From the IMG/VR virus record IMGVR_UViG_3300028534_000009: a stretch of DNA of 41,031 nucleotides. One strand, written 5' to 3'. Source of the stretch: a virus. Under the pieces are notes generated by a model that was not told the DNA's origin, ran no database searches, and saw only the letters and a program-made list of their open reading frames with translations. Both the position numbers and the translations under genes were made by a program. Shown one piece after another: positions 1 to 41,031 of the stretch. How positions within the stretch are numbered: position 1 is the first letter of the stretch; each line of letters begins with the position of its first letter.

Positions 1-127
1 GCATTTAAGGGGACATCGTAAAGAAGGCTGAACATAATTCCGTCTGGTAGGGTAGCAGATGTTAAGACGAATTCTTTTCCTTTAACCCAGAAGTCTTCTG
101 CGTAGTACTGAAACTTGAGCCAGAAGG
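1..127. repeat. Terminal direct repeat copy 1, identical to 40905..41031 (circular assembly overlap or terminal redundancy)
   Basis: Read base by base: gcatttaaggggacatcgtaaagaagg...gagccagaagg occurs at both window ends, 127 nt. Confidence 0.95.
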
Positions 128-890
128 GTTTAAAGTAGAGTTTGTCGTATTTCTCGTCGTAGTAGTAAAACCAGTTGTCCTCCCAGTCTTCTTCAAATGC
201 GTAAAGGTTCTCTATCTTTTTAAGCAGGCTTCTGTAGTAGTTGATGGTCGTAACTTTTCTCTTACCGATGTTGATTTCTTTTTCAAGCTCTGCCAAGCGT
301 TCTTTAACGAAGTCGTAGAGCTTTGGAATGAAGTCAACGAAGTCTTTTATAACGGTTTTTTTAGACGGTCTTTCCTTGAGTGCTTTGGGCAACTTGAGTT
401 CTATACTGAGAAACTTTTCTATCTCAGATAGAAGCTCGTCTGCCTCGTCACAGTAAACATTTCTCTGCCCGTGTTTGTTGAAAAAACTTTCAGGCTTGTT
501 TAAGAAAACCTGATAGTTAACGCAGGATTGCTTGCTTCTAAAAACTCGTTCAACCTGCTTTCTGTAAGCACAGTCCTTGCAGTTAATACGAGGACAATGC
601 TCAACGCTGGGATAGTAGTTCCTAATGCATGGATAGTTAGCTTTTCCCATAAGGATAGGAATCTTGTAGTCTCGGTTAAGTTGTCTTTGAAGGTCTTTAG
701 TAGAGCAAACATACCAGAAAGCGTCGTTATACCAAGCAATAAAAGGACAAAGGCTCTTCCCTGCACCCGTTGGAGCGTTGATTAGCTTCAAAGGTTTCTC
801 GTTGTTAATAATAAAGGAAACGATTTTTTTCTGAGACTTCCTTAGCGTGTACTCTTTGTTGTTTTTTAGTATTACTTTGTCGTTAATCAT
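1..890 (-). CDS. XPD/DinG-family SF2 DNA helicase with 4-Cys Fe-S insert, N-terminal part. The gene crosses the window junction; the C-terminal part is 40280..41031. About 504 aa in total.
   Basis: ATG at 890 follows GGAGGCAAGA. My translation is MINDKVILKNN...NAPTGAGKS (Walker A)...YPCIRNYYPSVEHCPRINCKDCAY (4 Cys)...YCDEADE (motif II)...LTSATL (motif III). It runs in frame through the 127-nt overlap into the 40280..40939 ORF (MFSLLYDVPLNAI...). Confidence 0.8.
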   Translation of the reverse strand, partial: MINDKVILKNNKEYTLRKSQKKIVSFIINNEKPLKLINAPTGAGKSLCPFIAWYNDAFWYVCSTKDLQRQLNRDYKIPILMGKANYPCIRNYYPSVEHCPRINCKDCAYRKQVERVFRSKQSCVNYQVFLNKPESFFNKHGQRNVYCDEADELLSEIEKFLSIELKLPKALKERPSKKTVIKDFVDFIPKLYDFVKERLAELEKEINIGKRKVTTINYYRSLLKKIENLYAFEEDWEDNWFYYYDEKYDKLYFKPFWLKFQYYAEDFWVKGKEFVLTSATLPDGIMFSLLYDVPLN

Positions 891-1192
891 TCTTGCCTCC
901 GCTAATCTTTACTTGCTTCTACCTTTACAACATCCAACATAGCCAAGCAATTCAACACCTTTACTTTATCGTGCACTTGCTGCTCCCCACTGCACCTGTC
1001 CTTCACAATTCAATGTTTTACTGAACCATTCCATTTCTTCTCGGCTCTTAGCCTGTCCCTGCCAAAACTTTACTAAACAGTTGAACACCCAGCTCAACCA
1101 TTGCATCCCATACGGTTCATTGCATTTCCTTAACGCTACTTTTTTACTTAATGCCTTTACTGCACTTGAACTCACATTACTTAACAAAACCA

Positions 1193-1723
1193 TTACAATA
1201 CTTGGCAATTCACCACCCTTGCTCGTCTTATTGCGTTGTAACTTTTTCTAAGAAAGTAAAGCACAAAGTACTTTGCCATTACTCTATCTACAGCAAAAAA
1301 GAAGTTCCAGCCTCTTGCCATAAAAGAAATAATGGAGTTAAGCACGACCCTAAATTTTACATCGTTAATGGAATCAATAAGCAAGTCGTTAAAAGAAATA
1401 CCTTCAATAAGGATAGCCTTACAAATGTAGTTTTTCCCTCTTAACAGCTCTTTTTCAAAGCGTTCTCTGTGGTTAGTAAGGCAGTTTTCAAAGTCGTTTT
1501 GTTTCTTACGTTCTACTGTTATCAGGTTCTCAAGTCCTGCTATGGAGTAGTCACCTACATCAAGTTTTTTCCTAACGATGGATAAGTTCTTGGTACTAGC
1601 AAACAACGGGTCGCTTTCTCTAGTGTCCACTATAAGTGTGAGCTTCTTTTCTTGCCACTTTTGAACTTCTGCTTTAAGTAAAGGCTCTATTTGGTTGCGT
1701 AGGCTTAAGTGCTCTATTATCAT
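1193..1723 (-). CDS. ERCC4/XPF/Mus81-type structure-specific nuclease
   Basis: Contains IVDTRE, LDVGDYSI and ITVERKKQND, which fit the GDXnERKX3D signature of the ERCC4 domain. SD-like GGAGC lies upstream. Confidence 0.75.
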   Translation of the reverse strand: MIIEHLSLRNQIEPLLKAEVQKWQEKKLTLIVDTRESDPLFASTKNLSIVRKKLDVGDYSIAGLENLITVERKKQNDFENCLTNHRERFEKELLRGKNYICKAILIEGISFNDLLIDSINDVKFRVVLNSIISFMARGWNFFFAVDRVMAKYFVLYFLRKSYNAIRRARVVNCQVL

Positions 1724-1738
1724 TGTTTGCTCCTAAGC

Positions 1739-1754
1739 GGGGGCATAAGCCCCC
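1739..1754 (-). other. GC hairpin (GGGGGC-N4-GCCCCC) between the SSB-like and ERCC4 genes
   Basis: gggggcataagccccc is a 6-bp stem with a 4-nt loop and no U-tract. The function (RNA stabiliser or attenuator) is unknown. Confidence 0.4.
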
Positions 1755-1764
1755 TTAAAGTTGT

Positions 1765-2256
1765 TTAGTCGTTGAAAATATCGTCGTTTAACTCGTCGTC
1801 GTTAACTTCTGGCAATCCGTCTTCTTTCTTAGCAAAGTCAACCTGAGTTACATTCTGGTAAGTCTTTCCGTCTTTTCCTTCAGAACTTTCAAGAAACACT
1901 CTAATAGGACGCCCTGGAAGATACTTCTCGAGCTTTGGATAAAGTTTTTCCCATCTACCGTTGGCAAGGTACTTTTCAGTAAATTCTGAGACAGTCGTTT
2001 CTTTCTGGACTCCCATTTGCTTGTCTGTTCTAGTAATGCCAATAATGGTAGCTAATGCCCTCAAACCACCGTTTGTTTCAGGATTAATAAACATAGAACG
2101 CTCATAAACGAAAGCATCTGCAATGATGCTGAAAACTACACGAATGCGTCTGCCGTACTCGTTTTCGAGAAGCTCCAAGCGTTCAATCTTGGCATCGTGC
2201 CAGCCGTCCTCAAGTCTGCGTCCTCCGAGTACCTTGTCCTTGTCGTCAATAATCAT
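1765..2256 (-). CDS. Putative single-stranded DNA-binding protein with acidic C-terminal tail
   Basis: The C-terminus PEVNDDELNDDIFND resembles the acidic SSB tip. The gene sits next to the Sak4-like and nuclease genes and follows a GGAGGTG SD. Confidence 0.45.
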   Translation of the reverse strand: MIIDDKDKVLGGRRLEDGWHDAKIERLELLENEYGRRIRVVFSIIADAFVYERSMFINPETNGGLRALATIIGITRTDKQMGVQKETTVSEFTEKYLANGRWEKLYPKLEKYLPGRPIRVFLESSEGKDGKTYQNVTQVDFAKKEDGLPEVNDDELNDDIFND

Positions 2257-2279
2257 ACCTACACCTCCTTTAGTGGTTT

Positions 2280-2366
2280 TTAGTAGTTGTAGTCGTTAAA
2301 TAGTTTTTCGTAGCAAATGTAAGCAATAACGCCAATACCAACTAATTTTAGTAGTTTCTTAAACAT
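2280..2366 (-). CDS. Small hydrophobic peptide (28 aa)
   Basis: MFKKLLKLVGIGVIAYICYEKLFNDYNY follows GGAGGTGATGT and fills an otherwise empty gap. It is not in the ORF track because it is under 60 aa. Confidence 0.4.
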   Translation of the reverse strand: MFKKLLKLVGIGVIAYICYEKLFNDYNY

Positions 2367-2369
2367 ACA

Positions 2370-2873
2370 TCACCTCCTTTCTGAGTTATTGAATTCTACA
2401 TAGTTATTTTCAGCTAACCAAATAACCATTTTAGCCAAAGCATTTGCTAAATTATTGTTAATACCTTCAGAAAAAAGAGAAACTGTTAAATTAACAGTAA
2501 TATTTCTTTCATAACTTATAGCACTTTTATTAATGATAAGATAGTAATAAAAAGGATCTTTTCTTAAAGAAGAAGGTAACCATTCTATTAATTCTCTTAC
2601 GGTTGGTGCTTTATATCTATCTATAGTAGTATTAGTTATTTTTACTTTGACATTTGCTTTTTCTAAAACTTGTTCCCATTTTTTAGCTTCTTTTTTTATT
2701 ATTTGTATTTCAGCATAGCTAAAATAAGCTAATTCTTTCTTTTCATAAGAAGTTGAATGTTTTAATTCAAGCCAATACCAACCACCACCATCTTGTGGAT
2801 AGCCAAGCTTTTTTAATTTTTTACATAATTCTAACCTTGGTACTTCTTTATAAATATCAAACATTTTAGACAC
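2370..2873 (-). CDS. Hypothetical protein in an AT-rich island
   Basis: 167-aa ORF, co-directional, overlapping the upstream gene by 8 nt. No motif recognised. Confidence 0.65.
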   Translation of the reverse strand: MSKMFDIYKEVPRLELCKKLKKLGYPQDGGGWYWLELKHSTSYEKKELAYFSYAEIQIIKKEAKKWEQVLEKANVKVKITNTTIDRYKAPTVRELIEWLPSSLRKDPFYYYLIINKSAISYERNITVNLTVSLFSEGINNNLANALAKMVIWLAENNYVEFNNSERR

Positions 2874-3234
2874 CTCTTTTGTAAAGCTCTTTGGCTGTTA
2901 GCTTGTAGAAACCAATGTCGCCTCTTTCGTGCATTCTTATAAGCTCGTCAAAGGTGTAAACTTTGTTTCCTGGTAATTCAAGGTTAATTTCGATTATCAA
3001 AACTTCGTCACTATCCTCGACTTTTACAGTTTCCTTGTTAACTTCAACGGGCAATTTAGTTAAAGCTGCCACTATTTTTGCAGTAGCCTTGTTATCAATC
3101 GCAGACTTAAAGTCAATTTTGCCGAACCACTTGTGCAATGTGTCGTCAAACTCGTCAAAGCCGATTTTGAACAGCTTAATCTTGCACGGGCACATAAACA
3201 TACTTGGGCTTAGTGAGTTAAGTAAGTATTTCAT
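2866..3234 (-). CDS. DUF1874 / STIV B116-like protein
   Basis: The start is trimmed to MKYLLNSLSPSMF (an ATGA overlap with the upstream stop, with GGAGGCTCACA upstream). The pattern YLLNSLSPSM...SAIDNKATAKIV...VKVEDSDEVLIIEINLELPGNKVYTFDELIRMHERGDIGFYKL parallels the B116 family as I recall it. Confidence 0.55.
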   Translation of the reverse strand: MKYLLNSLSPSMFMCPCKIKLFKIGFDEFDDTLHKWFGKIDFKSAIDNKATAKIVAALTKLPVEVNKETVKVEDSDEVLIIEINLELPGNKVYTFDELIRMHERGDIGFYKLTAKELYKRGV

Positions 3235-3506
3235 TGTGAGCCTCCTTTTATTTTTTGTTCTTCCCACATTTTTACTAACTTAAAGAACCCGTAAGCCTTC
3301 TTAATAGCAGTTTCTTTATCCATTCCTAAACACATTCCGTAATACACGAGGCACTCAAATAGCAATTGAAGAAATATCGTTATGTCAAAGTGCTTCCCTA
3401 AGCCTTCTTCGTAGAAGGCTAAGCTAAGCATAACTGCTTCCTTAATGTCGTAGTTGGGTTGGTTAATTTGCTGAATCATTTGCTTGGCTAATTCTAATAA
3501 GTTCAT
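3231..3506 (-). CDS. Hypothetical protein
   Basis: 91-aa ORF in the co-directional packed array. Confidence 0.6.
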   Translation of the reverse strand: MNLLELAKQMIQQINQPNYDIKEAVMLSLAFYEEGLGKHFDITIFLQLLFECLVYYGMCLGMDKETAIKKAYGFFKLVKMWEEQKIKGGSQ

Positions 3507-3509
3507 TAC

Positions 3510-3797
3510 TTACCACCTTTGATTATAAGGTTCATAATATTTACATTTTGCGTTTTTATTTACTAAAGGAAAAACAGTTGTTATTACACTTGCAGTAATT
3601 GAATTATCTTTGTTATCCTTGTCTAATGGATGGATATGTCTGTAACTCCATCCTTCTGCAAATTTATTGTCAGTAAATTCTACTAAATTATTCTTTAAAT
3701 CACTTTTTGTATTTTTGGAACATGCGACCCATTCTTTTACTTCCAAGTCTGCACAAGCTAATCTTGCATAAGTACAAAACAAACAACATTCTTTCAT
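3510..3797 (-). CDS. Hypothetical Cys-rich protein
   Basis: 95-aa ORF with a GGAGG SD. The start overlaps the stop of the Sak4-like gene by 1 nt. Confidence 0.6.
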   Translation of the reverse strand: MKECCLFCTYARLACADLEVKEWVACSKNTKSDLKNNLVEFTDNKFAEGWSYRHIHPLDKDNKDNSITASVITTVFPLVNKNAKCKYYEPYNQRW

Positions 3798-4543
3798 TAC
3801 TTACCTCCTTTAATTACCTTTATTATTTTGCTCAAGTCATAAGGGAAAGCTTTTTTATCCAAGTTAGGTCCAGTCCACTTAGCAACAAAAGTTCCGTCAG
3901 ACTCAAAGTAAACTGCAGGTGGATAAACGACCTTGCCATCTTTAACACGAGGTCTAACCAAACCAATGCAATCAAACCAAGCAGGATAGGATTTGTTAAA
4001 CTTCTCTCCAATGAAATTGGGGGCACAAGCAAGCTCAACATTCCACTTAGGATTGTCTGTAGCAAGAGCAATTCCTACGACATATTTGCCTTGCTTGACA
4101 TAATTTCCCATAAAGGTGGTAATACGATTCATCCAAGAACCGATAGCACCGTAACCAGACAGGTCGGTTCTAACTAGGTTGACGAGTTTTCTCTTAGAAG
4201 TGTCAAACACTTTTGCTTCAGCAGTTTCTTTTTCAATCTCAGTTAAAAGCATAACATTACATAGGTAGGTCATACTGTCAATAACGATGGCCTGGTAATC
4301 TTTAAAGGTGCTGTAGTCTTCCATTGCACGAATAAAGTCCCAAAAGTCTTCAGGCTCAAAGATGTCAATGTTTCTGTCTTTAAGAATGCCAGCTACGAAA
4401 GACAGGTCTCTTGGCTCAAGCATAACATAAGCTACAGGTTCAGGAGCAGTTAGCAAGGTGGTCGTGGTTTTTCCTACTCCCGTGTCTCCGTAGATTAGAA
4501 AACTTATTCCTCTGTTAACTGAAGTGATTTTACTTTTTCTCAT
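3797..4543 (-). CDS. AAA_24 / Sak4-like RecA-type ATPase (recombination mediator)
   Basis: Walker A is LIYGDTGVGKTT and Walker B-like is AIVIDSMT. The size of about 250 aa is typical of Sak4-like proteins. GGAGG SD upstream. Confidence 0.7.
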   Translation of the reverse strand: MRKSKITSVNRGISFLIYGDTGVGKTTTTLLTAPEPVAYVMLEPRDLSFVAGILKDRNIDIFEPEDFWDFIRAMEDYSTFKDYQAIVIDSMTYLCNVMLLTEIEKETAEAKVFDTSKRKLVNLVRTDLSGYGAIGSWMNRITTFMGNYVKQGKYVVGIALATDNPKWNVELACAPNFIGEKFNKSYPAWFDCIGLVRPRVKDGKVVYPPAVYFESDGTFVAKWTGPNLDKKAFPYDLSKIIKVIKGGK

Positions 4544-4555
4544 AACTACCTCCTT

Positions 4556-4870
4556 TTAAGTCCATATTTCGTATTCACCTACAAATTGCAATTTTCCTCT
4601 AAACTTTTTATCAAATTCTTTTGACTCTATTGCTTCCAAACCAACATCTTGCCATTCAAATTGTTTACTGTCCCAATAAATTATAATAACATCAAACCCT
4701 TTTATTCCTAAAAAATCTTTGTAAAAATAAGGCATGTACATATAAGGTTCTCTTTTTGTTTCTTCTTTGTAATACTTATAAACAAACCTGTCTAACTCTT
4801 TTCTACCTTCGTTTTCAAACCACTTTCTATCTAATACTCTTAATACATAAATGTGTCCATCAGCTCCCAT
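4556..4870 (-). CDS. Hypothetical protein
   Basis: 104-aa ORF with a GGAGGTAGCG SD. Confidence 0.6.
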   Translation of the reverse strand: MGADGHIYVLRVLDRKWFENEGRKELDRFVYKYYKEETKREPYMYMPYFYKDFLGIKGFDVIIIYWDSKQFEWQDVGLEAIESKEFDKKFRGKLQFVGEYEIWT

Positions 4871-4987
4871 CGCTACCTCCTTTTAAAATTTTTCTACACC
4901 CTAACAAGCAGTGCGATGCCTTTGCTCTGCTTAAGCATCCTTACTTAACCTTTGCTTTACAGCATCCTACCTGTCGGCACAGTACCG

Positions 4988-5713
4988 TTACTTTTTTCTC
5001 ACCTTTAACTTTACCTTCCCATTGCTTTTAATCGTTACCCCACCATCTATCAATTCCCACTTAAACCTTCCAAAACCACCGTTCCTAAACTGAGAGATGC
5101 CAAGCAAGAAACCATAATCAAGCATTGACTTAATTTTCTCAAAGGTTAGCTCCTTATTTTCGATAAGCACAAGCTTGATTTCGTCAGTCGTTACTGGATT
5201 TTCTTCGCTTGCCTTGATACGCTCTGAAGCTACGAGAGTAACACGCTCACCCTGACGGGTCATACCTCTAAGAGGTCTTACATAGATGTCGTCTGGTTCT
5301 TTAATAAGTTCACCGTTGCGATAAAAGTGTATGTGATTAGGAAAAACAAACAGAAAACAGTCAATCTTTTTCTTGTAGGCTTTTAAACTGAGCTGGTCTT
5401 TAAGAGCCTGAGCTGCACTCTTGAAAAAGCCCTTAATCATAAAGTTGGGAATGTAAATAATTCCGTCTTTGTCTCTTCTAAAGTAAGTCATTCCAGAGAT
5501 TTCCTCGTTTTCTGGTGTATCGTAGTCTTCCTCGGTGTAAGACTCTTTAGTAAGTTCTTTGGCTTCATCTGGAATGTTTTCAATTTGCTCTTTAACTTCT
5601 TCTTGTTTCTTCTGAAAAAACTCTTTTTGTAAAAGCTCTTGGCTTGGTGCTGTTCCAAGTATGTCGCTAATAAAGGTAAGTTTAATCGTGTGCTCTAAGG
5701 TTTTGAAGTTCAT
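4988..5713 (-). CDS. Hypothetical protein (acidic N-terminal half, C-terminal GISQFRNGGFGRF motif)
   Basis: The start is trimmed to MNFKTLEH after AGGAGGGGAGGTT. Family not recognised. Confidence 0.65.
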   Translation of the reverse strand: MNFKTLEHTIKLTFISDILGTAPSQELLQKEFFQKKQEEVKEQIENIPDEAKELTKESYTEEDYDTPENEEISGMTYFRRDKDGIIYIPNFMIKGFFKSAAQALKDQLSLKAYKKKIDCFLFVFPNHIHFYRNGELIKEPDDIYVRPLRGMTRQGERVTLVASERIKASEENPVTTDEIKLVLIENKELTFEKIKSMLDYGFLLGISQFRNGGFGRFKWELIDGGVTIKSNGKVKLKVRKK

Positions 5714-5730
5714 AACCTCCCCTCCTATTC

Positions 5731-5931
5731 TTATTTTTTCAACATAATATGAGCACAAATTAACCCAGCTAAAATACCTTCGTGGAAACTTTTTGTTTTT
5801 TTAAGAGCATAATAAGGTGAGTACTCTTTAGGCAATTTTTCTTCTTTAAGCATTCTTTCGTACTTTTCGATTTCTGTTTTTTGCTCTTCTATAAATTGCT
5901 CCAATGCTTTAATGATTTCTTCCTTATTCAT
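5731..5931 (-). CDS. Hypothetical protein
   Basis: 66-aa ORF with a GGAGGC SD, overlapping its neighbours. Confidence 0.55.
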   Translation of the reverse strand: MNKEEIIKALEQFIEEQKTEIEKYERMLKEEKLPKEYSPYYALKKTKSFHEGILAGLICAHIMLKK

Positions 5932-6169
5932 TGTATGCCTCCTTTAAGAGTTTGAAGTAAACCATTTCTATTTCGTTTTCAAAGTAGCAAGGTACAAATT
6001 CACCTATTAAATTGACGGCTTTGAGAAGTAAGTCTATTTTTTGATAGTCAATGTGTTTTTCTTGTAATTCGTCTTTTATTGCTTTAGTAACACCTAATAA
6101 AGCGTGATAAACCTGCAACATCTTTTCTGAATCGTTTTGTAGCTTTTCTTCAATGTCTCGTTTCGTCAT
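5924..6169 (-). CDS. Hypothetical protein
   Basis: 81-aa ORF with a GGAGGAAAG SD. Confidence 0.55.
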   Translation of the reverse strand: MTKRDIEEKLQNDSEKMLQVYHALLGVTKAIKDELQEKHIDYQKIDLLLKAVNLIGEFVPCYFENEIEMVYFKLLKEAYNE

Positions 6170-6182
6170 AATCTTTCCTCCT

Positions 6183-6470
6183 TTAAGAAATGTATAGTTT
6201 TATTTTGATAAGTTTTTCTTCTTTTTCTGGTACCCAAAATTCTAACCTATGACATTCAATAAATCCGTCAAAAATGCTTCCAATTTCTCTAGTTTGGTAA
6301 ATGTTAGGATAATCAATGTATAAAGTAACGATAGCGTTTTTAAGTCCTCTTATAAGTTTTTGTTTGTTTTTAAGATTTGTTATGCTAAGTAAAAAGTCGT
6401 TTTCGTTTCTATCATAATTCGTTGATATTTGTAACCACATCTCCTCGTTAATTTCCCACAGTTTTTTCAT
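6183..6470 (-). CDS. Hypothetical protein
   Basis: 95-aa ORF with a GGAGGTGAG SD. Confidence 0.55.
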   Translation of the reverse strand: MKKLWEINEEMWLQISTNYDRNENDFLLSITNLKNKQKLIRGLKNAIVTLYIDYPNIYQTREIGSIFDGFIECHRLEFWVPEKEEKLIKIKLYIS

Positions 6471-6654
6471 TGTTTCTCACCTCCTTTTCAATCTTTGGTA
6501 TGAGGTGCCTTAATCTCCATACGAATCTTTTAGCCAGCTCCTCTTCGTAGAAAATCTCAGACACCTCAAAAGCGTCAATTGTAGGAGCAAAAAGGTCGTC
6601 TTTGATAAGAATAATGTATTTTCCGTTATTGCTCTTTTTTACTTCTGCTATCAT
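6448..6654 (-). CDS. Hypothetical protein
   Basis: 68-aa ORF with a GGAGGGTG SD. Confidence 0.55.
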   Translation of the reverse strand: MIAEVKKSNNGKYIILIKDDLFAPTIDAFEVSEIFYEEELAKRFVWRLRHLIPKIEKEVRNNEKTVGN

Positions 6655-6833
6655 TATTCACCCTCCTTGTAGTTGTCTCCGTACAAGGCTTCAAGGTAAT
6701 CGTCATAAGTAACACCATCAATCCAACCAGTTCCATCGCAAAGATAGCATTCTGGGTCGTCTCCGTCGCACTCAGGACAGCGGTGTAAAAGTATATCCTC
6801 TTCATTCCTTATTAGCTCTTTTGCAAAAAACAT
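6654..6833 (-). CDS. Small zinc-ribbon protein (CxxC...CxxCxGxG)
   Basis: Contains HRCPECDGDDPECYLCDGTGW. The start is trimmed to the ATG after GGAGGTGGTAATT. Confidence 0.55.
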   Translation of the reverse strand: MFFAKELIRNEEDILLHRCPECDGDDPECYLCDGTGWIDGVTYDDYLEALYGDNYKEGE

Positions 6834-6849
6834 AATTACCACCTCCTTT

Positions 6850-7224
6850 TTATAAGGTTGTATAACTATCCAAAATTTTTGCGTAAAAGAGTTTTAATAT
6901 TCCATCACGGTGTAAAGCGTAGTACTGAATGTCGTTTAACTCGTTTAGCTCTGGATAGTCAGGGACTTTTACGATTAAAAACTCGTCTCCCTTATTAGGA
7001 ATTATCGTCGGCTCGTAATTGTGTTCGCAGAGATTGACGGTGGTAAGAGCAAAAACAACCCTTTTAATAAGAGAAGAATGAATAGAATGCTTAAAGTCGG
7101 ATAAGTACTCCCACTCACGAAGCCTCTTAGAAAATTGAGGGATGATAAGAGAAACGATGTTACACTTATAATGACAATCCTCTAGAAACTCAAAAAACTT
7201 GTCTGATTCTATGAGATACTTCAT
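6850..7224 (-). CDS. Hypothetical protein
   Basis: The start is trimmed to MKYLIESD after AGGAGGGGAGGCAAAG. Confidence 0.6.
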   Translation of the reverse strand: MKYLIESDKFFEFLEDCHYKCNIVSLIIPQFSKRLREWEYLSDFKHSIHSSLIKRVVFALTTVNLCEHNYEPTIIPNKGDEFLIVKVPDYPELNELNDIQYYALHRDGILKLFYAKILDSYTTL

Positions 7225-7268
7225 CTTTGCCTCCCCTCCTCTTATTGATAAATATACCATATTTTTTC

Positions 7269-8060
7269 TTATTTGTCAAGTAGAATCTTAGCAAATTTTT
7301 CAAAATTTTCTTGTCTTTTCTCAAAGTAAGGGTGTTCTACTTCAAAGATGTTTTCTATGGTTTGAACGGCTTGGCAAATGGGTTCGTAAAGGCAGGAACT
7401 AAAAGCACAAGCGTAAGACTTCTCAAAGAAACGGTACTTGAGACGGAGTAAGATGGTTTTGTAAAGGACGGTTAGTTTTTGCTCAAGGGCTTCCTTATTG
7501 AATTCGTCACGGTGAAATCTAAAGCCCCAGAGTTCAGAGTTTTTGCGTAAGTAGGGCAAGAATTCACCAGGACGACGCTGTATGCGCTCTATGAGCTTTT
7601 CGAGGTCTTCCTCTTTTTTAGGAGCTTTTCGGTAAACAGGCAAGAGATAAAACCATTCAATATTGGGGAAGAGCAAGGAGTAAAATTCAAGTTGCTCTTT
7701 AGCCCAGGCTTCCATGTAGATAGAGCCTAAAGACTTGGTGGTAAACTTTATTTCTCCTATCCAGCCATCACCAACGATGTCTGCTTTACCTGTTAAAACG
7801 AATCCGTCTCCGTTTTCTCCGATAAATTCTTTAGTAGCTTCTTGCTCGTATTTAACATTATCAGGCAAGACGGATTTAATAAGGTCTCGGTAGGCAATAA
7901 TAAGACGGTTTTCGATGTAAGAGCCTTCGAGGGAACGCATAAGATCAACTCCAAATTGCATTGGATCGGGTAAGATTTGAGGCTCAAACAAGCGTGACAA
8001 GAGAAATTTCATAGGACACTTATAAAAATCTCTTATTGCTGAATAGCTTAATTGCAACAT
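7269..8060 (-). CDS. Cas4-like PD-(D/E)XK exonuclease with Fe-S cluster cysteines
   Basis: The N-terminus is LSYSAIRDFYKCPMKF. GKADIV...GEIKFT fits D...ExK, and EQLEFYSLL fits QxxxY. The C-terminal YACAFSSCLYEPIC gives the 1+3 Cys arrangement typical of Cas4/AddB-type nucleases. Confidence 0.7.
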   Translation of the reverse strand: MLQLSYSAIRDFYKCPMKFLLSRLFEPQILPDPMQFGVDLMRSLEGSYIENRLIIAYRDLIKSVLPDNVKYEQEATKEFIGENGDGFVLTGKADIVGDGWIGEIKFTTKSLGSIYMEAWAKEQLEFYSLLFPNIEWFYLLPVYRKAPKKEEDLEKLIERIQRRPGEFLPYLRKNSELWGFRFHRDEFNKEALEQKLTVLYKTILLRLKYRFFEKSYACAFSSCLYEPICQAVQTIENIFEVEHPYFEKRQENFEKFAKILLDK

Positions 8061-8071
8061 TTTTGCCTCCT

Positions 8072-8365
8072 TTATTCTGATGGTATTATTGCAGTAAAAA
8101 TGTAGTATTTTTGTTCGTTAATAATAAGGATTTTTGTATGTACAGGTTGAAAAATTAAATAAGCTTCAAGTTTTTTGCTTTGTTTTACTTCTTTTTTGAG
8201 TTCTTCTAAATTAACAGATTCAAAAGTTTTAAAATTTCTTATGTTTTTATCAATAGACAAATTTAAAATTTTCATTACAGCTCTTTTATTAAGTTTATAA
8301 AAGCCTTCGTCAATTTTGGTTGCTGTAGTATGTGAGGCTTCTACATACAAATCAACTTTTTTCAT
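8072..8365 (-). CDS. Hypothetical protein in an AT-rich island
   Basis: 97-aa ORF with a GGAGGTAAAAAA SD, overlapping the ferredoxin stop. Confidence 0.6.
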   Translation of the reverse strand: MKKVDLYVEASHTTATKIDEGFYKLNKRAVMKILNLSIDKNIRNFKTFESVNLEELKKEVKQSKKLEAYLIFQPVHTKILIINEQKYYIFTAIIPSE

Positions 8366-8592
8366 TTTTTTACCTCCTTAAATGTGATTGCTTTATTGCT
8401 ACATACCTTTAGACAATTAAGACACTTGACGCACTTATGTTTGAACCATCGAGGTGGATCGTGAAGGTTTGAAATGTGAAGAGCGTCGTGGGGACAGGAG
8501 TCAACGCAGGAAAAACAGCGTATGCATAACGAGTCTTCAATCGTGCGTGTAAAACCCTGAAACTTGTAGTCTTCTTCAGACCAGAAACACAT
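8362..8592 (-). CDS. 2x[4Fe-4S] ferredoxin-type protein
   Basis: Two CxxCxxCxxxC motifs: CIRCFSCVDSCP and CVKCLNCLKVCS. GGAGGTGTCG SD upstream. Confidence 0.8.
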   Translation of the reverse strand: MCFWSEEDYKFQGFTRTIEDSLCIRCFSCVDSCPHDALHISNLHDPPRWFKHKCVKCLNCLKVCSNKAITFKEVKK

Positions 8593-8605
8593 AACGACAC
8601 CTCCT

Positions 8606-8905
8606 TTAAAGGGATTTTAACATTTGTTCGTCTTTGTGTTTATCGTAATAATAGTCTATCAAGTCAGACATGGAGTCTTCCCTGGGTGGATTGTCTGGAA
8701 TTACTTCAAATTTTATGATGTTTTCGTTACTTGTCCAGGGAATGCAGTGCTTCTTGCCACAGGTAAAACACTGGAACGGATGCAAGACTGCACCACTACG
8801 AGCACGGAAAGGCTTGCCAACGAGGACACCGATGTGAACACCGTTAAGTTTTGAGCGTCTCCAGGTTATAGTACACTTAATTTTTTGACCTGGTTTTGGA
8901 TACAT
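8606..8905 (-). CDS. Hypothetical protein
   Basis: 99-aa ORF with a GGAGGCGTG SD. Confidence 0.6.
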   Translation of the reverse strand: MYPKPGQKIKCTITWRRSKLNGVHIGVLVGKPFRARSGAVLHPFQCFTCGKKHCIPWTSNENIIKFEVIPDNPPREDSMSDLIDYYYDKHKDEQMLKSL

Positions 8906-8915
8906 ACACGCCTCC

Positions 8916-9038
8916 TTATGGCATTATTATTTTTGCTAATTTTCCGAGCAATGTAAGACCGCAAGGGTCTTTAATTAAGCTCCAGACTAAAAGCAAAAGT
9001 AAAACCAATAACACGGGTAAAATATCGTTAAAGCGCAT
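8916..9038 (-). CDS. Small membrane protein (40 aa)
   Basis: MRFNDILPVLLVLLLLLVWSLIKDPCGLTLLGKLAKIIMP follows AAGGAGGCTTTT and fills the gap. It is not in the ORF track. Confidence 0.5.
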   Translation of the reverse strand: MRFNDILPVLLVLLLLLVWSLIKDPCGLTLLGKLAKIIMP

Positions 9039-9048
9039 AAAAGCCTCC

Positions 9049-9240
9049 TTAACTAAAGTTTAGTTTCTTCTGAAAAATATACACATAAAACACCTGTCCG
9101 TCCTCTGTTATGTCCTCGTAAAATTCTACTAAGTGGACGGGTAGGTTGATAAGTAAAGATTTTTTAATGGGATTTTTGGATTTAAAGAAGATGTAAAACC
9201 CTGATGTTGAAAGTATTTTGTTTAAAAGTTGCTTAAGCAT
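9049..9240 (-). CDS. Hypothetical protein
   Basis: 63-aa ORF with a GGAGGTGGCACT SD. Confidence 0.55.
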   Translation of the reverse strand: MLKQLLNKILSTSGFYIFFKSKNPIKKSLLINLPVHLVEFYEDITEDGQVFYVYIFQKKLNFS

Positions 9241-9257
9241 AGTGCCACCTCCTTTTT

Positions 9258-9503
9258 TTATTTTTTAGAAATTTCAATGTAAGGATAGATGTAAAAACCG
9301 CCTTTTACATCCCCTCCACCGTAAATCCGAATGCACTTTTTGGTTTCTATAACATCACCGCTTCTAAAAGAAGCATACTTTCTCGATGTAAAACCGAACT
9401 TAAGTCCATGTTTTTCTGCAAATTCACAGGCTTTTTGTTTATTAAAGCCTCTACCGTCAAAAACTTCTCTTTTAATTAACTCAATTAATTGTTTTGCTTT
9501 CAT
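9258..9503 (-). CDS. Hypothetical protein, first gene of the leftward arm
   Basis: 81-aa ORF with a GGAGGGAAGAAA SD. Confidence 0.6.
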   Translation of the reverse strand: MKAKQLIELIKREVFDGRGFNKQKACEFAEKHGLKFGFTSRKYASFRSGDVIETKKCIRIYGGGDVKGGFYIYPYIEISKK

Positions 9504-9688
9504 TTTCTTCCCTCCTTTTTGATTTTTTTCTTTTTCATTCTACAACTAACATTAACCCAAAACTCCATTTTTGTCAAACTCTAAAATCCACCATTAACAC
9601 TAATTATCCCAACAAAACCAAACCTAAGCTCTATCTTTCTAACTTTTTCGCTATTTTTCACGATTTTTACACCAGCTTCAACCCTTTG

Positions 9689-9716
9689 TTGACTAAGTCA
9701 CTAAAGAAAAGATAGT
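9689..9716 (+). promoter_or_regulatory. Candidate sigma70-type promoter TTGACT-16-GATAGT facing into the non-coding hub
   Basis: It has the same -35 hexamer and 16-nt spacer as the three plus-arm promoters. No ORF follows. A weak hairpin plus T5 lies at 9790-9811. Confidence 0.3.
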
Positions 9717-9900
9717 TGAAGTCTAACTCCTCATTTATCTTTAATTTTCGTGAAACCCGCATTATTTCTGGCTTAGCAGGAATTTTTGAGGCTTAATAAA
9801 GCCACCTTTTTGTAAAAAACAAAGTTCTATTGTAAAAAGATTTCGTTTTATAATAGCAATCGCGCAAACAAGTTTTACAGGGTTTATACTACCTCAAAAA

Positions 9901-10430
9901 TTCCGTGGAACACCGATGAATTCTAGGGTGCACGCTCACGAAAGTCGAGGTGTCTATCGTGTCACTTTTCTAAAATTCGTGTCTCCGTTCTAGCCCGCAT
10001 TATTCCTAGTATTGAGTTCTAATTGTAATTAAGATTCAGTTTCAGTTTAAAGTGGGGAATTTTTACCCAATTCTAGGAAGTGCTGATTACATCTAGGGTG
10101 CACGAAAATCAAAGAAAGTAACACATAATTCTATGGTTACAGTGATTCGTGACACGCTTCCGTGGAACACCGATGGTTCCTTGGATTGAGCTTGGTAATT
10201 CTATTGTTTAGTGAAGAATTTGGTTTAGTTAATTAATGGATAAAGTAGATTTGCTGGGAGCTAGGGCTGGTGCTGGCTAGATGGGAATTTATTTTTGTCA
10301 AGAAAGGCGTGGAACATTTCTCAGTTTTTGGAGCTGGAAGCCGTTCCGTGGAACACGCATAAATGCTGGGTTTCGAGCGCTGTGCGGTCGCCGTGCCTTT
10401 TGACGCCGTGTTACGAACCAGCGTGGAACA
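9901..10430 (+). repeat. Iteron-like array of five same-orientation CGTGGAACA copies
   Basis: Copies start at 9904, 10161, 10308, 10347 and 10422. Those at 9901-9918 and 10158-10175 are identical 18-mers TTCCGTGGAACACCGATG. They are interleaved with TCTAGGGTGCACG (9922, 10092) and CGTG(T/A)CAC (9958, 10148). Confidence 0.85.
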
Positions 10431-11007
10431 CTTCTGGTGGCACGATCCTATCATAACGGAGCGATTGAGACTCAATTGCGGTGTTACTCTTGGTCTGCTT
10501 TTATATTAATGTTGAGCTTAGTTAGTACTTACTTTCGTTTTATTGAATGGGGTTTTGGGTTTTATGGGGTTTTTGTCTTTATTATTTTTTTGTTTTTTCT
10601 TTAATGGGTCTTTCCCTTTATTAATTTTGCTTTACTAGTTTTTGCTTTAAGCGTTTCTGAAATTACCCTCTAATAGCCCCAGATTTGCCCTTATTTGCCT
10701 TTTAACTTTGCGGGCTAATGGTTTATACTTGCCTTAATCTTAAAGGGCCTTATAAGCCAAATTTGAGTCTATTTTCCCCTTTAGCCACCAGACATTTTGT
10801 TTGCACTCGAGCCTTTGATTCTCAGTCGCATTCGCAAAAGCATTCTTGCTCGCTTAAGCATTCTTACCTTGCCTTGATTGAACGCTTTTGATTCTGAGTC
10901 TGAGTCGCAGTCGCCTGGAGCAGGCGTTGGAACTTTGGCTGGCTGATGGATGTGGGCTTCACCTCTCCCCCCCCCAGGAGAATTTTAAACTATGCAAAGA
11001 GGGGTTG

Positions 11008-11058
11008 TTAAGGGGAGAATCCCCTTAAACTTGACTAAATAAAGAAGTAAGCTAAAAT
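11008..11058 (+). promoter_or_regulatory. Promoter P1 (TTGACT 11031-11036, 16-nt spacer, TAAAAT 11053-11058) preceded by the palindrome TTAAGGGG-N5-CCCCTTAA
   Basis: Read directly. It lies 29 nt upstream of the first rightward ORF (11087). Confidence 0.6.
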
Positions 11059-11086
11059 AATAAAAAAGAGCGCGGAGGGGAAGTGT

Positions 11087-11281
11087 ATGTACATAATCAA
11101 GAATCCGAAACTGCTCAGGGCGGTTGACAGGTTGATGCAGGTAGCGAGTGGTGAAGTAAAGCCTCAGCGTGGTAGAGGTGGTTTGGGAAGTGGAAGGTTT
11201 GATGTGTGTGTGGTGGACTTGGAGAAGGGTCGAGTTGGAGTAGAGGATGTGTTGAAGGAGAGAAAAGAGAGGAAGGGGTAA
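11087..11281 (+). CDS. Hypothetical protein (Gly/Arg-rich)
   Basis: 64-aa ORF with a GGAGGGGAAGTGT SD, directly downstream of P1. Confidence 0.55.
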   Translation: MYIIKNPKLLRAVDRLMQVASGEVKPQRGRGGLGSGRFDVCVVDLEKGRVGVEDVLKERKERKG

Positions 11282-11287
11282 GAGGGG

Positions 11288-12841
11288 ATGGATAAGGGGA
11301 GAGAGGTGAAGGAGAAGAAGGTGCGGTTTTTGGCGGACGAGGAGGTGTTATATCTCGTTGAGCAGTGTTTGCATGGTGTTGATGAGAGGCGGAGGTTGTA
11401 CGAGGGTTACTTGCGGGATTACTTAAACAATCGTGAGCAGAACATGATTTATGTGTTTCTCAATGCAGTGTTGTCGCTTATTTATTATCCTGACAATGTG
11501 GTGTTTGACATAAAGGGGAAGTACAGGTTTGCGGATGCGATGGCGGAGGAGTTGAAGACTTCGTTTTATCGTGATGGGCTTGACCTGTGGCTTTATGGTG
11601 TTATCACGCTTGGGTTAGTGCTTGGGTCTGTTATTGTTAAGAGTGTGTGGCGAGATGGTCGTGTTAAGCATATTCTCGTTATGCCTCACAACTTTGGTGT
11701 GTTATACGAGGACATGGATGAGATTGACAGTCGTTCTCAGGTAGTTTGTGAGGTTGCCTATCTCCCTTATCGTGAGGCTGTGTGGAAGTTTGGTGAAGAT
11801 GTGGTGCAGGCTGGAAAGATTGAAGGCGATAAGGGTCTCATTAATGGTGAGGGTTTGCTTGGGATCGTTTTAACTAAGGCTAAGCAGGCGTACCTTGAGC
11901 GTCCTGAGATAACAGGTGAGCCGAATTACGAAGAGATATTACAGCCACATACAGGCGACTATGTAGAGGTTAAGGAACTATGGGTGTACGACTACCATTT
12001 AGAAGACTGGGTTGTTTATCAGGTAATTGGCAGTCAGGTAGTGCGTCGTTTTCGTAATCCTTACTATAAAGGTATTCTCCCTTATTCGAACTTTACTGCT
12101 AACGACATTCCGAACTATTTCTGGGGTCGTTCTGAGATTTACTACTTACGCAACCTTCAAAAGAAGATTGACGAGTACCAGAGGCTCTTTGACGAGAGCA
12201 TAAACCTGCTCAAGAATCCACCTATACTCGTTAACGGGCAGGTAGCTGAAGAGGTAGCCGACGAAATCAAGCAGAAGCTTGTAACACCAGGGGAAATCGT
12301 ACCACTCCCGTTAGTAACGGGAGACATTAAGCCGTACGAAAGCAGGCTTAGTCCTGACATAGTGCTTCAGATATTCCAGAGTTACAAGAACCTTTTTATG
12401 GAAACTTCTGGATTATCTGAGATACTATTGGGGTCTTCCCTTAAAAATGTTCGTTCTGCTAGTCACGCTCAGATACTTGCCAACTTTGCTTCTGCTCCTC
12501 TTAAGCAGAAGGCATTGCGAGTGGAAGCCTTTATCGAACGCTTGATGACCACGCAAGCCTACTACACGATGCTAAACGAACCTAATTTATACGACCCGGA
12601 CGCAGACTTCATCGTCGAGGTTTACGCACACACTAGCTCCCCTATTACGATGATAGCCTACCAGGACATTCTATTCGAGCTAACCAAAGCAGGCTTGCTA
12701 CCCGTTGATGTCCTTATTGATGTACTTCCCATTCCACAAAAAGACCGAATAAAGCAGTACATAGCAATGAAAGAAATGATGGCGATGCAACAAGCCGTCC
12801 AACAGCAACAGCAGCCTCAAACGAAAAAGGAGAAGAAGTGA
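11288..12841 (+). CDS. Putative portal (head-tail connector) protein
   Basis: 517 aa, first large gene of the virion arm, with a Q-rich C-terminus. The size and general sequence character fit a portal. No diagnostic motif was verified. Confidence 0.5.
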   Translation: MDKGREVKEKKVRFLADEEVLYLVEQCLHGVDERRRLYEGYLRDYLNNREQNMIYVFLNAVLSLIYYPDNVVFDIKGKYRFADAMAEELKTSFYRDGLDLWLYGVITLGLVLGSVIVKSVWRDGRVKHILVMPHNFGVLYEDMDEIDSRSQVVCEVAYLPYREAVWKFGEDVVQAGKIEGDKGLINGEGLLGIVLTKAKQAYLERPEITGEPNYEEILQPHTGDYVEVKELWVYDYHLEDWVVYQVIGSQVVRRFRNPYYKGILPYSNFTANDIPNYFWGRSEIYYLRNLQKKIDEYQRLFDESINLLKNPPILVNGQVAEEVADEIKQKLVTPGEIVPLPLVTGDIKPYESRLSPDIVLQIFQSYKNLFMETSGLSEILLGSSLKNVRSASHAQILANFASAPLKQKALRVEAFIERLMTTQAYYTMLNEPNLYDPDADFIVEVYAHTSSPITMIAYQDILFELTKAGLLPVDVLIDVLPIPQKDRIKQYIAMKEMMAMQQAVQQQQQPQTKKEKK

Positions 12842-12955
12842 TTAGCCCAGGAGCCAGCCTCCCCTCCACCCTGCCTCCCTCTTCCAGGTGCCACCTCCTC
12901 TCTGGGCTTCTGGGCACCCATTTCCAACCACCAAGCCACCAACCACCCAAGCAAA
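12842..12955 (+). terminator. C-rich, G-poor tract, a possible rut site / Rho-dependent terminator after the portal gene
   Basis: By hand count about 54 C against 17 G in about 114 nt. It contains the tandem CCAACCACCAAGC / CCAACCACCCAAGC (12924-12952), then a G9 run (12956-12964). Confidence 0.3.
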
Positions 12956-12967
12956 GGGGGGGGGTTG

Positions 12968-13018
12968 ATAAGGGGGTACTCCCCCTTATATTGACTTTTT
13001 CTATTTTTGTGCTATAAA
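12968..13018 (+). promoter_or_regulatory. Promoter P2 (TTGACT 12991-12996, 16-nt spacer, TGcTATAAA to 13018) preceded by the palindrome ATAAGGGGG-N4-CCCCCTTAT
   Basis: Read directly. It is nearly identical to P3 across about 38 nt and has an extended -10 TG. Confidence 0.65.
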
Positions 13019-13154
13019 ACTTAATAAGATGGAAAACAAAGTGAAGCTGGCGATAGAAAGTGGGGTTAAGGCGGAAGGGAAGAATAACAAGGTTTCATGT
13101 GCCAGAGCCGTTGTTTGTGAGAAGACGCAAGAAGTATAACCGAAAGAAGAAAAG

Positions 13155-13265
13155 CCCAGCCCAGCCGAAACTAACTAGGAGGTAGTCGAGATGGCAAGAA
13201 GGAAGCACAGGAAAAAGAAAAGAGGACGCAAGTAACTAACCTCTGATGAGGACGGCTGGGCTGGG
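13155..13265 (+). repeat. Perfect 13-bp GC-rich inverted repeat (CCCAGCCCAGCCG / CGGCTGGGCTGGG) enclosing an SD and a 14-codon ORF
   Basis: The arms at 13155-13167 and 13253-13265 are exact reverse complements. Confidence 0.9.
13191..13235 (+). CDS. Micro-ORF encoding MARRKHRKKKRGRK (14 aa, 11 basic)
   Basis: AGGAGGTAGTCGAG precedes the ATG. The ORF lies inside the 13-bp inverted repeat in the leader of the 13308 operon. Translation is unproven. Confidence 0.35.
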   Translation: MARRKHRKKKRGRK

Positions 13266-13307
13266 TGTTGAAAGTTTAGATAAAAAGCTGAAAAGGAGGT
13301 TTAGCAA

Positions 13308-13898
13308 ATGGCTCATTTTTACATTAGCGACAATCAGCCAGTTAATCCCGTTAGTGGTGATTTTTGGTTTAAGCCTAGTGATAATAAGGTTTACAAGTTT
13401 GACGGTTCAGCGTGGAACGAGTTAGCTGGATTGCCTATTGACTTCAGTACATTATTTTCTGGAACGGTTCCTATTGAAGGGTTGGTATTGGCTTATGCAT
13501 TGCTTGCTGATACTGGATTGCCAAGTGCAGTGAAGGCACACTTTGTTAAGTCTGCTGCTCCTACAGTTGGAACTGGTGGAGTTTACGGTGCAGCGGTTGA
13601 CATTGAGCCTGCTGCTAACAAGTCTATCTTGCCCTTACAAGTCAAGACTTCTACGGCAGGAACTTTTGGTACAGGTGAAACCGTTACTGTTCGTGTTACT
13701 GCTACTTTCAGTGATGGTACTACTGCTTCCGTTACCAAGACTCACAGTGCAGCGGGAGACATCTGGTTTGCAGAGGCAGACCTTGCTGGATTGATGAAAG
13801 ACGGCGCTTACATAACGAAGCTATCTGTTGACGCAACTTCAAGTGCTGCTACTACGGCGGTAATTGCAAGCGTTGATGTGTACGGGTTGCAGGTATAA
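13308..13898 (+). CDS. Fibre- or decoration-like virion protein
   Basis: AAAGGAGGTTTAGCAA SD. The N-terminus is GDFWFKPSDNKVYKFDGSAWNEL, a motif class seen at phage fibre N-termini. The body is Thr/Ala/Val/Gly-rich and beta-like. Confidence 0.5.
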   Translation: MAHFYISDNQPVNPVSGDFWFKPSDNKVYKFDGSAWNELAGLPIDFSTLFSGTVPIEGLVLAYALLADTGLPSAVKAHFVKSAAPTVGTGGVYGAAVDIEPAANKSILPLQVKTSTAGTFGTGETVTVRVTATFSDGTTASVTKTHSAAGDIWFAEADLAGLMKDGAYITKLSVDATSSAATTAVIASVDVYGLQV

Positions 13899-14203
13899 TG
13901 ATTGGGCGTGTATTTTGGGACATAGAGCCGTTATTTGAGAAGGCTGTACCGAAAGTAGTTAAAGAGCTTGTGTGTCCTGTTTGTGGTTTTGGCAACTTTT
14001 TCTTTAAGCACGCACACGCATTCAGGAGAGGAGCAGGGCAGTACAGGGTGGACATAGCGGTTAAGTGTGAAGCGTGTGCATTGGTGTTGCAGTTTGGGGT
14101 GCACATAAGTCAACACGAATACGAGGCTTTGGTTAAAGTTTGGGGCAAGCAAACGCTTGATTACAACGATGTTGGGCACATTAAAATTGAAACAGGAGGT
14201 TAA
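13898..14203 (+). CDS. Zinc-ribbon protein (CPVC...CEAC)
   Basis: 101-aa ORF whose start overlaps the upstream stop (TAATG). Confidence 0.55.
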   Translation: MIGRVFWDIEPLFEKAVPKVVKELVCPVCGFGNFFFKHAHAFRRGAGQYRVDIAVKCEACALVLQFGVHISQHEYEALVKVWGKQTLDYNDVGHIKIETGG

Positions 14204-14205
14204 CG

Positions 14206-14607
14206 ATGCCTACTATAGACGACTTGAGAGCAATAGCAGGAAGTGAAGCACCAGCGGGAGCAGAAAATGCACCAGAAACACAGGCACAGGAACAGGCAGA
14301 ACCAGCGCCAGCAGGAATGCAGATAGGAGCACCTGCGGGTGGCGAAGAGATGATGCAGGCTGGTGTTAACATGCTTGCCAAAACTGTCGTAGCCAATGCT
14401 ATCGTTTCCTTAGAGGATGTTATTCCTCTTATTGGTTCTACTTCTGACTTAGGCAAAGCTATTGATAAGGCAATCAAGTCTCTTTCCAAGCATGTGGACA
14501 AAGACTTGATTGAAAAGATAAGAGCTACCAAAACACAAATGACTGCTCAGGCGTTAGGTGGAATAATGGGTGGAGGAGCACCTGCAGGAGCACCACCAGT
14601 TGTATAA
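14206..14607 (+). CDS. Hypothetical virion-arm protein with Ala/Gly/Pro-rich termini
   Basis: AGGAGGTTAACG SD, 133 aa. The antisense ORF 14181..14531 was rejected. Confidence 0.6.
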   Translation: MPTIDDLRAIAGSEAPAGAENAPETQAQEQAEPAPAGMQIGAPAGGEEMMQAGVNMLAKTVVANAIVSLEDVIPLIGSTSDLGKAIDKAIKSLSKHVDKDLIEKIRATKTQMTAQALGGIMGGGAPAGAPPVV

Positions 14608-14620
14608 GGGGGTGGTGTAA

Positions 14621-15667
14621 ATGCCGTTTTATAACATTAACGACTATCTTTTAGCAAATCAAAATTCTGCACCAGTTACTATTCTTGACGATAATTTTAC
14701 TTTTCTTAAAGATAGATTAATTGTTGGTTCTGGTGCACCGACGACTACTCCAGAGCAGGACATAGCGTTTTATCTTGACACGAGTACCAATCCGTGGACG
14801 CTGTATGTTTGGGACAAAGTTTCTGCAAGTTGGGAAAAAACTCAGGTTAATGATTTTACAATTCAGGGTACCGTCAATCTTGTTAGAAATGGAAATTTTT
14901 TCAGTTGGTCTAATGGTACATCTGCTGCTCCTGATGGATGGAGTTTTACGGCTACAGGTACGGCACCAAGTGTGAGCCAGGATTTAGATGGGAGCGTCAA
15001 GCTTGCTGCTGATGTTGATACTACTTCACTTGTTTTTAAACAGACTTTTGATACTGTTAATGTTTCTGATTTGATAGGAAAACAAGTTATAGCTAAAGTA
15101 ATTGCAAAGACAACTTCAACCACAGCCGTAGTTAAAATTAATGATGGAATAGGAGCTACGAGTGTTGCTATTCCTTCAACTGGTGTTAAAGAAGAAGTTG
15201 TAGTAAGGCATACTGTTAACGCTGGAGCTACGACGCTTGAGTTGTCAGTAGAAGACACAACTGCAAGTGTAATAATCAATGTTTATCAAGCAAGCTTAAA
15301 CTTAGGAAATTTAATTTTAACTTATCAAGAAAATCCACTCGATAGAGCTTTACAGGCTATACATTATCAAGATAGTGCTGGTACTAATCATGAATATAGA
15401 GGGTTGCGAACTGAAGCTGGTTACTATGTTTTTACTAACCCATTAGCAACTTATGTTAACACTACAATTACATTTCAAAAACCTTTTAGAAAAGTATTGG
15501 CAGTTATGGTTGCTTGTGATGGTGCTTTTCGAACAGCAAACATTACAGGAGCAGTTGGAGTTTCTAACAGTGCTTTTGGTTTGCAAATTATTTCAGTTGA
15601 TGGTAGTAATTTAAGTGCACAAACAGCTACGACTAATGCTTGGTGGATAGCGATAGGAGTTGATTAA
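14621..15667 (+). CDS. Putative tail fibre / receptor-binding protein
   Basis: 348 aa. The N-terminus FYLDTSTNPWTLYVWDKVSASW resembles the N-terminal motif of the 13308 protein. The body is Thr/Ser/Val-rich, and a chaperone-like gene follows. Confidence 0.5.
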   Translation: MPFYNINDYLLANQNSAPVTILDDNFTFLKDRLIVGSGAPTTTPEQDIAFYLDTSTNPWTLYVWDKVSASWEKTQVNDFTIQGTVNLVRNGNFFSWSNGTSAAPDGWSFTATGTAPSVSQDLDGSVKLAADVDTTSLVFKQTFDTVNVSDLIGKQVIAKVIAKTTSTTAVVKINDGIGATSVAIPSTGVKEEVVVRHTVNAGATTLELSVEDTTASVIINVYQASLNLGNLILTYQENPLDRALQAIHYQDSAGTNHEYRGLRTEAGYYVFTNPLATYVNTTITFQKPFRKVLAVMVACDGAFRTANITGAVGVSNSAFGLQIISVDGSNLSAQTATTNAWWIAIGVD

Positions 15668-15685
15668 ATATAATAAGGAGTTTTT

Positions 15686-16030
15686 ATGAAAATAAAAAAA
15701 ATTATCCAGCAACCTGTTAGTTTTCTTGAATTTAACGGACAAGTTAGTTACGATGCAACTACTGGTGAAATAATAATACACGCTAATAAGTTCAAAATAT
15801 TTGGACACGAAGTAGAATGGACTGAAGACGAAAAATTTGTGCCACAAGAGGACGATAGAGTTTACATTACAGACCAAGGTTTAATACTTGTTAGAGATGA
15901 AGTAGATGTTGATTTTTCTCAGTTCAAACGCTACGATTTATTCGGTTGGGTGGAGAAAGACTATCAGACAGGTGAACTTGTTTTCAAGTATATAGTACAT
16001 CCACCAGTTAGTAAGGAGGAAAACAAGTGA
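15686..16030 (+). CDS. Hypothetical protein
   Basis: 114-aa ORF with a TAAGGAG SD. Confidence 0.6.
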   Translation: MKIKKIIQQPVSFLEFNGQVSYDATTGEIIIHANKFKIFGHEVEWTEDEKFVPQEDDRVYITDQGLILVRDEVDVDFSQFKRYDLFGWVEKDYQTGELVFKYIVHPPVSKEENK

Positions 16031-16326
16031 TAGTGTTTGAAAAAAAAATAGAAGACATTAAGTTTGAAAAAATAAAGCAATTAAAAAAGATAGTTCATGA
16101 AGCGTTGCAAAAAACAGATTGGATTGTTATTAAGTGCAATGAACTTGGAATTGATCCAAAAGAAAAATATAGTGTAATAATGAAACAAAGAGAAAGTTTA
16201 AGGAATTGGTGCAATCAAAAAGAACAAGAAATTAAAAATGCAAAAACAAAAAAAGAATTGAAAAATATAGAGCTTAAAATACCAGATGAGTATTGCAAAC
16301 TGGTTGCTGAAATTATGGAACAGTAA
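16027..16326 (+). CDS. Possible tail-fibre assembly chaperone-like protein
   Basis: GTG start after AAGGAGGA. LQKTDWIVIKCNELGIDP...KQRESLRNW resembles the TDW...YRxxLR pattern of fibre assembly proteins. Confidence 0.4.
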   Translation: MIVFEKKIEDIKFEKIKQLKKIVHEALQKTDWIVIKCNELGIDPKEKYSVIMKQRESLRNWCNQKEQEIKNAKTKKELKNIELKIPDEYCKLVAEIMEQ

Positions 16327-16636
16327 GTTGAATCCATTAGGAAACTACGATGACCCGATTCCACCTGAATGGTGTTTTCAGAAACATGGAAAGCTTGCTT
16401 ATTTCTACTGGTATTTTATTCGCAACCCCTTGCACAACTTTACACATTACTGGATAGGAACGATGGGTAGTCTGTGCTGTTGGAATGTTTTTTGTCAACA
16501 TAAATCTTGGAATTTGATTTTGCCTTTTTTCTCTTATAAAAATCGTTTTTTTGAGTTTTACATCGGTTGGCGTCCTAAAGGTGAAGGTGATTATAGACAA
16601 GTTTTTGGAATTGCATTTAGGATAAGAAAAAAATGA
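16286..16636 (+). CDS. Hypothetical Trp-rich protein
   Basis: 116-aa ORF overlapping the upstream gene by 41 nt. The start is uncertain. Confidence 0.5.
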   Translation: MSIANWLLKLWNSKLNPLGNYDDPIPPEWCFQKHGKLAYFYWYFIRNPLHNFTHYWIGTMGSLCCWNVFCQHKSWNLILPFFSYKNRFFEFYIGWRPKGEGDYRQVFGIAFRIRKK

Positions 16637-16836
16637 AGTGGGAACTTTTGTTAGAAGTTTTGAACAAAATTCTTGACTTTTTGCGTTCTTTTATTAAAAC
16701 GCAAAAAATAAAGAACGAGGAAAAGAAGTATGAAAAGATCCACGAAAATCCTAATAGTGAGTTTGCTAAGCATTTTGGCAGTAAGTTGTATGATGACGCA
16801 AACAGTACCAACAGAGATGATACCAGCAAAACCTAA
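16633..16836 (+). CDS. Hypothetical protein overlapping the lipoprotein gene
   Basis: ATGA coupling to the upstream stop. 67 aa with no TM segment. Confidence 0.4.
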   Translation: MKWELLLEVLNKILDFLRSFIKTQKIKNEEKKYEKIHENPNSEFAKHFGSKLYDDANSTNRDDTSKT

Positions 16837-16951
16837 CTTGCATGTGTACAGGTGGAAAAATGGAGGAATTTGTTTAAATAGACAGGATACTGAAAATCTG
16901 TTAAAATACATAATAGAGCTTGAAAACTGTTGTAAAGCTTGTATACAATAA
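16730..16951 (+). CDS. Lipoprotein (possible o-spanin or surface-exclusion lipoprotein)
   Basis: MKRSTKILIVSLLSILAVSC is a signal peptide with an A-V-S-C lipobox. The gene lies just upstream of the holin and endolysin genes. Confidence 0.6.
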   Translation: MKRSTKILIVSLLSILAVSCMMTQTVPTEMIPAKPNLHVYRWKNGGICLNRQDTENLLKYIIELENCCKACIQ

Positions 16952-16969
16952 CTATAAGGAGGTTGAAAG

Positions 16970-17206
16970 ATGCCTGAGCAAACGCAACAGGAAGTTAAAA
17001 AGTGGTATCAGAGCAAAACTATTTGGGCTAGCTTGATTAGTATTATTGCTATTATTTATTCATTTATTACTGGGCATCACATTTCCAGTGAGACACAGCA
17101 GGCAGTTACTAATAATGTTTATCAGATTGTTTCTTACATTGTTGCTATTGCAGGTGCGATTGGTGCTATTATTGGTCGTTTAAAAGCAGACAAAATAATT
17201 AAGTAG
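16970..17206 (+). CDS. Putative holin (two TM segments, basic C-terminus)
   Basis: TM segments are TIWASLISIIAIIYSFITG and IVSYIVAIAGAIGAIIG, with a KADKIIK tail. TAAGGAGG SD. It is immediately upstream of the endolysin gene. Confidence 0.6.
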   Translation: MPEQTQQEVKKWYQSKTIWASLISIIAIIYSFITGHHISSETQQAVTNNVYQIVSYIVAIAGAIGAIIGRLKADKIIK

Positions 17207-17216
17207 GAGTCTGAAG

Positions 17217-17570
17217 ATGCCTTGGAAGTACTTTAAAAAAGACGAATTTAAGTGTCCTTGTTGTGGGCAAAACAAGATTAACGACTTTTTAGTGGAAAAA
17301 CTTGACATTGCTAGAGACATTGCTGGAGTACCTTTTATTATTAGTTCTGGTTATCGTTGTCCAAAACACAATGCAGAGGTTGGTGGCAAGAAAAATTCTG
17401 CACACTTAAAAGGGCTAGCAGCAGATATTTATGTAGAAGACGACGAAACTAGATGGAAAATACTTGACGCATTATTAAAGGTTGGGTTTAACAGAATAGG
17501 TATTGCTAAAGACTTTATACATTGTGATATAGACGAAACTAAGCCTAATCCAAGGATCTGGTTATACTGA
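17217..17570 (+). CDS. Endolysin, peptidase M15 (zinc D-Ala-D-Ala carboxypeptidase-like) family
   Basis: SGYRCPKHNAEVGGKKNSAHLKGLAADI matches the Peptidase_M15_3 core (SGYR..HN..VGG...S.H..G.A.D). Confidence 0.85.
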   Translation: MPWKYFKKDEFKCPCCGQNKINDFLVEKLDIARDIAGVPFIISSGYRCPKHNAEVGGKKNSAHLKGLAADIYVEDDETRWKILDALLKVGFNRIGIAKDFIHCDIDETKPNPRIWLY

Positions 17571-17641
17571 TGGCTACGAAATACTATCGTTACAAAACAG
17601 GAAAGTATGTTAGACAAGAGTTAGCAACGAGACGGGGTTGA
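17570..17641 (+). CDS. Micro-ORF MATKYYRYKTGKYVRQELATRRG (23 aa)
   Basis: TGATG overlap with the endolysin stop. It ends in TGA and is in frame with the next basic ORF. Confidence 0.3.
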   Translation: MATKYYRYKTGKYVRQELATRRG

Positions 17642-17665
17642 ACGAAGCAGTTTAGAGTAGTCCCG

Positions 17666-17833
17666 GTGCCAAAAAAGAAGGGACGAAAAGTTTTAGTTTG
17701 TATAACTAGAAAGAAAGGACCGAGAGGAGGAAGAACAAAAGCAGTAGCATTACTTAGAAGCTTAAGCACAGCTAAAGGCAAAAGGCTTGCTAAGAGGGCA
17801 AAGGTTAAAAGAGAGCGACGCAAAAGGAGGTGA
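17666..17833 (+). CDS. Highly basic small protein (55 aa, GTG start)
   Basis: VPKKKGRKVLVCITRKKGPRGGRTKAVALLRSLSTAKGKRLAKRAKVKRERRKRR. The SD is weak and the start is uncertain. Confidence 0.35.
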   Translation: MPKKKGRKVLVCITRKKGPRGGRTKAVALLRSLSTAKGKRLAKRAKVKRERRKRR

Positions 17834-17838
17834 TAACG

Positions 17839-18084
17839 ATGGCTAAAAGAGGTAGAAAGTCTAAAAGAAAAATTGCCCAGAAAATTAACAGGGCAATAGA
17901 AAGAAGAGGAACTAAAGGAACTTTCAGAAAGTGGTGTAGACAGCATGGGTTTAGTGGTGGAACTGCTGCTTGTGCAAGGTATGCTTTGAAACTTTACAGA
18001 CAAGGAAAAGTAAGTAGAAGTGTAATGAAAAAAGCAAGAACTGCCTTAGCTTTTGCTTCTATGAGAAAAGGTAGAAAAAAATAA
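17839..18084 (+). CDS. Highly basic small protein (81 aa)
   Basis: MAKRGRKSKRKIAQKINRAIERRGTKGTFRKW...MRKGRKK follows AAAGGAGGTGATAACG. Confidence 0.6.
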   Translation: MAKRGRKSKRKIAQKINRAIERRGTKGTFRKWCRQHGFSGGTAACARYALKLYRQGKVSRSVMKKARTALAFASMRKGRKK

Positions 18085-18091
18085 GAAAATT

Positions 18092-18766
18092 ATGAGTGGT
18101 TTAAAAGAAATAATTGAAAGAGCAACTAATTTGGCTGAAAAGATTTTTGATAAAGAAGGCAAAAATATTATAGAGGAAGGGTATGGTTTTAGAAGGTTAC
18201 AAGATAAAAATTTAGTTTTGGTTAGAATAATGAGAGCAGGTGAAAAAGAAGGACAAAGAAATGGAGTATGGTTTGAAGTAATAAAGTATCCCGAACAAAA
18301 ACCAAGTTACTTAATAGGACATGGTAGCTCAGGAATTGCAGGAGTTGGTGGAAGACAAGCGTGGAAAGGTGTAGCAGTTTTAGAAAATCCTTTGGTTATT
18401 GATGTTTATGATTTGCCAGAATGGGCTTATCCAATAAGAGCAGCTAAATATTTAGGCATTAAAATTCCTAAACAAATTAGAGGAGAAACAAGTTTTGCAA
18501 GGATAGAAAATCAAATAGTCAAAAAATTAAGTGAAAGAGGTTATGATGGTATAATTTTTGTTAATAAGCATGAAAATGGCATGGTAATTCCTAATCAAGT
18601 TTTTATTCCTAAGAATACAGAAGCTTATGAAAAAACGATTAGAACTGTGCATCCTTATAAGAAATGGTGGGTAGGAGCTTTAAAATTTTTAATACCTTTA
18701 GCTATACCTAATTTATTGTTGAGTAACATTGTATCGGATTTGTTAAACCCAGATGAAGCTTATTAA
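18092..18766 (+). CDS. Hypothetical protein with C-terminal TM anchor, in an AT-rich island
   Basis: 224 aa with the C-terminal WWVGALKFLIPLAIPNLLLSNIV. Family not recognised. Confidence 0.6.
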   Translation: MSGLKEIIERATNLAEKIFDKEGKNIIEEGYGFRRLQDKNLVLVRIMRAGEKEGQRNGVWFEVIKYPEQKPSYLIGHGSSGIAGVGGRQAWKGVAVLENPLVIDVYDLPEWAYPIRAAKYLGIKIPKQIRGETSFARIENQIVKKLSERGYDGIIFVNKHENGMVIPNQVFIPKNTEAYEKTIRTVHPYKKWWVGALKFLIPLAIPNLLLSNIVSDLLNPDEAY

Positions 18767-18772
18767 GCTAAC

Positions 18773-18800
18773 TTGACATTTTAAATTTTTATGCTATAAA
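18773..18800 (+). promoter_or_regulatory. Promoter P3 (TTGACA-16-TGcTATAAA)
   Basis: TTGACATTTTAAATTTTTATGCTATAAAACTTAAT is nearly identical to P2. It is followed by AAGGAGG and an ATG at 18836. Confidence 0.65.
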
Positions 18801-18835
18801 ACTTAATTAAGGACAAAACTTAAGGAGGTTTAGTG

Positions 18836-19012
18836 ATGGCAAGAAAGAAAGGTGTTGGGTTAAATTGGCAACAGGGAAGAACAGTAGAGAAGTTTGACTA
18901 TGAGGTGTCTACTGACAGGTGGGGAATTGACGCTAGGGCAAAGAAGAAGTTTGAGCAGAGCAAAAAAGCACCTAAGATACCTGTTATTAAAATTGAAGTA
19001 CCTACCAAGTAA
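18836..19012 (+). CDS. Small basic protein (58 aa)
   Basis: MARKKGVGLNWQQGRTVEKFDYEVSTDRWGIDARAKKKFEQSKKAPKIPVIKIEVPTK with a TAAGGAGG SD, directly after P3. It is not in the ORF track. Confidence 0.55.
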   Translation: MARKKGVGLNWQQGRTVEKFDYEVSTDRWGIDARAKKKFEQSKKAPKIPVIKIEVPTK

Positions 19013-19040
19013 AAAACTTGATTGAGGAGGGGAGGTAGTG

Positions 19041-19598
19041 ATGGAGGAGATTTTAGGAATGGAAGGACAGGAAGGAATGAGTGAGTTTCAGAAGTATAAA
19101 GAGGAGTACGAGAAGCTAAAAGCTGAGTACGACAAATTACAGCAGGACATAGCCCAGCTTTATCAGGACCCTGAGACGAGACCTCTTGTTAAGAAGTTGT
19201 ATCAGAAAATAGCAGGAGTTGAGCTTGAAGACCCTGCTTATGCAAAAGAGGTTGAGGCAAGATTGAAGCCTTTAAAAGAGGAGCTTAAGGAAGTCAAGCA
19301 GAAGTTGAAACAGAAAGAGGAGAATGAGAAAAAGGAACAGGTAGTTAAGTTGCTTGAGGCTAATGGACTTGATCCTGAGAAAGATGCAGAAAAATTGGCA
19401 GAGTTTATGGCTTCAAGGGGAATTACCAATCTTGAGTACGGAATTGCTGAGTACAAGAAGAACCTCGTGTTACAGAATCGGCTTTATGGGAAGCGTTTTA
19501 TTGACAAGTTTAACAACGAGGAGTTTTTAAAAGACCCTGAAGGTTACACTATGAAAACGGTTTCGCAAACCTTGAATAGATTTCTTGGAAGATTTTAA
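19041..19598 (+). CDS. Putative scaffolding protein
   Basis: Coiled-coil, E/K/Q-rich, 185 aa, immediately upstream of the major capsid gene. GAGGAGGGGAGG SD. Confidence 0.55.
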   Translation: MEEILGMEGQEGMSEFQKYKEEYEKLKAEYDKLQQDIAQLYQDPETRPLVKKLYQKIAGVELEDPAYAKEVEARLKPLKEELKEVKQKLKQKEENEKKEQVVKLLEANGLDPEKDAEKLAEFMASRGITNLEYGIAEYKKNLVLQNRLYGKRFIDKFNNEEFLKDPEGYTMKTVSQTLNRFLGRF

Positions 19599-19617
19599 AA
19601 AATAGGAGGTGTAAACG

Positions 19618-20709
19618 ATGGCTAACTTACCTACAATTGAAGTTGGACCAGTACCTAGTTCTTTTCCGATTGATGTAGCACAGCAGCAAACTCTGGTTGA
19701 AACCATAGCAAGGCAGACTAGCCCTGCTGTGGTTTATCATCAGTATCAGACATTTAGACCGTTTTTTAAGTTTTTGATGGCTAAGGCAAAGGTTAGAGAG
19801 TGGGCGGCAAACTTTCTTGAGATTCCAGTAACCGTGCCAAAGGACTACTCTGCTAGAGTGGGAACGCTTGACTTTGCTGGAAATGTGACCATACCTGCGG
19901 TTGATGTTGGCGAGTACCAGTGGGCAAGGTATCAGCCAGTAATCAAGGACATCGGAATTACTTTTAGTGAGCCTCAGATTAAGCTCTGGAAAGAGTCTCC
20001 TTACAGAATGATTGACGACATTAAGAAACAGCTTATGGATACTTACAAAGCTCTTTTTGACACCGTTTCAGAGAACCTTTACACTTCTGGTTACGATGCT
20101 ACATTGACTCCACCTGCTTGGAACAACACCAAGTTTCTTGGTTTGCAGGATGTAGTTGACGATGGAACTACTGCACCAGACTTTGGTGGTATTGATAGAA
20201 GCACTTATACTTGGTGGAGTGCGTTTGTAGTTGACGCTACTACTTTAGGAGTTGCTGCTGGGTCTGAGTATCTTATAGTGCGTTACGCAGCAGCAAAGTA
20301 CCAGAAGACTATTAAAGAGCCTCATCCTACTTTAGCATTCTGTAATTTTGGAACTTTTGAAAAGTTAGCTGCATCTATGCTTGCAACCTTGCCTACTGAG
20401 AGAGTTCAGTACACTACTTCTTACGACCAGATTGCTTCTAGAGAGGCAGAAACTACTGGAATCAAGATTGCAGATGTAGTGTTCTTGGTTGACCCAAATA
20501 TTGACGAGGGAACGATTTACATACTTGACCCAGAGGCAATTCAGTTTGACTTTATTGAGGGTTACGATGTTGAGATGAGACCTTTTGTAAGTCTTGAGCC
20601 AGTAGGAAAGTTTGCATTTGCAAGCTGGCTCTTGTTTGGTGGACAGCTTTATTCTCAGAGCCCATACAGACACATTAAGATAACCAATGTGCCTTATGTA
20701 ACCTTATAA
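19618..20709 (+). CDS. Putative major capsid protein
   Basis: 363 aa with a strong TAGGAGGTG SD. It follows the scaffold-like gene, and its size and composition fit an HK97-fold capsid protein. The assignment is by position. Confidence 0.65.
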   Translation: MANLPTIEVGPVPSSFPIDVAQQQTLVETIARQTSPAVVYHQYQTFRPFFKFLMAKAKVREWAANFLEIPVTVPKDYSARVGTLDFAGNVTIPAVDVGEYQWARYQPVIKDIGITFSEPQIKLWKESPYRMIDDIKKQLMDTYKALFDTVSENLYTSGYDATLTPPAWNNTKFLGLQDVVDDGTTAPDFGGIDRSTYTWWSAFVVDATTLGVAAGSEYLIVRYAAAKYQKTIKEPHPTLAFCNFGTFEKLAASMLATLPTERVQYTTSYDQIASREAETTGIKIADVVFLVDPNIDEGTIYILDPEAIQFDFIEGYDVEMRPFVSLEPVGKFAFASWLLFGGQLYSQSPYRHIKITNVPYVTL

Positions 20710-20730
20710 TTTTGATTGAGGGAGGGGAGG

Positions 20731-20988
20731 ATGCTTATTAGGAATGATTGTGATAAAGACTTGATTTTAGAGCTTGGAGAAAAGACTTGGACTATACCAG
20801 CAAAGGATGTGGCAGATGTGCCTGACATCGTGGCAAAGATGTACTTTGGCATAGGGAATGTGGATTTGTCCACGCCCTATGCCAAGTATGTTTTGCTTAT
20901 GAGAATAAAAGCAAGAAATCGTTGGTTTGACGAAAAAGACTTTGCTAAGATTAGTTTGGCAAGTCCTGAGGATGTGAAGAAGAAGTAG
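20731..20988 (+). CDS. Hypothetical protein
   Basis: The start is trimmed to the ATG after GAGGGAGGGGAGG. 85 aa. Confidence 0.55.
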   Translation: MLIRNDCDKDLILELGEKTWTIPAKDVADVPDIVAKMYFGIGNVDLSTPYAKYVLLMRIKARNRWFDEKDFAKISLASPEDVKKK

Positions 20989-20999
20989 GGGACATTAAT

Positions 21000-21578
21000 G
21001 TGGCTACAGGGCAGGAATATCTTACTCTTGCTAAAACATACTACTCTGTTGACCTGCCTGTTGGTGATTACACTTATCTTAATCTAAACGAAGCACGGCG
21101 TTATGTAAAAAAGCAGTTTCCTGACTTTGCTGAATACTCTTTTACCTATTCAGTAACTAGCGGGCAGAAGGTCGTTGAAGAGACCTTGCCTGCTAATCTT
21201 GGTGTTCTAAAGGTCTGGTTTGACGACGGCAATGGATTCTTTTACGAGCTTAAGCGTATTCCTAGGTTACCAGATAGTCTTGGCTTATATGCAGGTTTGC
21301 CTTACTGGTACTTTATAGACAGTGCCAGACAAAAAATCAAGGTTTATGTTTCTGCCAATGTTGACGGTTCTATTTATGTTCGTTATGTGCCTGACCTGCA
21401 ATTGATTTACGACAGCAGTAACCTTGACACGGAAGATACTGACATTCTTGACAAGTACAAAGAGGCTGTAGCAATTGAACTTGCTATTAAGATGGCATTG
21501 TTTGACCAGCAGTACGACTTGTCTGCTTTCCTTTACAAGCTGAGAAACCGAATCTTTTCTGAATTGGTTGAGCTTTAA
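21000..21578 (+). CDS. Putative tail tubular protein A / adaptor (by position)
   Basis: 192 aa with a GTG start. Its position after the capsid gene and its size parallel T7 gp11 (196 aa). Confidence 0.35.
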   Translation: MATGQEYLTLAKTYYSVDLPVGDYTYLNLNEARRYVKKQFPDFAEYSFTYSVTSGQKVVEETLPANLGVLKVWFDDGNGFFYELKRIPRLPDSLGLYAGLPYWYFIDSARQKIKVYVSANVDGSIYVRYVPDLQLIYDSSNLDTEDTDILDKYKEAVAIELAIKMALFDQQYDLSAFLYKLRNRIFSELVEL

Positions 21579-21580
21579 AA

Positions 21581-23188
21581 ATGGCTAGGAAGTCTAGCAA
21601 CTTTAATCTTTCTAAAGGAATAGTCAAGCACTTTGCTATCAAAGAGCCTCAAATTCTTGGAATGGTTACTGCTATTAATCCTATTACGCTTCCAGATGGC
21701 TATTGTCAGTTTTGTAACGGTTTTCCTTCTTTGACTGGTGCTTTGGAAGGATATTTAGAACCCAAGCTAGTTTACACACCAGACATTACTATAGAAAAAG
21801 CAGACGCATTTAACTTTGGTGACGATTTTTATGTACTTATTTGTAACTTTTCAAGTGTTGCTACTGTTAACACGGAAGTTATTAAAAACTTTTCTACGGT
21901 TGTTGGATCTTTTAATTTTCCCTTTAATGATTTTGACCTTTACTACGATTGGTTGCTTTTGGTTGGTGATTCTAATTTAGTTGCTCTTAACTTGACGAAC
22001 GGTACCGTTAGAGATTTGACTTCTGAAGGAATTTTTGGTGATACGATAACGGCTTGGAAAGGTAGAATTTTCGTTGGCAAAGACGATACCATAACATATT
22101 CTATTCCTAATCCTGACCTTAGCAACACGACTCAAACGGTATTTGACACTACGGCAGGTGCTGGGTGGATTCAGATTAATACCAAAGGTGCAAAGATTAA
22201 GAAACTTTTGCCTAAAGAGGACACGATTTACATTTTCTTATCTACTGGTATTCACGCTTTATTTGGCACTACTATTTCTAATGACCCTCAAACATGGTAC
22301 TTGACTGAGCTTAATTCTCAAATCGGTTTGCTTGACACGAGAGCTTATGCTATTAGCAAGAATGGAACTATTTACTTTTTAGACCAGGAAGGGCGTTTAA
22401 ACAAATTTGTTGCTACTACACCAGAAAGAATTGACGACCTCGTTTACAACATTGCTCCAAGCCACAACAAGGTCGTTTTGTTTATATACGGTCTGGAAGA
22501 ATACATAGGAAAGCCGTATTACAATAAGCGTTATGGTTTTTATTCAATAATCACTACGAAAGATAGGAAAAATTATTTTACTCAGCTTTTGTGGAGGAAA
22601 ATTGATGCTGATGTTATAGATTACTTTGTTGCTAAAGGGAAATTGTATTTTGCTCTTAGTAACGGTATTTACGAGTCTTTTGCTGGTACGCAATACTTCA
22701 TACCTTTTCTAGTTTCCAAACAGTACGACTTTGGAGATGTTTCTATTTACAAGAATGTTAGAAAAATCAAGGTTGACACTAATTATTGGGTTAGAACGAG
22801 CGACCCGAACTTTGAGGCTTACTTTCCTGCTTACATAACGAACAGTGATTCTACTCCTCAAAAGTTAAGTTCAATGATAGACCAGTTTACAGTATTGCAG
22901 ACGAGAAGTGTTTTTCTTTATTCACAGCCGTTACAGTACATAGAATTGTGCGTCGGGTTGCCTAAAGTGGGACAGTATGTTAATTTTTATACTTCTGTAG
23001 GTAGTGTTAACTGGACTACGAGTGATGGAGTTAATGCTGTTTTTACAAATACTATTTTTTATCTTGGAGAATCAAATGGTACTCCTATTTATTCAAATGA
23101 GCCTAAACTTGATACCCAAATAGAGATAAGAAGCTTTAGTGTGGAAGGAACTATAGGAGCAAGAAACAGAAACTTAAGAGGATTATAG
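21581..23188 (+). CDS. Putative tail tubular protein B / nozzle (by position)
   Basis: 535 aa, beta-rich (Y/F/T/N/G), following the adaptor-like gene. Confidence 0.35.
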   Translation: MARKSSNFNLSKGIVKHFAIKEPQILGMVTAINPITLPDGYCQFCNGFPSLTGALEGYLEPKLVYTPDITIEKADAFNFGDDFYVLICNFSSVATVNTEVIKNFSTVVGSFNFPFNDFDLYYDWLLLVGDSNLVALNLTNGTVRDLTSEGIFGDTITAWKGRIFVGKDDTITYSIPNPDLSNTTQTVFDTTAGAGWIQINTKGAKIKKLLPKEDTIYIFLSTGIHALFGTTISNDPQTWYLTELNSQIGLLDTRAYAISKNGTIYFLDQEGRLNKFVATTPERIDDLVYNIAPSHNKVVLFIYGLEEYIGKPYYNKRYGFYSIITTKDRKNYFTQLLWRKIDADVIDYFVAKGKLYFALSNGIYESFAGTQYFIPFLVSKQYDFGDVSIYKNVRKIKVDTNYWVRTSDPNFEAYFPAYITNSDSTPQKLSSMIDQFTVLQTRSVFLYSQPLQYIELCVGLPKVGQYVNFYTSVGSVNWTTSDGVNAVFTNTIFYLGESNGTPIYSNEPKLDTQIEIRSFSVEGTIGARNRNLRGL

Positions 23189-23189
23189 T

Positions 23190-23615
23190 GTGTACATTTC
23201 AAAGCTTCCAGTCAAAGGGAAGTTTGCTTATTCAAATGTTCCAGATATTGACTTTTTGCAAAAGTACAGCGAGCAACACTTTGAAGAGCATCAGCTAATC
23301 GTAAGCGGAATCAATGCTTTACTTGATTATCTTGGAAAGCCTAAACTTAAAAATGTTGAGGAATTTGGTTTAGTTATCTGGGACAAAACTCAGTGGGAAA
23401 TTTTCTTTAAAAAAAACTTTGAGCAACATCTTTTGTTTTATTCTAAACTGAACGAAATAGGTTCAAGCTTAACTGTACCTGTTTTCGTAGCTCCTAAGCT
23501 TTATCCTTCTATGAAACCTGACTTCCCTTTAGAAACTTTCTTTTTTTACGAATGGCAAATACATAACTTAACTATGAACGCAATAAACAAAATAAATCAA
23601 ACATTGGGGATATAA
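23190..23615 (+). CDS. Hypothetical virion-arm protein
   Basis: 141 aa with a GTG start 2 nt after the upstream stop. Confidence 0.5.
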   Translation: MYISKLPVKGKFAYSNVPDIDFLQKYSEQHFEEHQLIVSGINALLDYLGKPKLKNVEEFGLVIWDKTQWEIFFKKNFEQHLLFYSKLNEIGSSLTVPVFVAPKLYPSMKPDFPLETFFFYEWQIHNLTMNAINKINQTLGI

Positions 23616-23616
23616 T

Positions 23617-24009
23617 ATGTGGCTACCAAGCCAGGTTTTTGAAAAGCTCGTGTTTTTAGGTGGTGCTGAAGTGTTACAAATGTTAAACGACTTTAATTGC
23701 TTTTATATCACTCTTAAACTCATTGAATCAGGATTGTTTGCTTATTATCGTGCTGAAAAAGAATGTCTCGTTATTTACGGATTCATTGACGAATGGAATG
23801 GGAAAATAGACGAATCTCTTTATAAAGAGCTTTTGCAGTGCAAAAAGAGTGGAAGGTATGCTTTTGTTTTGTGGGTTGCTGGCAATATTGACTTTGAGCT
23901 TATGAGGTTGTTTGTTAATCGTAATTTGAAAACTTGTGAAAAAATGGTATTCTATAGACATAAGTATAATCGCTGTAGTGAAATAAATTTAAGGAGGTTT
24001 AAAAAATGA
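23617..24009 (+). CDS. Hypothetical protein
   Basis: 130 aa, tightly packed with its neighbours. Confidence 0.5.
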   Translation: MWLPSQVFEKLVFLGGAEVLQMLNDFNCFYITLKLIESGLFAYYRAEKECLVIYGFIDEWNGKIDESLYKELLQCKKSGRYAFVLWVAGNIDFELMRLFVNRNLKTCEKMVFYRHKYNRCSEINLRRFKK

Positions 24010-24692
24010 GTTGGGCAGCAGTGGCAGGTGCAGCGTTAGCAGCAGAGGTTGGATTAAGCATATACAAAGCGTTGAATCCTCCTAAAATCAAAGTTGAAAC
24101 TCCACACTTGGACGAAAATCTCTTGTCTCAGTTAAAAACCAAAATTAATTCTATGAGTACTTTAAGTGATGTTGCAAGAGTCAATGTAACTGAAGCACTT
24201 GAGAAGTACAGAAAAGGAGAACTTACTCCACAGTACAAAGCTATGCTTGATAGATGGTGGAAAGAAAACTTGCAAAAGTTAGAGCAAACATTAGCAGCAA
24301 GAGGGCTTTCTCATTCTTCAGTTGCAATGTCTGCTTTACAAGACTTGTCTGCTAAGTATCAGGAGTTAGCAGGGCAGTTGTTACAAAAGCAATTGTATGA
24401 CTCTTTAAGAATAGCAGGATTAACTGATGCAGACATTAGACAGATAGAGCAAACTTTAAACCTTGACTTAAGGGCACAGGCTTATAGGGCACAAACAGAG
24501 CTTGAGAAAGAAAGAATAAAGTATGGTGTACAGAACAGTGCAATGAATACTTTAGGAAGCACTTTATCTTCTTTTGCTCAGCTTTTTGGTAGGCAAAGTG
24601 GTTCTAGTAGTGGCACTGCTACTGGCATTGCTTCTTTAGGTGGTGGTGGATTAAAACAAGAATTTGACGAAAATAAGCTTACAATTGGATAA
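24006..24692 (+). CDS. Putative internal virion / ejection protein with N-terminal TM
   Basis: MSWAAVAGAALAAEVGLSIY, then coiled-coil Q/L-rich sequence and a Gly/Ser tail. The position parallels T7 gp14. Confidence 0.4.
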   Translation: MSWAAVAGAALAAEVGLSIYKALNPPKIKVETPHLDENLLSQLKTKINSMSTLSDVARVNVTEALEKYRKGELTPQYKAMLDRWWKENLQKLEQTLAARGLSHSSVAMSALQDLSAKYQELAGQLLQKQLYDSLRIAGLTDADIRQIEQTLNLDLRAQAYRAQTELEKERIKYGVQNSAMNTLGSTLSSFAQLFGRQSGSSSGTATGIASLGGGGLKQEFDENKLTIG

Positions 24693-24703
24693 GGGAGGAA
24701 GCT

Positions 24704-25729
24704 ATGGGTCTTTTTGATAGCATTAAGCACTTTTTCCAAAAAGTATTTGAAGACACGGAAAAGTTTTTCTTCCATAGCCACGGGTTTCCAACACCTCAAG
24801 ATGTACAAAAAACTTTTCAGGAAACTCAAAAGCGTTACATAGAGAGTCGTCCTTGGATTCAAGCAATAAAGAAAATACAACAAAGTAATTACACGCTGCC
24901 TAACTGGAGCAAAATATTGAGTCTTTATAGAGCAAAAGAAGACGAGTTTAAAGGTAATCTTAACAAGATTGTGCAGGAAGAAATGAAAGCTTTGGGTGCA
25001 CTTGAGTCGCAAAGAAAGCACGGAGAGATGGGACTTGCTTCTTTAATAGCTGGTGCAATAGGAAGAAGTGAAACTCCTTTAATGGGATTTTTTAGAAACA
25101 AGCTTTTTGGTTTAGAAAAAGAAGCACGAGAGAAGTACGGCAAGCAAAAGTCTATCTGGCAAAAAGACATTAGTTCAGTGCACGACGCTTTAGCTAAGCT
25201 TTCAGACAAAGACTTTCAAAACAAAATAGCAAAACAAATGCACTTAGCTAGATTATATCATACTTTACTTAAAGAAAAAAATATGGAAGCTTTAGCTAAT
25301 GTTGGATTGAAATTAAAGCCTATTTATGAGTCTTACAGCAACTTTTTTAATAAGCTAAAGGAGAGCCTCTTAAATCTAGGATACAGTCAGGAAGAAGTTG
25401 ACGAGTACTTAAAAGCGTTAAGTCCAGACTTACCTTACGAAGGAAACCTTGAGTCTGAAGGTGGAATAGCTCATCCTTTAACTATGGCTCAAGACATGAA
25501 GCCAGAAGATAAAGACAAGTTTATTATTCCTCACTTAGACGAAAGTTTTAAAGAAGAAGACAAAACCTTGCGTCAAGCTGGAAGCAGTCAAAAACTTGAC
25601 GAAAGAAAATTTATTATTCCTAGAGTGGAAAAACAAGAGCAAACTTTCCAAACTGGTAAACAGCAGACAAAGCCTATACCAAGAGCTAAACCTGTTCCCA
25701 AGATAGATGTTGGCAAACTAGCCGTTTAA
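24704..25729 (+). CDS. Putative internal virion protein
   Basis: 341 aa, K/E-rich, with an AGGGAGGAAGCT SD. Confidence 0.4.
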   Translation: MGLFDSIKHFFQKVFEDTEKFFFHSHGFPTPQDVQKTFQETQKRYIESRPWIQAIKKIQQSNYTLPNWSKILSLYRAKEDEFKGNLNKIVQEEMKALGALESQRKHGEMGLASLIAGAIGRSETPLMGFFRNKLFGLEKEAREKYGKQKSIWQKDISSVHDALAKLSDKDFQNKIAKQMHLARLYHTLLKEKNMEALANVGLKLKPIYESYSNFFNKLKESLLNLGYSQEEVDEYLKALSPDLPYEGNLESEGGIAHPLTMAQDMKPEDKDKFIIPHLDESFKEEDKTLRQAGSSQKLDERKFIIPRVEKQEQTFQTGKQQTKPIPRAKPVPKIDVGKLAV

Positions 25730-25739
25730 GGAGGAAACG

Positions 25740-27626
25740 ATGAGTCTTTTAAATTTGATAGAGAAAACGGTAAAGGAGATAAGTGAGAAAGGCAAGCCTG
25801 CGTTAGAAACTCTTGCTAAAAAAGTTCCTTCTTCTGTTAAGAAAGTTGGCACTATTGCAGAGAAAGGAGCAGAGCTTGCTGAAAAAACTGGTGTTAAAAG
25901 GATTGCCAAAGGTGTAGCAAGTTTGGCAGAAAACCCATTTATCAGTTATCCTGCAGGTACTGTTTTGTGGGTCTTAACGAATCCTACTAAAACAAATGCT
26001 CCAGACGAGATGTATAAATACGATGTTAAGGAACAGAAAAAGGACATAAAGAAGCTGGCAGAGTTAGGATTTCAGCCAAAAGAGATAGCAGCAATCATTG
26101 AAGCTCAAAAGAATCTTTACGAAGATCCAGAGTATCAATTAGCTGCACAATATTCGAAAAAAGGTGGTTACGAATATCGTTTATCTCGTTATCTGGAAGA
26201 ACTTTTCAAGACTGCTCAAAAGTATCACTTGAACTTTAACGAGCTTCAAAAAAAGCTTTTTGGAAAAGTTTTTTACGAATACGACGAAGTTCCTAAACCA
26301 GTAGCTTTTCCTATACCTGATGTGCCAGAGAAAAAAGCCCAAACAGTGAGAGTGACTGAAGAAGAAAATTATCCTACTGTTAAGTTGCCTGAAATAGAAG
26401 TAGTTGACACCAAGATAAAAGGCAAAAAACCAAAAGAAGTGGTAACGAAGAAAGTTGGTATTAAGCAAACTGAGCAGGAACCACAAATAGAAAAAGTTGA
26501 ACATGCAGTTAAAGAAACTCCTACTATGCACGAGGAGAAAGTTCAAAAGACTGAAGCAACATTGCCTCAAAACGAATTTCAGCAGTACATAAACCAGCTT
26601 GACGCTATTAACAAGCAAAGAAAAGAAATAATGGACAGAATTGACAACTTGATTAAAGACACAGACGAAAAGTTGAGAGAGTATTACGACGAATACGAAA
26701 AAAAGATGGAAAAAGTTTTAAATCAAAAGATGCCTGATGCTCCTACTTATCAGGATGTTATGAAGGTTCACAATGGATTAGAGGCTTTAACCAGATTTAT
26801 TATTCCTGCTATTGTTACGATTGTTGCTATGCTTCACCCTGGGGATTACGGTGAGAACATAGTAGCAGTTGATAAGATGTGGCAGGCTATAAGAAACAAC
26901 GACCTTCAGCGTTACAAGTTTGCTTTACAGGATTGGCAGAATCAGCTAAAGAAGTTTGAATACGAAGTTGAAAAAGGAAAAGCAGAAGCTGACTTAATTT
27001 TGCAGAGAGCCAAGTTTGAAGAAGGCTTGTCTAATAGAGAATTGAAGCTTTTAGAAAACAAGCTTAAGATGTATAACGACATGCAAGAGCAGGCATTGAA
27101 TCGTTTAAAGCTTTTCAATAATCTCTGGAATATGTGGTACAACATACTTTGGAAAAACCAATATTTAGATGTACTTAAAACCAATGCGTTATTAAAAGGG
27201 AAAGGGCTAGAGTTAAGAGAAAAAGAGTTAGGAATAAAAGCAGCAGATGTTGCAAGTAAAGCTAAGTACAGAGAAGAAAGATTAAAGCTTTTAGAACAAC
27301 AATTAAAAGAAAGAGCAAAGTATCACGGACTAAGATTAGAGCTTGATAAGTTTAAAGCTATTTTGAGACATGCTAAAGATCCTTATCAAAGAATTGAAAT
27401 TTTAACTAGAGCTTTGCACGCTTTAGAAAGTGGACAACATCCAGTAGGAAACTTCTTGCAATTTTTACAAAATATGAGTCAGCAACAACCACAGCAAAAT
27501 CAGGTCAACAGTGTACCAGGTGGTACTAATCAACAAGCTGAATCAAGCGACATTAAGAATCTTTTAAAAGAGATGATTTACGGTGAACTTTTTAAAACTT
27601 TGAAAGAAATCAAAAAACAGAGGTAA
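25740..27626 (+). CDS. Putative internal virion / ejection protein (coiled-coil, one TM-like segment)
   Basis: 628 aa with a FIIPAIVTIVAMLHPG segment and long heptad-like K/E/L regions. The position parallels T7 gp15. Confidence 0.4.
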   Translation: MSLLNLIEKTVKEISEKGKPALETLAKKVPSSVKKVGTIAEKGAELAEKTGVKRIAKGVASLAENPFISYPAGTVLWVLTNPTKTNAPDEMYKYDVKEQKKDIKKLAELGFQPKEIAAIIEAQKNLYEDPEYQLAAQYSKKGGYEYRLSRYLEELFKTAQKYHLNFNELQKKLFGKVFYEYDEVPKPVAFPIPDVPEKKAQTVRVTEEENYPTVKLPEIEVVDTKIKGKKPKEVVTKKVGIKQTEQEPQIEKVEHAVKETPTMHEEKVQKTEATLPQNEFQQYINQLDAINKQRKEIMDRIDNLIKDTDEKLREYYDEYEKKMEKVLNQKMPDAPTYQDVMKVHNGLEALTRFIIPAIVTIVAMLHPGDYGENIVAVDKMWQAIRNNDLQRYKFALQDWQNQLKKFEYEVEKGKAEADLILQRAKFEEGLSNRELKLLENKLKMYNDMQEQALNRLKLFNNLWNMWYNILWKNQYLDVLKTNALLKGKGLELREKELGIKAADVASKAKYREERLKLLEQQLKERAKYHGLRLELDKFKAILRHAKDPYQRIEILTRALHALESGQHPVGNFLQFLQNMSQQQPQQNQVNSVPGGTNQQAESSDIKNLLKEMIYGELFKTLKEIKKQR

Positions 27627-27629
27627 GCT

Positions 27630-30600
27630 ATGAAAAGACTTTGGGAAGAAGTTAATCCTGAAGTTTCTAAAGAAAGTACTAACATTTCTAATAGTGCTGA
27701 CTTACAAGTTAGTCAAGCAAGTCAAAGTTTCAGCAAAGGAATCTTGACTGAAGATTGGCACATAGAACCAAAATCTGAAGAAAATCAGAACAAGGACTTA
27801 TTGGAAGCTCAAAAGTTGCCAGAGCACTTTAGTATCTTTGGAATGTTAAAAGACTTGTCTAAAACTGCCGTAATGTTAGGATTTGGTTCTTTAGTAAAAA
27901 AAGGAGTTTCTACTGTAGGAAAGTTTTTGCCTGGGGAATGGTGGCTAAAGTACGGAATCAATCTTGCTGAAGACCTTGCTTATGTTGCTGGACTCTACGG
28001 AGCTGGAAAAGTTTTGTTTAAAGACCAAGACATTCCTGAACTCGTAGCAAGCTTTGTAGGCTGGGAGAAAGGCTTTGACATTGGTGAAAAGGTATTTAAA
28101 GGAGCAGAATTTCGTTTGTTAAAGAGTTTTGGAAAGGTTACCGCTGGAGCTATTGGTTCTGCTTTAGTAGAAACTGGATATGGTACTTTAATAGAACACA
28201 AACCTTTTAATCTTTATCAAGAAATTAAGAACGAGATTACTGCTAACTGGGTTCTTAATGGTGTAGCAGAAGTTGGTAGCCTTTACTTTAAAGGTTTGGG
28301 GAAAGCTATAAAGTTTACTGGCGAGCAAGTTGCTAAGGCTAACCCAGAATTAGCAGAAGCAATGACGAGAAAAGTAAGTGCCTTTTTCAACAAGATGACA
28401 CCGAGTTTTCTTTTAAGGTTTATGGCAAAAACTTCTACTGGCTTAAACTTTTTGTCTAACTACGCTAACATTGTTATTAAAAAAGAGCTTGAAGACTTTA
28501 GAACCAAGTACGAAAAGCCGTTGATGCACTGGGCTGATGTAATGGACTTAACCAGAATAGACGAGGCTGGTGGTTCTGTAATAAACCCGAACTACTTTAA
28601 AAAACATGTAGCAAACTTCTTGTTAAAGAAAGAAGAAGGTGAAGCCGTACCTTACTTGTTTTTTGAGTTTATAAGAGACCCTGATGTTCCTAAGCATCCT
28701 TTTTACAAGAAAGTTATTCCTAAGCTGGAAAACAGGTTAGGTATTTCTTATCAGGAATTGAAGAATAGGTTAATGGAAGAATATCCTTTATTGTTTAATC
28801 ATCCTGAAAATTACCTGTACAAGTTGCAGAAGCAAAGTTTTGATTACTTAAGAGAGAAAGGATTATTTGACGGCAAGGCTTATAAGTTTGTTAAAAGAGT
28901 AAGTGAAATAATGACACCAGAAGAATTTTTAAACTTCAGGAAAACTTACGAGTACTTAAACGAAATTGACAAAGTGAAAAAAGACTTACAAAAAGAAATA
29001 GACACTTTAAAAAGCCAATTAGTAACGGCAGTAACTAAAGACAACAAAAAGTTGATTGAAATTAAGTTACAGGAGCTTAAAGAAAAGGAAAGCAGATTAA
29101 ACGAATTATTAAAGGAAATAAGAGAAAAAAGAAAAGACTTTATAGCAACGAGAAAAAGATTAAACGAAATAGCCAAAAAGTCTGGTTTTAAAAACATTGA
29201 CGAATATCTGAACAGTGAAGTAGGCAAAAACTATGTTACACCGCACGAAGCAAAGTTAGCGTTTGACAAACAAAGAGAAGTAGTAAACGAAGCTTACCTG
29301 CCGAGAACGCTGTTAGACAAAAAGTACATTAAAGACTTTCAAAACAGGTATAACTTATCAGACACAAATTTTGCAAAAGACTTGGAAGAGTTTTACGAGT
29401 TTACTGACTACATGTTTAGAGCTACGATGCCTACAAAAGAATTAAAAAAGAGAGAGTACAGATTTTTCATTGACTATATTTTTAGCAAAGAATTTCCAGA
29501 GCACGACATTTTTCCTTTATTAAAGCCTGGGGTACACTTTGAAAATGTGGTTACGGCTAAGTACACTTATGCACCATTTTTCCACAGATTGTTGGACTTT
29601 TTAAAGAAAAATGTTGATAGCCCTGAAAGCAAAATTTTCGTAGAGGTTATGAGGAAACATTACAGAGTGCCAGCAGTAGCGAGCAAAGCTTTGACTGACG
29701 ATTACCTGCAAGCTTTTCACAACATTGATAACTTGTTTGTACACAAGAATTTGTTAGATACGATAGTGCAATTGAAGTGGTTTGCTACTGGAATGGAAGG
29801 GAGAGCGTTGTACAGTCCTTATGTGCAGAAAATTTCTCCTTTAATGAAGATAAACACTTTGCTTAAGAGTACTGCATTGCTTTTTGGAATTATTCACTAC
29901 AAGTCTCTTGCGTCTGCTGCTTTAGCAACGGGGTTTAGAGGAGCGTTAAAAGAAGCTGCGTCAAAGTTGTTTAAGCCTTACGAAGGAGTTCTTGAAGACC
30001 AGAAACAGCTTCTATGGAGAATATACAAAAAGCTAGAAGAAGACAAAATAGAAGTTTCGCTTACGATAGGAAACATAATAGACGAGAACAGGTTCTGGAA
30101 GACTTGGCAGGCATTAGAGGAAAGTGATAGTACTTTGAAGAAGCTAGCTGGAATTTCGTTAAAAGTGATGAATGAATGGGAAAAAAGTTTGTGGCACAAG
30201 TTTTTTACTACATTAGCATTGAAAAGTATTCACGATGTTTTGTACAATCCTGAGTTTACCAAGACGGAAAAAATAATGATGCTAGAAAAGTTGAACTCTC
30301 TTTACGGTGGTAATCCTGAGTGGTTTGTTATAACACCTGAAAGTAGAGCAATGATAAAGCTTATTGCTTTTGCACCAGATTGGTACTTGACGATATTTAA
30401 GCACTTCAAAGGATTCGTAGAAAATCATCCTTTATTTGAAGATTTTTTTAAGAAGATTTTCTTTTATCACTACTTGTGGGCTGACTACTATTCTCGTAAG
30501 CTTTACGGTGAAAGAGTAGTACAAAGGTTTATGCAGACATTGAATCCGTTGGACTTAGTGAGCGTTCCCGTTTACTCTTACAAGAATGGTAGACTAAGCG

Positions 30601-31454
30601 TTAAAAGGTTGTCCCCTATTGGTTTTGAGATTGAAGGAATGGAATTTGTTGGATTTTTGCCTTTATTGGATGCATTTTACAAGGCTAAAGTGTACTCTAA
30701 CTGGAATCCGTTTTTTATCTTTAAGAATGTATTTTTAGAGTGGGGCAAGTTTTTAACGGGCAAGATGTCTGCATTTTTGAGAACTTTTGTTGACCTTGCT
30801 AACTTCTTTTATAGAGCTAAAGATTACGATGTGAAGTCAATAGATTCTTTAAAGGATGTGTTAGCAAGTGTACCTTGGACGGTATTGCCTGCACCTATTT
30901 TCGTTACAAAGCTGGCTTTGTTGGAAAACGAAATTATTTCTGGAACGAGAGCAAGGTTTGACCCATTAGAGATGGTTATACTTTCTTCAGTAGGAACGAA
31001 GTACTTTACTGAGGGTACGGTAGGAGATATTTTAGCAAGAAAGTTTTTGAAGCCTTTTAAAAACGATCCTGATTATGTGAAAAGGTTAAGTGCTGATTTA
31101 GAGCTGGTAGTGAGGTTGAAAAACTTAGCGTACAGTTTAGGAATGGCGCCGAAACCAGCGTCTTTGAAAGGTATTTACGAAACGCTTGCTACAGGGATAA
31201 TTAATCATAAGTACTTAAGAGATCTTGACAAATTGGCAAAAACAATAATAATGTATAAGCAGGGAGGACAGCCTTTAGAAGCGGTAGAGGAGCTTTACAA
31301 CGAAACTTTAAGAAAGATGTATGAGGACTTGAAGGGTACTTATTACGGAGTAGCAATGAAGGCTGATCCGAATTTGTGGAAGTACTTAGTGCAGGTATTT
31401 AACAGAAAGTTAGCAATGGAGCTTAAAAAGGAAGCTCCAAGTTTGTTAAAGTGA
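27630..31454 (+). CDS. Putative large internal virion / ejection protein
   Basis: 1274 aa, the largest ORF. Its position and size parallel T7 gp16 (1318 aa). No enzymatic motif recognised. Confidence 0.4.
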   Translation: MKRLWEEVNPEVSKESTNISNSADLQVSQASQSFSKGILTEDWHIEPKSEENQNKDLLEAQKLPEHFSIFGMLKDLSKTAVMLGFGSLVKKGVSTVGKFLPGEWWLKYGINLAEDLAYVAGLYGAGKVLFKDQDIPELVASFVGWEKGFDIGEKVFKGAEFRLLKSFGKVTAGAIGSALVETGYGTLIEHKPFNLYQEIKNEITANWVLNGVAEVGSLYFKGLGKAIKFTGEQVAKANPELAEAMTRKVSAFFNKMTPSFLLRFMAKTSTGLNFLSNYANIVIKKELEDFRTKYEKPLMHWADVMDLTRIDEAGGSVINPNYFKKHVANFLLKKEEGEAVPYLFFEFIRDPDVPKHPFYKKVIPKLENRLGISYQELKNRLMEEYPLLFNHPENYLYKLQKQSFDYLREKGLFDGKAYKFVKRVSEIMTPEEFLNFRKTYEYLNEIDKVKKDLQKEIDTLKSQLVTAVTKDNKKLIEIKLQELKEKESRLNELLKEIREKRKDFIATRKRLNEIAKKSGFKNIDEYLNSEVGKNYVTPHEAKLAFDKQREVVNEAYLPRTLLDKKYIKDFQNRYNLSDTNFAKDLEEFYEFTDYMFRATMPTKELKKREYRFFIDYIFSKEFPEHDIFPLLKPGVHFENVVTAKYTYAPFFHRLLDFLKKNVDSPESKIFVEVMRKHYRVPAVASKALTDDYLQAFHNIDNLFVHKNLLDTIVQLKWFATGMEGRALYSPYVQKISPLMKINTLLKSTALLFGIIHYKSLASAALATGFRGALKEAASKLFKPYEGVLEDQKQLLWRIYKKLEEDKIEVSLTIGNIIDENRFWKTWQALEESDSTLKKLAGISLKVMNEWEKSLWHKFFTTLALKSIHDVLYNPEFTKTEKIMMLEKLNSLYGGNPEWFVITPESRAMIKLIAFAPDWYLTIFKHFKGFVENHPLFEDFFKKIFFYHYLWADYYSRKLYGERVVQRFMQTLNPLDLVSVPVYSYKNGRLSVKRLSPIGFEIEGMEFVGFLPLLDAFYKAKVYSNWNPFFIFKNVFLEWGKFLTGKMSAFLRTFVDLANFFYRAKDYDVKSIDSLKDVLASVPWTVLPAPIFVTKLALLENEIISGTRARFDPLEMVILSSVGTKYFTEGTVGDILARKFLKPFKNDPDYVKRLSADLELVVRLKNLAYSLGMAPKPASLKGIYETLATGIINHKYLRDLDKLAKTIIMYKQGGQPLEAVEELYNETLRKMYEDLKGTYYGVAMKADPNLWKYLVQVFNRKLAMELKKEAPSLLK

Positions 31455-31461
31455 GGTTCAG

Positions 31462-31785
31462 ATGCCAAAAAAGAAAAAAGCTTCAGGTACTGCCAAACCA
31501 GAAGAGATTCTCAACCAGCTTAATCTTCTCACTAATAAGGTTCTTGAAAAGGCAATTGATTCGTTAGAAAGAGGTGAACCTTTAGATAAAGACTTTTTTG
31601 CAATGTATCTTTTAACGATAGATAAGACGAAAGAAGTGGTTAAGGTTAACACCAAAGCAGACTTTGGGAAGAGTTTCTTTGACGATGTAGAGGAAGACTT
31701 AAGTTTGGTTGAGGAGAAACAGAGTCTATTAGAGAGCTTCTTGAACGAAAACAAAGACAAAAACAAAAAAGGCAAAAACAAGTAA
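31462..31785 (+). CDS. Hypothetical protein with basic termini (alternative small-terminase candidate)
   Basis: MPKKKKASGTAKP...KDKNKKGKNK. The antisense ORF 31458..31781 was rejected. Confidence 0.55.
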   Translation: MPKKKKASGTAKPEEILNQLNLLTNKVLEKAIDSLERGEPLDKDFFAMYLLTIDKTKEVVKVNTKADFGKSFFDDVEEDLSLVEEKQSLLESFLNENKDKNKKGKNK

Positions 31786-31797
31786 GGAGGGGAGGAG

Positions 31798-32070
31798 ATG
31801 AGGTTTTTAATGGTGGCGTTTCTTGAGAGTGGGATTTTGCACTTTATTTTACCGGTGTTATTTGCGTCAATTCTTTTCGTGTTAGCAATGTTTTTTAACG
31901 AGGTAGCACTTCCTTATGTACTTGGATTCTTTGGACTAGAAATAGTTCTTGCATACTTGGTTAGAAAAAAACACCTTGGAGGAAGTGTGTATGGAACCAC
32001 ACGAGGTAGAGATTTCGGAACTCAAAATGAAAGTGTCGAATCTGGAGGGCAAGTTGAATGGCAAGACTGA
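31798..32070 (+). CDS. Membrane protein (2-3 TM segments)
   Basis: MRFLMVAFLESGILHFILPVLFASILFVLAMFFNEVALPYVLGFFGLEIVLAYLV with a GGAGGGGAGGAG SD. The 3' end overlaps the next ORF by 80 nt. Confidence 0.5.
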   Translation: MRFLMVAFLESGILHFILPVLFASILFVLAMFFNEVALPYVLGFFGLEIVLAYLVRKKHLGGSVYGTTRGRDFGTQNESVESGGQVEWQD

Positions 32071-32206
32071 GGTCATAGACGACCTTAAAACACGAATGGC
32101 TTGTATAGAGAATAAGCTGGACAAGTTGTTTTTATTGGTACTTTCGGAGTTTATTGGCGTTATTGTTGGGCTTTTGTTTTTCGTACTGCACCACATTATT
32201 AAGTAA
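31991..32206 (+). CDS. Coiled-coil protein with C-terminal TM anchor
   Basis: The start is trimmed to MEPHEVEISELKMK after TTGGAGGAAGTGTGT. The C-terminus is LFLLVLSEFIGVIVGLLFFVLHHII. Confidence 0.5.
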   Translation: MEPHEVEISELKMKVSNLEGKLNGKTEVIDDLKTRMACIENKLDKLFLLVLSEFIGVIVGLLFFVLHHIIK

Positions 32207-32230
32207 GGCAATGCATAAGGGGAGGGATAA

Positions 32231-32623
32231 ATGGCATTTTCAGTGTGGGAGGCACTGGAGAACATATTGGAAAAAACAACGGAGGTTTCAGAGGAAAGAA
32301 AAGAACAGGTCGTTCGAATATATAACAGTTTACGGCTTGACCGACTCTACAGCGAAAAGCTTCAAGTATTCCTATTAGCAATCTTCTTAACTTTCGGTTC
32401 TCAAACCTTTGACGGTTGCATAGTTGCTTTCAACAAACATCCGAGCTTTAAGTGGATAAGGAAAGAGGGTAGCGAGATTGATACCTTTGTTAAGCGTGCC
32501 AATATGGTTCATCCTTATAAGGCTCTTATGATTCTCATGCACGCTTTACTCGTTCAGCTTACTCCTAAACAGCTTTACGACTTTAGAGAAATATTGACAA
32601 ATCTACTAAAGGAAATAAGTTAG
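32231..32623 (+). CDS. Hypothetical protein (small-terminase candidate by position)
   Basis: 130 aa, immediately upstream of the large terminase gene, with a GGGGAGGGATAA SD. Confidence 0.35.
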   Translation: MAFSVWEALENILEKTTEVSEERKEQVVRIYNSLRLDRLYSEKLQVFLLAIFLTFGSQTFDGCIVAFNKHPSFKWIRKEGSEIDTFVKRANMVHPYKALMILMHALLVQLTPKQLYDFREILTNLLKEIS

Positions 32624-32630
32624 TAAATAT

Positions 32631-34391
32631 ATGAAGCTACTTGAAAAGTTTTTGTTATTCTTAGCTAATAGTTGGGTTGCTACTAAGGACTACGGTTTAA
32701 TCAAACTGCATCCGTCTAAGCTTTTTGGTTCTCAGAAAAAACTCATAAAGGACATATTTGAAGAATTAGCTAAAGGTTCAGCAAGAAGAAACTTTGTTAT
32801 TCTTAAAGCAAGGCAGTTAGGAATAACGACGATAACTGAGCTTATTGACTTGTTCTGGGCACAAATCCATAAGGGAATTAAGATTGCTTTCTTGTGTCAG
32901 GATTACACGATGAAGCTTCACTACAGAAGAGACTTAGGTGTTATTTATTCCAGCCTGCCCAAGCACTTTAAGATGCCTTTAGTAAGCGACAGCAGAGAAG
33001 CTTTGGTGTTTAAAAACGGTTCTTCTATTATGTTCTTTCACGAGCCTAAAAAAGGAGCTAAAGAAATTGTTAGAGGGCAGGCTATTACCTGTCTTCACTC
33101 TACAGAAACAGCTTTCTACGAAAACTTTGAACGAATAAAGGGTGGCTTGCTTCCTGCGTTATCAGAAGAACATCCTGCAAGGTATGTTATCTACGAGAGC
33201 ACGGCTAATGGTTTTAACCACTTCTACGACTTGTGGCACACTGCTGAAAACGGTGTTACTTATAAGCCAATATTTCTTGGTTGGTGGTTAAAGGAAAGCT
33301 ATCGTATTGACCCAGAAAAACAGCCTGAACTATGGGAAGTTTACTCTTATCGTCCTAATAGAGATGAGCGTCTAAGGATGCAAATGGTTAAGAAACTTTA
33401 CGGTTACGAGCTTACTCTTGAGCAGCTTGCTTGGTGGAGAATGAAGCTGTTTGAAGAGTTTAACGGTGATGAGGAATTAATGCTACAGGAATATCCTTTT
33501 ACCGCTGAAGATGCTTTCAGGTATACTGGTAACCAGTTTATTAAACCACAGGTGTTAATGGAGATTAAGAAAAACATACTTGAGATTAAGCCCCACTATT
33601 ATCTCGTTCAGTTTCCTGACTACAACATGATGGTCGTTAGAGACGGCAATTCAAGGAAGTACAACTTAAAAATATGGGAATATCCTGTTAGAGGAGAAAT
33701 TTATTTCCTTGGAGCTGATCCGAGCTATGGTGCTAATCCTGACAGCGACTTTGCCTGCGTTAGCGTATGGAGAGTTGACTGGCAGGAAGACGGAGCAAAA
33801 CTAGTGCAGGTAGCAGAGTTTGGTGAAAGAGAGTGCGATGTTATTAACTTTGCTAAAGTGTGCTTGTGGCTAACGACTATTTATAACGGAGGCTATTTTA
33901 ACCTTGAAGTTACTGGTCCAGGGCTTGCAGTTGTTAGAGAGATTGACAGATATAAGGCAAACAACTTCAACATTGGTGAAATAAAGGTAATGAGCAAGCG
34001 TCCTGAAGCTGAGCACTTGACCCAGTATGTCAGAATGATTAACGAGTATGTTTACTGGAGAGCAGATAGGCTTCGTCCTGGTGGTGGGGTCAGGCACTTC
34101 AAAACAATAGGAGAAGAACGAGTTAAAGGGCTATTCTTACTCAAGTCTCTTATAGAAAACAAGGTTGTTATTCCTCGTTCAGACGACCTGTTAGAGCAGC
34201 TAAAATACATGAGCATAGACGACAGCGGAGTTCCGAGAAGTTTTGGTCCCAACGACGACCTGGTCTTTGGAGCAATGCTTGCAGTAGAGTACTTCAATCA
34301 GATGCTACCTTATCTTCCTAAAAGGAAACAAAAAGAACTTTCAAGACAGGAAGCACTTCAGAACATTGCCAAGTCTGTATTGATACAATAA
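32631..34391 (+). CDS. terL: Terminase large subunit
   Basis: VILKARQLGITT (Walker A-like), ITCLHSTETAF (Walker B region), YESTANGFNHFY (coupling motif) and LGADPSYG...DFACVSVW (nuclease-domain Asp). 586 aa. Confidence 0.8.
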   Translation: MKLLEKFLLFLANSWVATKDYGLIKLHPSKLFGSQKKLIKDIFEELAKGSARRNFVILKARQLGITTITELIDLFWAQIHKGIKIAFLCQDYTMKLHYRRDLGVIYSSLPKHFKMPLVSDSREALVFKNGSSIMFFHEPKKGAKEIVRGQAITCLHSTETAFYENFERIKGGLLPALSEEHPARYVIYESTANGFNHFYDLWHTAENGVTYKPIFLGWWLKESYRIDPEKQPELWEVYSYRPNRDERLRMQMVKKLYGYELTLEQLAWWRMKLFEEFNGDEELMLQEYPFTAEDAFRYTGNQFIKPQVLMEIKKNILEIKPHYYLVQFPDYNMMVVRDGNSRKYNLKIWEYPVRGEIYFLGADPSYGANPDSDFACVSVWRVDWQEDGAKLVQVAEFGERECDVINFAKVCLWLTTIYNGGYFNLEVTGPGLAVVREIDRYKANNFNIGEIKVMSKRPEAEHLTQYVRMINEYVYWRADRLRPGGGVRHFKTIGEERVKGLFLLKSLIENKVVIPRSDDLLEQLKYMSIDDSGVPRSFGPNDDLVFGAMLAVEYFNQMLPYLPKRKQKELSRQEALQNIAKSVLIQ

Positions 34392-34397
34392 AAATGA

Positions 34398-34470
34398 CAA
34401 GGCGGGCAGGATTCGAACCTGCATCTCTCGGATTTGGAATCCGAGGCTCTACCAATTGAGCTACCGCCTT
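34398..34470 (-). tRNA. tRNA-Trp (anticodon CCA)
   Basis: Folded by hand. Acceptor AAGGCGG/CCGCCTT; D-arm GCTC-AATTGGTA-GAGC; anticodon arm TCGGA-TTCCAAA-TCCGA (U33-CCA-A37); variable loop GAGAT; T-arm GCAGG-TTCGAAT-CCTGC; discriminator G. CCA is not encoded. Confidence 0.9.
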
Positions 34471-34567
34471 AAACCCCCTCCTGTGTTTGTGAGTGGAGAG
34501 GCTGTTCTGGGTTGTAATGGGCATGCCCTTGGGTATAACACGGTGCACCGTGGGAGCTCCAATAATA

Positions 34568-34595
34568 ATTATAACTTATTTTGTAAAGCTGTCAA
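34568..34595 (-). promoter_or_regulatory. Consensus sigma70 promoter TTGACA-16-TATAAT directed at the tRNA
   Basis: The reverse complement of 34568-34595 reads TTGACAGCTTTACAAAATAAGTTATAAT. It straddles the stop codon of the 34576 CDS and lies about 90 nt upstream of the tRNA 5' end. Confidence 0.6.
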
Positions 34596-34872
34596 TACGG
34601 GCTAATTCTTCTCCAATCACAACTGCTTGAATGTATAACAAAATATTTTCTGCTTCTTTAAAATTTTTAATACAAATTGAAATTTCGTCACCAAGTTCGT
34701 CTTTGTACCACTCATCTGATAGAAGGTTTTTTAAGAAGTTTTGCATTTCAGTGATTTGGTCTATTAATTTTTGTAGTTTAACTGAATCTGGCTGTTCTTT
34801 TATAATTGTGTTGCTAAATTTGATTTTAAGCGTAGGACTATAAAGTGGATTAGATGAATCATACCAGCACAT
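34576..34872 (-). CDS. Hypothetical protein
   Basis: The start is trimmed to MCWYDSS after AAGGAAGAGTAAA. It is the last CDS of the minus arm. Confidence 0.55.
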   Translation of the reverse strand: MCWYDSSNPLYSPTLKIKFSNTIIKEQPDSVKLQKLIDQITEMQNFLKNLLSDEWYKDELGDEISICIKNFKEAENILLYIQAVVIGEELARIDSFTK

Positions 34873-34883
34873 TTTACTCTTCC

Positions 34884-35111
34884 TTATTGTCTGTTTTGAT
34901 ACCAATCAACTTTTTCTTTTTCTTTATACAACATATCAACTAAAACCATAAATGTTCTAATAATATCTTTATAAAAACTTGCATTATGCATTTCTCTTTT
35001 CCACGCATCTAATAAAAAATCCCAAACTTTGTCTTTATCTTTTTCTTTTAATTCTTTTTCTAAATCTCTTAATTTATTCAAAACATGAATGTATGGGTCT
35101 TTAGCTTTCAT
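34884..35111 (-). CDS. Hypothetical protein
   Basis: 75-aa ORF, K/E/D-rich. Confidence 0.55.
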   Translation of the reverse strand: MKAKDPYIHVLNKLRDLEKELKEKDKDKVWDFLLDAWKREMHNASFYKDIIRTFMVLVDMLYKEKEKVDWYQNRQ

Positions 35112-35113
35112 TT

Positions 35114-35320
35114 TTATTTCTCCTTTATTTCTTCGTAATTAATTAAATTAAACCCTGATTTTTTAGCAGCTTGCATAATAAATTGCTTAAAAGCATCTTC
35201 CATTTTTTGGGCTATTTGCCATTCATATTCGTTAGCGTCTTCTCTTTTAAGTAAATTTAAAGTCATTTTTAATTTACACATTTTTTCATCTACTTCAATG
35301 TTTAATTGTACTTGTACCAT
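35114..35320 (-). CDS. Hypothetical protein
   Basis: 68-aa ORF with a GGAGGTAATAAAA SD. Confidence 0.55.
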   Translation of the reverse strand: MVQVQLNIEVDEKMCKLKMTLNLLKREDANEYEWQIAQKMEDAFKQFIMQAAKKSGFNLINYEEIKEK

Positions 35321-35325
35321 TTTTA

Positions 35326-35529
35326 TTACCTCCTTAAAATAGTTTCGTGGATTATTTCAAAAGACCTTTTTAGCTGGTCGCTAAGATTGTACAAAAGGTC
35401 TGTATAGGCAAAGAAGAAACTTGGTCTGTTATCAATCATGTTGTCGTTTAGCGTGTCAATTATTTTTTGCAATCTTTCTATTAAAGCGTTTGCTTCTAAG
35501 AAAAGATTAAGGGACTCTTTTTGCTCCAT
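35326..35529 (-). CDS. Hypothetical protein
   Basis: 67-aa ORF with a GGAGGTAGCT SD. Confidence 0.55.
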   Translation of the reverse strand: MEQKESLNLFLEANALIERLQKIIDTLNDNMIDNRPSFFFAYTDLLYNLSDQLKRSFEIIHETILRR

Positions 35530-35531
35530 AG

Positions 35532-35837
35532 CTACCTCCTTCTATTAAGAATTTTTTCAAGTTCTTCGTAGTTCTGTTTCCAGTACTTGCCAGTGTGAAG
35601 CACTTCGTTGTCTCTAATAAAGATTTTGTAATCATCAGCAGGAAGAGGAAGAAAAGACTTGCACATGGTACACTTGCTAACAATAAAGTTTTCAACTTTG
35701 TCGCTGACAAACTGAGAAACCTTGCCGTCAGGATTGCACACTTTCCTAATGAAGTTGATAACGCTTATCTGCTCGTCCATCCATAGTGACGGTTCGTAAC
35801 AACGAGGACAAATAAAGTAAAGACCATCTTTAAGCAT
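35532..35837 (-). CDS. Zinc-ribbon protein (CPRC...CTMC)
   Basis: 101-aa ORF with a GGAGGAAAAA SD. Confidence 0.55.
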   Translation of the reverse strand: MLKDGLYFICPRCYEPSLWMDEQISVINFIRKVCNPDGKVSQFVSDKVENFIVSKCTMCKSFLPLPADDYKIFIRDNEVLHTGKYWKQNYEELEKILNRRR

Positions 35838-35891
35838 TTTTTCCTCCTTTTGTTGTTTTAGTTTTTCAATACTTATTTTTAGCCAATCTAT

Positions 35892-36191
35892 TTACATCTC
35901 CTTTACGAATTTCCCGTCAACCATTTTGCCTTTTCTGTTTTTGATTTGTTGATAAGCGTAGTTAATGCAATCTTCTAAAGACAAACCGTGCATCTTAGCA
36001 AGAATAACAAGCGTAACAAAAACATCACCGATTCCATCTTTAATTTCATGTATATCTTCTGTATACACGCCTTTCCACAATTCTTGAGCTTCTTCAAGCA
36101 TCTTGTCAGCCTGTCCTTTTTTAGTACCTTTTAAAAAAATACCACGCTGTTTAGCCCATTTTAAAATTAAGTCAACATACGCTTCAATCAT
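35892..36191 (-). CDS. MazG-like nucleoside triphosphate pyrophosphohydrolase
   Basis: KMLEEAQELWKG...EIKDGIGDVFVTLVILAKMHGLSLEDCINYAYQQIKNRKGKMVDGKFVK fits the EExxEL...E..GDv..tL motif and the RKGkmv.G.FVK tail of small phage MazG proteins. Confidence 0.75.
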   Translation of the reverse strand: MIEAYVDLILKWAKQRGIFLKGTKKGQADKMLEEAQELWKGVYTEDIHEIKDGIGDVFVTLVILAKMHGLSLEDCINYAYQQIKNRKGKMVDGKFVKEM

Positions 36192-36202
36192 AGCTCCCCT
36201 CC

Positions 36203-36496
36203 TTATTTTGTTTTTGTATATTGGTTAGGAGTTTCTATAACAAAATAATCAAAATTATCCATATATATTGTTTTTTTAGCTTCAATTATGTCAAAAGCAA
36301 TTATTTCTTTTTCTTCATCTTTTTGCCAATTCCAGCATAGCGTTTCAATTTCTTCTACTGCTTCTTTTAAAGTAGTTGCAGGAACTAAAAAAGTTTTAAC
36401 ACCTAATCTTCCATCTTTTGTCCAAAATTCAACTTCAATCACATAAAAATAAGTCGCTAAAATCCATTGCTTTTTGTTAGAGATTATAGTAATCAT
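36203..36496 (-). CDS. Hypothetical protein
   Basis: 97-aa ORF with a GGAGGGGAGCT SD. Confidence 0.55.
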   Translation of the reverse strand: MITIISNKKQWILATYFYVIEVEFWTKDGRLGVKTFLVPATTLKEAVEEIETLCWNWQKDEEKEIIAFDIIEAKKTIYMDNFDYFVIETPNQYTKTK

Positions 36497-36509
36497 AGCT
36501 CCCCTCCTT

Positions 36510-37997
36510 TTACATTATTTCTCTTATGCTTGCCTTTATTAAAGCTCTTTGTTTACATCTTGTTATAGCAACAAATGCCATTCTTCTGTTTTCTTCTAAG
36601 TAGGTCAAGTTTTTCTTGTTGCCTAAAGAGTGAACATAAACCACATTGTCAGCTTCTCTTCCCTTGAACTGATGCACCACTCCTACATAAACATTGCCTT
36701 TAACCTTATTGAAACTACCCTGCCAGATTAATAGAGGTACTTGCTTGTACTTCTTCCACAAAGATTGAATCTTTCTATTGCCTATTAATCTTAATCCTTC
36801 TAAGCCGGATTCTTTGTAAACTCTTCTAATAAAGGAAAACAAAGGGTCTTTTTGGACGATAGCTTTAGGAATTTTACCAAGAATTTTTTTACCGAGTTCT
36901 CTGTAGTATTCTGGGTCCAAACGGTTCTTGATAAAGAAAACACGGTCAATGCTGTTGGCAAAAACCGTGAATGCTTCCCAGGGCATCTCTTCTAGGTATA
37001 TCACTTTCTTGGCATACTTCAAGTAAGAGTGCAAACGCTTTGAATAAAAAGGCACACCGTAGCCGTTTTTAACGACGAAACCTTCGTTAAGAAATCTCAA
37101 GCCTAAAGGCACGACTGCTTTGGAATAGTTGACGATAACGAAAGTATCACCTTCTAAAGACACTATTTCAGGAATGATTTCTTTTAAAGAGGTGAAGTAC
37201 TTTATTTCGCCGCCTTCAGTTCCAGTCCAGTCATAGCTAATCCTAACGGTGTTTCTGTTAATGATTTGCTGGCTCAACCTGACGACTTCGTTTGGTACAC
37301 GATAGGACTTGGTGAAAAAGACTATCTTATCGTGCTTGAAAAGGATAAACATTTTAGGGTCTGAGCCGAAGCTGGAAAATATTGCCTGATTGGGGTCTCC
37401 TATTAAAATAGCTCCTTTCCTTGCGTTAATCTTGTTAAAAGCTAAGTGCCACATAATAGGAGTTAAGTCTTGAGCTTCGTCTATTACCAGCCAGTCAACG
37501 GTCTTAGTAGGTACGATGTCTTCAACCATACGATAAAAGAGCTTGTCTACAGGAACATTTCTGATAAACATCTCAGAGGCTTGAATGAAGCGTTTAAGAA
37601 AGTCAAGGTCAATGTCCTTGTAATAAGAAGCTCTTTGAAGAAACACATCTAAAGACACGAAGCTGTTAAAGTACTGCACTAGAAACCTGAAGTAAGTATT
37701 TTCTCTAACGGCATCTCTGATGTTGTCTGGAAGCACTATTTTAAACTCAGCTTCAAGGTAGTTCTTGAGTTTAGCGTAGTCCTGAATTTTGATGTCTTTA
37801 CTAAAGTATTCTCTAAAGGTGTAAGCCCTGACTTCTTCCTGATGAGCTTTAATAACGGTGCTTCTAGTCATTGATAAGAATAACACTTCGTCGTTGGGTT
37901 TGATGTTTGCTATTGGATTGGGTTCTCCTTTAAGGGCTTTTATTATCTGAGTCGTTTTTCCTGATCCAGGGCAACCAACGACTTTGATTACTTGCAT
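36510..37997 (-). CDS. UvrD/Rep/PcrA-like SF1 DNA helicase
   Basis: GCPGSGKTT (motif I), LVIDEAQDL (II), LIGDPNQAIF (III), SYRVPNEV (IV), VHQFKGREADNVV (V) and FVAITRCKQRAL (VI). Confidence 0.85.
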   Translation of the reverse strand: MQVIKVVGCPGSGKTTQIIKALKGEPNPIANIKPNDEVLFLSMTRSTVIKAHQEEVRAYTFREYFSKDIKIQDYAKLKNYLEAEFKIVLPDNIRDAVRENTYFRFLVQYFNSFVSLDVFLQRASYYKDIDLDFLKRFIQASEMFIRNVPVDKLFYRMVEDIVPTKTVDWLVIDEAQDLTPIMWHLAFNKINARKGAILIGDPNQAIFSSFGSDPKMFILFKHDKIVFFTKSYRVPNEVVRLSQQIINRNTVRISYDWTGTEGGEIKYFTSLKEIIPEIVSLEGDTFVIVNYSKAVVPLGLRFLNEGFVVKNGYGVPFYSKRLHSYLKYAKKVIYLEEMPWEAFTVFANSIDRVFFIKNRLDPEYYRELGKKILGKIPKAIVQKDPLFSFIRRVYKESGLEGLRLIGNRKIQSLWKKYKQVPLLIWQGSFNKVKGNVYVGVVHQFKGREADNVVYVHSLGNKKNLTYLEENRRMAFVAITRCKQRALIKASIREIM

Positions 37998-38455
37998 TTT
38001 ATAAGCTCCTTTTGAAGCTCTGCAAATTTTTCTTTCCTGATAACAACATTTTGAACGCTGTGAGTTTTCATAATAGCAAAGTTGTACTTCTCAACCTTTT
38101 CTTTTAGCTTCCTGTTAAGCCTATCAAGTTCAATGTCTGCTATTGGTACTACACCAGTTCCGTTTTTAAGAAAGTGCAAAAAAGTTTCTAAAGACATAAG
38201 CAGGTACTCGTAAGGCATAATCATATAAGCAGTATTTCTCTCAATAGGCTTGAAAAAACACAAAGGGCTTCTATACTTCTTTCCTCTAAACGCAACATCT
38301 CCTATTAACTTTTTACCGTTAGGAAGATACACTACAATATCACCTTTGAATCCTCTTGCATTACCAGAACAGGGAACTCTTTCACACTTGAAGCCAGCCT
38401 GTCTAAATAAGTCTCGAATGTGATACTCGTGGTATTTGTACTTTTTGTTAGGCAT
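37988..38455 (-). CDS. Putative PD-(D/E)XK-fold nuclease (Hjc / archaeal Holliday-junction-resolvase-like N-terminal region)
   Basis: The start is trimmed to MPNKKYKYHEY. HEYHIRDLFRQAGFKCERVPCSGNARGFKGDIVVY resembles E..v...L...GF.v.R...SG....DI of Hjc-type resolvases. The ExK element is not clear. Confidence 0.4.
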   Translation of the reverse strand: MPNKKYKYHEYHIRDLFRQAGFKCERVPCSGNARGFKGDIVVYLPNGKKLIGDVAFRGKKYRSPLCFFKPIERNTAYMIMPYEYLLMSLETFLHFLKNGTGVVPIADIELDRLNRKLKEKVEKYNFAIMKTHSVQNVVIRKEKFAELQKELIKCK

Positions 38456-38465
38456 ACTTCCTTCT

Positions 38466-38819
38466 TTAGAAAGCGTTTTTTGTAATACACTTAACACCAA
38501 TGTTTGACAAAAGTTTAAGTCCTTTTAAAGGGTCGTATTTTGTACTAGTACAAATTTTGAAACACACATCAGCATTGGCTTTGCTCGTTTCTGGAGAATG
38601 CAAGATGCTGTTAAGAAACTTATAGAAGTCGTTTGCAATAAGATAACAACTTCTATCAGGTTTTAACGCTTCCCAATAACAATAACTAAACACATTGCTT
38701 AACATTACACAGTTTTGAACATTGTTTAAGTTAAGACCAGTATAAACATCGTAAGCTCTAGCATTAACGCTAAACAAAAATAACGCTAAAGCAAATACAA
38801 TTAACCCAAGCCTCCTCAT
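38466..38819 (-). CDS. Secreted Cys-rich protein (Sec signal peptide)
   Basis: MRRLGLIVFALALFLFSVNARA/YD is a signal peptide, and the mature part has 6 Cys. GGAGGGGAGGCT SD. Confidence 0.65.
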   Translation of the reverse strand: MRRLGLIVFALALFLFSVNARAYDVYTGLNLNNVQNCVMLSNVFSYCYWEALKPDRSCYLIANDFYKFLNSILHSPETSKANADVCFKICTSTKYDPLKGLKLLSNIGVKCITKNAF

Positions 38820-38865
38820 AGCCTCCCCTCCTTTATTAATTATTTTGCTACTTTACTTAATCAAT

Positions 38866-40269
38866 TTATCTAGTTTCTTTTCTCATCTGCTCAAGTATTC
38901 TTCTTATCTCTTTTTCAAGGCTGATAGGAAGAATGTTTTTAAGAGGACAATCCTCAGTAGCTTGAATCTTGTTTAACACTTTCGTTACCAATGTGTCAAC
39001 TTTTGCTATTTTCCACTCTGGAAAGGTTACTATCATTTGTCTTATAATTAATTCCTCGTCGTCTATCAAGCCTTTTTCGATGTCCTCTTTAGTAATTACC
39101 TCTTCCATTCTACCTTCTACTACTTCTTTTTCCTGCTCAGTTAGTGGTCGCTGATAGAAAGTGTCGTCGTTTTCTTTAACCACTTCAAAACCAAGTTTTT
39201 TAACGAGAATGTTTTTAACGATGTAGTCGTTCAAGTACTGCTTGTAAATTTTAAGTGCAGACTGGATAAGCAGGTGAATTGCAACCTCGTTTAGCTTAAC
39301 CTTATCTTCCTCTACCAGCAAAGTAAATATTGCATAACGGAGATTCTCGTAAAAAACTCTTCTATCTCTAGTGAAGTTAGTGGTGCTTTTAATAACGACA
39401 AAGTTCCGAATGATGTTAACATACTCGGGTCTATCGTAGTAATTATTTAGTTTTTCTCTTAAGTTATATTTATCGTAAAGATATTGCCAAAATGCGTAAA
39501 AGTGCCCCTGCTTAAGAAGGACGCCGATGTCAATGCCAGCCCTTGAACAAAAAAGCTGTCTGAACTTAGAGTAGTTTATCATGTCTGCTGGAATTTCTAT
39601 CTTGGTCTTATTCGTGTCTATCAAGAAAGTTAATCCTCTGTGAGAATAGAAGCAGGAGATGTCCCGGATGCCGAGTCGCTCTTCTATTATCTTGTAGCTA
39701 TCTTCTGTTAGATCAAGGTCTTTTAGAATGTCGTGGACATAATTTTCTCTCGTGATGTCGTAGATGGAAGCAAGCTCTCTTTCAGGGTTAATGTAAACGA
39801 TAAGGTAGCAACCTTCACCGTGCTTGGGACAGGTATAGAGCTTGTAGCCGTCACCCTCGTGTATCTCTGAGGAAAGTTTCTCTAATAAAGGAAGTTGAAG
39901 AAAAACCTTGTGACTGAAAACCTTTGGTTTGATTACGATGAACGGGTCAAACAGGTAGCCGTAGCGTTCGATGAGGTTGGGATAGCGTTCAAGCACATCT
40001 GAAAGGTGCATCACTTGAGGCTTCCACAATCCAAACTTTCTTGCTATGATTCTAACCATCTTTTCTGATAAAGGGAAAGAAGGAATACAAATGTAGTAGC
40101 CCCTGTTGGTCTTGTTGGTTCTTTTCTCGTAAGGCTTGATTACTTTGCTCTTGTTAGGGAAAAAGTCTGCTTTAAAGACGAAACAGGTTTTGGTAGGCAA
40201 GTCTTCGTAGTGTGCGTCCAGCATAAACACGGGTTCCTTTTTTGGTGCATTATTTTCTTGTTGCATCAT
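38866..40269 (-). CDS. Large orphan protein (467 aa), a candidate replication initiator or primase by context only
   Basis: The start is trimmed to MMQQENN after AAAGGAGGAATAATG. It lies between the XPD-like helicase gene and the nuclease/UvrD genes. No motif recognised. Confidence 0.6.
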   Translation of the reverse strand: MMQQENNAPKKEPVFMLDAHYEDLPTKTCFVFKADFFPNKSKVIKPYEKRTNKTNRGYYICIPSFPLSEKMVRIIARKFGLWKPQVMHLSDVLERYPNLIERYGYLFDPFIVIKPKVFSHKVFLQLPLLEKLSSEIHEGDGYKLYTCPKHGEGCYLIVYINPERELASIYDITRENYVHDILKDLDLTEDSYKIIEERLGIRDISCFYSHRGLTFLIDTNKTKIEIPADMINYSKFRQLFCSRAGIDIGVLLKQGHFYAFWQYLYDKYNLREKLNNYYDRPEYVNIIRNFVVIKSTTNFTRDRRVFYENLRYAIFTLLVEEDKVKLNEVAIHLLIQSALKIYKQYLNDYIVKNILVKKLGFEVVKENDDTFYQRPLTEQEKEVVEGRMEEVITKEDIEKGLIDDEELIIRQMIVTFPEWKIAKVDTLVTKVLNKIQATEDCPLKNILPISLEKEIRRILEQMRKETR

Positions 40270-40279
40270 TATTCCTCCT

Positions 40280-41031
40280 TTAAATGTCTTTCGTTGAGTT
40301 AAGCAGTTTGACTCGTTGTCTGAACCACAACGGAAAGAAGCTCTTGCGTTGCATGTAGAGTTCATAAGCCCCACCGTCTAACACATAAGTGGTGCAGTAG
40401 TCGTCCTCACTTCTCGTGCCTCTACCAGAACCTTGCACGAGATTGATTGCCTCTAAGTAATTATACCATAACTCCCCTTTCTTACCAAATGCGTAGAGCT
40501 TGGTCGAGGTGTACTTGTCAAGCCCTGGTTTTGGACTCTTGGCAAAAATGATAAACCTGCAAAGGTCTCCTTTAAAGTCAAAGCCTCTCACAACAGCAGG
40601 ACTGATAAGAACAGCGTTCTTGCGTTTCTTGAACTCTCTTAACACATCGTAAACGCTACCGCCTTCGTGAAGAATAACCCTGTCTTTAAATGCCCAAGCA
40701 ATTTTCTTTGCACGATTGTAGCTAACGGAGTGAATAATTCCTCTTTCGTTTGCGTGCTTCTTGAGAATCTTTTCAATAAGAGGAAGAGTAAGTTTGTCAA
40801 AGTAGTGGCTTTCGTTTTGCTTGGTTAAGATAGGCAAAGACTCGAATAACAAGACGGGGCTTCTTTCAGGGTCAAATACGGAAGAGATTTCTAAAGAAGC
40901 AATAGCATTTAAGGGGACATCGTAAAGAAGGCTGAACATAATTCCGTCTGGTAGGGTAGCAGATGTTAAGACGAATTCTTTTCCTTTAACCCAGAAGTCT
41001 TCTGCGTAGTACTGAAACTTGAGCCAGAAGG
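40280..41031 (-). CDS. XPD/DinG-family helicase, C-terminal part (continues from 1..890 across the junction)
   Basis: The ORF is open to the window end. IHSVSYNRAKKI...VLISPAVVRGFDFKGDLCRFIIFAKSPKP...QGSGRGTRSEDDY fits helicase motifs V and VI (QxxGRxxR). The stop is at 40280. Confidence 0.8.
   Translation of the reverse strand, partial: FWLKFQYYAEDFWVKGKEFVLTSATLPDGIMFSLLYDVPLNAIASLEISSVFDPERSPVLLFESLPILTKQNESHYFDKLTLPLIEKILKKHANERGIIHSVSYNRAKKIAWAFKDRVILHEGGSVYDVLREFKKRKNAVLISPAVVRGFDFKGDLCRFIIFAKSPKPGLDKYTSTKLYAFGKKGELWYNYLEAINLVQGSGRGTRSEDDYCTTYVLDGGAYELYMQRKSFFPLWFRQRVKLLNSTKDI
40905..41031. repeat. Terminal direct repeat copy 2, identical to 1..127
   Basis: Read base by base. Confidence 0.95.

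Follow-up and report, generated by a model that had tools for sequence, protein, structure and literature searches.

Nucleases of the ERCC4 type are customarily regarded as an archaeal and eukaryotic invention. The closest described relatives of the nuclease considered here are that of Pyrococcus furiosus Hef (structures 1j22-1j25), where it is fused to a helicase that is not of the XPD type, and the short XPF of Aeropyrum pernix (2bgw/2bhn). For the helicase, the corresponding references are archaeal XPD (Thermoplasma Ta0057; 4a15/2vsf) and bacterial DinG (6fwr). Among viruses, the family PHROG 3490 ('ERCC4-type nuclease') takes in the ERCC4 endonucleases of the Hafunaviridae, which are haloarchaeal tailed viruses, and recombination modules that combine Sak4 with SSB are known from the temperate phages HK620 and S. 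aureus phages (PMC5928155, PMC5499656).

A first-pass annotation of the locus studied here had described an XPD-type Fe-S helicase beside an XPF/ERCC4-type nuclease in a bacterial-style phage, and had proposed either cross-domain gene flow in a hot environment or an undescribed replication module. We find that the locus combines known parts in an unusual way, and is neither a new system nor evidence for archaeal gene import.

Results

The window, by which we mean the whole stretch of 41,031 nucleotides analysed, is a complete circular phage genome. When its ends were compared, bases 1-127 and 40905-41031 proved identical, so the window represents a circular genome of 40,904 bp with a 127-bp end overlap. 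Over 99% of its length, TerL has 36.6% identity to its counterpart in Hydrogenobaculum phage 1 (HP1), a phage from an Icelandic spring. A contig that encodes UDG/PolA, a family-A polymerase that is a marker of published hot-spring Aquificae viruses (PMC7689252), has three accessory genes in common with the window. Searched by megablast against phage genomes, the first 25 kb matched nothing. The phage is tailed, and its host is most likely a hot-spring Aquificota bacterium; the suggested hot environment fits both the TerL kinship and the three shared genes. Its bacterial character is borne out by an AGGAGG-type Shine-Dalgarno motif 5' of 36 of the 52 ORFs and by an endolysin with a Peptidase_M15_3 domain (E 2.3e-18). 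Within 1-2600, promoter- and terminator-like sites do not exceed the frequency seen in shuffled sequence.

The nuclease gene (1193..1723, minus strand) encodes a stand-alone ERCC4 domain of the XPF/Mus81/Hef type, 176 residues long. Its product scores 31.7 bits against Pfam ERCC4 (PF02732), above the cutoff of 24, and matches PHROG 3490 (E 4e-13); the Hef nuclease model of NCBIfam also recognises it, at the domain level only (E 4.8e-10), and a profile of its family aligns over the full length with the Pyrococcus Hef nuclease domain (1j22; E 1e-16). The complete GDXnERKX3D signature reported earlier is present, as is an upstream D..RE, the residues being D33-T-R-E36, G57-D-Y59 and E71-R-K73-KQN-D77 (E71-R-K73-x3-D77). 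Nine of these positions (D33, R35, E36, G57, D58, Y59, E71, R72 and K73) show no variation among 34 homologues. The AF2 model has a pLDDT of 92.3 and a pTM of 0.87, and in a Foldseek search of the PDB all 33 matches at E <= 0.001 were XPF/Mus81/FANCM nucleases or their ERCC1/EME1 partners, a pattern that holds through rank 45. Judged from sequence and model, the protein is a true ERCC4 domain with the restriction-endonuclease-like ERCC4 fold, and the Pfam, Hef-profile and Foldseek matches indicate real homology.

Hef and archaeal XPF are the top structural matches of the phage nuclease and share with it the ERCC4 fold and the catalytic signature (D..RE, GDY, ERKx3D). The phage protein differs from Hef in standing alone, without a helicase fusion and without an (HhH)2 domain: in the AF2 model the chain ends at residue 176 after a single long helix, and the profile alignment to Aeropyrum XPF ends ahead of the HhH2 region. 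Relative to Hef and XPF it has an additional N-terminal helix (residues 2-25) and a long C-terminal helix (residues 147-175), and, unlike them, it falls in a bacterial phage/prophage clade. It is probably active as a homodimer. The halovirus ERCC4 proteins have the same small single-domain architecture but are 27-28% identical to the window protein, and for the window phage a bacterial host (Aquificota) is probable.

On this circular contig the helicase gene wraps across the ends, running on the minus strand from 890 to 1 and then from 41031 to 40280, and encodes 504 residues. The range 1-1723 contains just the N-terminal 297 residues (1..890), which include Walker A, the Cys cluster, DEAD and SAT. 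The C-terminal part (40280..41031, in which 40905-41031 duplicates 1-127) contains Helicase_C_2 and motif VI (QGSGRGTRS). Walker A (APTGAGKS) occupies residues 39-46, the DEAD of motif II residues 148-151 and SAT residues 278-280. Four Cys had been reported between Walker A and motif II; both motifs and a cluster of four (C88, C99, C104 and C107) are indeed present, but the total number of Cys in that interval is eight. In an alignment of 21 family members, C88 (in NYPC) and C107 occupy nearly invariant or invariant Cys columns. In the profile alignment, family-conserved Cys columns correspond to the four Cys of XPD's Fe-S region; the columns of C88 and C107 align with XPD Cys, and C99 and C104 lie in a shortened loop.

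The helicase matches Pfam Helicase_C_2 (PF13307; E 1.1e-12), a PADLOC CasDinG model (1.7e-36) and PHROG 2488 (E 3.9e-58), which is its phage family. A single-sequence phmmer search of the PDB gave no match; a family profile was needed, and this aligned over the full length with archaeal XPD (E 2e-40) and bacterial DinG (E 1.2e-33). These values argue for real homology and not coincidence and, with motifs I, II and VI and Helicase_C_2 present, the protein is by its motifs and profiles a member of the XPD/DinG (Rad3) family. In common with XPD and DinG it has these three motifs, Helicase_C_2 and a Cys cluster between motifs Ia and II; it is shorter, and its motif II reads DEAD, not DEAH. The phage cluster is confined to 20 residues, whereas in the profile alignment tens of residues separate the four aligned XPD Cys. 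The protein is a compact phage-type SF2 helicase of the XPD/DinG family; by analogy, it would contain an Fe-S cluster and have 5'->3' movement, although so compact a cluster (C-x10-C-x4-C-x2-C) could bind zinc instead of 4Fe-4S.

Both genes lie within a long minus-strand early operon, which also contains MazG. Between them is a 75-residue ORF (966..1193, minus strand), whose start overlaps the ERCC4 stop and which has no homologue beyond the window phage. Other members of the operon point to recombination. A Sak4-like/AAA_24 RecA-fold ATPase of the single-strand annealing family (3797..4543, minus strand; PHROG 124, E 3e-18) is followed by a 163-residue protein (1765..2256, minus strand) with the acidic C-terminal tail DDELNDDIFND, which we infer to be a candidate SSB-like partner of Sak4. 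A protein at the matching position of a related contig, L008, is weakly colinear with it. A 263-residue PD-(D/E)XK-like protein (7269..8060, minus strand), recognised by a weak Pfam match, is conserved beside Sak4 in L008, and a UvrD/PcrA-like SF1 helicase is encoded at 36510..37997 on the minus strand. The window thus resembles the Sak4 and SSB modules of temperate phages in having a Sak4-like ATPase in an early operon and, after it, a small acidic-tailed protein, and differs from them in adding an ERCC4 nuclease and two helicases.

An Hjc-like nuclease had also been proposed for the genome. The protein in question (37988..38455, minus strand) is weakly Hjc-like, with sub-threshold matches to PHROG 6591 (E 7.5e-4) and, best in the PDB, to 7bgs ('Holliday junction resolvase'; E 0.3-0.8). 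E10 and D39 align with the resolvase residues, but the E-x-K positions are D53-V-A55, with Ala in place of the catalytic Lys. It has one homologue only, so that no useful profile could be built. This protein, and not the ERCC4 nuclease, could be the true junction resolvase.

Scans of the ORFs with Pfam, PHROGs and NCBIfam detected no polymerase domain, in agreement with the first-pass annotation, and no primase domain. Related viruses do have such genes: Prim-Pol/DUF927 in HP1 and DUF927-PolA in the Aquificae viruses that encode PolA. Just downstream of the helicase lies a 466-residue ORFan (38866..40266, minus strand), which found only itself in a HMMER search of 1.84 billion representative proteins and gave no BLASTP match to the HP1 Prim-Pol protein or to the gene that follows the helicase in L008. 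Its single-sequence AlphaFold model (pLDDT 37.5) was unusable. It could be an unrecognised replication protein.

Discussion

We lean, with modest confidence, towards a role for the pair in processing branched DNA during recombination-dependent replication. Since the phage itself appears to encode neither polymerase nor primase, we propose that its DNA is copied by host enzymes and that recombination intermediates prime or rescue this replication. The helicase and nuclease would act together with the Sak4-like annealing ATPase, the candidate SSB, the PD-(D/E)XK protein and the UvrD-like helicase. Forks, D-loops and flaps, the presumed substrates, would be opened by the helicase, and the resulting branch points would be cut by the ERCC4 nuclease; the same cutting may also debranch concatemers ahead of packaging. 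The earlier suggestion of a recombination-replication module is plausible in the light of this operon, with its Sak4-like, PD-(D/E)XK and UvrD-like genes and no polymerase or primase, but the arrangement is not conserved and its parts belong to known families. If the 466-residue ORFan were a replication protein, the case for reliance on recombination and host enzymes would lose force. A more radical version, in which a phage devoid of initiator, primase, replicative helicase and polymerase replicates purely from recombination or nuclease intermediates, with the ERCC4 nuclease and the helicase as a dedicated fork and D-loop machine and the ORFan as a new replication function, seems to us unlikely.

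The conservation of the pairing bears on whether the two proteins work together at all. A less likely alternative is that each is an independent passenger in a mosaic early operon, brought together by module shuffling and not forming a two-protein machine; the helicase would then be a DinG-like repair or anti-R-loop enzyme and the nuclease a debranching enzyme. The helicase occurs within 10 kb of ERCC4 in just 1 of 160 nuclease loci, the IMG/VR side of this sample being the best 80 of at least 558 ERCC4 contigs. Conversely, none of 68 helicase loci, found with a 7-sequence alignment as the query (the single protein found none), has an adjoining ERCC4 gene. Two of the 68 have a strong ERCC4 match within 8 kb; both are haloviruses, in which the genes are 4 kb apart on opposite strands, whereas in the window they are near-adjacent, with only the 75-residue ORF between. 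That ORF itself separates the two genes, and elsewhere ERCC4 copies adjoin UvrD-like or AAA_24 genes. Gene clusters near ERCC4 at the 160 loci include SSB, integrase-like genes, sigma-like genes and a zinc finger whose primase type was judged by eye from the sequence, in a clustering that was noisy because spurious ORFs of GC-rich genomes were grouped, leaving few real clusters readable. A conserved two-gene module is therefore not what we observe and, as the pairing is rare among the loci of both families, neither family requires functional coupling to the other.

Against the passenger interpretation stands L008, the single related contig with the pair and the only detectably related replication module. 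There the order PD-(D/E)XK, Sak4, ERCC4, helicase is kept, with overlap of the ERCC4 stop codon and the helicase start codon, even though identity between the module proteins and those of the window is only 29-41%. Such adjacency despite low identity suggests selection for co-expression within the lineage, and it is consistent with the cooperation of helicase and nuclease in branched-DNA processing that we favour. The comparison that had been drawn with Hef and with eukaryotic XPD-XPF is a loose one: both families are genuine, but the phage helicase is encoded by a separate gene downstream of ERCC4, beyond the 75-residue ORF, and is of the XPD/DinG and not the Hef/FANCM type.

The archaeal appearance of the genome had prompted the idea of cross-domain gene flow. 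Recent transfer of the helicase, the ERCC4 nuclease, the Hjc-like protein and a B116-like protein from archaea or archaeal viruses of the same hot spring would agree with the probable geothermal habitat and with the solved structures that match best, all of them archaeal (XPD, Hef and Aeropyrum XPF), and haloarchaeal tailed viruses are the only isolated viruses that match the nuclease. The archaeal bias among the PDB matches, however, reflects which proteins were crystallised. The nuclease family extends to at least 558 viral contigs and at least 161 genome stretches, and the 80 of these stretches that were listed are all from Bacteria, of diverse phyla not known as thermophiles. Among the matches listed, the closest relatives of the nuclease are IMG/VR viral contigs and bacterial genomes (35-41% identity, as against the lower values for the haloviruses), and archaeal XPF is barely detectable from it by single-sequence search. 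The helicase family is represented in 496 phage records; relatives are about 25-31% identical and occur in phages of many bacteria, and the single sequence, as described above, matches nothing in the PDB. DUF1874, the domain of the B116-like protein, is documented in bacteriophages, HP1 included (bioRxiv 10.1101/778746). Gene flow from archaea to bacteria is not needed to account for these data, and we regard recent transfer as very unlikely; the 'archaeal flavour' of the genome is mostly a matter of which structures have been solved and not of gene origin.

Placement in ordinary phage families had been set against genuine ERCC4 and XPD identities. By that standard both families are ordinary, since each has a PHROG entry (2488 and 3490), and the ERCC4 and XPD matches are nevertheless not coincidental. 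The locus is thus part of a large single-domain ERCC4 family in bacterial phages and prophages, which bears on the evolution of XPF/Mus81 and provides a minimal model without (HhH)2. The literature searched contained no biochemical study of this family; for such work, the combination of a thermophilic nuclease and a compact XPD-like helicase would be both convenient and stable.

Least probable of all is a role in host takeover or counter-defence, such as host DNA degradation or action against DNA-targeting defences, for although the helicase matches PADLOC CasDinG models and a gene of the AcrIII-1 family lies in the same operon, the CasDinG match follows from common DinG descent, genes for recombination and replication surround the pair, and a defence system was rejected because PADLOC returned only generic DinG/UvrD family matches and none for the ERCC4 protein. 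The AcrIII-1-family gene (2866..3234, minus strand) encodes the DUF1874/STIV B116-like protein. Its family assignment holds (Pfam STIV_B116-like PF08960, E 4.2e-12), with PDB matches to 2x4i (E 1.5e-7), 6scf and 2j85. Its reading as an archaeal hallmark does not, as this anti-CRISPR family occurs in phages too (bioRxiv 10.1101/778746) and is no archaeal replication marker. The window copy shares the DUF1874 domain with the viral ring nucleases SIRV1 gp29 and STIV B116 but lacks their catalytic residues. The equivalents of His47 (the catalytic residue in SIRV1 gp29 numbering, replaced by Ala in 6scf) and of Arg85 and Glu88, which we take to be the AcrIII-1 loop residues, are Asn, Glu and Gly, whereas the HP1 copy keeps His, Arg and Glu.

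Identity of the helicase and the nuclease

The first-pass annotation had placed an XPD-type helicase beside an ERCC4-type nuclease, and family profiles, the catalytic signature and the nuclease fold indicate that both identities reflect real homology. The 176-aa product of 1193-1723 (minus strand) matches Pfam ERCC4 at 31.7 bits (cutoff, 24), PHROG 3490 'ERCC4-type nuclease' (E 4e-13) and, in its nuclease part only, the NCBIfam Hef nuclease model (E 4.8e-10). A search found 50 small homologues of approximately 110-200 aa; aligning 34 of these showed D33, T34, R35, E36, G57, D58, Y59, E71, R72, K73, R86 and F89 to be invariant, a set that represents the ERCC4 catalytic signature. A profile of the family aligns with the whole of the Pyrococcus Hef nuclease domain (E 1e-16) and also matches Aeropyrum XPF (4e-9) and human XPF (3e-8). 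AlphaFold modelled the protein with high confidence (pLDDT 92.3, pTM 0.87), and all 33 PDB fold matches of the model at E <= 0.001 are XPF, Mus81 or FANCM nucleases or ERCC1/EME1 partners, an identity that continues to rank 45. The protein lacks an (HhH)2 domain; its core is preceded by an N-terminal helix and followed by a long C-terminal one.

The helicase gene (504 aa) is split by the window ends, running from 890 to 1 and then from 41031 to 40280. Its product contains a Walker A motif (aa 39-46), DEAD (148-151), SAT (278-280) and a motif VI, QGSGRGTRS (454-462). Searched alone, it matches Pfam Helicase_C_2 (E 1.1e-12) and PHROG 2488 'DNA helicase' (E 3.9e-58), and a single-sequence search of the PDB gave no match. 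A profile built from a 21-sequence family alignment matches, over the full length, archaeal XPD (9p55, E 2e-40; 4a15, 4e-40) and E. coli DinG (E 1.2e-33), followed in the PDB ranking by FANCJ, Rad3, CHL1 and CasDinG. Eight Cys lie between motifs I and II, four of which (C88, C99, C104 and C107) form a cluster spanning only 20 residues; C88 and C107 occupy Cys columns that are nearly invariant or invariant in the 21-sequence alignment. The four family Cys columns align, profile to profile, with four Cys of XPD, the Fe-S ligands of the Thermoplasma protein. We predict that the helicase likely binds an Fe-S cluster.

Distribution of the pair

The pairing had been likened to archaeal Hef and eukaryotic XPD-XPF, with an undescribed fork-processing or recombination-dependent replication module as one suggestion. 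Each of the two proteins falls in a phage family that is already established (PHROG 2488 and PHROG 3490). Relatives of the helicase occur in 496 phage records at approximately 25% identity, and among the carriers are Ackermannviridae, Bacillus phage G, jumbo phages, haloviruses and a Methanobacteriales virus. The helicase profile was found in the flanks of only 1 of 160 ERCC4 loci; on this contig (L008) the stop codon of the ERCC4 gene overlaps the start of the helicase gene, and a PD-(D/E)XK protein and a Sak4-like ATPase are also retained. Conversely, 2 of 68 IMG/VR helicase loci have a strong ERCC4 neighbour, both in Hafunaviridae haloviruses in which the two genes are 4 kb apart, on opposite strands and with more than 10 genes between. 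Other ERCC4 copies adjoin a UvrD-like helicase or sit near an AAA_24 gene, and genes that recur nearby include those for SSB, a primase-type zinc-finger protein (assigned by eye) and integrase-like proteins. Such surroundings tie the ERCC4 family to replication and recombination; its position beside an XPD-like helicase is specific to the small lineage of this phage and does not make the pair a Hef-like or NER-like system. In L008, the gene 3' of the helicase (12178-13431) resembles a PHP-domain protein and the next one (13400-13957) a sigma factor, both judged by eye from sequence; a Pfam scan of the former found nothing.

Cross-domain gene flow had also been proposed. ERCC4 matches in isolated viruses are confined to 25 haloarchaeal tailed viruses (27-28% identity), to which a structure search of viral proteins added giant-virus EP364R-type proteins. 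The IMG/VR viral contigs that encode an ERCC4 relative number at least 558, with identities reaching 41%. Relatives are also encoded by 161 bacterial or archaeal reference genome stretches, and all 80 of those listed are from Bacteria (Desulfobacterota, Verrucomicrobiota, Planctomycetota, Acidobacteriota, Clostridia and Sorangium), counts obtained with a search pattern from the window's own clade, which would under-sample distant archaeal forms. From these contigs and listed genomes, the nearest ERCC4 relatives are therefore bacterial phages and prophages, and no cross-domain flow is needed to explain the gene; many belong to lineages not known as thermophiles.

A geothermal setting is probable. 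Over 99% of its length, the large terminase shares 36.6% identity with the terminase of Hydrogenobaculum phage 1 (HP1), which came from an Icelandic hot spring, and the two phages also have in common two tail proteins, a DUF1874 protein and a 256-aa protein. The closest or only relatives of the Hjc-like protein, a small 2x[4Fe-4S] ferredoxin and a 167-aa protein are all on one UDG/PolA-encoding contig, and the Aquificae viruses described in PMC7689252 have a family-A polymerase as their hallmark. Strong AGGAGG-type ribosome-binding sites upstream of 36 of 52 ORFs and an M15 endolysin fit a bacterial host, as the first-pass annotation had held.

Replication strategy

The reported lack of a recognisable polymerase holds: searches of Pfam, PHROGs and NCBIfam gave no ORF a polymerase or primase match, nor any likeness to a DnaB-type replicative helicase. 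The phage encodes a Sak4-like ATPase (PHROG 124, E 3e-18), a PD-(D/E)XK-like protein, the ERCC4 nuclease, the XPD-like helicase, a UvrD-like helicase and MazG, and a small acidic-tailed protein may be an SSB. Sak4 proteins are single-strand annealing recombinases stimulated by their cognate SSB, and some phages need them for replication (PMC5928155, PMC5499656). On the simplest reading, host enzymes would copy the phage DNA with support from recombination, and a recombination role for the pair is plausible: the XPD-like helicase might remodel branched intermediates and the ERCC4 nuclease might cleave them.

HP1 has a Prim-Pol/DUF927 protein where the window phage has the Sak4/ERCC4/helicase set, suggesting a swap of replication modules between related phages; PolA-encoding viruses have DUF927-PolA (PMC7689252). 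The HP1 protein (11771-14494 of its genome) is an unannotated 907-aa fusion of Prim-Pol and DUF927.

Directly downstream of the helicase, a 466-aa ORFan (38866-40266, minus strand) is a candidate unrecognised replication protein. A search of 1.84 billion representative proteins recovered nothing but the query, which also lacks any match in Pfam, PHROG, NCBIfam, PADLOC or PDB; its single-sequence AlphaFold model has a pLDDT of 37.5, and L008 has no counterpart behind its helicase.

Other early genes and genome organization

The B116-like protein (2866-3234, minus strand) is indeed a DUF1874 member, but not an archaeal replication marker; this AcrIII-1 anti-CRISPR ring nuclease family has already been reported in bacteriophages, including HP1 (bioRxiv 10.1101/778746). 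Where SIRV1 gp29 carries His47, Arg85 and Glu88, all of which are kept in the HP1 homologue, the protein reads Asn, Glu and Gly, and it may have lost ring nuclease activity or only bind cA4. The Hjc-like protein (37988-38455, minus strand) finds sub-threshold matches to PHROG 6591 (E 7.5e-4) and PDB 7bgs (E 0.3-0.8), the latter named 'Holliday junction resolvase' and being the resolvase of a Thermus phage, but the lysine of the E-x-K motif is replaced by Ala. Among 5.8 billion clustered proteins it has one homologue (46% identity), which sits in the PolA-encoding contig and also has Ala at the catalytic lysine position. The ferredoxin-like protein (8362-8592, minus strand; 76 aa, 2x[4Fe-4S]) is 58% identical to the product of an ORF of that contig (L168, 6700-6885) directly 3' of the Hjc-like gene.

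The identity of bases 1-127 to the last 127 shows the window to be a complete circular contig of 40,904 bp; the same phage was independently assembled from two other samples, and a 75-aa ORF between nuclease and helicase is called in both of those assemblies too. The plus-strand block (~11.3-34.4 kb) contains structural and lysis genes, namely a weakly portal-like protein, the major head protein, tail proteins, the Peptidase_M15_3 endolysin and the large terminase, whereas the early block, which includes the helicase and nuclease genes, is on the minus strand (~9.5 kb down through 1, then 41031 to ~34.6 kb). The divergent blocks are separated by an ORF-poor 1.8 kb of raised GC (9504-11287), in which TTCCGTGGAACAC... 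occurs in four or five dispersed copies (9746, 9901, 10158, 10344 and 10422) spaced 155-261 nt apart; this stretch may serve as an origin or form an array of operators. A tRNA-Trp (anticodon CCA; 34396-34471, minus strand), the sole RNA family match in the whole genome, lies directly after the large terminase stop codon.

Follow-up and report, generated by a model that had tools for sequence, protein, structure and literature searches.

A repeat-dense non-coding hub between the divergent gene arms of a hot-spring-type phage as a candidate origin and switch region

Positions 9504 to 11086 (the hub, ∼1.6 kb) of the 41,031-nt window, the whole stretch of DNA analyzed here, raise the question of what a gene-free and repeat-dense region does at the point where the two gene arms of a hot-spring-type phage diverge. 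The phage belongs to an uncultured, apparently thermophilic lineage. A 127-nt terminal direct repeat at the contig ends indicates a circular assembly; the only other contig retrieved for this phage (L002) was 100% identical and thus holds no polymorphism information. The best explanation found takes the hub to be a control region that is non-coding and composite, most likely a replication origin combined with the early/late divergence (switch) region and built on an array of binding sites. Support for this is circumstantial, and the reading is tentative, at somewhat under even confidence.

Coding content and layout of the hub

The only ORFs of at least 60 amino acids in the hub were a low-complexity TTG ORF at 9494 to 9715 (+) and a TTG ORF at 10233 to 10475 (−), and no SD was found on the short hub ORFs. 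Windows of 120 nt were scored with a 3-periodic Markov model for which the long genes of this phage served as the training set. For the best of six frames, the hub gave a mean of −4.3 and a maximum of 0.9, compared with a mean of 8.8 and a 5th percentile of 2.4 for coding windows. The ORF-free status given in the original prediction is thereby confirmed; judged by the codon statistics of the phage itself, the hub does not code for protein. The accompanying statement that spacers elsewhere measure 0 to 50 nt did not survive, as positions 12842 to 13307 form another gap free of genes, 466 nt long.

From left to right, the hub consists of a leader, a 530-nt repeat core rich in CGTG, the T-richest 100 nt of the genome and a promoter module (Table 1). 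GC skew in 9450 to 9750 ranged from −0.5 to −0.8. CGTG/CACG occurred 16 times in 9751 to 10500, about sevenfold above the ∼2.3 expected from the genome rate. The T-rich, A-poor tract reported previously includes 10551 to 10650 (62% T, 12% A), the T-richest 100 nt referred to above; the last copy of the core motif CGTGGAACA is found 70 nt upstream of the tract. The tract at 10500 to 10660 resembles the T/C-rich tract that follows the iterons of a related contig, L016.

Outward promoter-like sites flank the hub, while others point inward. A TATAAT at 9849, previously described as perfect, was not reported by the promoter scan and has no usable −35 by eye; the inverted repeat listed in Table 1 brackets it and ends at the first CGTGGAACA copy. 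At the right edge, a hairpin (11010 to 11026) precedes TTGACT-16-TAAAAT (11031 to 11058), and this putative promoter module may drive the 64-aa gene and the portal gene. The proteins encoded on either side of the hub measure 81 and 64 aa. The combination of hairpin and TTGACT is duplicated, with one copy at the hub edge and the other after the portal gene. No clear terminators were identified in the hub by the scan. A poly-C run as a lineage-wide feature was discarded as inconsistent across relatives, and alignment of the right edge with the upstream region of the relative L003 revealed only a CTCCCCCCAG-like word in common.

Table 1. Positions of features in the hub and of associated features elsewhere in the window
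Feature	Position	Strand	Basis or remark
STIV B116-like protein	2866–3267	−	Also encoded by L036 and by L037
Cas7-like RAMP of the Vipr family (predicted), 256 aa	4988–5758	−	Profile and structure model
Left part of hub	9504–9860		A/C-rich, G-poor on + strand; leftward arm has the same bias
Promoter-like site TTGACT-16-GATAGT	9689–9716	+	Promoter scan; left part of hub
CGTGAAAC, variant core motif (other common parS half-site form)	9749–9756	+	Motif search
Inverted repeat GGAATTTTTGAGG / CCTCAAAAATTCC	9779–9904		13/13 inside a 25-nt pair, 80% complementary
Weak hairpin and T run	9790–9812	+	Scan; left part of hub
Core motif copy 1, TTCCGTGGAACACCGATG	9901–9918	+	Repeat search
TCTAGGGTGCACG pair, member of CTAGG / AATTCTA-rich family	9922–10104	+	Repeat search
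GTAACAC, three copies: 10118 (+), 10408 (−), 10481 (−)	10118–10487		7-mer search
Core motif copy 2, TTCCGTGGAACACCGATG	10158–10175	+	Repeat search; identical 18-mer
G+C-rich island	10275–10500		51–54% versus genome mean of 38%; three core motif copies inside
Core motif copy 3, CGTGGAACA(T)	10308–10316	+	Motif search
Core motif copy 4, TTCCGTGGAACAC	10344–10356	+	Repeat and motif search
Core motif copy 5, CGTGGAACAC	10422–10431	+	Motif search
T-rich, A-poor tract, candidate unwinding element	10500–10660	+	26% G+C
Repeat pairs GCYTTTGATTCTSAGTC...GCA (10811, 10884) and TCGCWWAAGCATTCTT (10832, 10850)	10811–10909	+	Repeat search
C9 run	10967–10975	+	G9 run (12956–12964) in the equivalent position ahead of the second promoter module
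Rightward promoter module	10993–11058	+	GCAAAG, G run, TTGTTAAGGGG-N5-CCCCTTA, then TTGACT-16-TAAAAT
Second promoter module copy	12950–13020	+	Hairpin 12970–12987 and TTGACT; within the 466-nt gap that follows the portal gene, outside hub

A large structured non-coding RNA as the product of the hub, one of the alternatives raised originally, is extremely improbable. Its length, lack of coding potential and inward-pointing promoter-like sites would suit such an RNA, but Rfam 15 covariance models identified nothing in the hub at gathering score or E ≤ 10 significance (best E value, 0.86). Folding z-scores for 120-nt windows on both strands lay between −3.0 and +2.3 with a single marginal window, amounting to no thermodynamic structure signal, and the hub is mostly A/T-rich, unlike the structured RNAs of thermophiles. 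A tRNA scan of the window found none in the hub, the only tRNA being tRNA-Trp at 34396 to 34471. BLAST of the hub against INPHARED phages gave no match, and BLAST and nhmmer against 45 related loci recovered the short motif only, leaving no alignable nucleotide-level relative for covariation analysis.

The core motif array and its counterpart in a distant relative

Five copies of CGTGGAACA lie within 530 nt, all on the + strand (9904, 10161, 10308, 10347 and 10422), and no further exact copy was found elsewhere in the 41 kb; an estimated ∼0.3 exact copies would be expected by chance on both strands. These positions and their common orientation agree with the original prediction, as do the two identical copies of the 18-mer TTCCGTGGAACACCGATG, the two copies each of TCTAGGGTGCACG (9922 and 10092) and CCCGCATTATT, both absent elsewhere, and the two right-edge repeat pairs. 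Start-to-start distances between CGTGGAACA copies were 257, 147, 39 and 75 nt, an irregular spacing unlike that of classic helically phased iterons. The core site carries a palindromic extension (TTCC-GT-GGAA), and CGTG(A/T)CAC(G) palindromes occur near the core sites; the 7-mer GTAACAC, also present here, forms dense arrays in the relatives L016 and L037. Several other ideas were set aside: a suspected 257-nt periodic long repeat was not real on checking, GGA was not enriched as a CsrA sponge would have it, and the spacing and key positions of the motif did not fit sigma-54 or DnaA-box readings by eye. When IMG/VR was searched with the 18-mer, one chance match (L001) was obtained.

A counterpart was found in the L036 phage, whose portal protein shares only 28 to 30% identity with that of the window phage. 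Where its arms diverge, in the position seen in the window, L036 carries a 1.5-kb hub without genes, and this hub contains six copies of [CT]GTGG[AG]ACA[CT], all on the + strand and in the same orientation as in the window. The 14-mer GCTTCCGTGGAACA is identical in the two hubs, and all 11 motif copies of the two phages combined are on one strand. Of the 43 portal-related loci compared, the window and L036 alone had at least three GTG[GA]AAC within 600 nt. The original prediction had been made dependent on conservation of the repeats in related genomes; motif and hub are both kept in L036, and retention of the motif at the same place in so distant a relative argues that the window hub is a real control region.

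What the two phages share most is the structural and packaging module. Their only common early proteins are the Vipr-like RAMP and the B116-like protein, and no common initiator was found; L036 encodes a 910-aa PrimPol-DUF927 protein that is absent from the window. A cis-element kept in place and orientation at ∼30% portal identity, alongside different replication proteins, points to a conserved trans-factor. A defined 0.5-kb piece of the hub could be cloned and assayed for replication, binding and small RNAs.

Origin, switch and RNA-guided readings

In the origin and switch reading, the core (∼9900 to 10450) would present binding sites in one orientation, (TTC)CGTGGAACAC, together with the related GTAACAC and CGTG-palindrome sites. 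The factor recognizing them could be host encoded or one of the few proteins that the window has in common with the L036 phage. Its binding next to the G+C-rich island would lead to opening of the adjoining T-rich tract (10500 to 10660), and the outward promoters at both hub edges would fire the two arms, with a hairpin or operator preceding the rightward promoter (11031 to 11058). Protein binding, origin function and unwinding of the T tract are inferences.

The iteron-origin layout proposed originally held in part. Clustered same-strand CGTGGAACA copies and an adjacent A/T-rich tract (10500 to 10650; 26% G+C) are present, whereas regular phased spacing and a recognizable cognate initiator among the ORFs scanned are lacking. 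No PrimPol, AAA_25, Rep or DnaA-like proteins were identified among the window ORFs scanned, no homologue of the L016 initiator was found in the window, and the 467-aa orphan had no homologue among 5.8 billion proteins. As the window and L036 have no initiator in common, a model based on a phage initiator and iterons leaves their identical motif unexplained.

Three relatives carry repeat arrays of their own directly after primase/helicase-wHTH genes, and this placement supports the origin reading of the hub. The L016 array of ∼25 AGTAACA(C) repeats begins within the 3′ end of a PrimPol-PriCT-AAA_25 gene; an A/T-rich tract comes next, and after it a T/C-rich one. TTGAAAC repeats in L003 follow a helicase homologous to the L016 protein, and GTGGAACAAGA repeats in L183 lie after an AAA_25-wHTH gene. 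Also in support of the origin reading, gene-free gaps of >1 kb recurred in the related loci L005, L033, L037 and L042, and those of L005, L033 and L037 were dense in repeat families of their own. Like these iteron origins of L016, L003 and L183, the window has a single region of short direct repeats of G-AAC-A type, after which comes an A/T- or T-rich tract. Unlike theirs, its repeats are few, irregular and widely spaced, and it has no adjacent initiator gene and no AAA_25 or PrimPol. P4 alpha/ori-crr and SaPI rep-ori are iteron origins of similar style next to initiator genes.

A closer parallel in layout is provided by the Lactococcus ceduoviruses, where the origin is in non-coding DNA that separates the divergent early and late modules and works on a plasmid without phage proteins (PMC7150918). 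As in the hub, the origin of the c2, bIL67 and 923 types lacks ORFs or RBS and has flanking promoters, and its sequence varies between subgroups while its position is kept (PMC7150918). The hub differs in its size of ∼1.6 kb and in the unrelated host and phage lineage. The c2 origin is not known to contain a parS-half-like repeat array. A GC-skew check, as suggested with the original prediction, did place the core at the cumulative minimum, but transcription diverges at the same point, and GC skew here cannot separate replication from transcription.

The core could also be a set of operator or regulatory sites recognized by a DNA-binding protein, such as the B116-like protein, that governs the early/late switch, with no role for the sites in replication. 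Its location between divergent promoters, the palindromic extension and nearby palindromes described above, and the occurrence of the B116-like protein in the window, the L036 phage and L037 are consistent with this. So are three viral contigs (L218, L224 and L240) with cassettes of four to six CGTGGAACA at several places, most of them between ORFs, as regulatory sites would be. The sites are, however, remote for operators, at 600 to 1,100 nt from the rightward promoter and 400 to 900 nt from the left gene start, and although STIV B116 has been described as a DNA-binding protein, its binding is not reported to be sequence specific. We consider this reading unlikely.

A different role for the array is suggested by the 256-aa early protein, which by profile and modeled structure is a Cas7-like RAMP. 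A profile built from 53 relatives matched type VII Cas7 (E value, 5e−5), Csm4 (2.5e−4) and the SUSP1 Vipr protein (0.03); close homologues of the RAMP, P0127 and P0128 among them, show 52 to 58% identity. The AF2 model from the 53-sequence alignment had a pLDDT of 89, and its top Foldseek matches were all Cas7/Csm3/Cas7-11; single-sequence AF2 (pLDDT, 36) was unusable. VIPR systems comprise a Vipr RAMP, vap and a vrRNA of 9 to 16 tandem YNNGG (GGY/NN) pentanucleotides, and their guide RNAs, each with a variable part and a constant 3′ tail, are located in long intergenic regions (bioRxiv 10.64898/2026.04.26.720920). The core may be the RNA locus of a non-canonical VIPR system without the published GGY/NN code, a reading that is possible if rather unlikely. 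Rightward transcription would yield one or several small RNAs whose constant part, CGTGGAACAC(CGATG), is bound by the RAMP, with the B116-like protein as an accessory DNA-binding partner.

Of the portal-related loci searched, L246 and L248 among them, just three contain the RAMP gene, namely the window, L036 and L037, and all three have repeat-dense hubs. This distribution, the pairing of RAMP and B116-like protein as the only early proteins common to the two motif-sharing phages, and the placement of all 11 motif copies on one strand would fit an RNA locus, as would the absence of long non-coding stretches in the genome other than the hub and the 466-nt gap. The window phage resembles VIPR systems in its minimal Cas7-like RAMP, candidate DNA-binding accessory gene and long non-coding regions with same-strand repeats. 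As for a constant 3′ tail, a same-strand 10- to 18-mer recurs at 39- to 257-nt intervals, with no conserved fold seen. The phage departs from VIPR systems in that runs of at least five GG-phased pentanucleotide units, and hence the defining vrRNA feature, are absent from the window (both strands), L037, L246 and L036; the best 50-nt windows had 5 of 10 units and were outside the hub. Moreover, 3.7 kb separate the hub from the RAMP gene, whose neighboring gaps are ∼120 nt or less, so that the hub does not flank it; the hub shows neither structure signal nor clear terminators, and the RAMP family is large (1,193 clusters), so that co-occurrence may be chance. If the shared RAMP does prove to be the factor, RNA-guided VIPR systems would extend to a different RNA grammar.

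Half-parS resemblance and arrays in other genomes

Read on the opposite strand, CGTGGAACA gives TGTTCCACG, which makes up half of the conserved parS site (halves TGTTCCAC and GTGGAACA). The array could therefore capture host ParB for episome maintenance or compaction, or titrate it, which we regard as decidedly unlikely. Points of reference are the Bacillus subtilis parS used in ParB studies (TGTTCCACGTGAAACA) and the half-parS heptamers GTTCCAC/GTTTCAC bound by Pseudomonas aeruginosa ParB (PMC5961200, PMC10419367). Six copies of these heptamers, all in one orientation, occur in 9750 to 10430, and the window contains parS half-sites of both common forms, the core word GTGGAAC(A) and its variant GTGAAAC. 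Recognition by a host factor would account for a common motif without a common phage initiator, and no integrase was seen among the window ORFs scanned. In contrast to parS, the window has no palindromic 16-mer (TGTTNCACGTGNAACA) at two or fewer mismatches, the two matches with three mismatches being at chance level and outside the hub, and its copies are direct rather than inverted. Beyond the half-site, only the adjoining base fits parS. No ParA or ParB was found in the window phage, and a search for the ParB box II motif across phage loci found none; a post hoc match of a 7- to 8-nt word to a famous site is also weak evidence. If the factor is host encoded, whether ParB or a host initiator, the phage would be borrowing a host DNA-organizing or replication system via a short site array.

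Mixed arrays of GTGGAACA and GTGAAACA turned up next to housekeeping genes in bacteria of distant phyla, as well as in viral contigs that are unrelated, a distribution compatible with ParB recognition. Motif scans of IMG/VR and GTDB gave many matches, and the neighbors of the chromosomal arrays were unrelated housekeeping genes; these matches were selected by the motif itself and carry a strong ascertainment bias. The same applies to L082, in which an Sf6-type small terminase gene has five CGTGGAACA copies immediately behind it. This weak analogy is all that was recovered for the packaging alternative raised originally, by which the array would be a terminase recognition (pac/cosB-like) site. 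The structural and packaging module is the most shared part of the window and L036, but TerL (32631 to 34391) and a candidate small subunit are located 21 kb from the hub, making a packaging site very improbable. Approximately 15 viral contigs, with no annotated relative, formed a family with CGTGGAACACCGATGG in common.

Genome layout and anatomy of the hub

An exact 127-nt direct repeat at the termini of the window indicates that the whole 41,031-nt contig is a circular assembly, and a DinG/Rad3-like helicase gene seems to span the contig junction. Gene arms run leftward and rightward from a gene-free hub (9504-11086). Products of the leftward arm include a Sak4-like protein, UvrD-like and DinG-like helicases, PD-(D/E)XK and ERCC4 nucleases, MazG and an STIV-B116-like protein. 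The G73 of the tRNA-Trp, strong Shine-Dalgarno (SD) sequences and lysis genes together point to a bacterial host. The closest portal relatives shared just 26-37% identity and came from metagenomes and MAG bins that were hot-spring-like in appearance. Between two helicase genes of the replication arm lies a gene for a 467-aa protein. A search of 5.8 billion clustered proteins gave no homologues of it, and Pfam, PHROG, NCBIfam and PDB sequences gave no matches either; the protein is a true orphan. The early arm also carries a 76-aa 4Fe-4S dicluster ferredoxin-like gene, unusual cargo for a phage.

Coordinates of features of the window and its hub
Feature	Position	Strand	Content or remarks
Terminal direct repeat	1-127 and 40905-41031		127 nt, exact
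Leftward arm	9503->500, then over the junction 40939->34576	-	recombination and replication genes
STIV-B116-like gene	2866-3267	-
256-aa protein gene	4988-5758	-
Ferredoxin-like gene	8362-8592	-	76 aa
A/C-rich, G-poor segment	9504-9860		bias is that of the leftward arm
Repeat core	9900-10450		terminates in a G+C-rich island (51-54%)
T-rich tract	10500-10660
Two short repeat pairs	10811-10909
C9 run	10967-10975
Promoter module, right hub edge			GCAAAG-Grun-TTGWTAAGGGG-N4/5-CCCCTTA-N3-TTGACT, 16 nt, TAAAAT
Rightward arm	11087->34391	+	portal, holin and M15 peptidase, major head protein, large terminase
tRNA-Trp	34396-34471		with G73
467-aa orphan gene	38866-40269	-
DinG/Rad3-like helicase gene, C-terminal part	40280-40939

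The hub proved non-coding, as originally predicted, and contained no ORF with an SD. Under a 3-periodic Markov model for which the long genes of the phage itself were the training set, hub windows scored a mean of -4.3 (maximum, 0.9) against 8.8 for coding windows, and all fell under the coding-window 5th percentile. Exactly five copies of the core motif CGTGGAACA were present, as had been claimed. They lie between 9904 and 10430, every one on the + strand, with none elsewhere in the window, and two fall within an identical 18-mer. The remaining repeat pairs were likewise all found and were confined to the hub, CGTG/CACG was approximately sevenfold enriched in 9751-10500, and the genome's highest T content over 100 nt fell within the T-rich tract. 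The finding behind the original prediction is real. Three points needed correcting: spacers elsewhere are not restricted to 0-50 nt, as a second gene-free gap of 466 nt was found; the perfect TATAAT at 9849 was absent from the promoter-like sites reported and by eye lacked a usable -35; and the repeats are irregularly spaced.

A near-verbatim second copy of the promoter module at the right hub edge lies at 12950-13020 with a G9 run before it; the right edge is therefore an ordinary promoter region, though an elaborately regulated one. The second gap (12842-13307), which holds this G9 run and second hairpin/TTGACT promoter module, sits after the portal gene and has on its minus strand a TGG-rich tract at 12895-12950 (TRF period 7-8, CCAACCA).

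Recurrence of the motif and repeat arrays in related loci

A portal-profile scan of metagenomes yielded 42 loci. In one of these, L036, whose portal is 28-30% identical to that of the window, a 1.5-kb gene-free hub (5562-7082) is flanked on either side by divergent arms and carries six mid-hub copies of [CT]GTGG[AG]ACA[CT], all on the + strand. Among these copies is the 14-mer GCTTCCGTGGAACA, which is identical in the window, and of 43 loci only these two had at least three GTG[GA]AAC within 600 nt. Outside the motif the two hubs could not be aligned. Retention of motif, orientation and position, but not of flanking sequence, typifies functional sites, and by this conservation pattern the motif would be one. 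Rather than repeats clustered by chance, the hub represents a type of gene-free region that this phage lineage conserves. L036 also carries a tandem array of CACTCGAT in its hub (6500-6565) and, in an early-arm gap of 400 nt, five GGCTT in 5-nt phase (4700-4749).

Gene-free gaps of >1 kb were found in several portal-related loci, and those of L005, L033 and L037 were each dense in their own repeat families. GTAACAC occurs 18 times in the 1.26-kb gap of L037 and three times in the window core. In L016, a PrimPol-PriCT_1-AAA_25 gene has within its 3' end the start of an array of approximately 25 AGTAACA(C) repeats, after which come first an A/T-rich tract and then a T/C-rich one; in L003, TTGAAAC repeats come after a helicase homologous to the L016 gene product. 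Both arrays look like textbook initiator-adjacent iteron origins. The 1.5-kb gap of L005 includes a 258-nt tandem duplication (1651-2166; 86% mean column identity in a MAFFT alignment, 75% in an ungapped repeat comparison); within each copy, TATCTTTACA is repeated in both orientations, alongside a poly-C run and a T/C-rich tract.

Of the iteron array originally proposed for the window, the repeats are real but their spacing is irregular. Tentatively ranked first is an origin-plus-switch region whose basis would be an array of binding sites; the grounds are the hub's position, the T-rich tract beside it, the arrays that adjoin initiator genes in relatives, and a precedent in ceduovirus (PMC7150918). 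A site array with purely regulatory function is distinctly unlikely, and use of the hub as a packaging site highly improbable. The origin-plus-switch model leaves the binder of the motif unexplained. The L036 phage, with its early arm completed from L246 (overlap of 293 identical bases), encodes a 910-aa PrimPol-DUF927 protein with no counterpart in the window.

Resemblance to parS

A host factor would explain a common motif without a common initiator. On the opposite strand CGTGGAACA reads TGTTCCACG, a half of the conserved chromosomal parS; TGTTCCACGTGAAACA is the B. subtilis parS sequence employed in ParB studies, and P. aeruginosa ParB was reported to bind half-parS sites (PMC5961200, PMC10419367). 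The GTGAAAC variant is also in the hub, and arrays mixing both variants were found beside housekeeping genes in several bacterial phyla and on unrelated viral contigs, in scans selected by the motif itself. However, the window holds no full parS, the phage loci searched gave no ParB signature, and the parS evidence is a post hoc word match; capture of host ParB by the array is quite improbable.

Approximately 15 IMG/VR contigs of ~50% G+C (L215, L217, L220, L226-L228, L230, L232, L235, L236, L239 and L241-L244) have in common a block, CCCGTGGAACACCGATGGATGCTGGGGATTTCCGTGGAACAGG, containing the 16-mer CGTGGAACACCGATGG, the same as the window copy at 10161. This family had no matches in annotated phages, and the block may be coding in those contigs. 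Three others (L218, L224 and L240; 38-43% G+C) carry cassettes of four to six CGTGGAACA at several places per contig, mostly between ORFs and on one strand only, as expected of promoter- or operator-associated sites.

A Vipr-like early protein and the RNA readings

The only early proteins common to the window and the L036 phage are the B116-like and 256-aa proteins, whose genes lie side by side in L037. The latter (PHROG 4652, "unknown function") is a member of a large family, with 1193 clusters at 50% identity. A 53-sequence profile matched type VII Cas7 (E value, 5e-5), Csm4 (2.5e-4) and the deposited SUSP1 Vipr protein (0.03). A confident AF2 model from the same alignment (pLDDT, 89.3) had top Foldseek matches that were all Cas7, Csm3 or Cas7-11, each at probability 1.00. 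Profile and model identify the protein as a Cas7-like RAMP belonging to the Vipr family.

In VIPR systems, reported in a 2026 preprint (bioRxiv 10.64898/2026.04.26.720920), the Vipr RAMP is partnered by an accessory protein that either binds DNA or is an enzyme, and long intergenic regions encode the guide RNAs (vrRNAs; ~100 nt), which consist of 9-16 YNNGG units and a constant tail. Searches of the window, L037, L246 and L036 identified no YNNGG (GGY/NN) pentanucleotide tracts, and the defining vrRNA feature is therefore absent. Co-occurrence of the RAMP gene with the repeat hubs and strict confinement of the motif to one strand speak for a non-canonical VIPR-related RNA locus, itself an unlikely reading. 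Of the structured RNAs raised in the original prediction, a large one is barely credible: no Rfam family matched even at E ≤ 10, and folding z-scores (120-nt windows, both strands, against dinucleotide shuffles) ranged from -3.0 to +2.3 with one marginal window only. No nucleotide-level relatives of the hub were found; L002, the other contig retrieved for the same phage, was identical to the window.

The STIV-B116-like gene co-occurs with a Vipr-like gene in three phages, those of the window, L037 (3031-3363) and L246 (19361-19867), adjoining it in the last two, and could serve this clade as its VIPR accessory (vap) gene.

Follow-up and report, generated by a model that had tools for sequence, protein, structure and literature searches.

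The stretch of DNA analysed here (the window, 41,031 nt) covers an entire circular phage genome, 40,904 bp in size, and its first and last 127 nt are identical. Along its plus arm the order runs from the portal gene to the capsid gene and on to the large terminase gene (Table 1). The gap that follows the portal gene measures 466 nt. From 5' to 3' it contains a C-rich island, then a terminator-like hairpin, a predicted promoter (P2) and finally an element in which a long helix encloses a very short polybasic open reading frame. The terminator-like hairpin overlaps the -35 of P2, and a promoter scan instead picks an overlapping TTGATA-16-TATATT at 12965-12992. A second copy of P2, at 89% identity, lies at 18773-18807. 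The predicted P2 transcript start falls ~130 nt upstream of the helix, and the leader between them is filled by a 36-codon ATG ORF (13030-13140) that has no Shine–Dalgarno (SD) sequence and no counterpart in the relatives considered below, and is probably non-coding. A weak promoter-like sequence, TTGTTT-18-TATAAC, is also found at about 13112-13141, with a predicted start 7-9 nt upstream of the helix.

Table 1. Features of the window around the polybasic micro-gene and in its head-gene neighbourhood.
Feature	Coordinates	Strand	Remarks
Portal gene	11288-12841	+ arm	weak PHROG portal/adaptor matches
Terminator-like G5/C5 hairpin with T-rich tail	12968..12989	+	9 pairs, tail ATTGACTTTT; 3' of portal gene and C-rich island
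Predicted promoter P2, TTGACT-16 nt-TATAAA, TG upstream	12991..13018	+	from sequence; repeat family
5' arm of outer helix	13154..13167	+	
Shine–Dalgarno AGGAGG	13178..13183	+	7 nt 5' of ATG
Micro-gene, 14 codons plus TAA	13191..13235	+	orthologues in relatives; purifying selection
TAACTAA	13233..13239	+	stop TAA (13233-13235), second TAA in +1 frame
Anti-SD stretch, contains CCUCU	13238..13244	+	pairs with SD; only in the window's lineage
3' arm of outer helix	13253..13266	+	
196-aa gene	13308..13898	+	adjoins 3' side of micro-gene; no homologue in related loci
Acidic 133-aa gene (A2 family)	14206..14607	+	homologue neighbours micro-gene in every lineage
Capsid gene	19618-20709	+ arm	
Large terminase gene	32631-34391	+ arm	

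The original prediction described an exact inverted repeat (13155-13167 and 13253-13265) around a translatable ORF, and its outline is borne out: the arms are exact reverse complements, and the 85 nt that they enclose contain the AGGAGG, an ATG at 13191 and the 14-codon ORF, as claimed. A further pair, G13154-U13266, extends the perfect 13-bp repeat to 14 pairs. The peptide is indeed polybasic, but the 11 Arg/Lys residues with which it had been credited are one too many, as we find 10 Lys/Arg and one His. After Met-Ala it contains no acidic and no hydrophobic residues, and it carries a charge of about +10 on 14 residues (13 without the initiator Met). In silico, the RNA of 13140-13310 folds with an energy of -46.6 kcal/mol, for which 200 shuffles give z = -4.0, and the pair probability of the outer helix is 0.96 at 85 °C. 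The repeat by itself is weak evidence, because the genome contains two perfect inverted repeats of at least 13 bp within 200 nt where 0.44 are expected by chance (first-order Markov model); we judge the element to be beyond chance because relatives conserve it. The only other such 13-bp repeat (9779-9791 / 9892-9904) sits in the gene-free hub that separates the two arms of the genome, and the window genome holds no further copies of the repeat around the micro-ORF. A search of Rfam over 12600-13500 returned sub-threshold chance matches only, and thus no known structured RNA such as the phi29 packaging RNA (pRNA).

A nucleotide search with 12800-13400 against GenBank phages gave zero matches, as did IMG/VR scans with single proteins (the window portal and the 196-aa protein). 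Relatives were gathered with a profile built from five portal proteins, which recovered 33 loci in IMG/VR and among species genomes; a further 42 loci from metagenomes are mostly the same contigs. The portals of these relatives are about 28-37% identical to that of the window. Absence of the stem or the ORF from related genomes had been named as grounds for rejecting the element, and the outcome went against this: 25 of the 33 portal-related loci share a common layout inside a gap of 150-330 nt downstream of the portal stop. The layout consists of a long helix, an SD, an ORF of 14-20 codons beginning ATG-GCN or ATG-CCN, and a TAA stop that usually takes the form TAACTAA (19 of 25 unique elements, the window counted). 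Almost all codons in the ORFs of the relatives specify Lys, Arg or Gly, the rest being a handful for small residues, and each ORF has 9-13 Lys/Arg. Short ORFs rich in Lys/Arg (at least 50%) and devoid of acidic residues were sought in a blind scan, which yielded exactly one SD-led candidate starting Met-Ala/Pro-Arg per locus, and two in L003, L004 and L020; the census totals 25 distinct micro-ORFs in 24 helix units.

The two micro-ORFs of L003 (5681-5725 and 5763-5816) are different, stand in tandem with an SD each, and share one enclosing helix. This type of arrangement is also found in L004, L020, L034, L035 and L046 and, judged from the sequences, looks like a duplication limited to the coding part. 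The recurrent TAACTAA could serve to stop translation in two frames behind slippery Lys codons, or else act as a signal through its specific sequence; clades A and C allow it to pair with part of the 3' arm, in competition with the 5' arm. Five related loci, mostly fragments, yielded no micro-gene in the available sequence, and L001 lacks it at the expected place, its acidic gene directly adjoining the portal gene. L001 (JAVZXS010000006.1) and P0005 are phage contigs binned into archaeal MAGs (Micrarchaeia and Sulfolobaceae). SD sites of bacterial type and promoters resembling those of sigma-70 occur in the phage family despite this binning, and the archaeal assignment of the two contigs is probably mis-binning.

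The suggestion that the micro-ORF is a translated gene finds support in these comparisons, with an SD in every relative and a dN/dS of about 0.1. Across nine within-clade comparisons, differences number 19 synonymous versus 6 non-synonymous (pN/pS 0.10, binomial p = 7e-8), which is a crude count over pairs that are not wholly independent. Three members of one clade encode an identical 15-residue peptide with 8 synonymous and 0 non-synonymous differences between them, and the non-basic residues are likewise conserved within clades. Arg is encoded by codons of both kinds, AGR and CGN, which argues that the peptide itself is conserved and not mere purine richness. The number of Lys and Arg residues (9-13) is also near constant while the length ranges from 14 to 20. 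Taken as comparative sequence evidence, these patterns indicate that 13191-13235 is a real, unannotated micro-gene.

The arms of the helix are unrelated in sequence among about 10 lineages, yet they are complementary and found at the syntenic place. In each lineage the ORF is bracketed by a Watson–Crick run of 9-14 pairs (10-17 with G-U); at random places of matched geometry in the same locus the mean run is 6.5-7, and a fraction of 0-0.06 of such places reach the observed run. The longest run was used as the statistic, the duplex energies of 100-nt flanks being too noisy. Since a MAFFT alignment of all elements leaves the arms out of register, compensatory changes were counted within clades only and no covariance model was used. 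The search for such changes in related phages, which had been proposed as a check on the stem, did find pairs kept by double changes at homologous within-clade positions: an A-U to G-C change between L007 and L009, four compensatory changes between L007 and L005, a G-C pair of L016 that is A-U in L018, and one of L011 that is U-A in L014. Several one-sided changes in the arms also preserve pairing. Run length is 14.6 when G-U is allowed versus 12.8 when A-C is allowed (p = 0.015), and this tolerance of G-U beyond A-C argues for plus-strand RNA and not a DNA site. Minimum-energy folds contain 19-36 long-range pairs. Together with the stability predicted at 85 °C, the pattern of substitution supports 13154-13167 / 13253-13266 as a conserved, thermostable long-range RNA helix.

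The third constant of the locus is an acidic gene. In all lineages the first conserved gene downstream of the micro-gene is a member of the A2 family, homologous throughout (alignment A2). A2 homologues are about 135 aa long and acidic (net -2 to -11), and share a short conserved N-terminal motif; the 133-aa protein of the window has a net charge of -6, Pro/Ala/Gly-rich tails and a predicted three-helix core. Its AlphaFold model shows the core with confidence and the tails as disordered, and comparison of this model with the PDB and viral folds gave no informative match. In the window, the 196-aa gene and a 101-aa gene (13898-14203) separate the micro-gene from the A2 gene. No related locus has a homologue of the 101-aa gene, and these two genes look, from the sequence comparison, like a lineage-specific insertion that parts the micro-gene from its usual partner. 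Neither the 196-aa nor the 133-aa protein has a family match in Pfam, PHROGs or NCBIfam.

The position of the unit relative to promoters differs among lineages. In L027, L033 and L076 (the last being drawn from the complete genome to which L031 belongs), portal and unit lie apart, and the order is promoter, unit, acidic gene, scaffold-position gene and capsid gene. The promoters of these three are near-consensus sigma-70-type sites (10-11/12 matches) whose -10 hexamer ends 6-9 nt upstream of the first paired base, so that the transcript is predicted to have the helix as its 5'-terminal structure. The helix of L018 and L019 begins within 2 nt of the portal stop, which places the unit inside a polycistronic RNA, and no promoter was found between portal and helix in L006, L008, L011 and L016.

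A small gene of about 50-58 aa immediately precedes the scaffold-position gene in the window (18836-19012) and in most relatives (L010 14341-14496, L006 3031-3186, L017 11837-11992 and others); its product has basic N- and C-terminal ends and an acidic, conserved middle. The original prediction had related the MARKK start of this 18836 ORF to that of the micro-gene, but the protein is a different and separately conserved one. As a paralogue of the micro-gene it is ruled out, the first five residues matching in the window's copy only.

Much more distant phages keep the unit in a looser form. Two phages of Manatee Spring, MW202753 and MW202825, are the closest in GenBank by portal (about 25% identity). 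In both, the portal gene is followed by a 54-aa ORF and two SD-led 13-codon polybasic ORFs, which are unannotated; the next gene is an A2-family homologue (hhalign probability 88%, E = 3e-6), and after it come a homologue of the window's scaffold-position gene and then the capsid gene. Local hairpins follow each polybasic ORF, and a long enclosing helix was not seen in these two genomes. Hypothetical proteins annotated on the opposite strand overlie the polybasic micro-ORFs (4740-5038 in L077, which is MW202753, and 7749-8009 in L078, which is MW202825), and these calls are probably mis-annotations. Full-text literature searches found no published polybasic micro-genes in tailed phages. Within the uncultured hot-spring phage family of the window, the comparative evidence supports helix, micro-gene and acidic gene as a unit that is kept together.

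What might such a unit do? Among the functions offered by the original prediction, a packaged DNA-condensing micro-peptide is our best guess. We give roughly even chances to the fuller reading that the micro-gene encodes an abundantly made polycation for head assembly or packaging, with the helix serving as a thermostable clamp on the mini-cistron. The peptide would be made in quantity, as suggested by the consensus SD, the open purine-rich loop and the duplicated copy in one lineage, and would bind nucleic acid as a polycation during head assembly or DNA packaging. Its location in the virion and its binding to DNA are what we infer purely from its charge and gene neighbourhood. The acidic neighbour could partner, buffer or deliver the peptide; since this protein has no recognisable fold relative, the proposed role in head assembly follows from gene position only. 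The helix would be a clamp that delimits or protects the mini-cistron and not an on/off switch. Where a promoter is adjacent, it would form the 5' end of a late transcript and act as a stabiliser jointly with the strong SD, and in lineages that transcribe the unit together with the portal gene it would be a stem for RNase III-type processing or for insulation. A stabiliser role would need a processing step in the window, where P2 is ~130 nt away from the helix, and in the portal-adjacent lineages, where no promoter was found. No sequence rule predicts RNase III cleavage at this helix, which would be a candidate stem. The pairing of SD and anti-SD, seen in the window only, may be a local add-on that loosens with temperature.

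The helix and the strong SD could instead be all that matters. As a leader that loads ribosomes or stabilises the 5' end, the SD and the short ORF would hold a ribosome in place and so protect or enhance the late mRNA downstream, and the peptide would be functionless and basic only by way of a purine-rich RNA. The open, purine-rich loop and the strong SD are in keeping with this, as is the position of the helix at the predicted transcript 5' end in three lineages, and there are precedents in the ermC leader, the cryIIIA STAB-SD and polypurine stabilisers (PMC3997798). However, we regard such a leader as unlikely, given the dN/dS of about 0.1 and the conservation of non-basic residues within clades, and it sits poorly with the many Arg codons that are CGN and hence not purine-rich. 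Nor does it account for a charge that is near constant though the length varies, for the L003 tandem in which the ORF is duplicated with its own SD, or for the distant phages, which retain polybasic ORFs without the helix. A functional peptide might on the other hand act on RNA, as an arginine-rich RNA-binding peptide of the lambda N/Tat type that recognises its own helix or hairpins, whether for autoregulation, for antitermination or as part of a small RNP at the portal. Arginine-rich motifs resemble the micro-peptide in composition and length, its gene always lies within a conserved RNA structure, and some clades have extra small hairpins downstream of the helix. The arms, however, are lineage-specific, and we find no conserved hairpin sequence or loop that would offer a specific target. 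The peptide also has no extra domain with which to contact polymerase or a Nus factor, and Rfam gave no match to a known RNA, phi29 packaging RNA included, so that we consider this reading quite unlikely.

The original prediction spoke of an ORF locked inside its stem and of an attenuator. Under control of this kind, ribosome stalling at Lys/Arg codons or melting of the SD/anti-SD pair would gate the downstream operon. The SD/anti-SD pairing behind this idea is real in the window, where the predicted probability of an unpaired SD is 0.04 at 37 °C and rises to 0.52 at 85 °C, and an alternative pairing is conceivable in clades A and C, which carry a second copy of the 3'-arm partner around the stop. 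As a conserved lock the pairing does not hold up, the SD being 0.6-0.9 unpaired in most relatives; the start codon is mostly open there too, and almost all of them leave the next gene's SD free. No plus-strand terminator-like site was found downstream of the 3' arm in the window and seven relatives, and anything between 4 and 31 nt separates the stop from the 3' arm, so that a terminating ribosome would have no constant relation to the helix. Open SDs, the missing terminator and the variable spacing together make an attenuator or a conserved SD lock very improbable. Two specific forms of the idea were set aside in the same way, a leader-peptide transcription attenuator on account of the missing terminator and the 4-31 nt spacing, and an SD-sequestering riboregulator or RNA thermometer because the SD is paired in the window alone. 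The proposal that the repeat acts as DNA, whether as two half-sites for a protein, as a cruciform or as a miniature inverted-repeat insertion with an incidental ORF, draws on the fact that the inverted repeat is perfect as DNA, and we find it barely credible. The arms differ from lineage to lineage yet stay complementary in a syntenic place, G-U pairs are tolerated where A-C pairs are not, the genome has no additional copies, and the enclosed ORF is under purifying selection.

If the preferred reading of a polycation that is packaged, or acts in the assembly phase, is true, a genome-condensation protein of tailed phages is missing from the textbooks, with a bearing on packaging forces, capsid pressure and thermostability. 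A broader version, which we put forward tentatively and think less probable than not, is that many tailed phages, well outside the hot-spring family, encode portal-adjacent polycation counter-ion peptides, made in bulk from structured mini-mRNAs, handled by a conserved acidic partner and loaded with or onto the DNA at packaging. Caudoviricetes would then possess a gene-encoded equivalent of polyamines or protamines, and such genes would have been overlooked so far because they are shorter than every ORF cutoff. The micro-gene escapes standard annotation and offers a concrete case of functional micro-genes in the 'intergenic' DNA of phages. The constant pairing with an acidic protein with disordered tails leads to a specific two-component hypothesis. 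The covarying helix would be a clean natural mRNA clamp on a mini-cistron in a thermophile, perhaps reusable as a stabilising or insulating part.

Viral polycationic micro-proteins are known, as are mRNA clamps and stabilisers, and neither is described in the present setting. Small polycationic DNA-binding packaging proteins include protein J of phiX174 and other Microviridae, and the adenovirus core peptide mu. Like J, the micro-peptide is tiny, extremely basic, without enzymatic potential and encoded among morphogenesis genes; its gene lies either in the interval from the portal to the head genes or just upstream of the scaffold-position gene and the capsid gene. By analogy with J and mu, the micro-peptide could plausibly act as a counter-ion or DNA tether. 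The likeness is one of size, charge and gene position, in a peptide too short for homology tests, and a search of NCBIfam with a 20-residue micro-peptide member gave no match. Unlike J, the micro-peptide has no hydrophobic or aromatic C-terminal capsid anchor, its C-termini being basic or made of small residues in all lineages. Viruses of the J type, moreover, do not belong to the tailed phages, which have a terminase motor, and we know of no RNA clamp around the J gene.

For the helix, the comparisons lie with structured mRNAs. In the S. aureus icaR mRNA, the 5' and 3' regions pair and the downstream partner covers the SD (PMC3868564). The present helix resembles icaR and hok-type mRNAs in its pairing across a short ORF, and in the window the SD is likewise covered by the downstream partner, whereas the SD of the relatives is uncovered. 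It differs from hok-type type I toxin systems in that the micro-peptide lacks a hydrophobic stretch and is not a hydrophobic toxin. No consistent promoter for an antisense RNA was found on the minus strand of the window and seven relatives; the promoter-like sites on the minus strand of L027, L033 and L076 are weak (9-10/12) and inconsistent in position. An occluded 5' end and strong SD sites are established stabilisers of mRNA, with examples in ompA, ermC, the cryIIIA STAB-SD and aprE (PMC3997798). The helices of L027, L033 and L076 are similar in lying a few nt from the predicted start, with a consensus SD near the 5' end. Unlike these stabilisers, the helix is formed over a long range around a conserved coding gene and is not a local hairpin ahead of one, and in the window and the portal-adjacent lineages it lies away from the primary 5' end.

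Stems formed by flanking sequences are processed by RNase III in the 16S and 23S rRNA precursors and at the intercistronic sites of T7. Processing at a stem of flanking sequence is also reported for the B. subtilis scRNA precursor (PMC1935012). The helix described here shares with such stems that its flanks pair as a helix of 14-30 bp bracketing an RNA, mostly inside a polycistronic transcript, and these flanks provide the roughly two turns of double-stranded RNA that are typical of an RNase III-type stem, maintained by covariation. It differs from them in what it brackets, which in the present case is predicted to be a translated mini-cistron.
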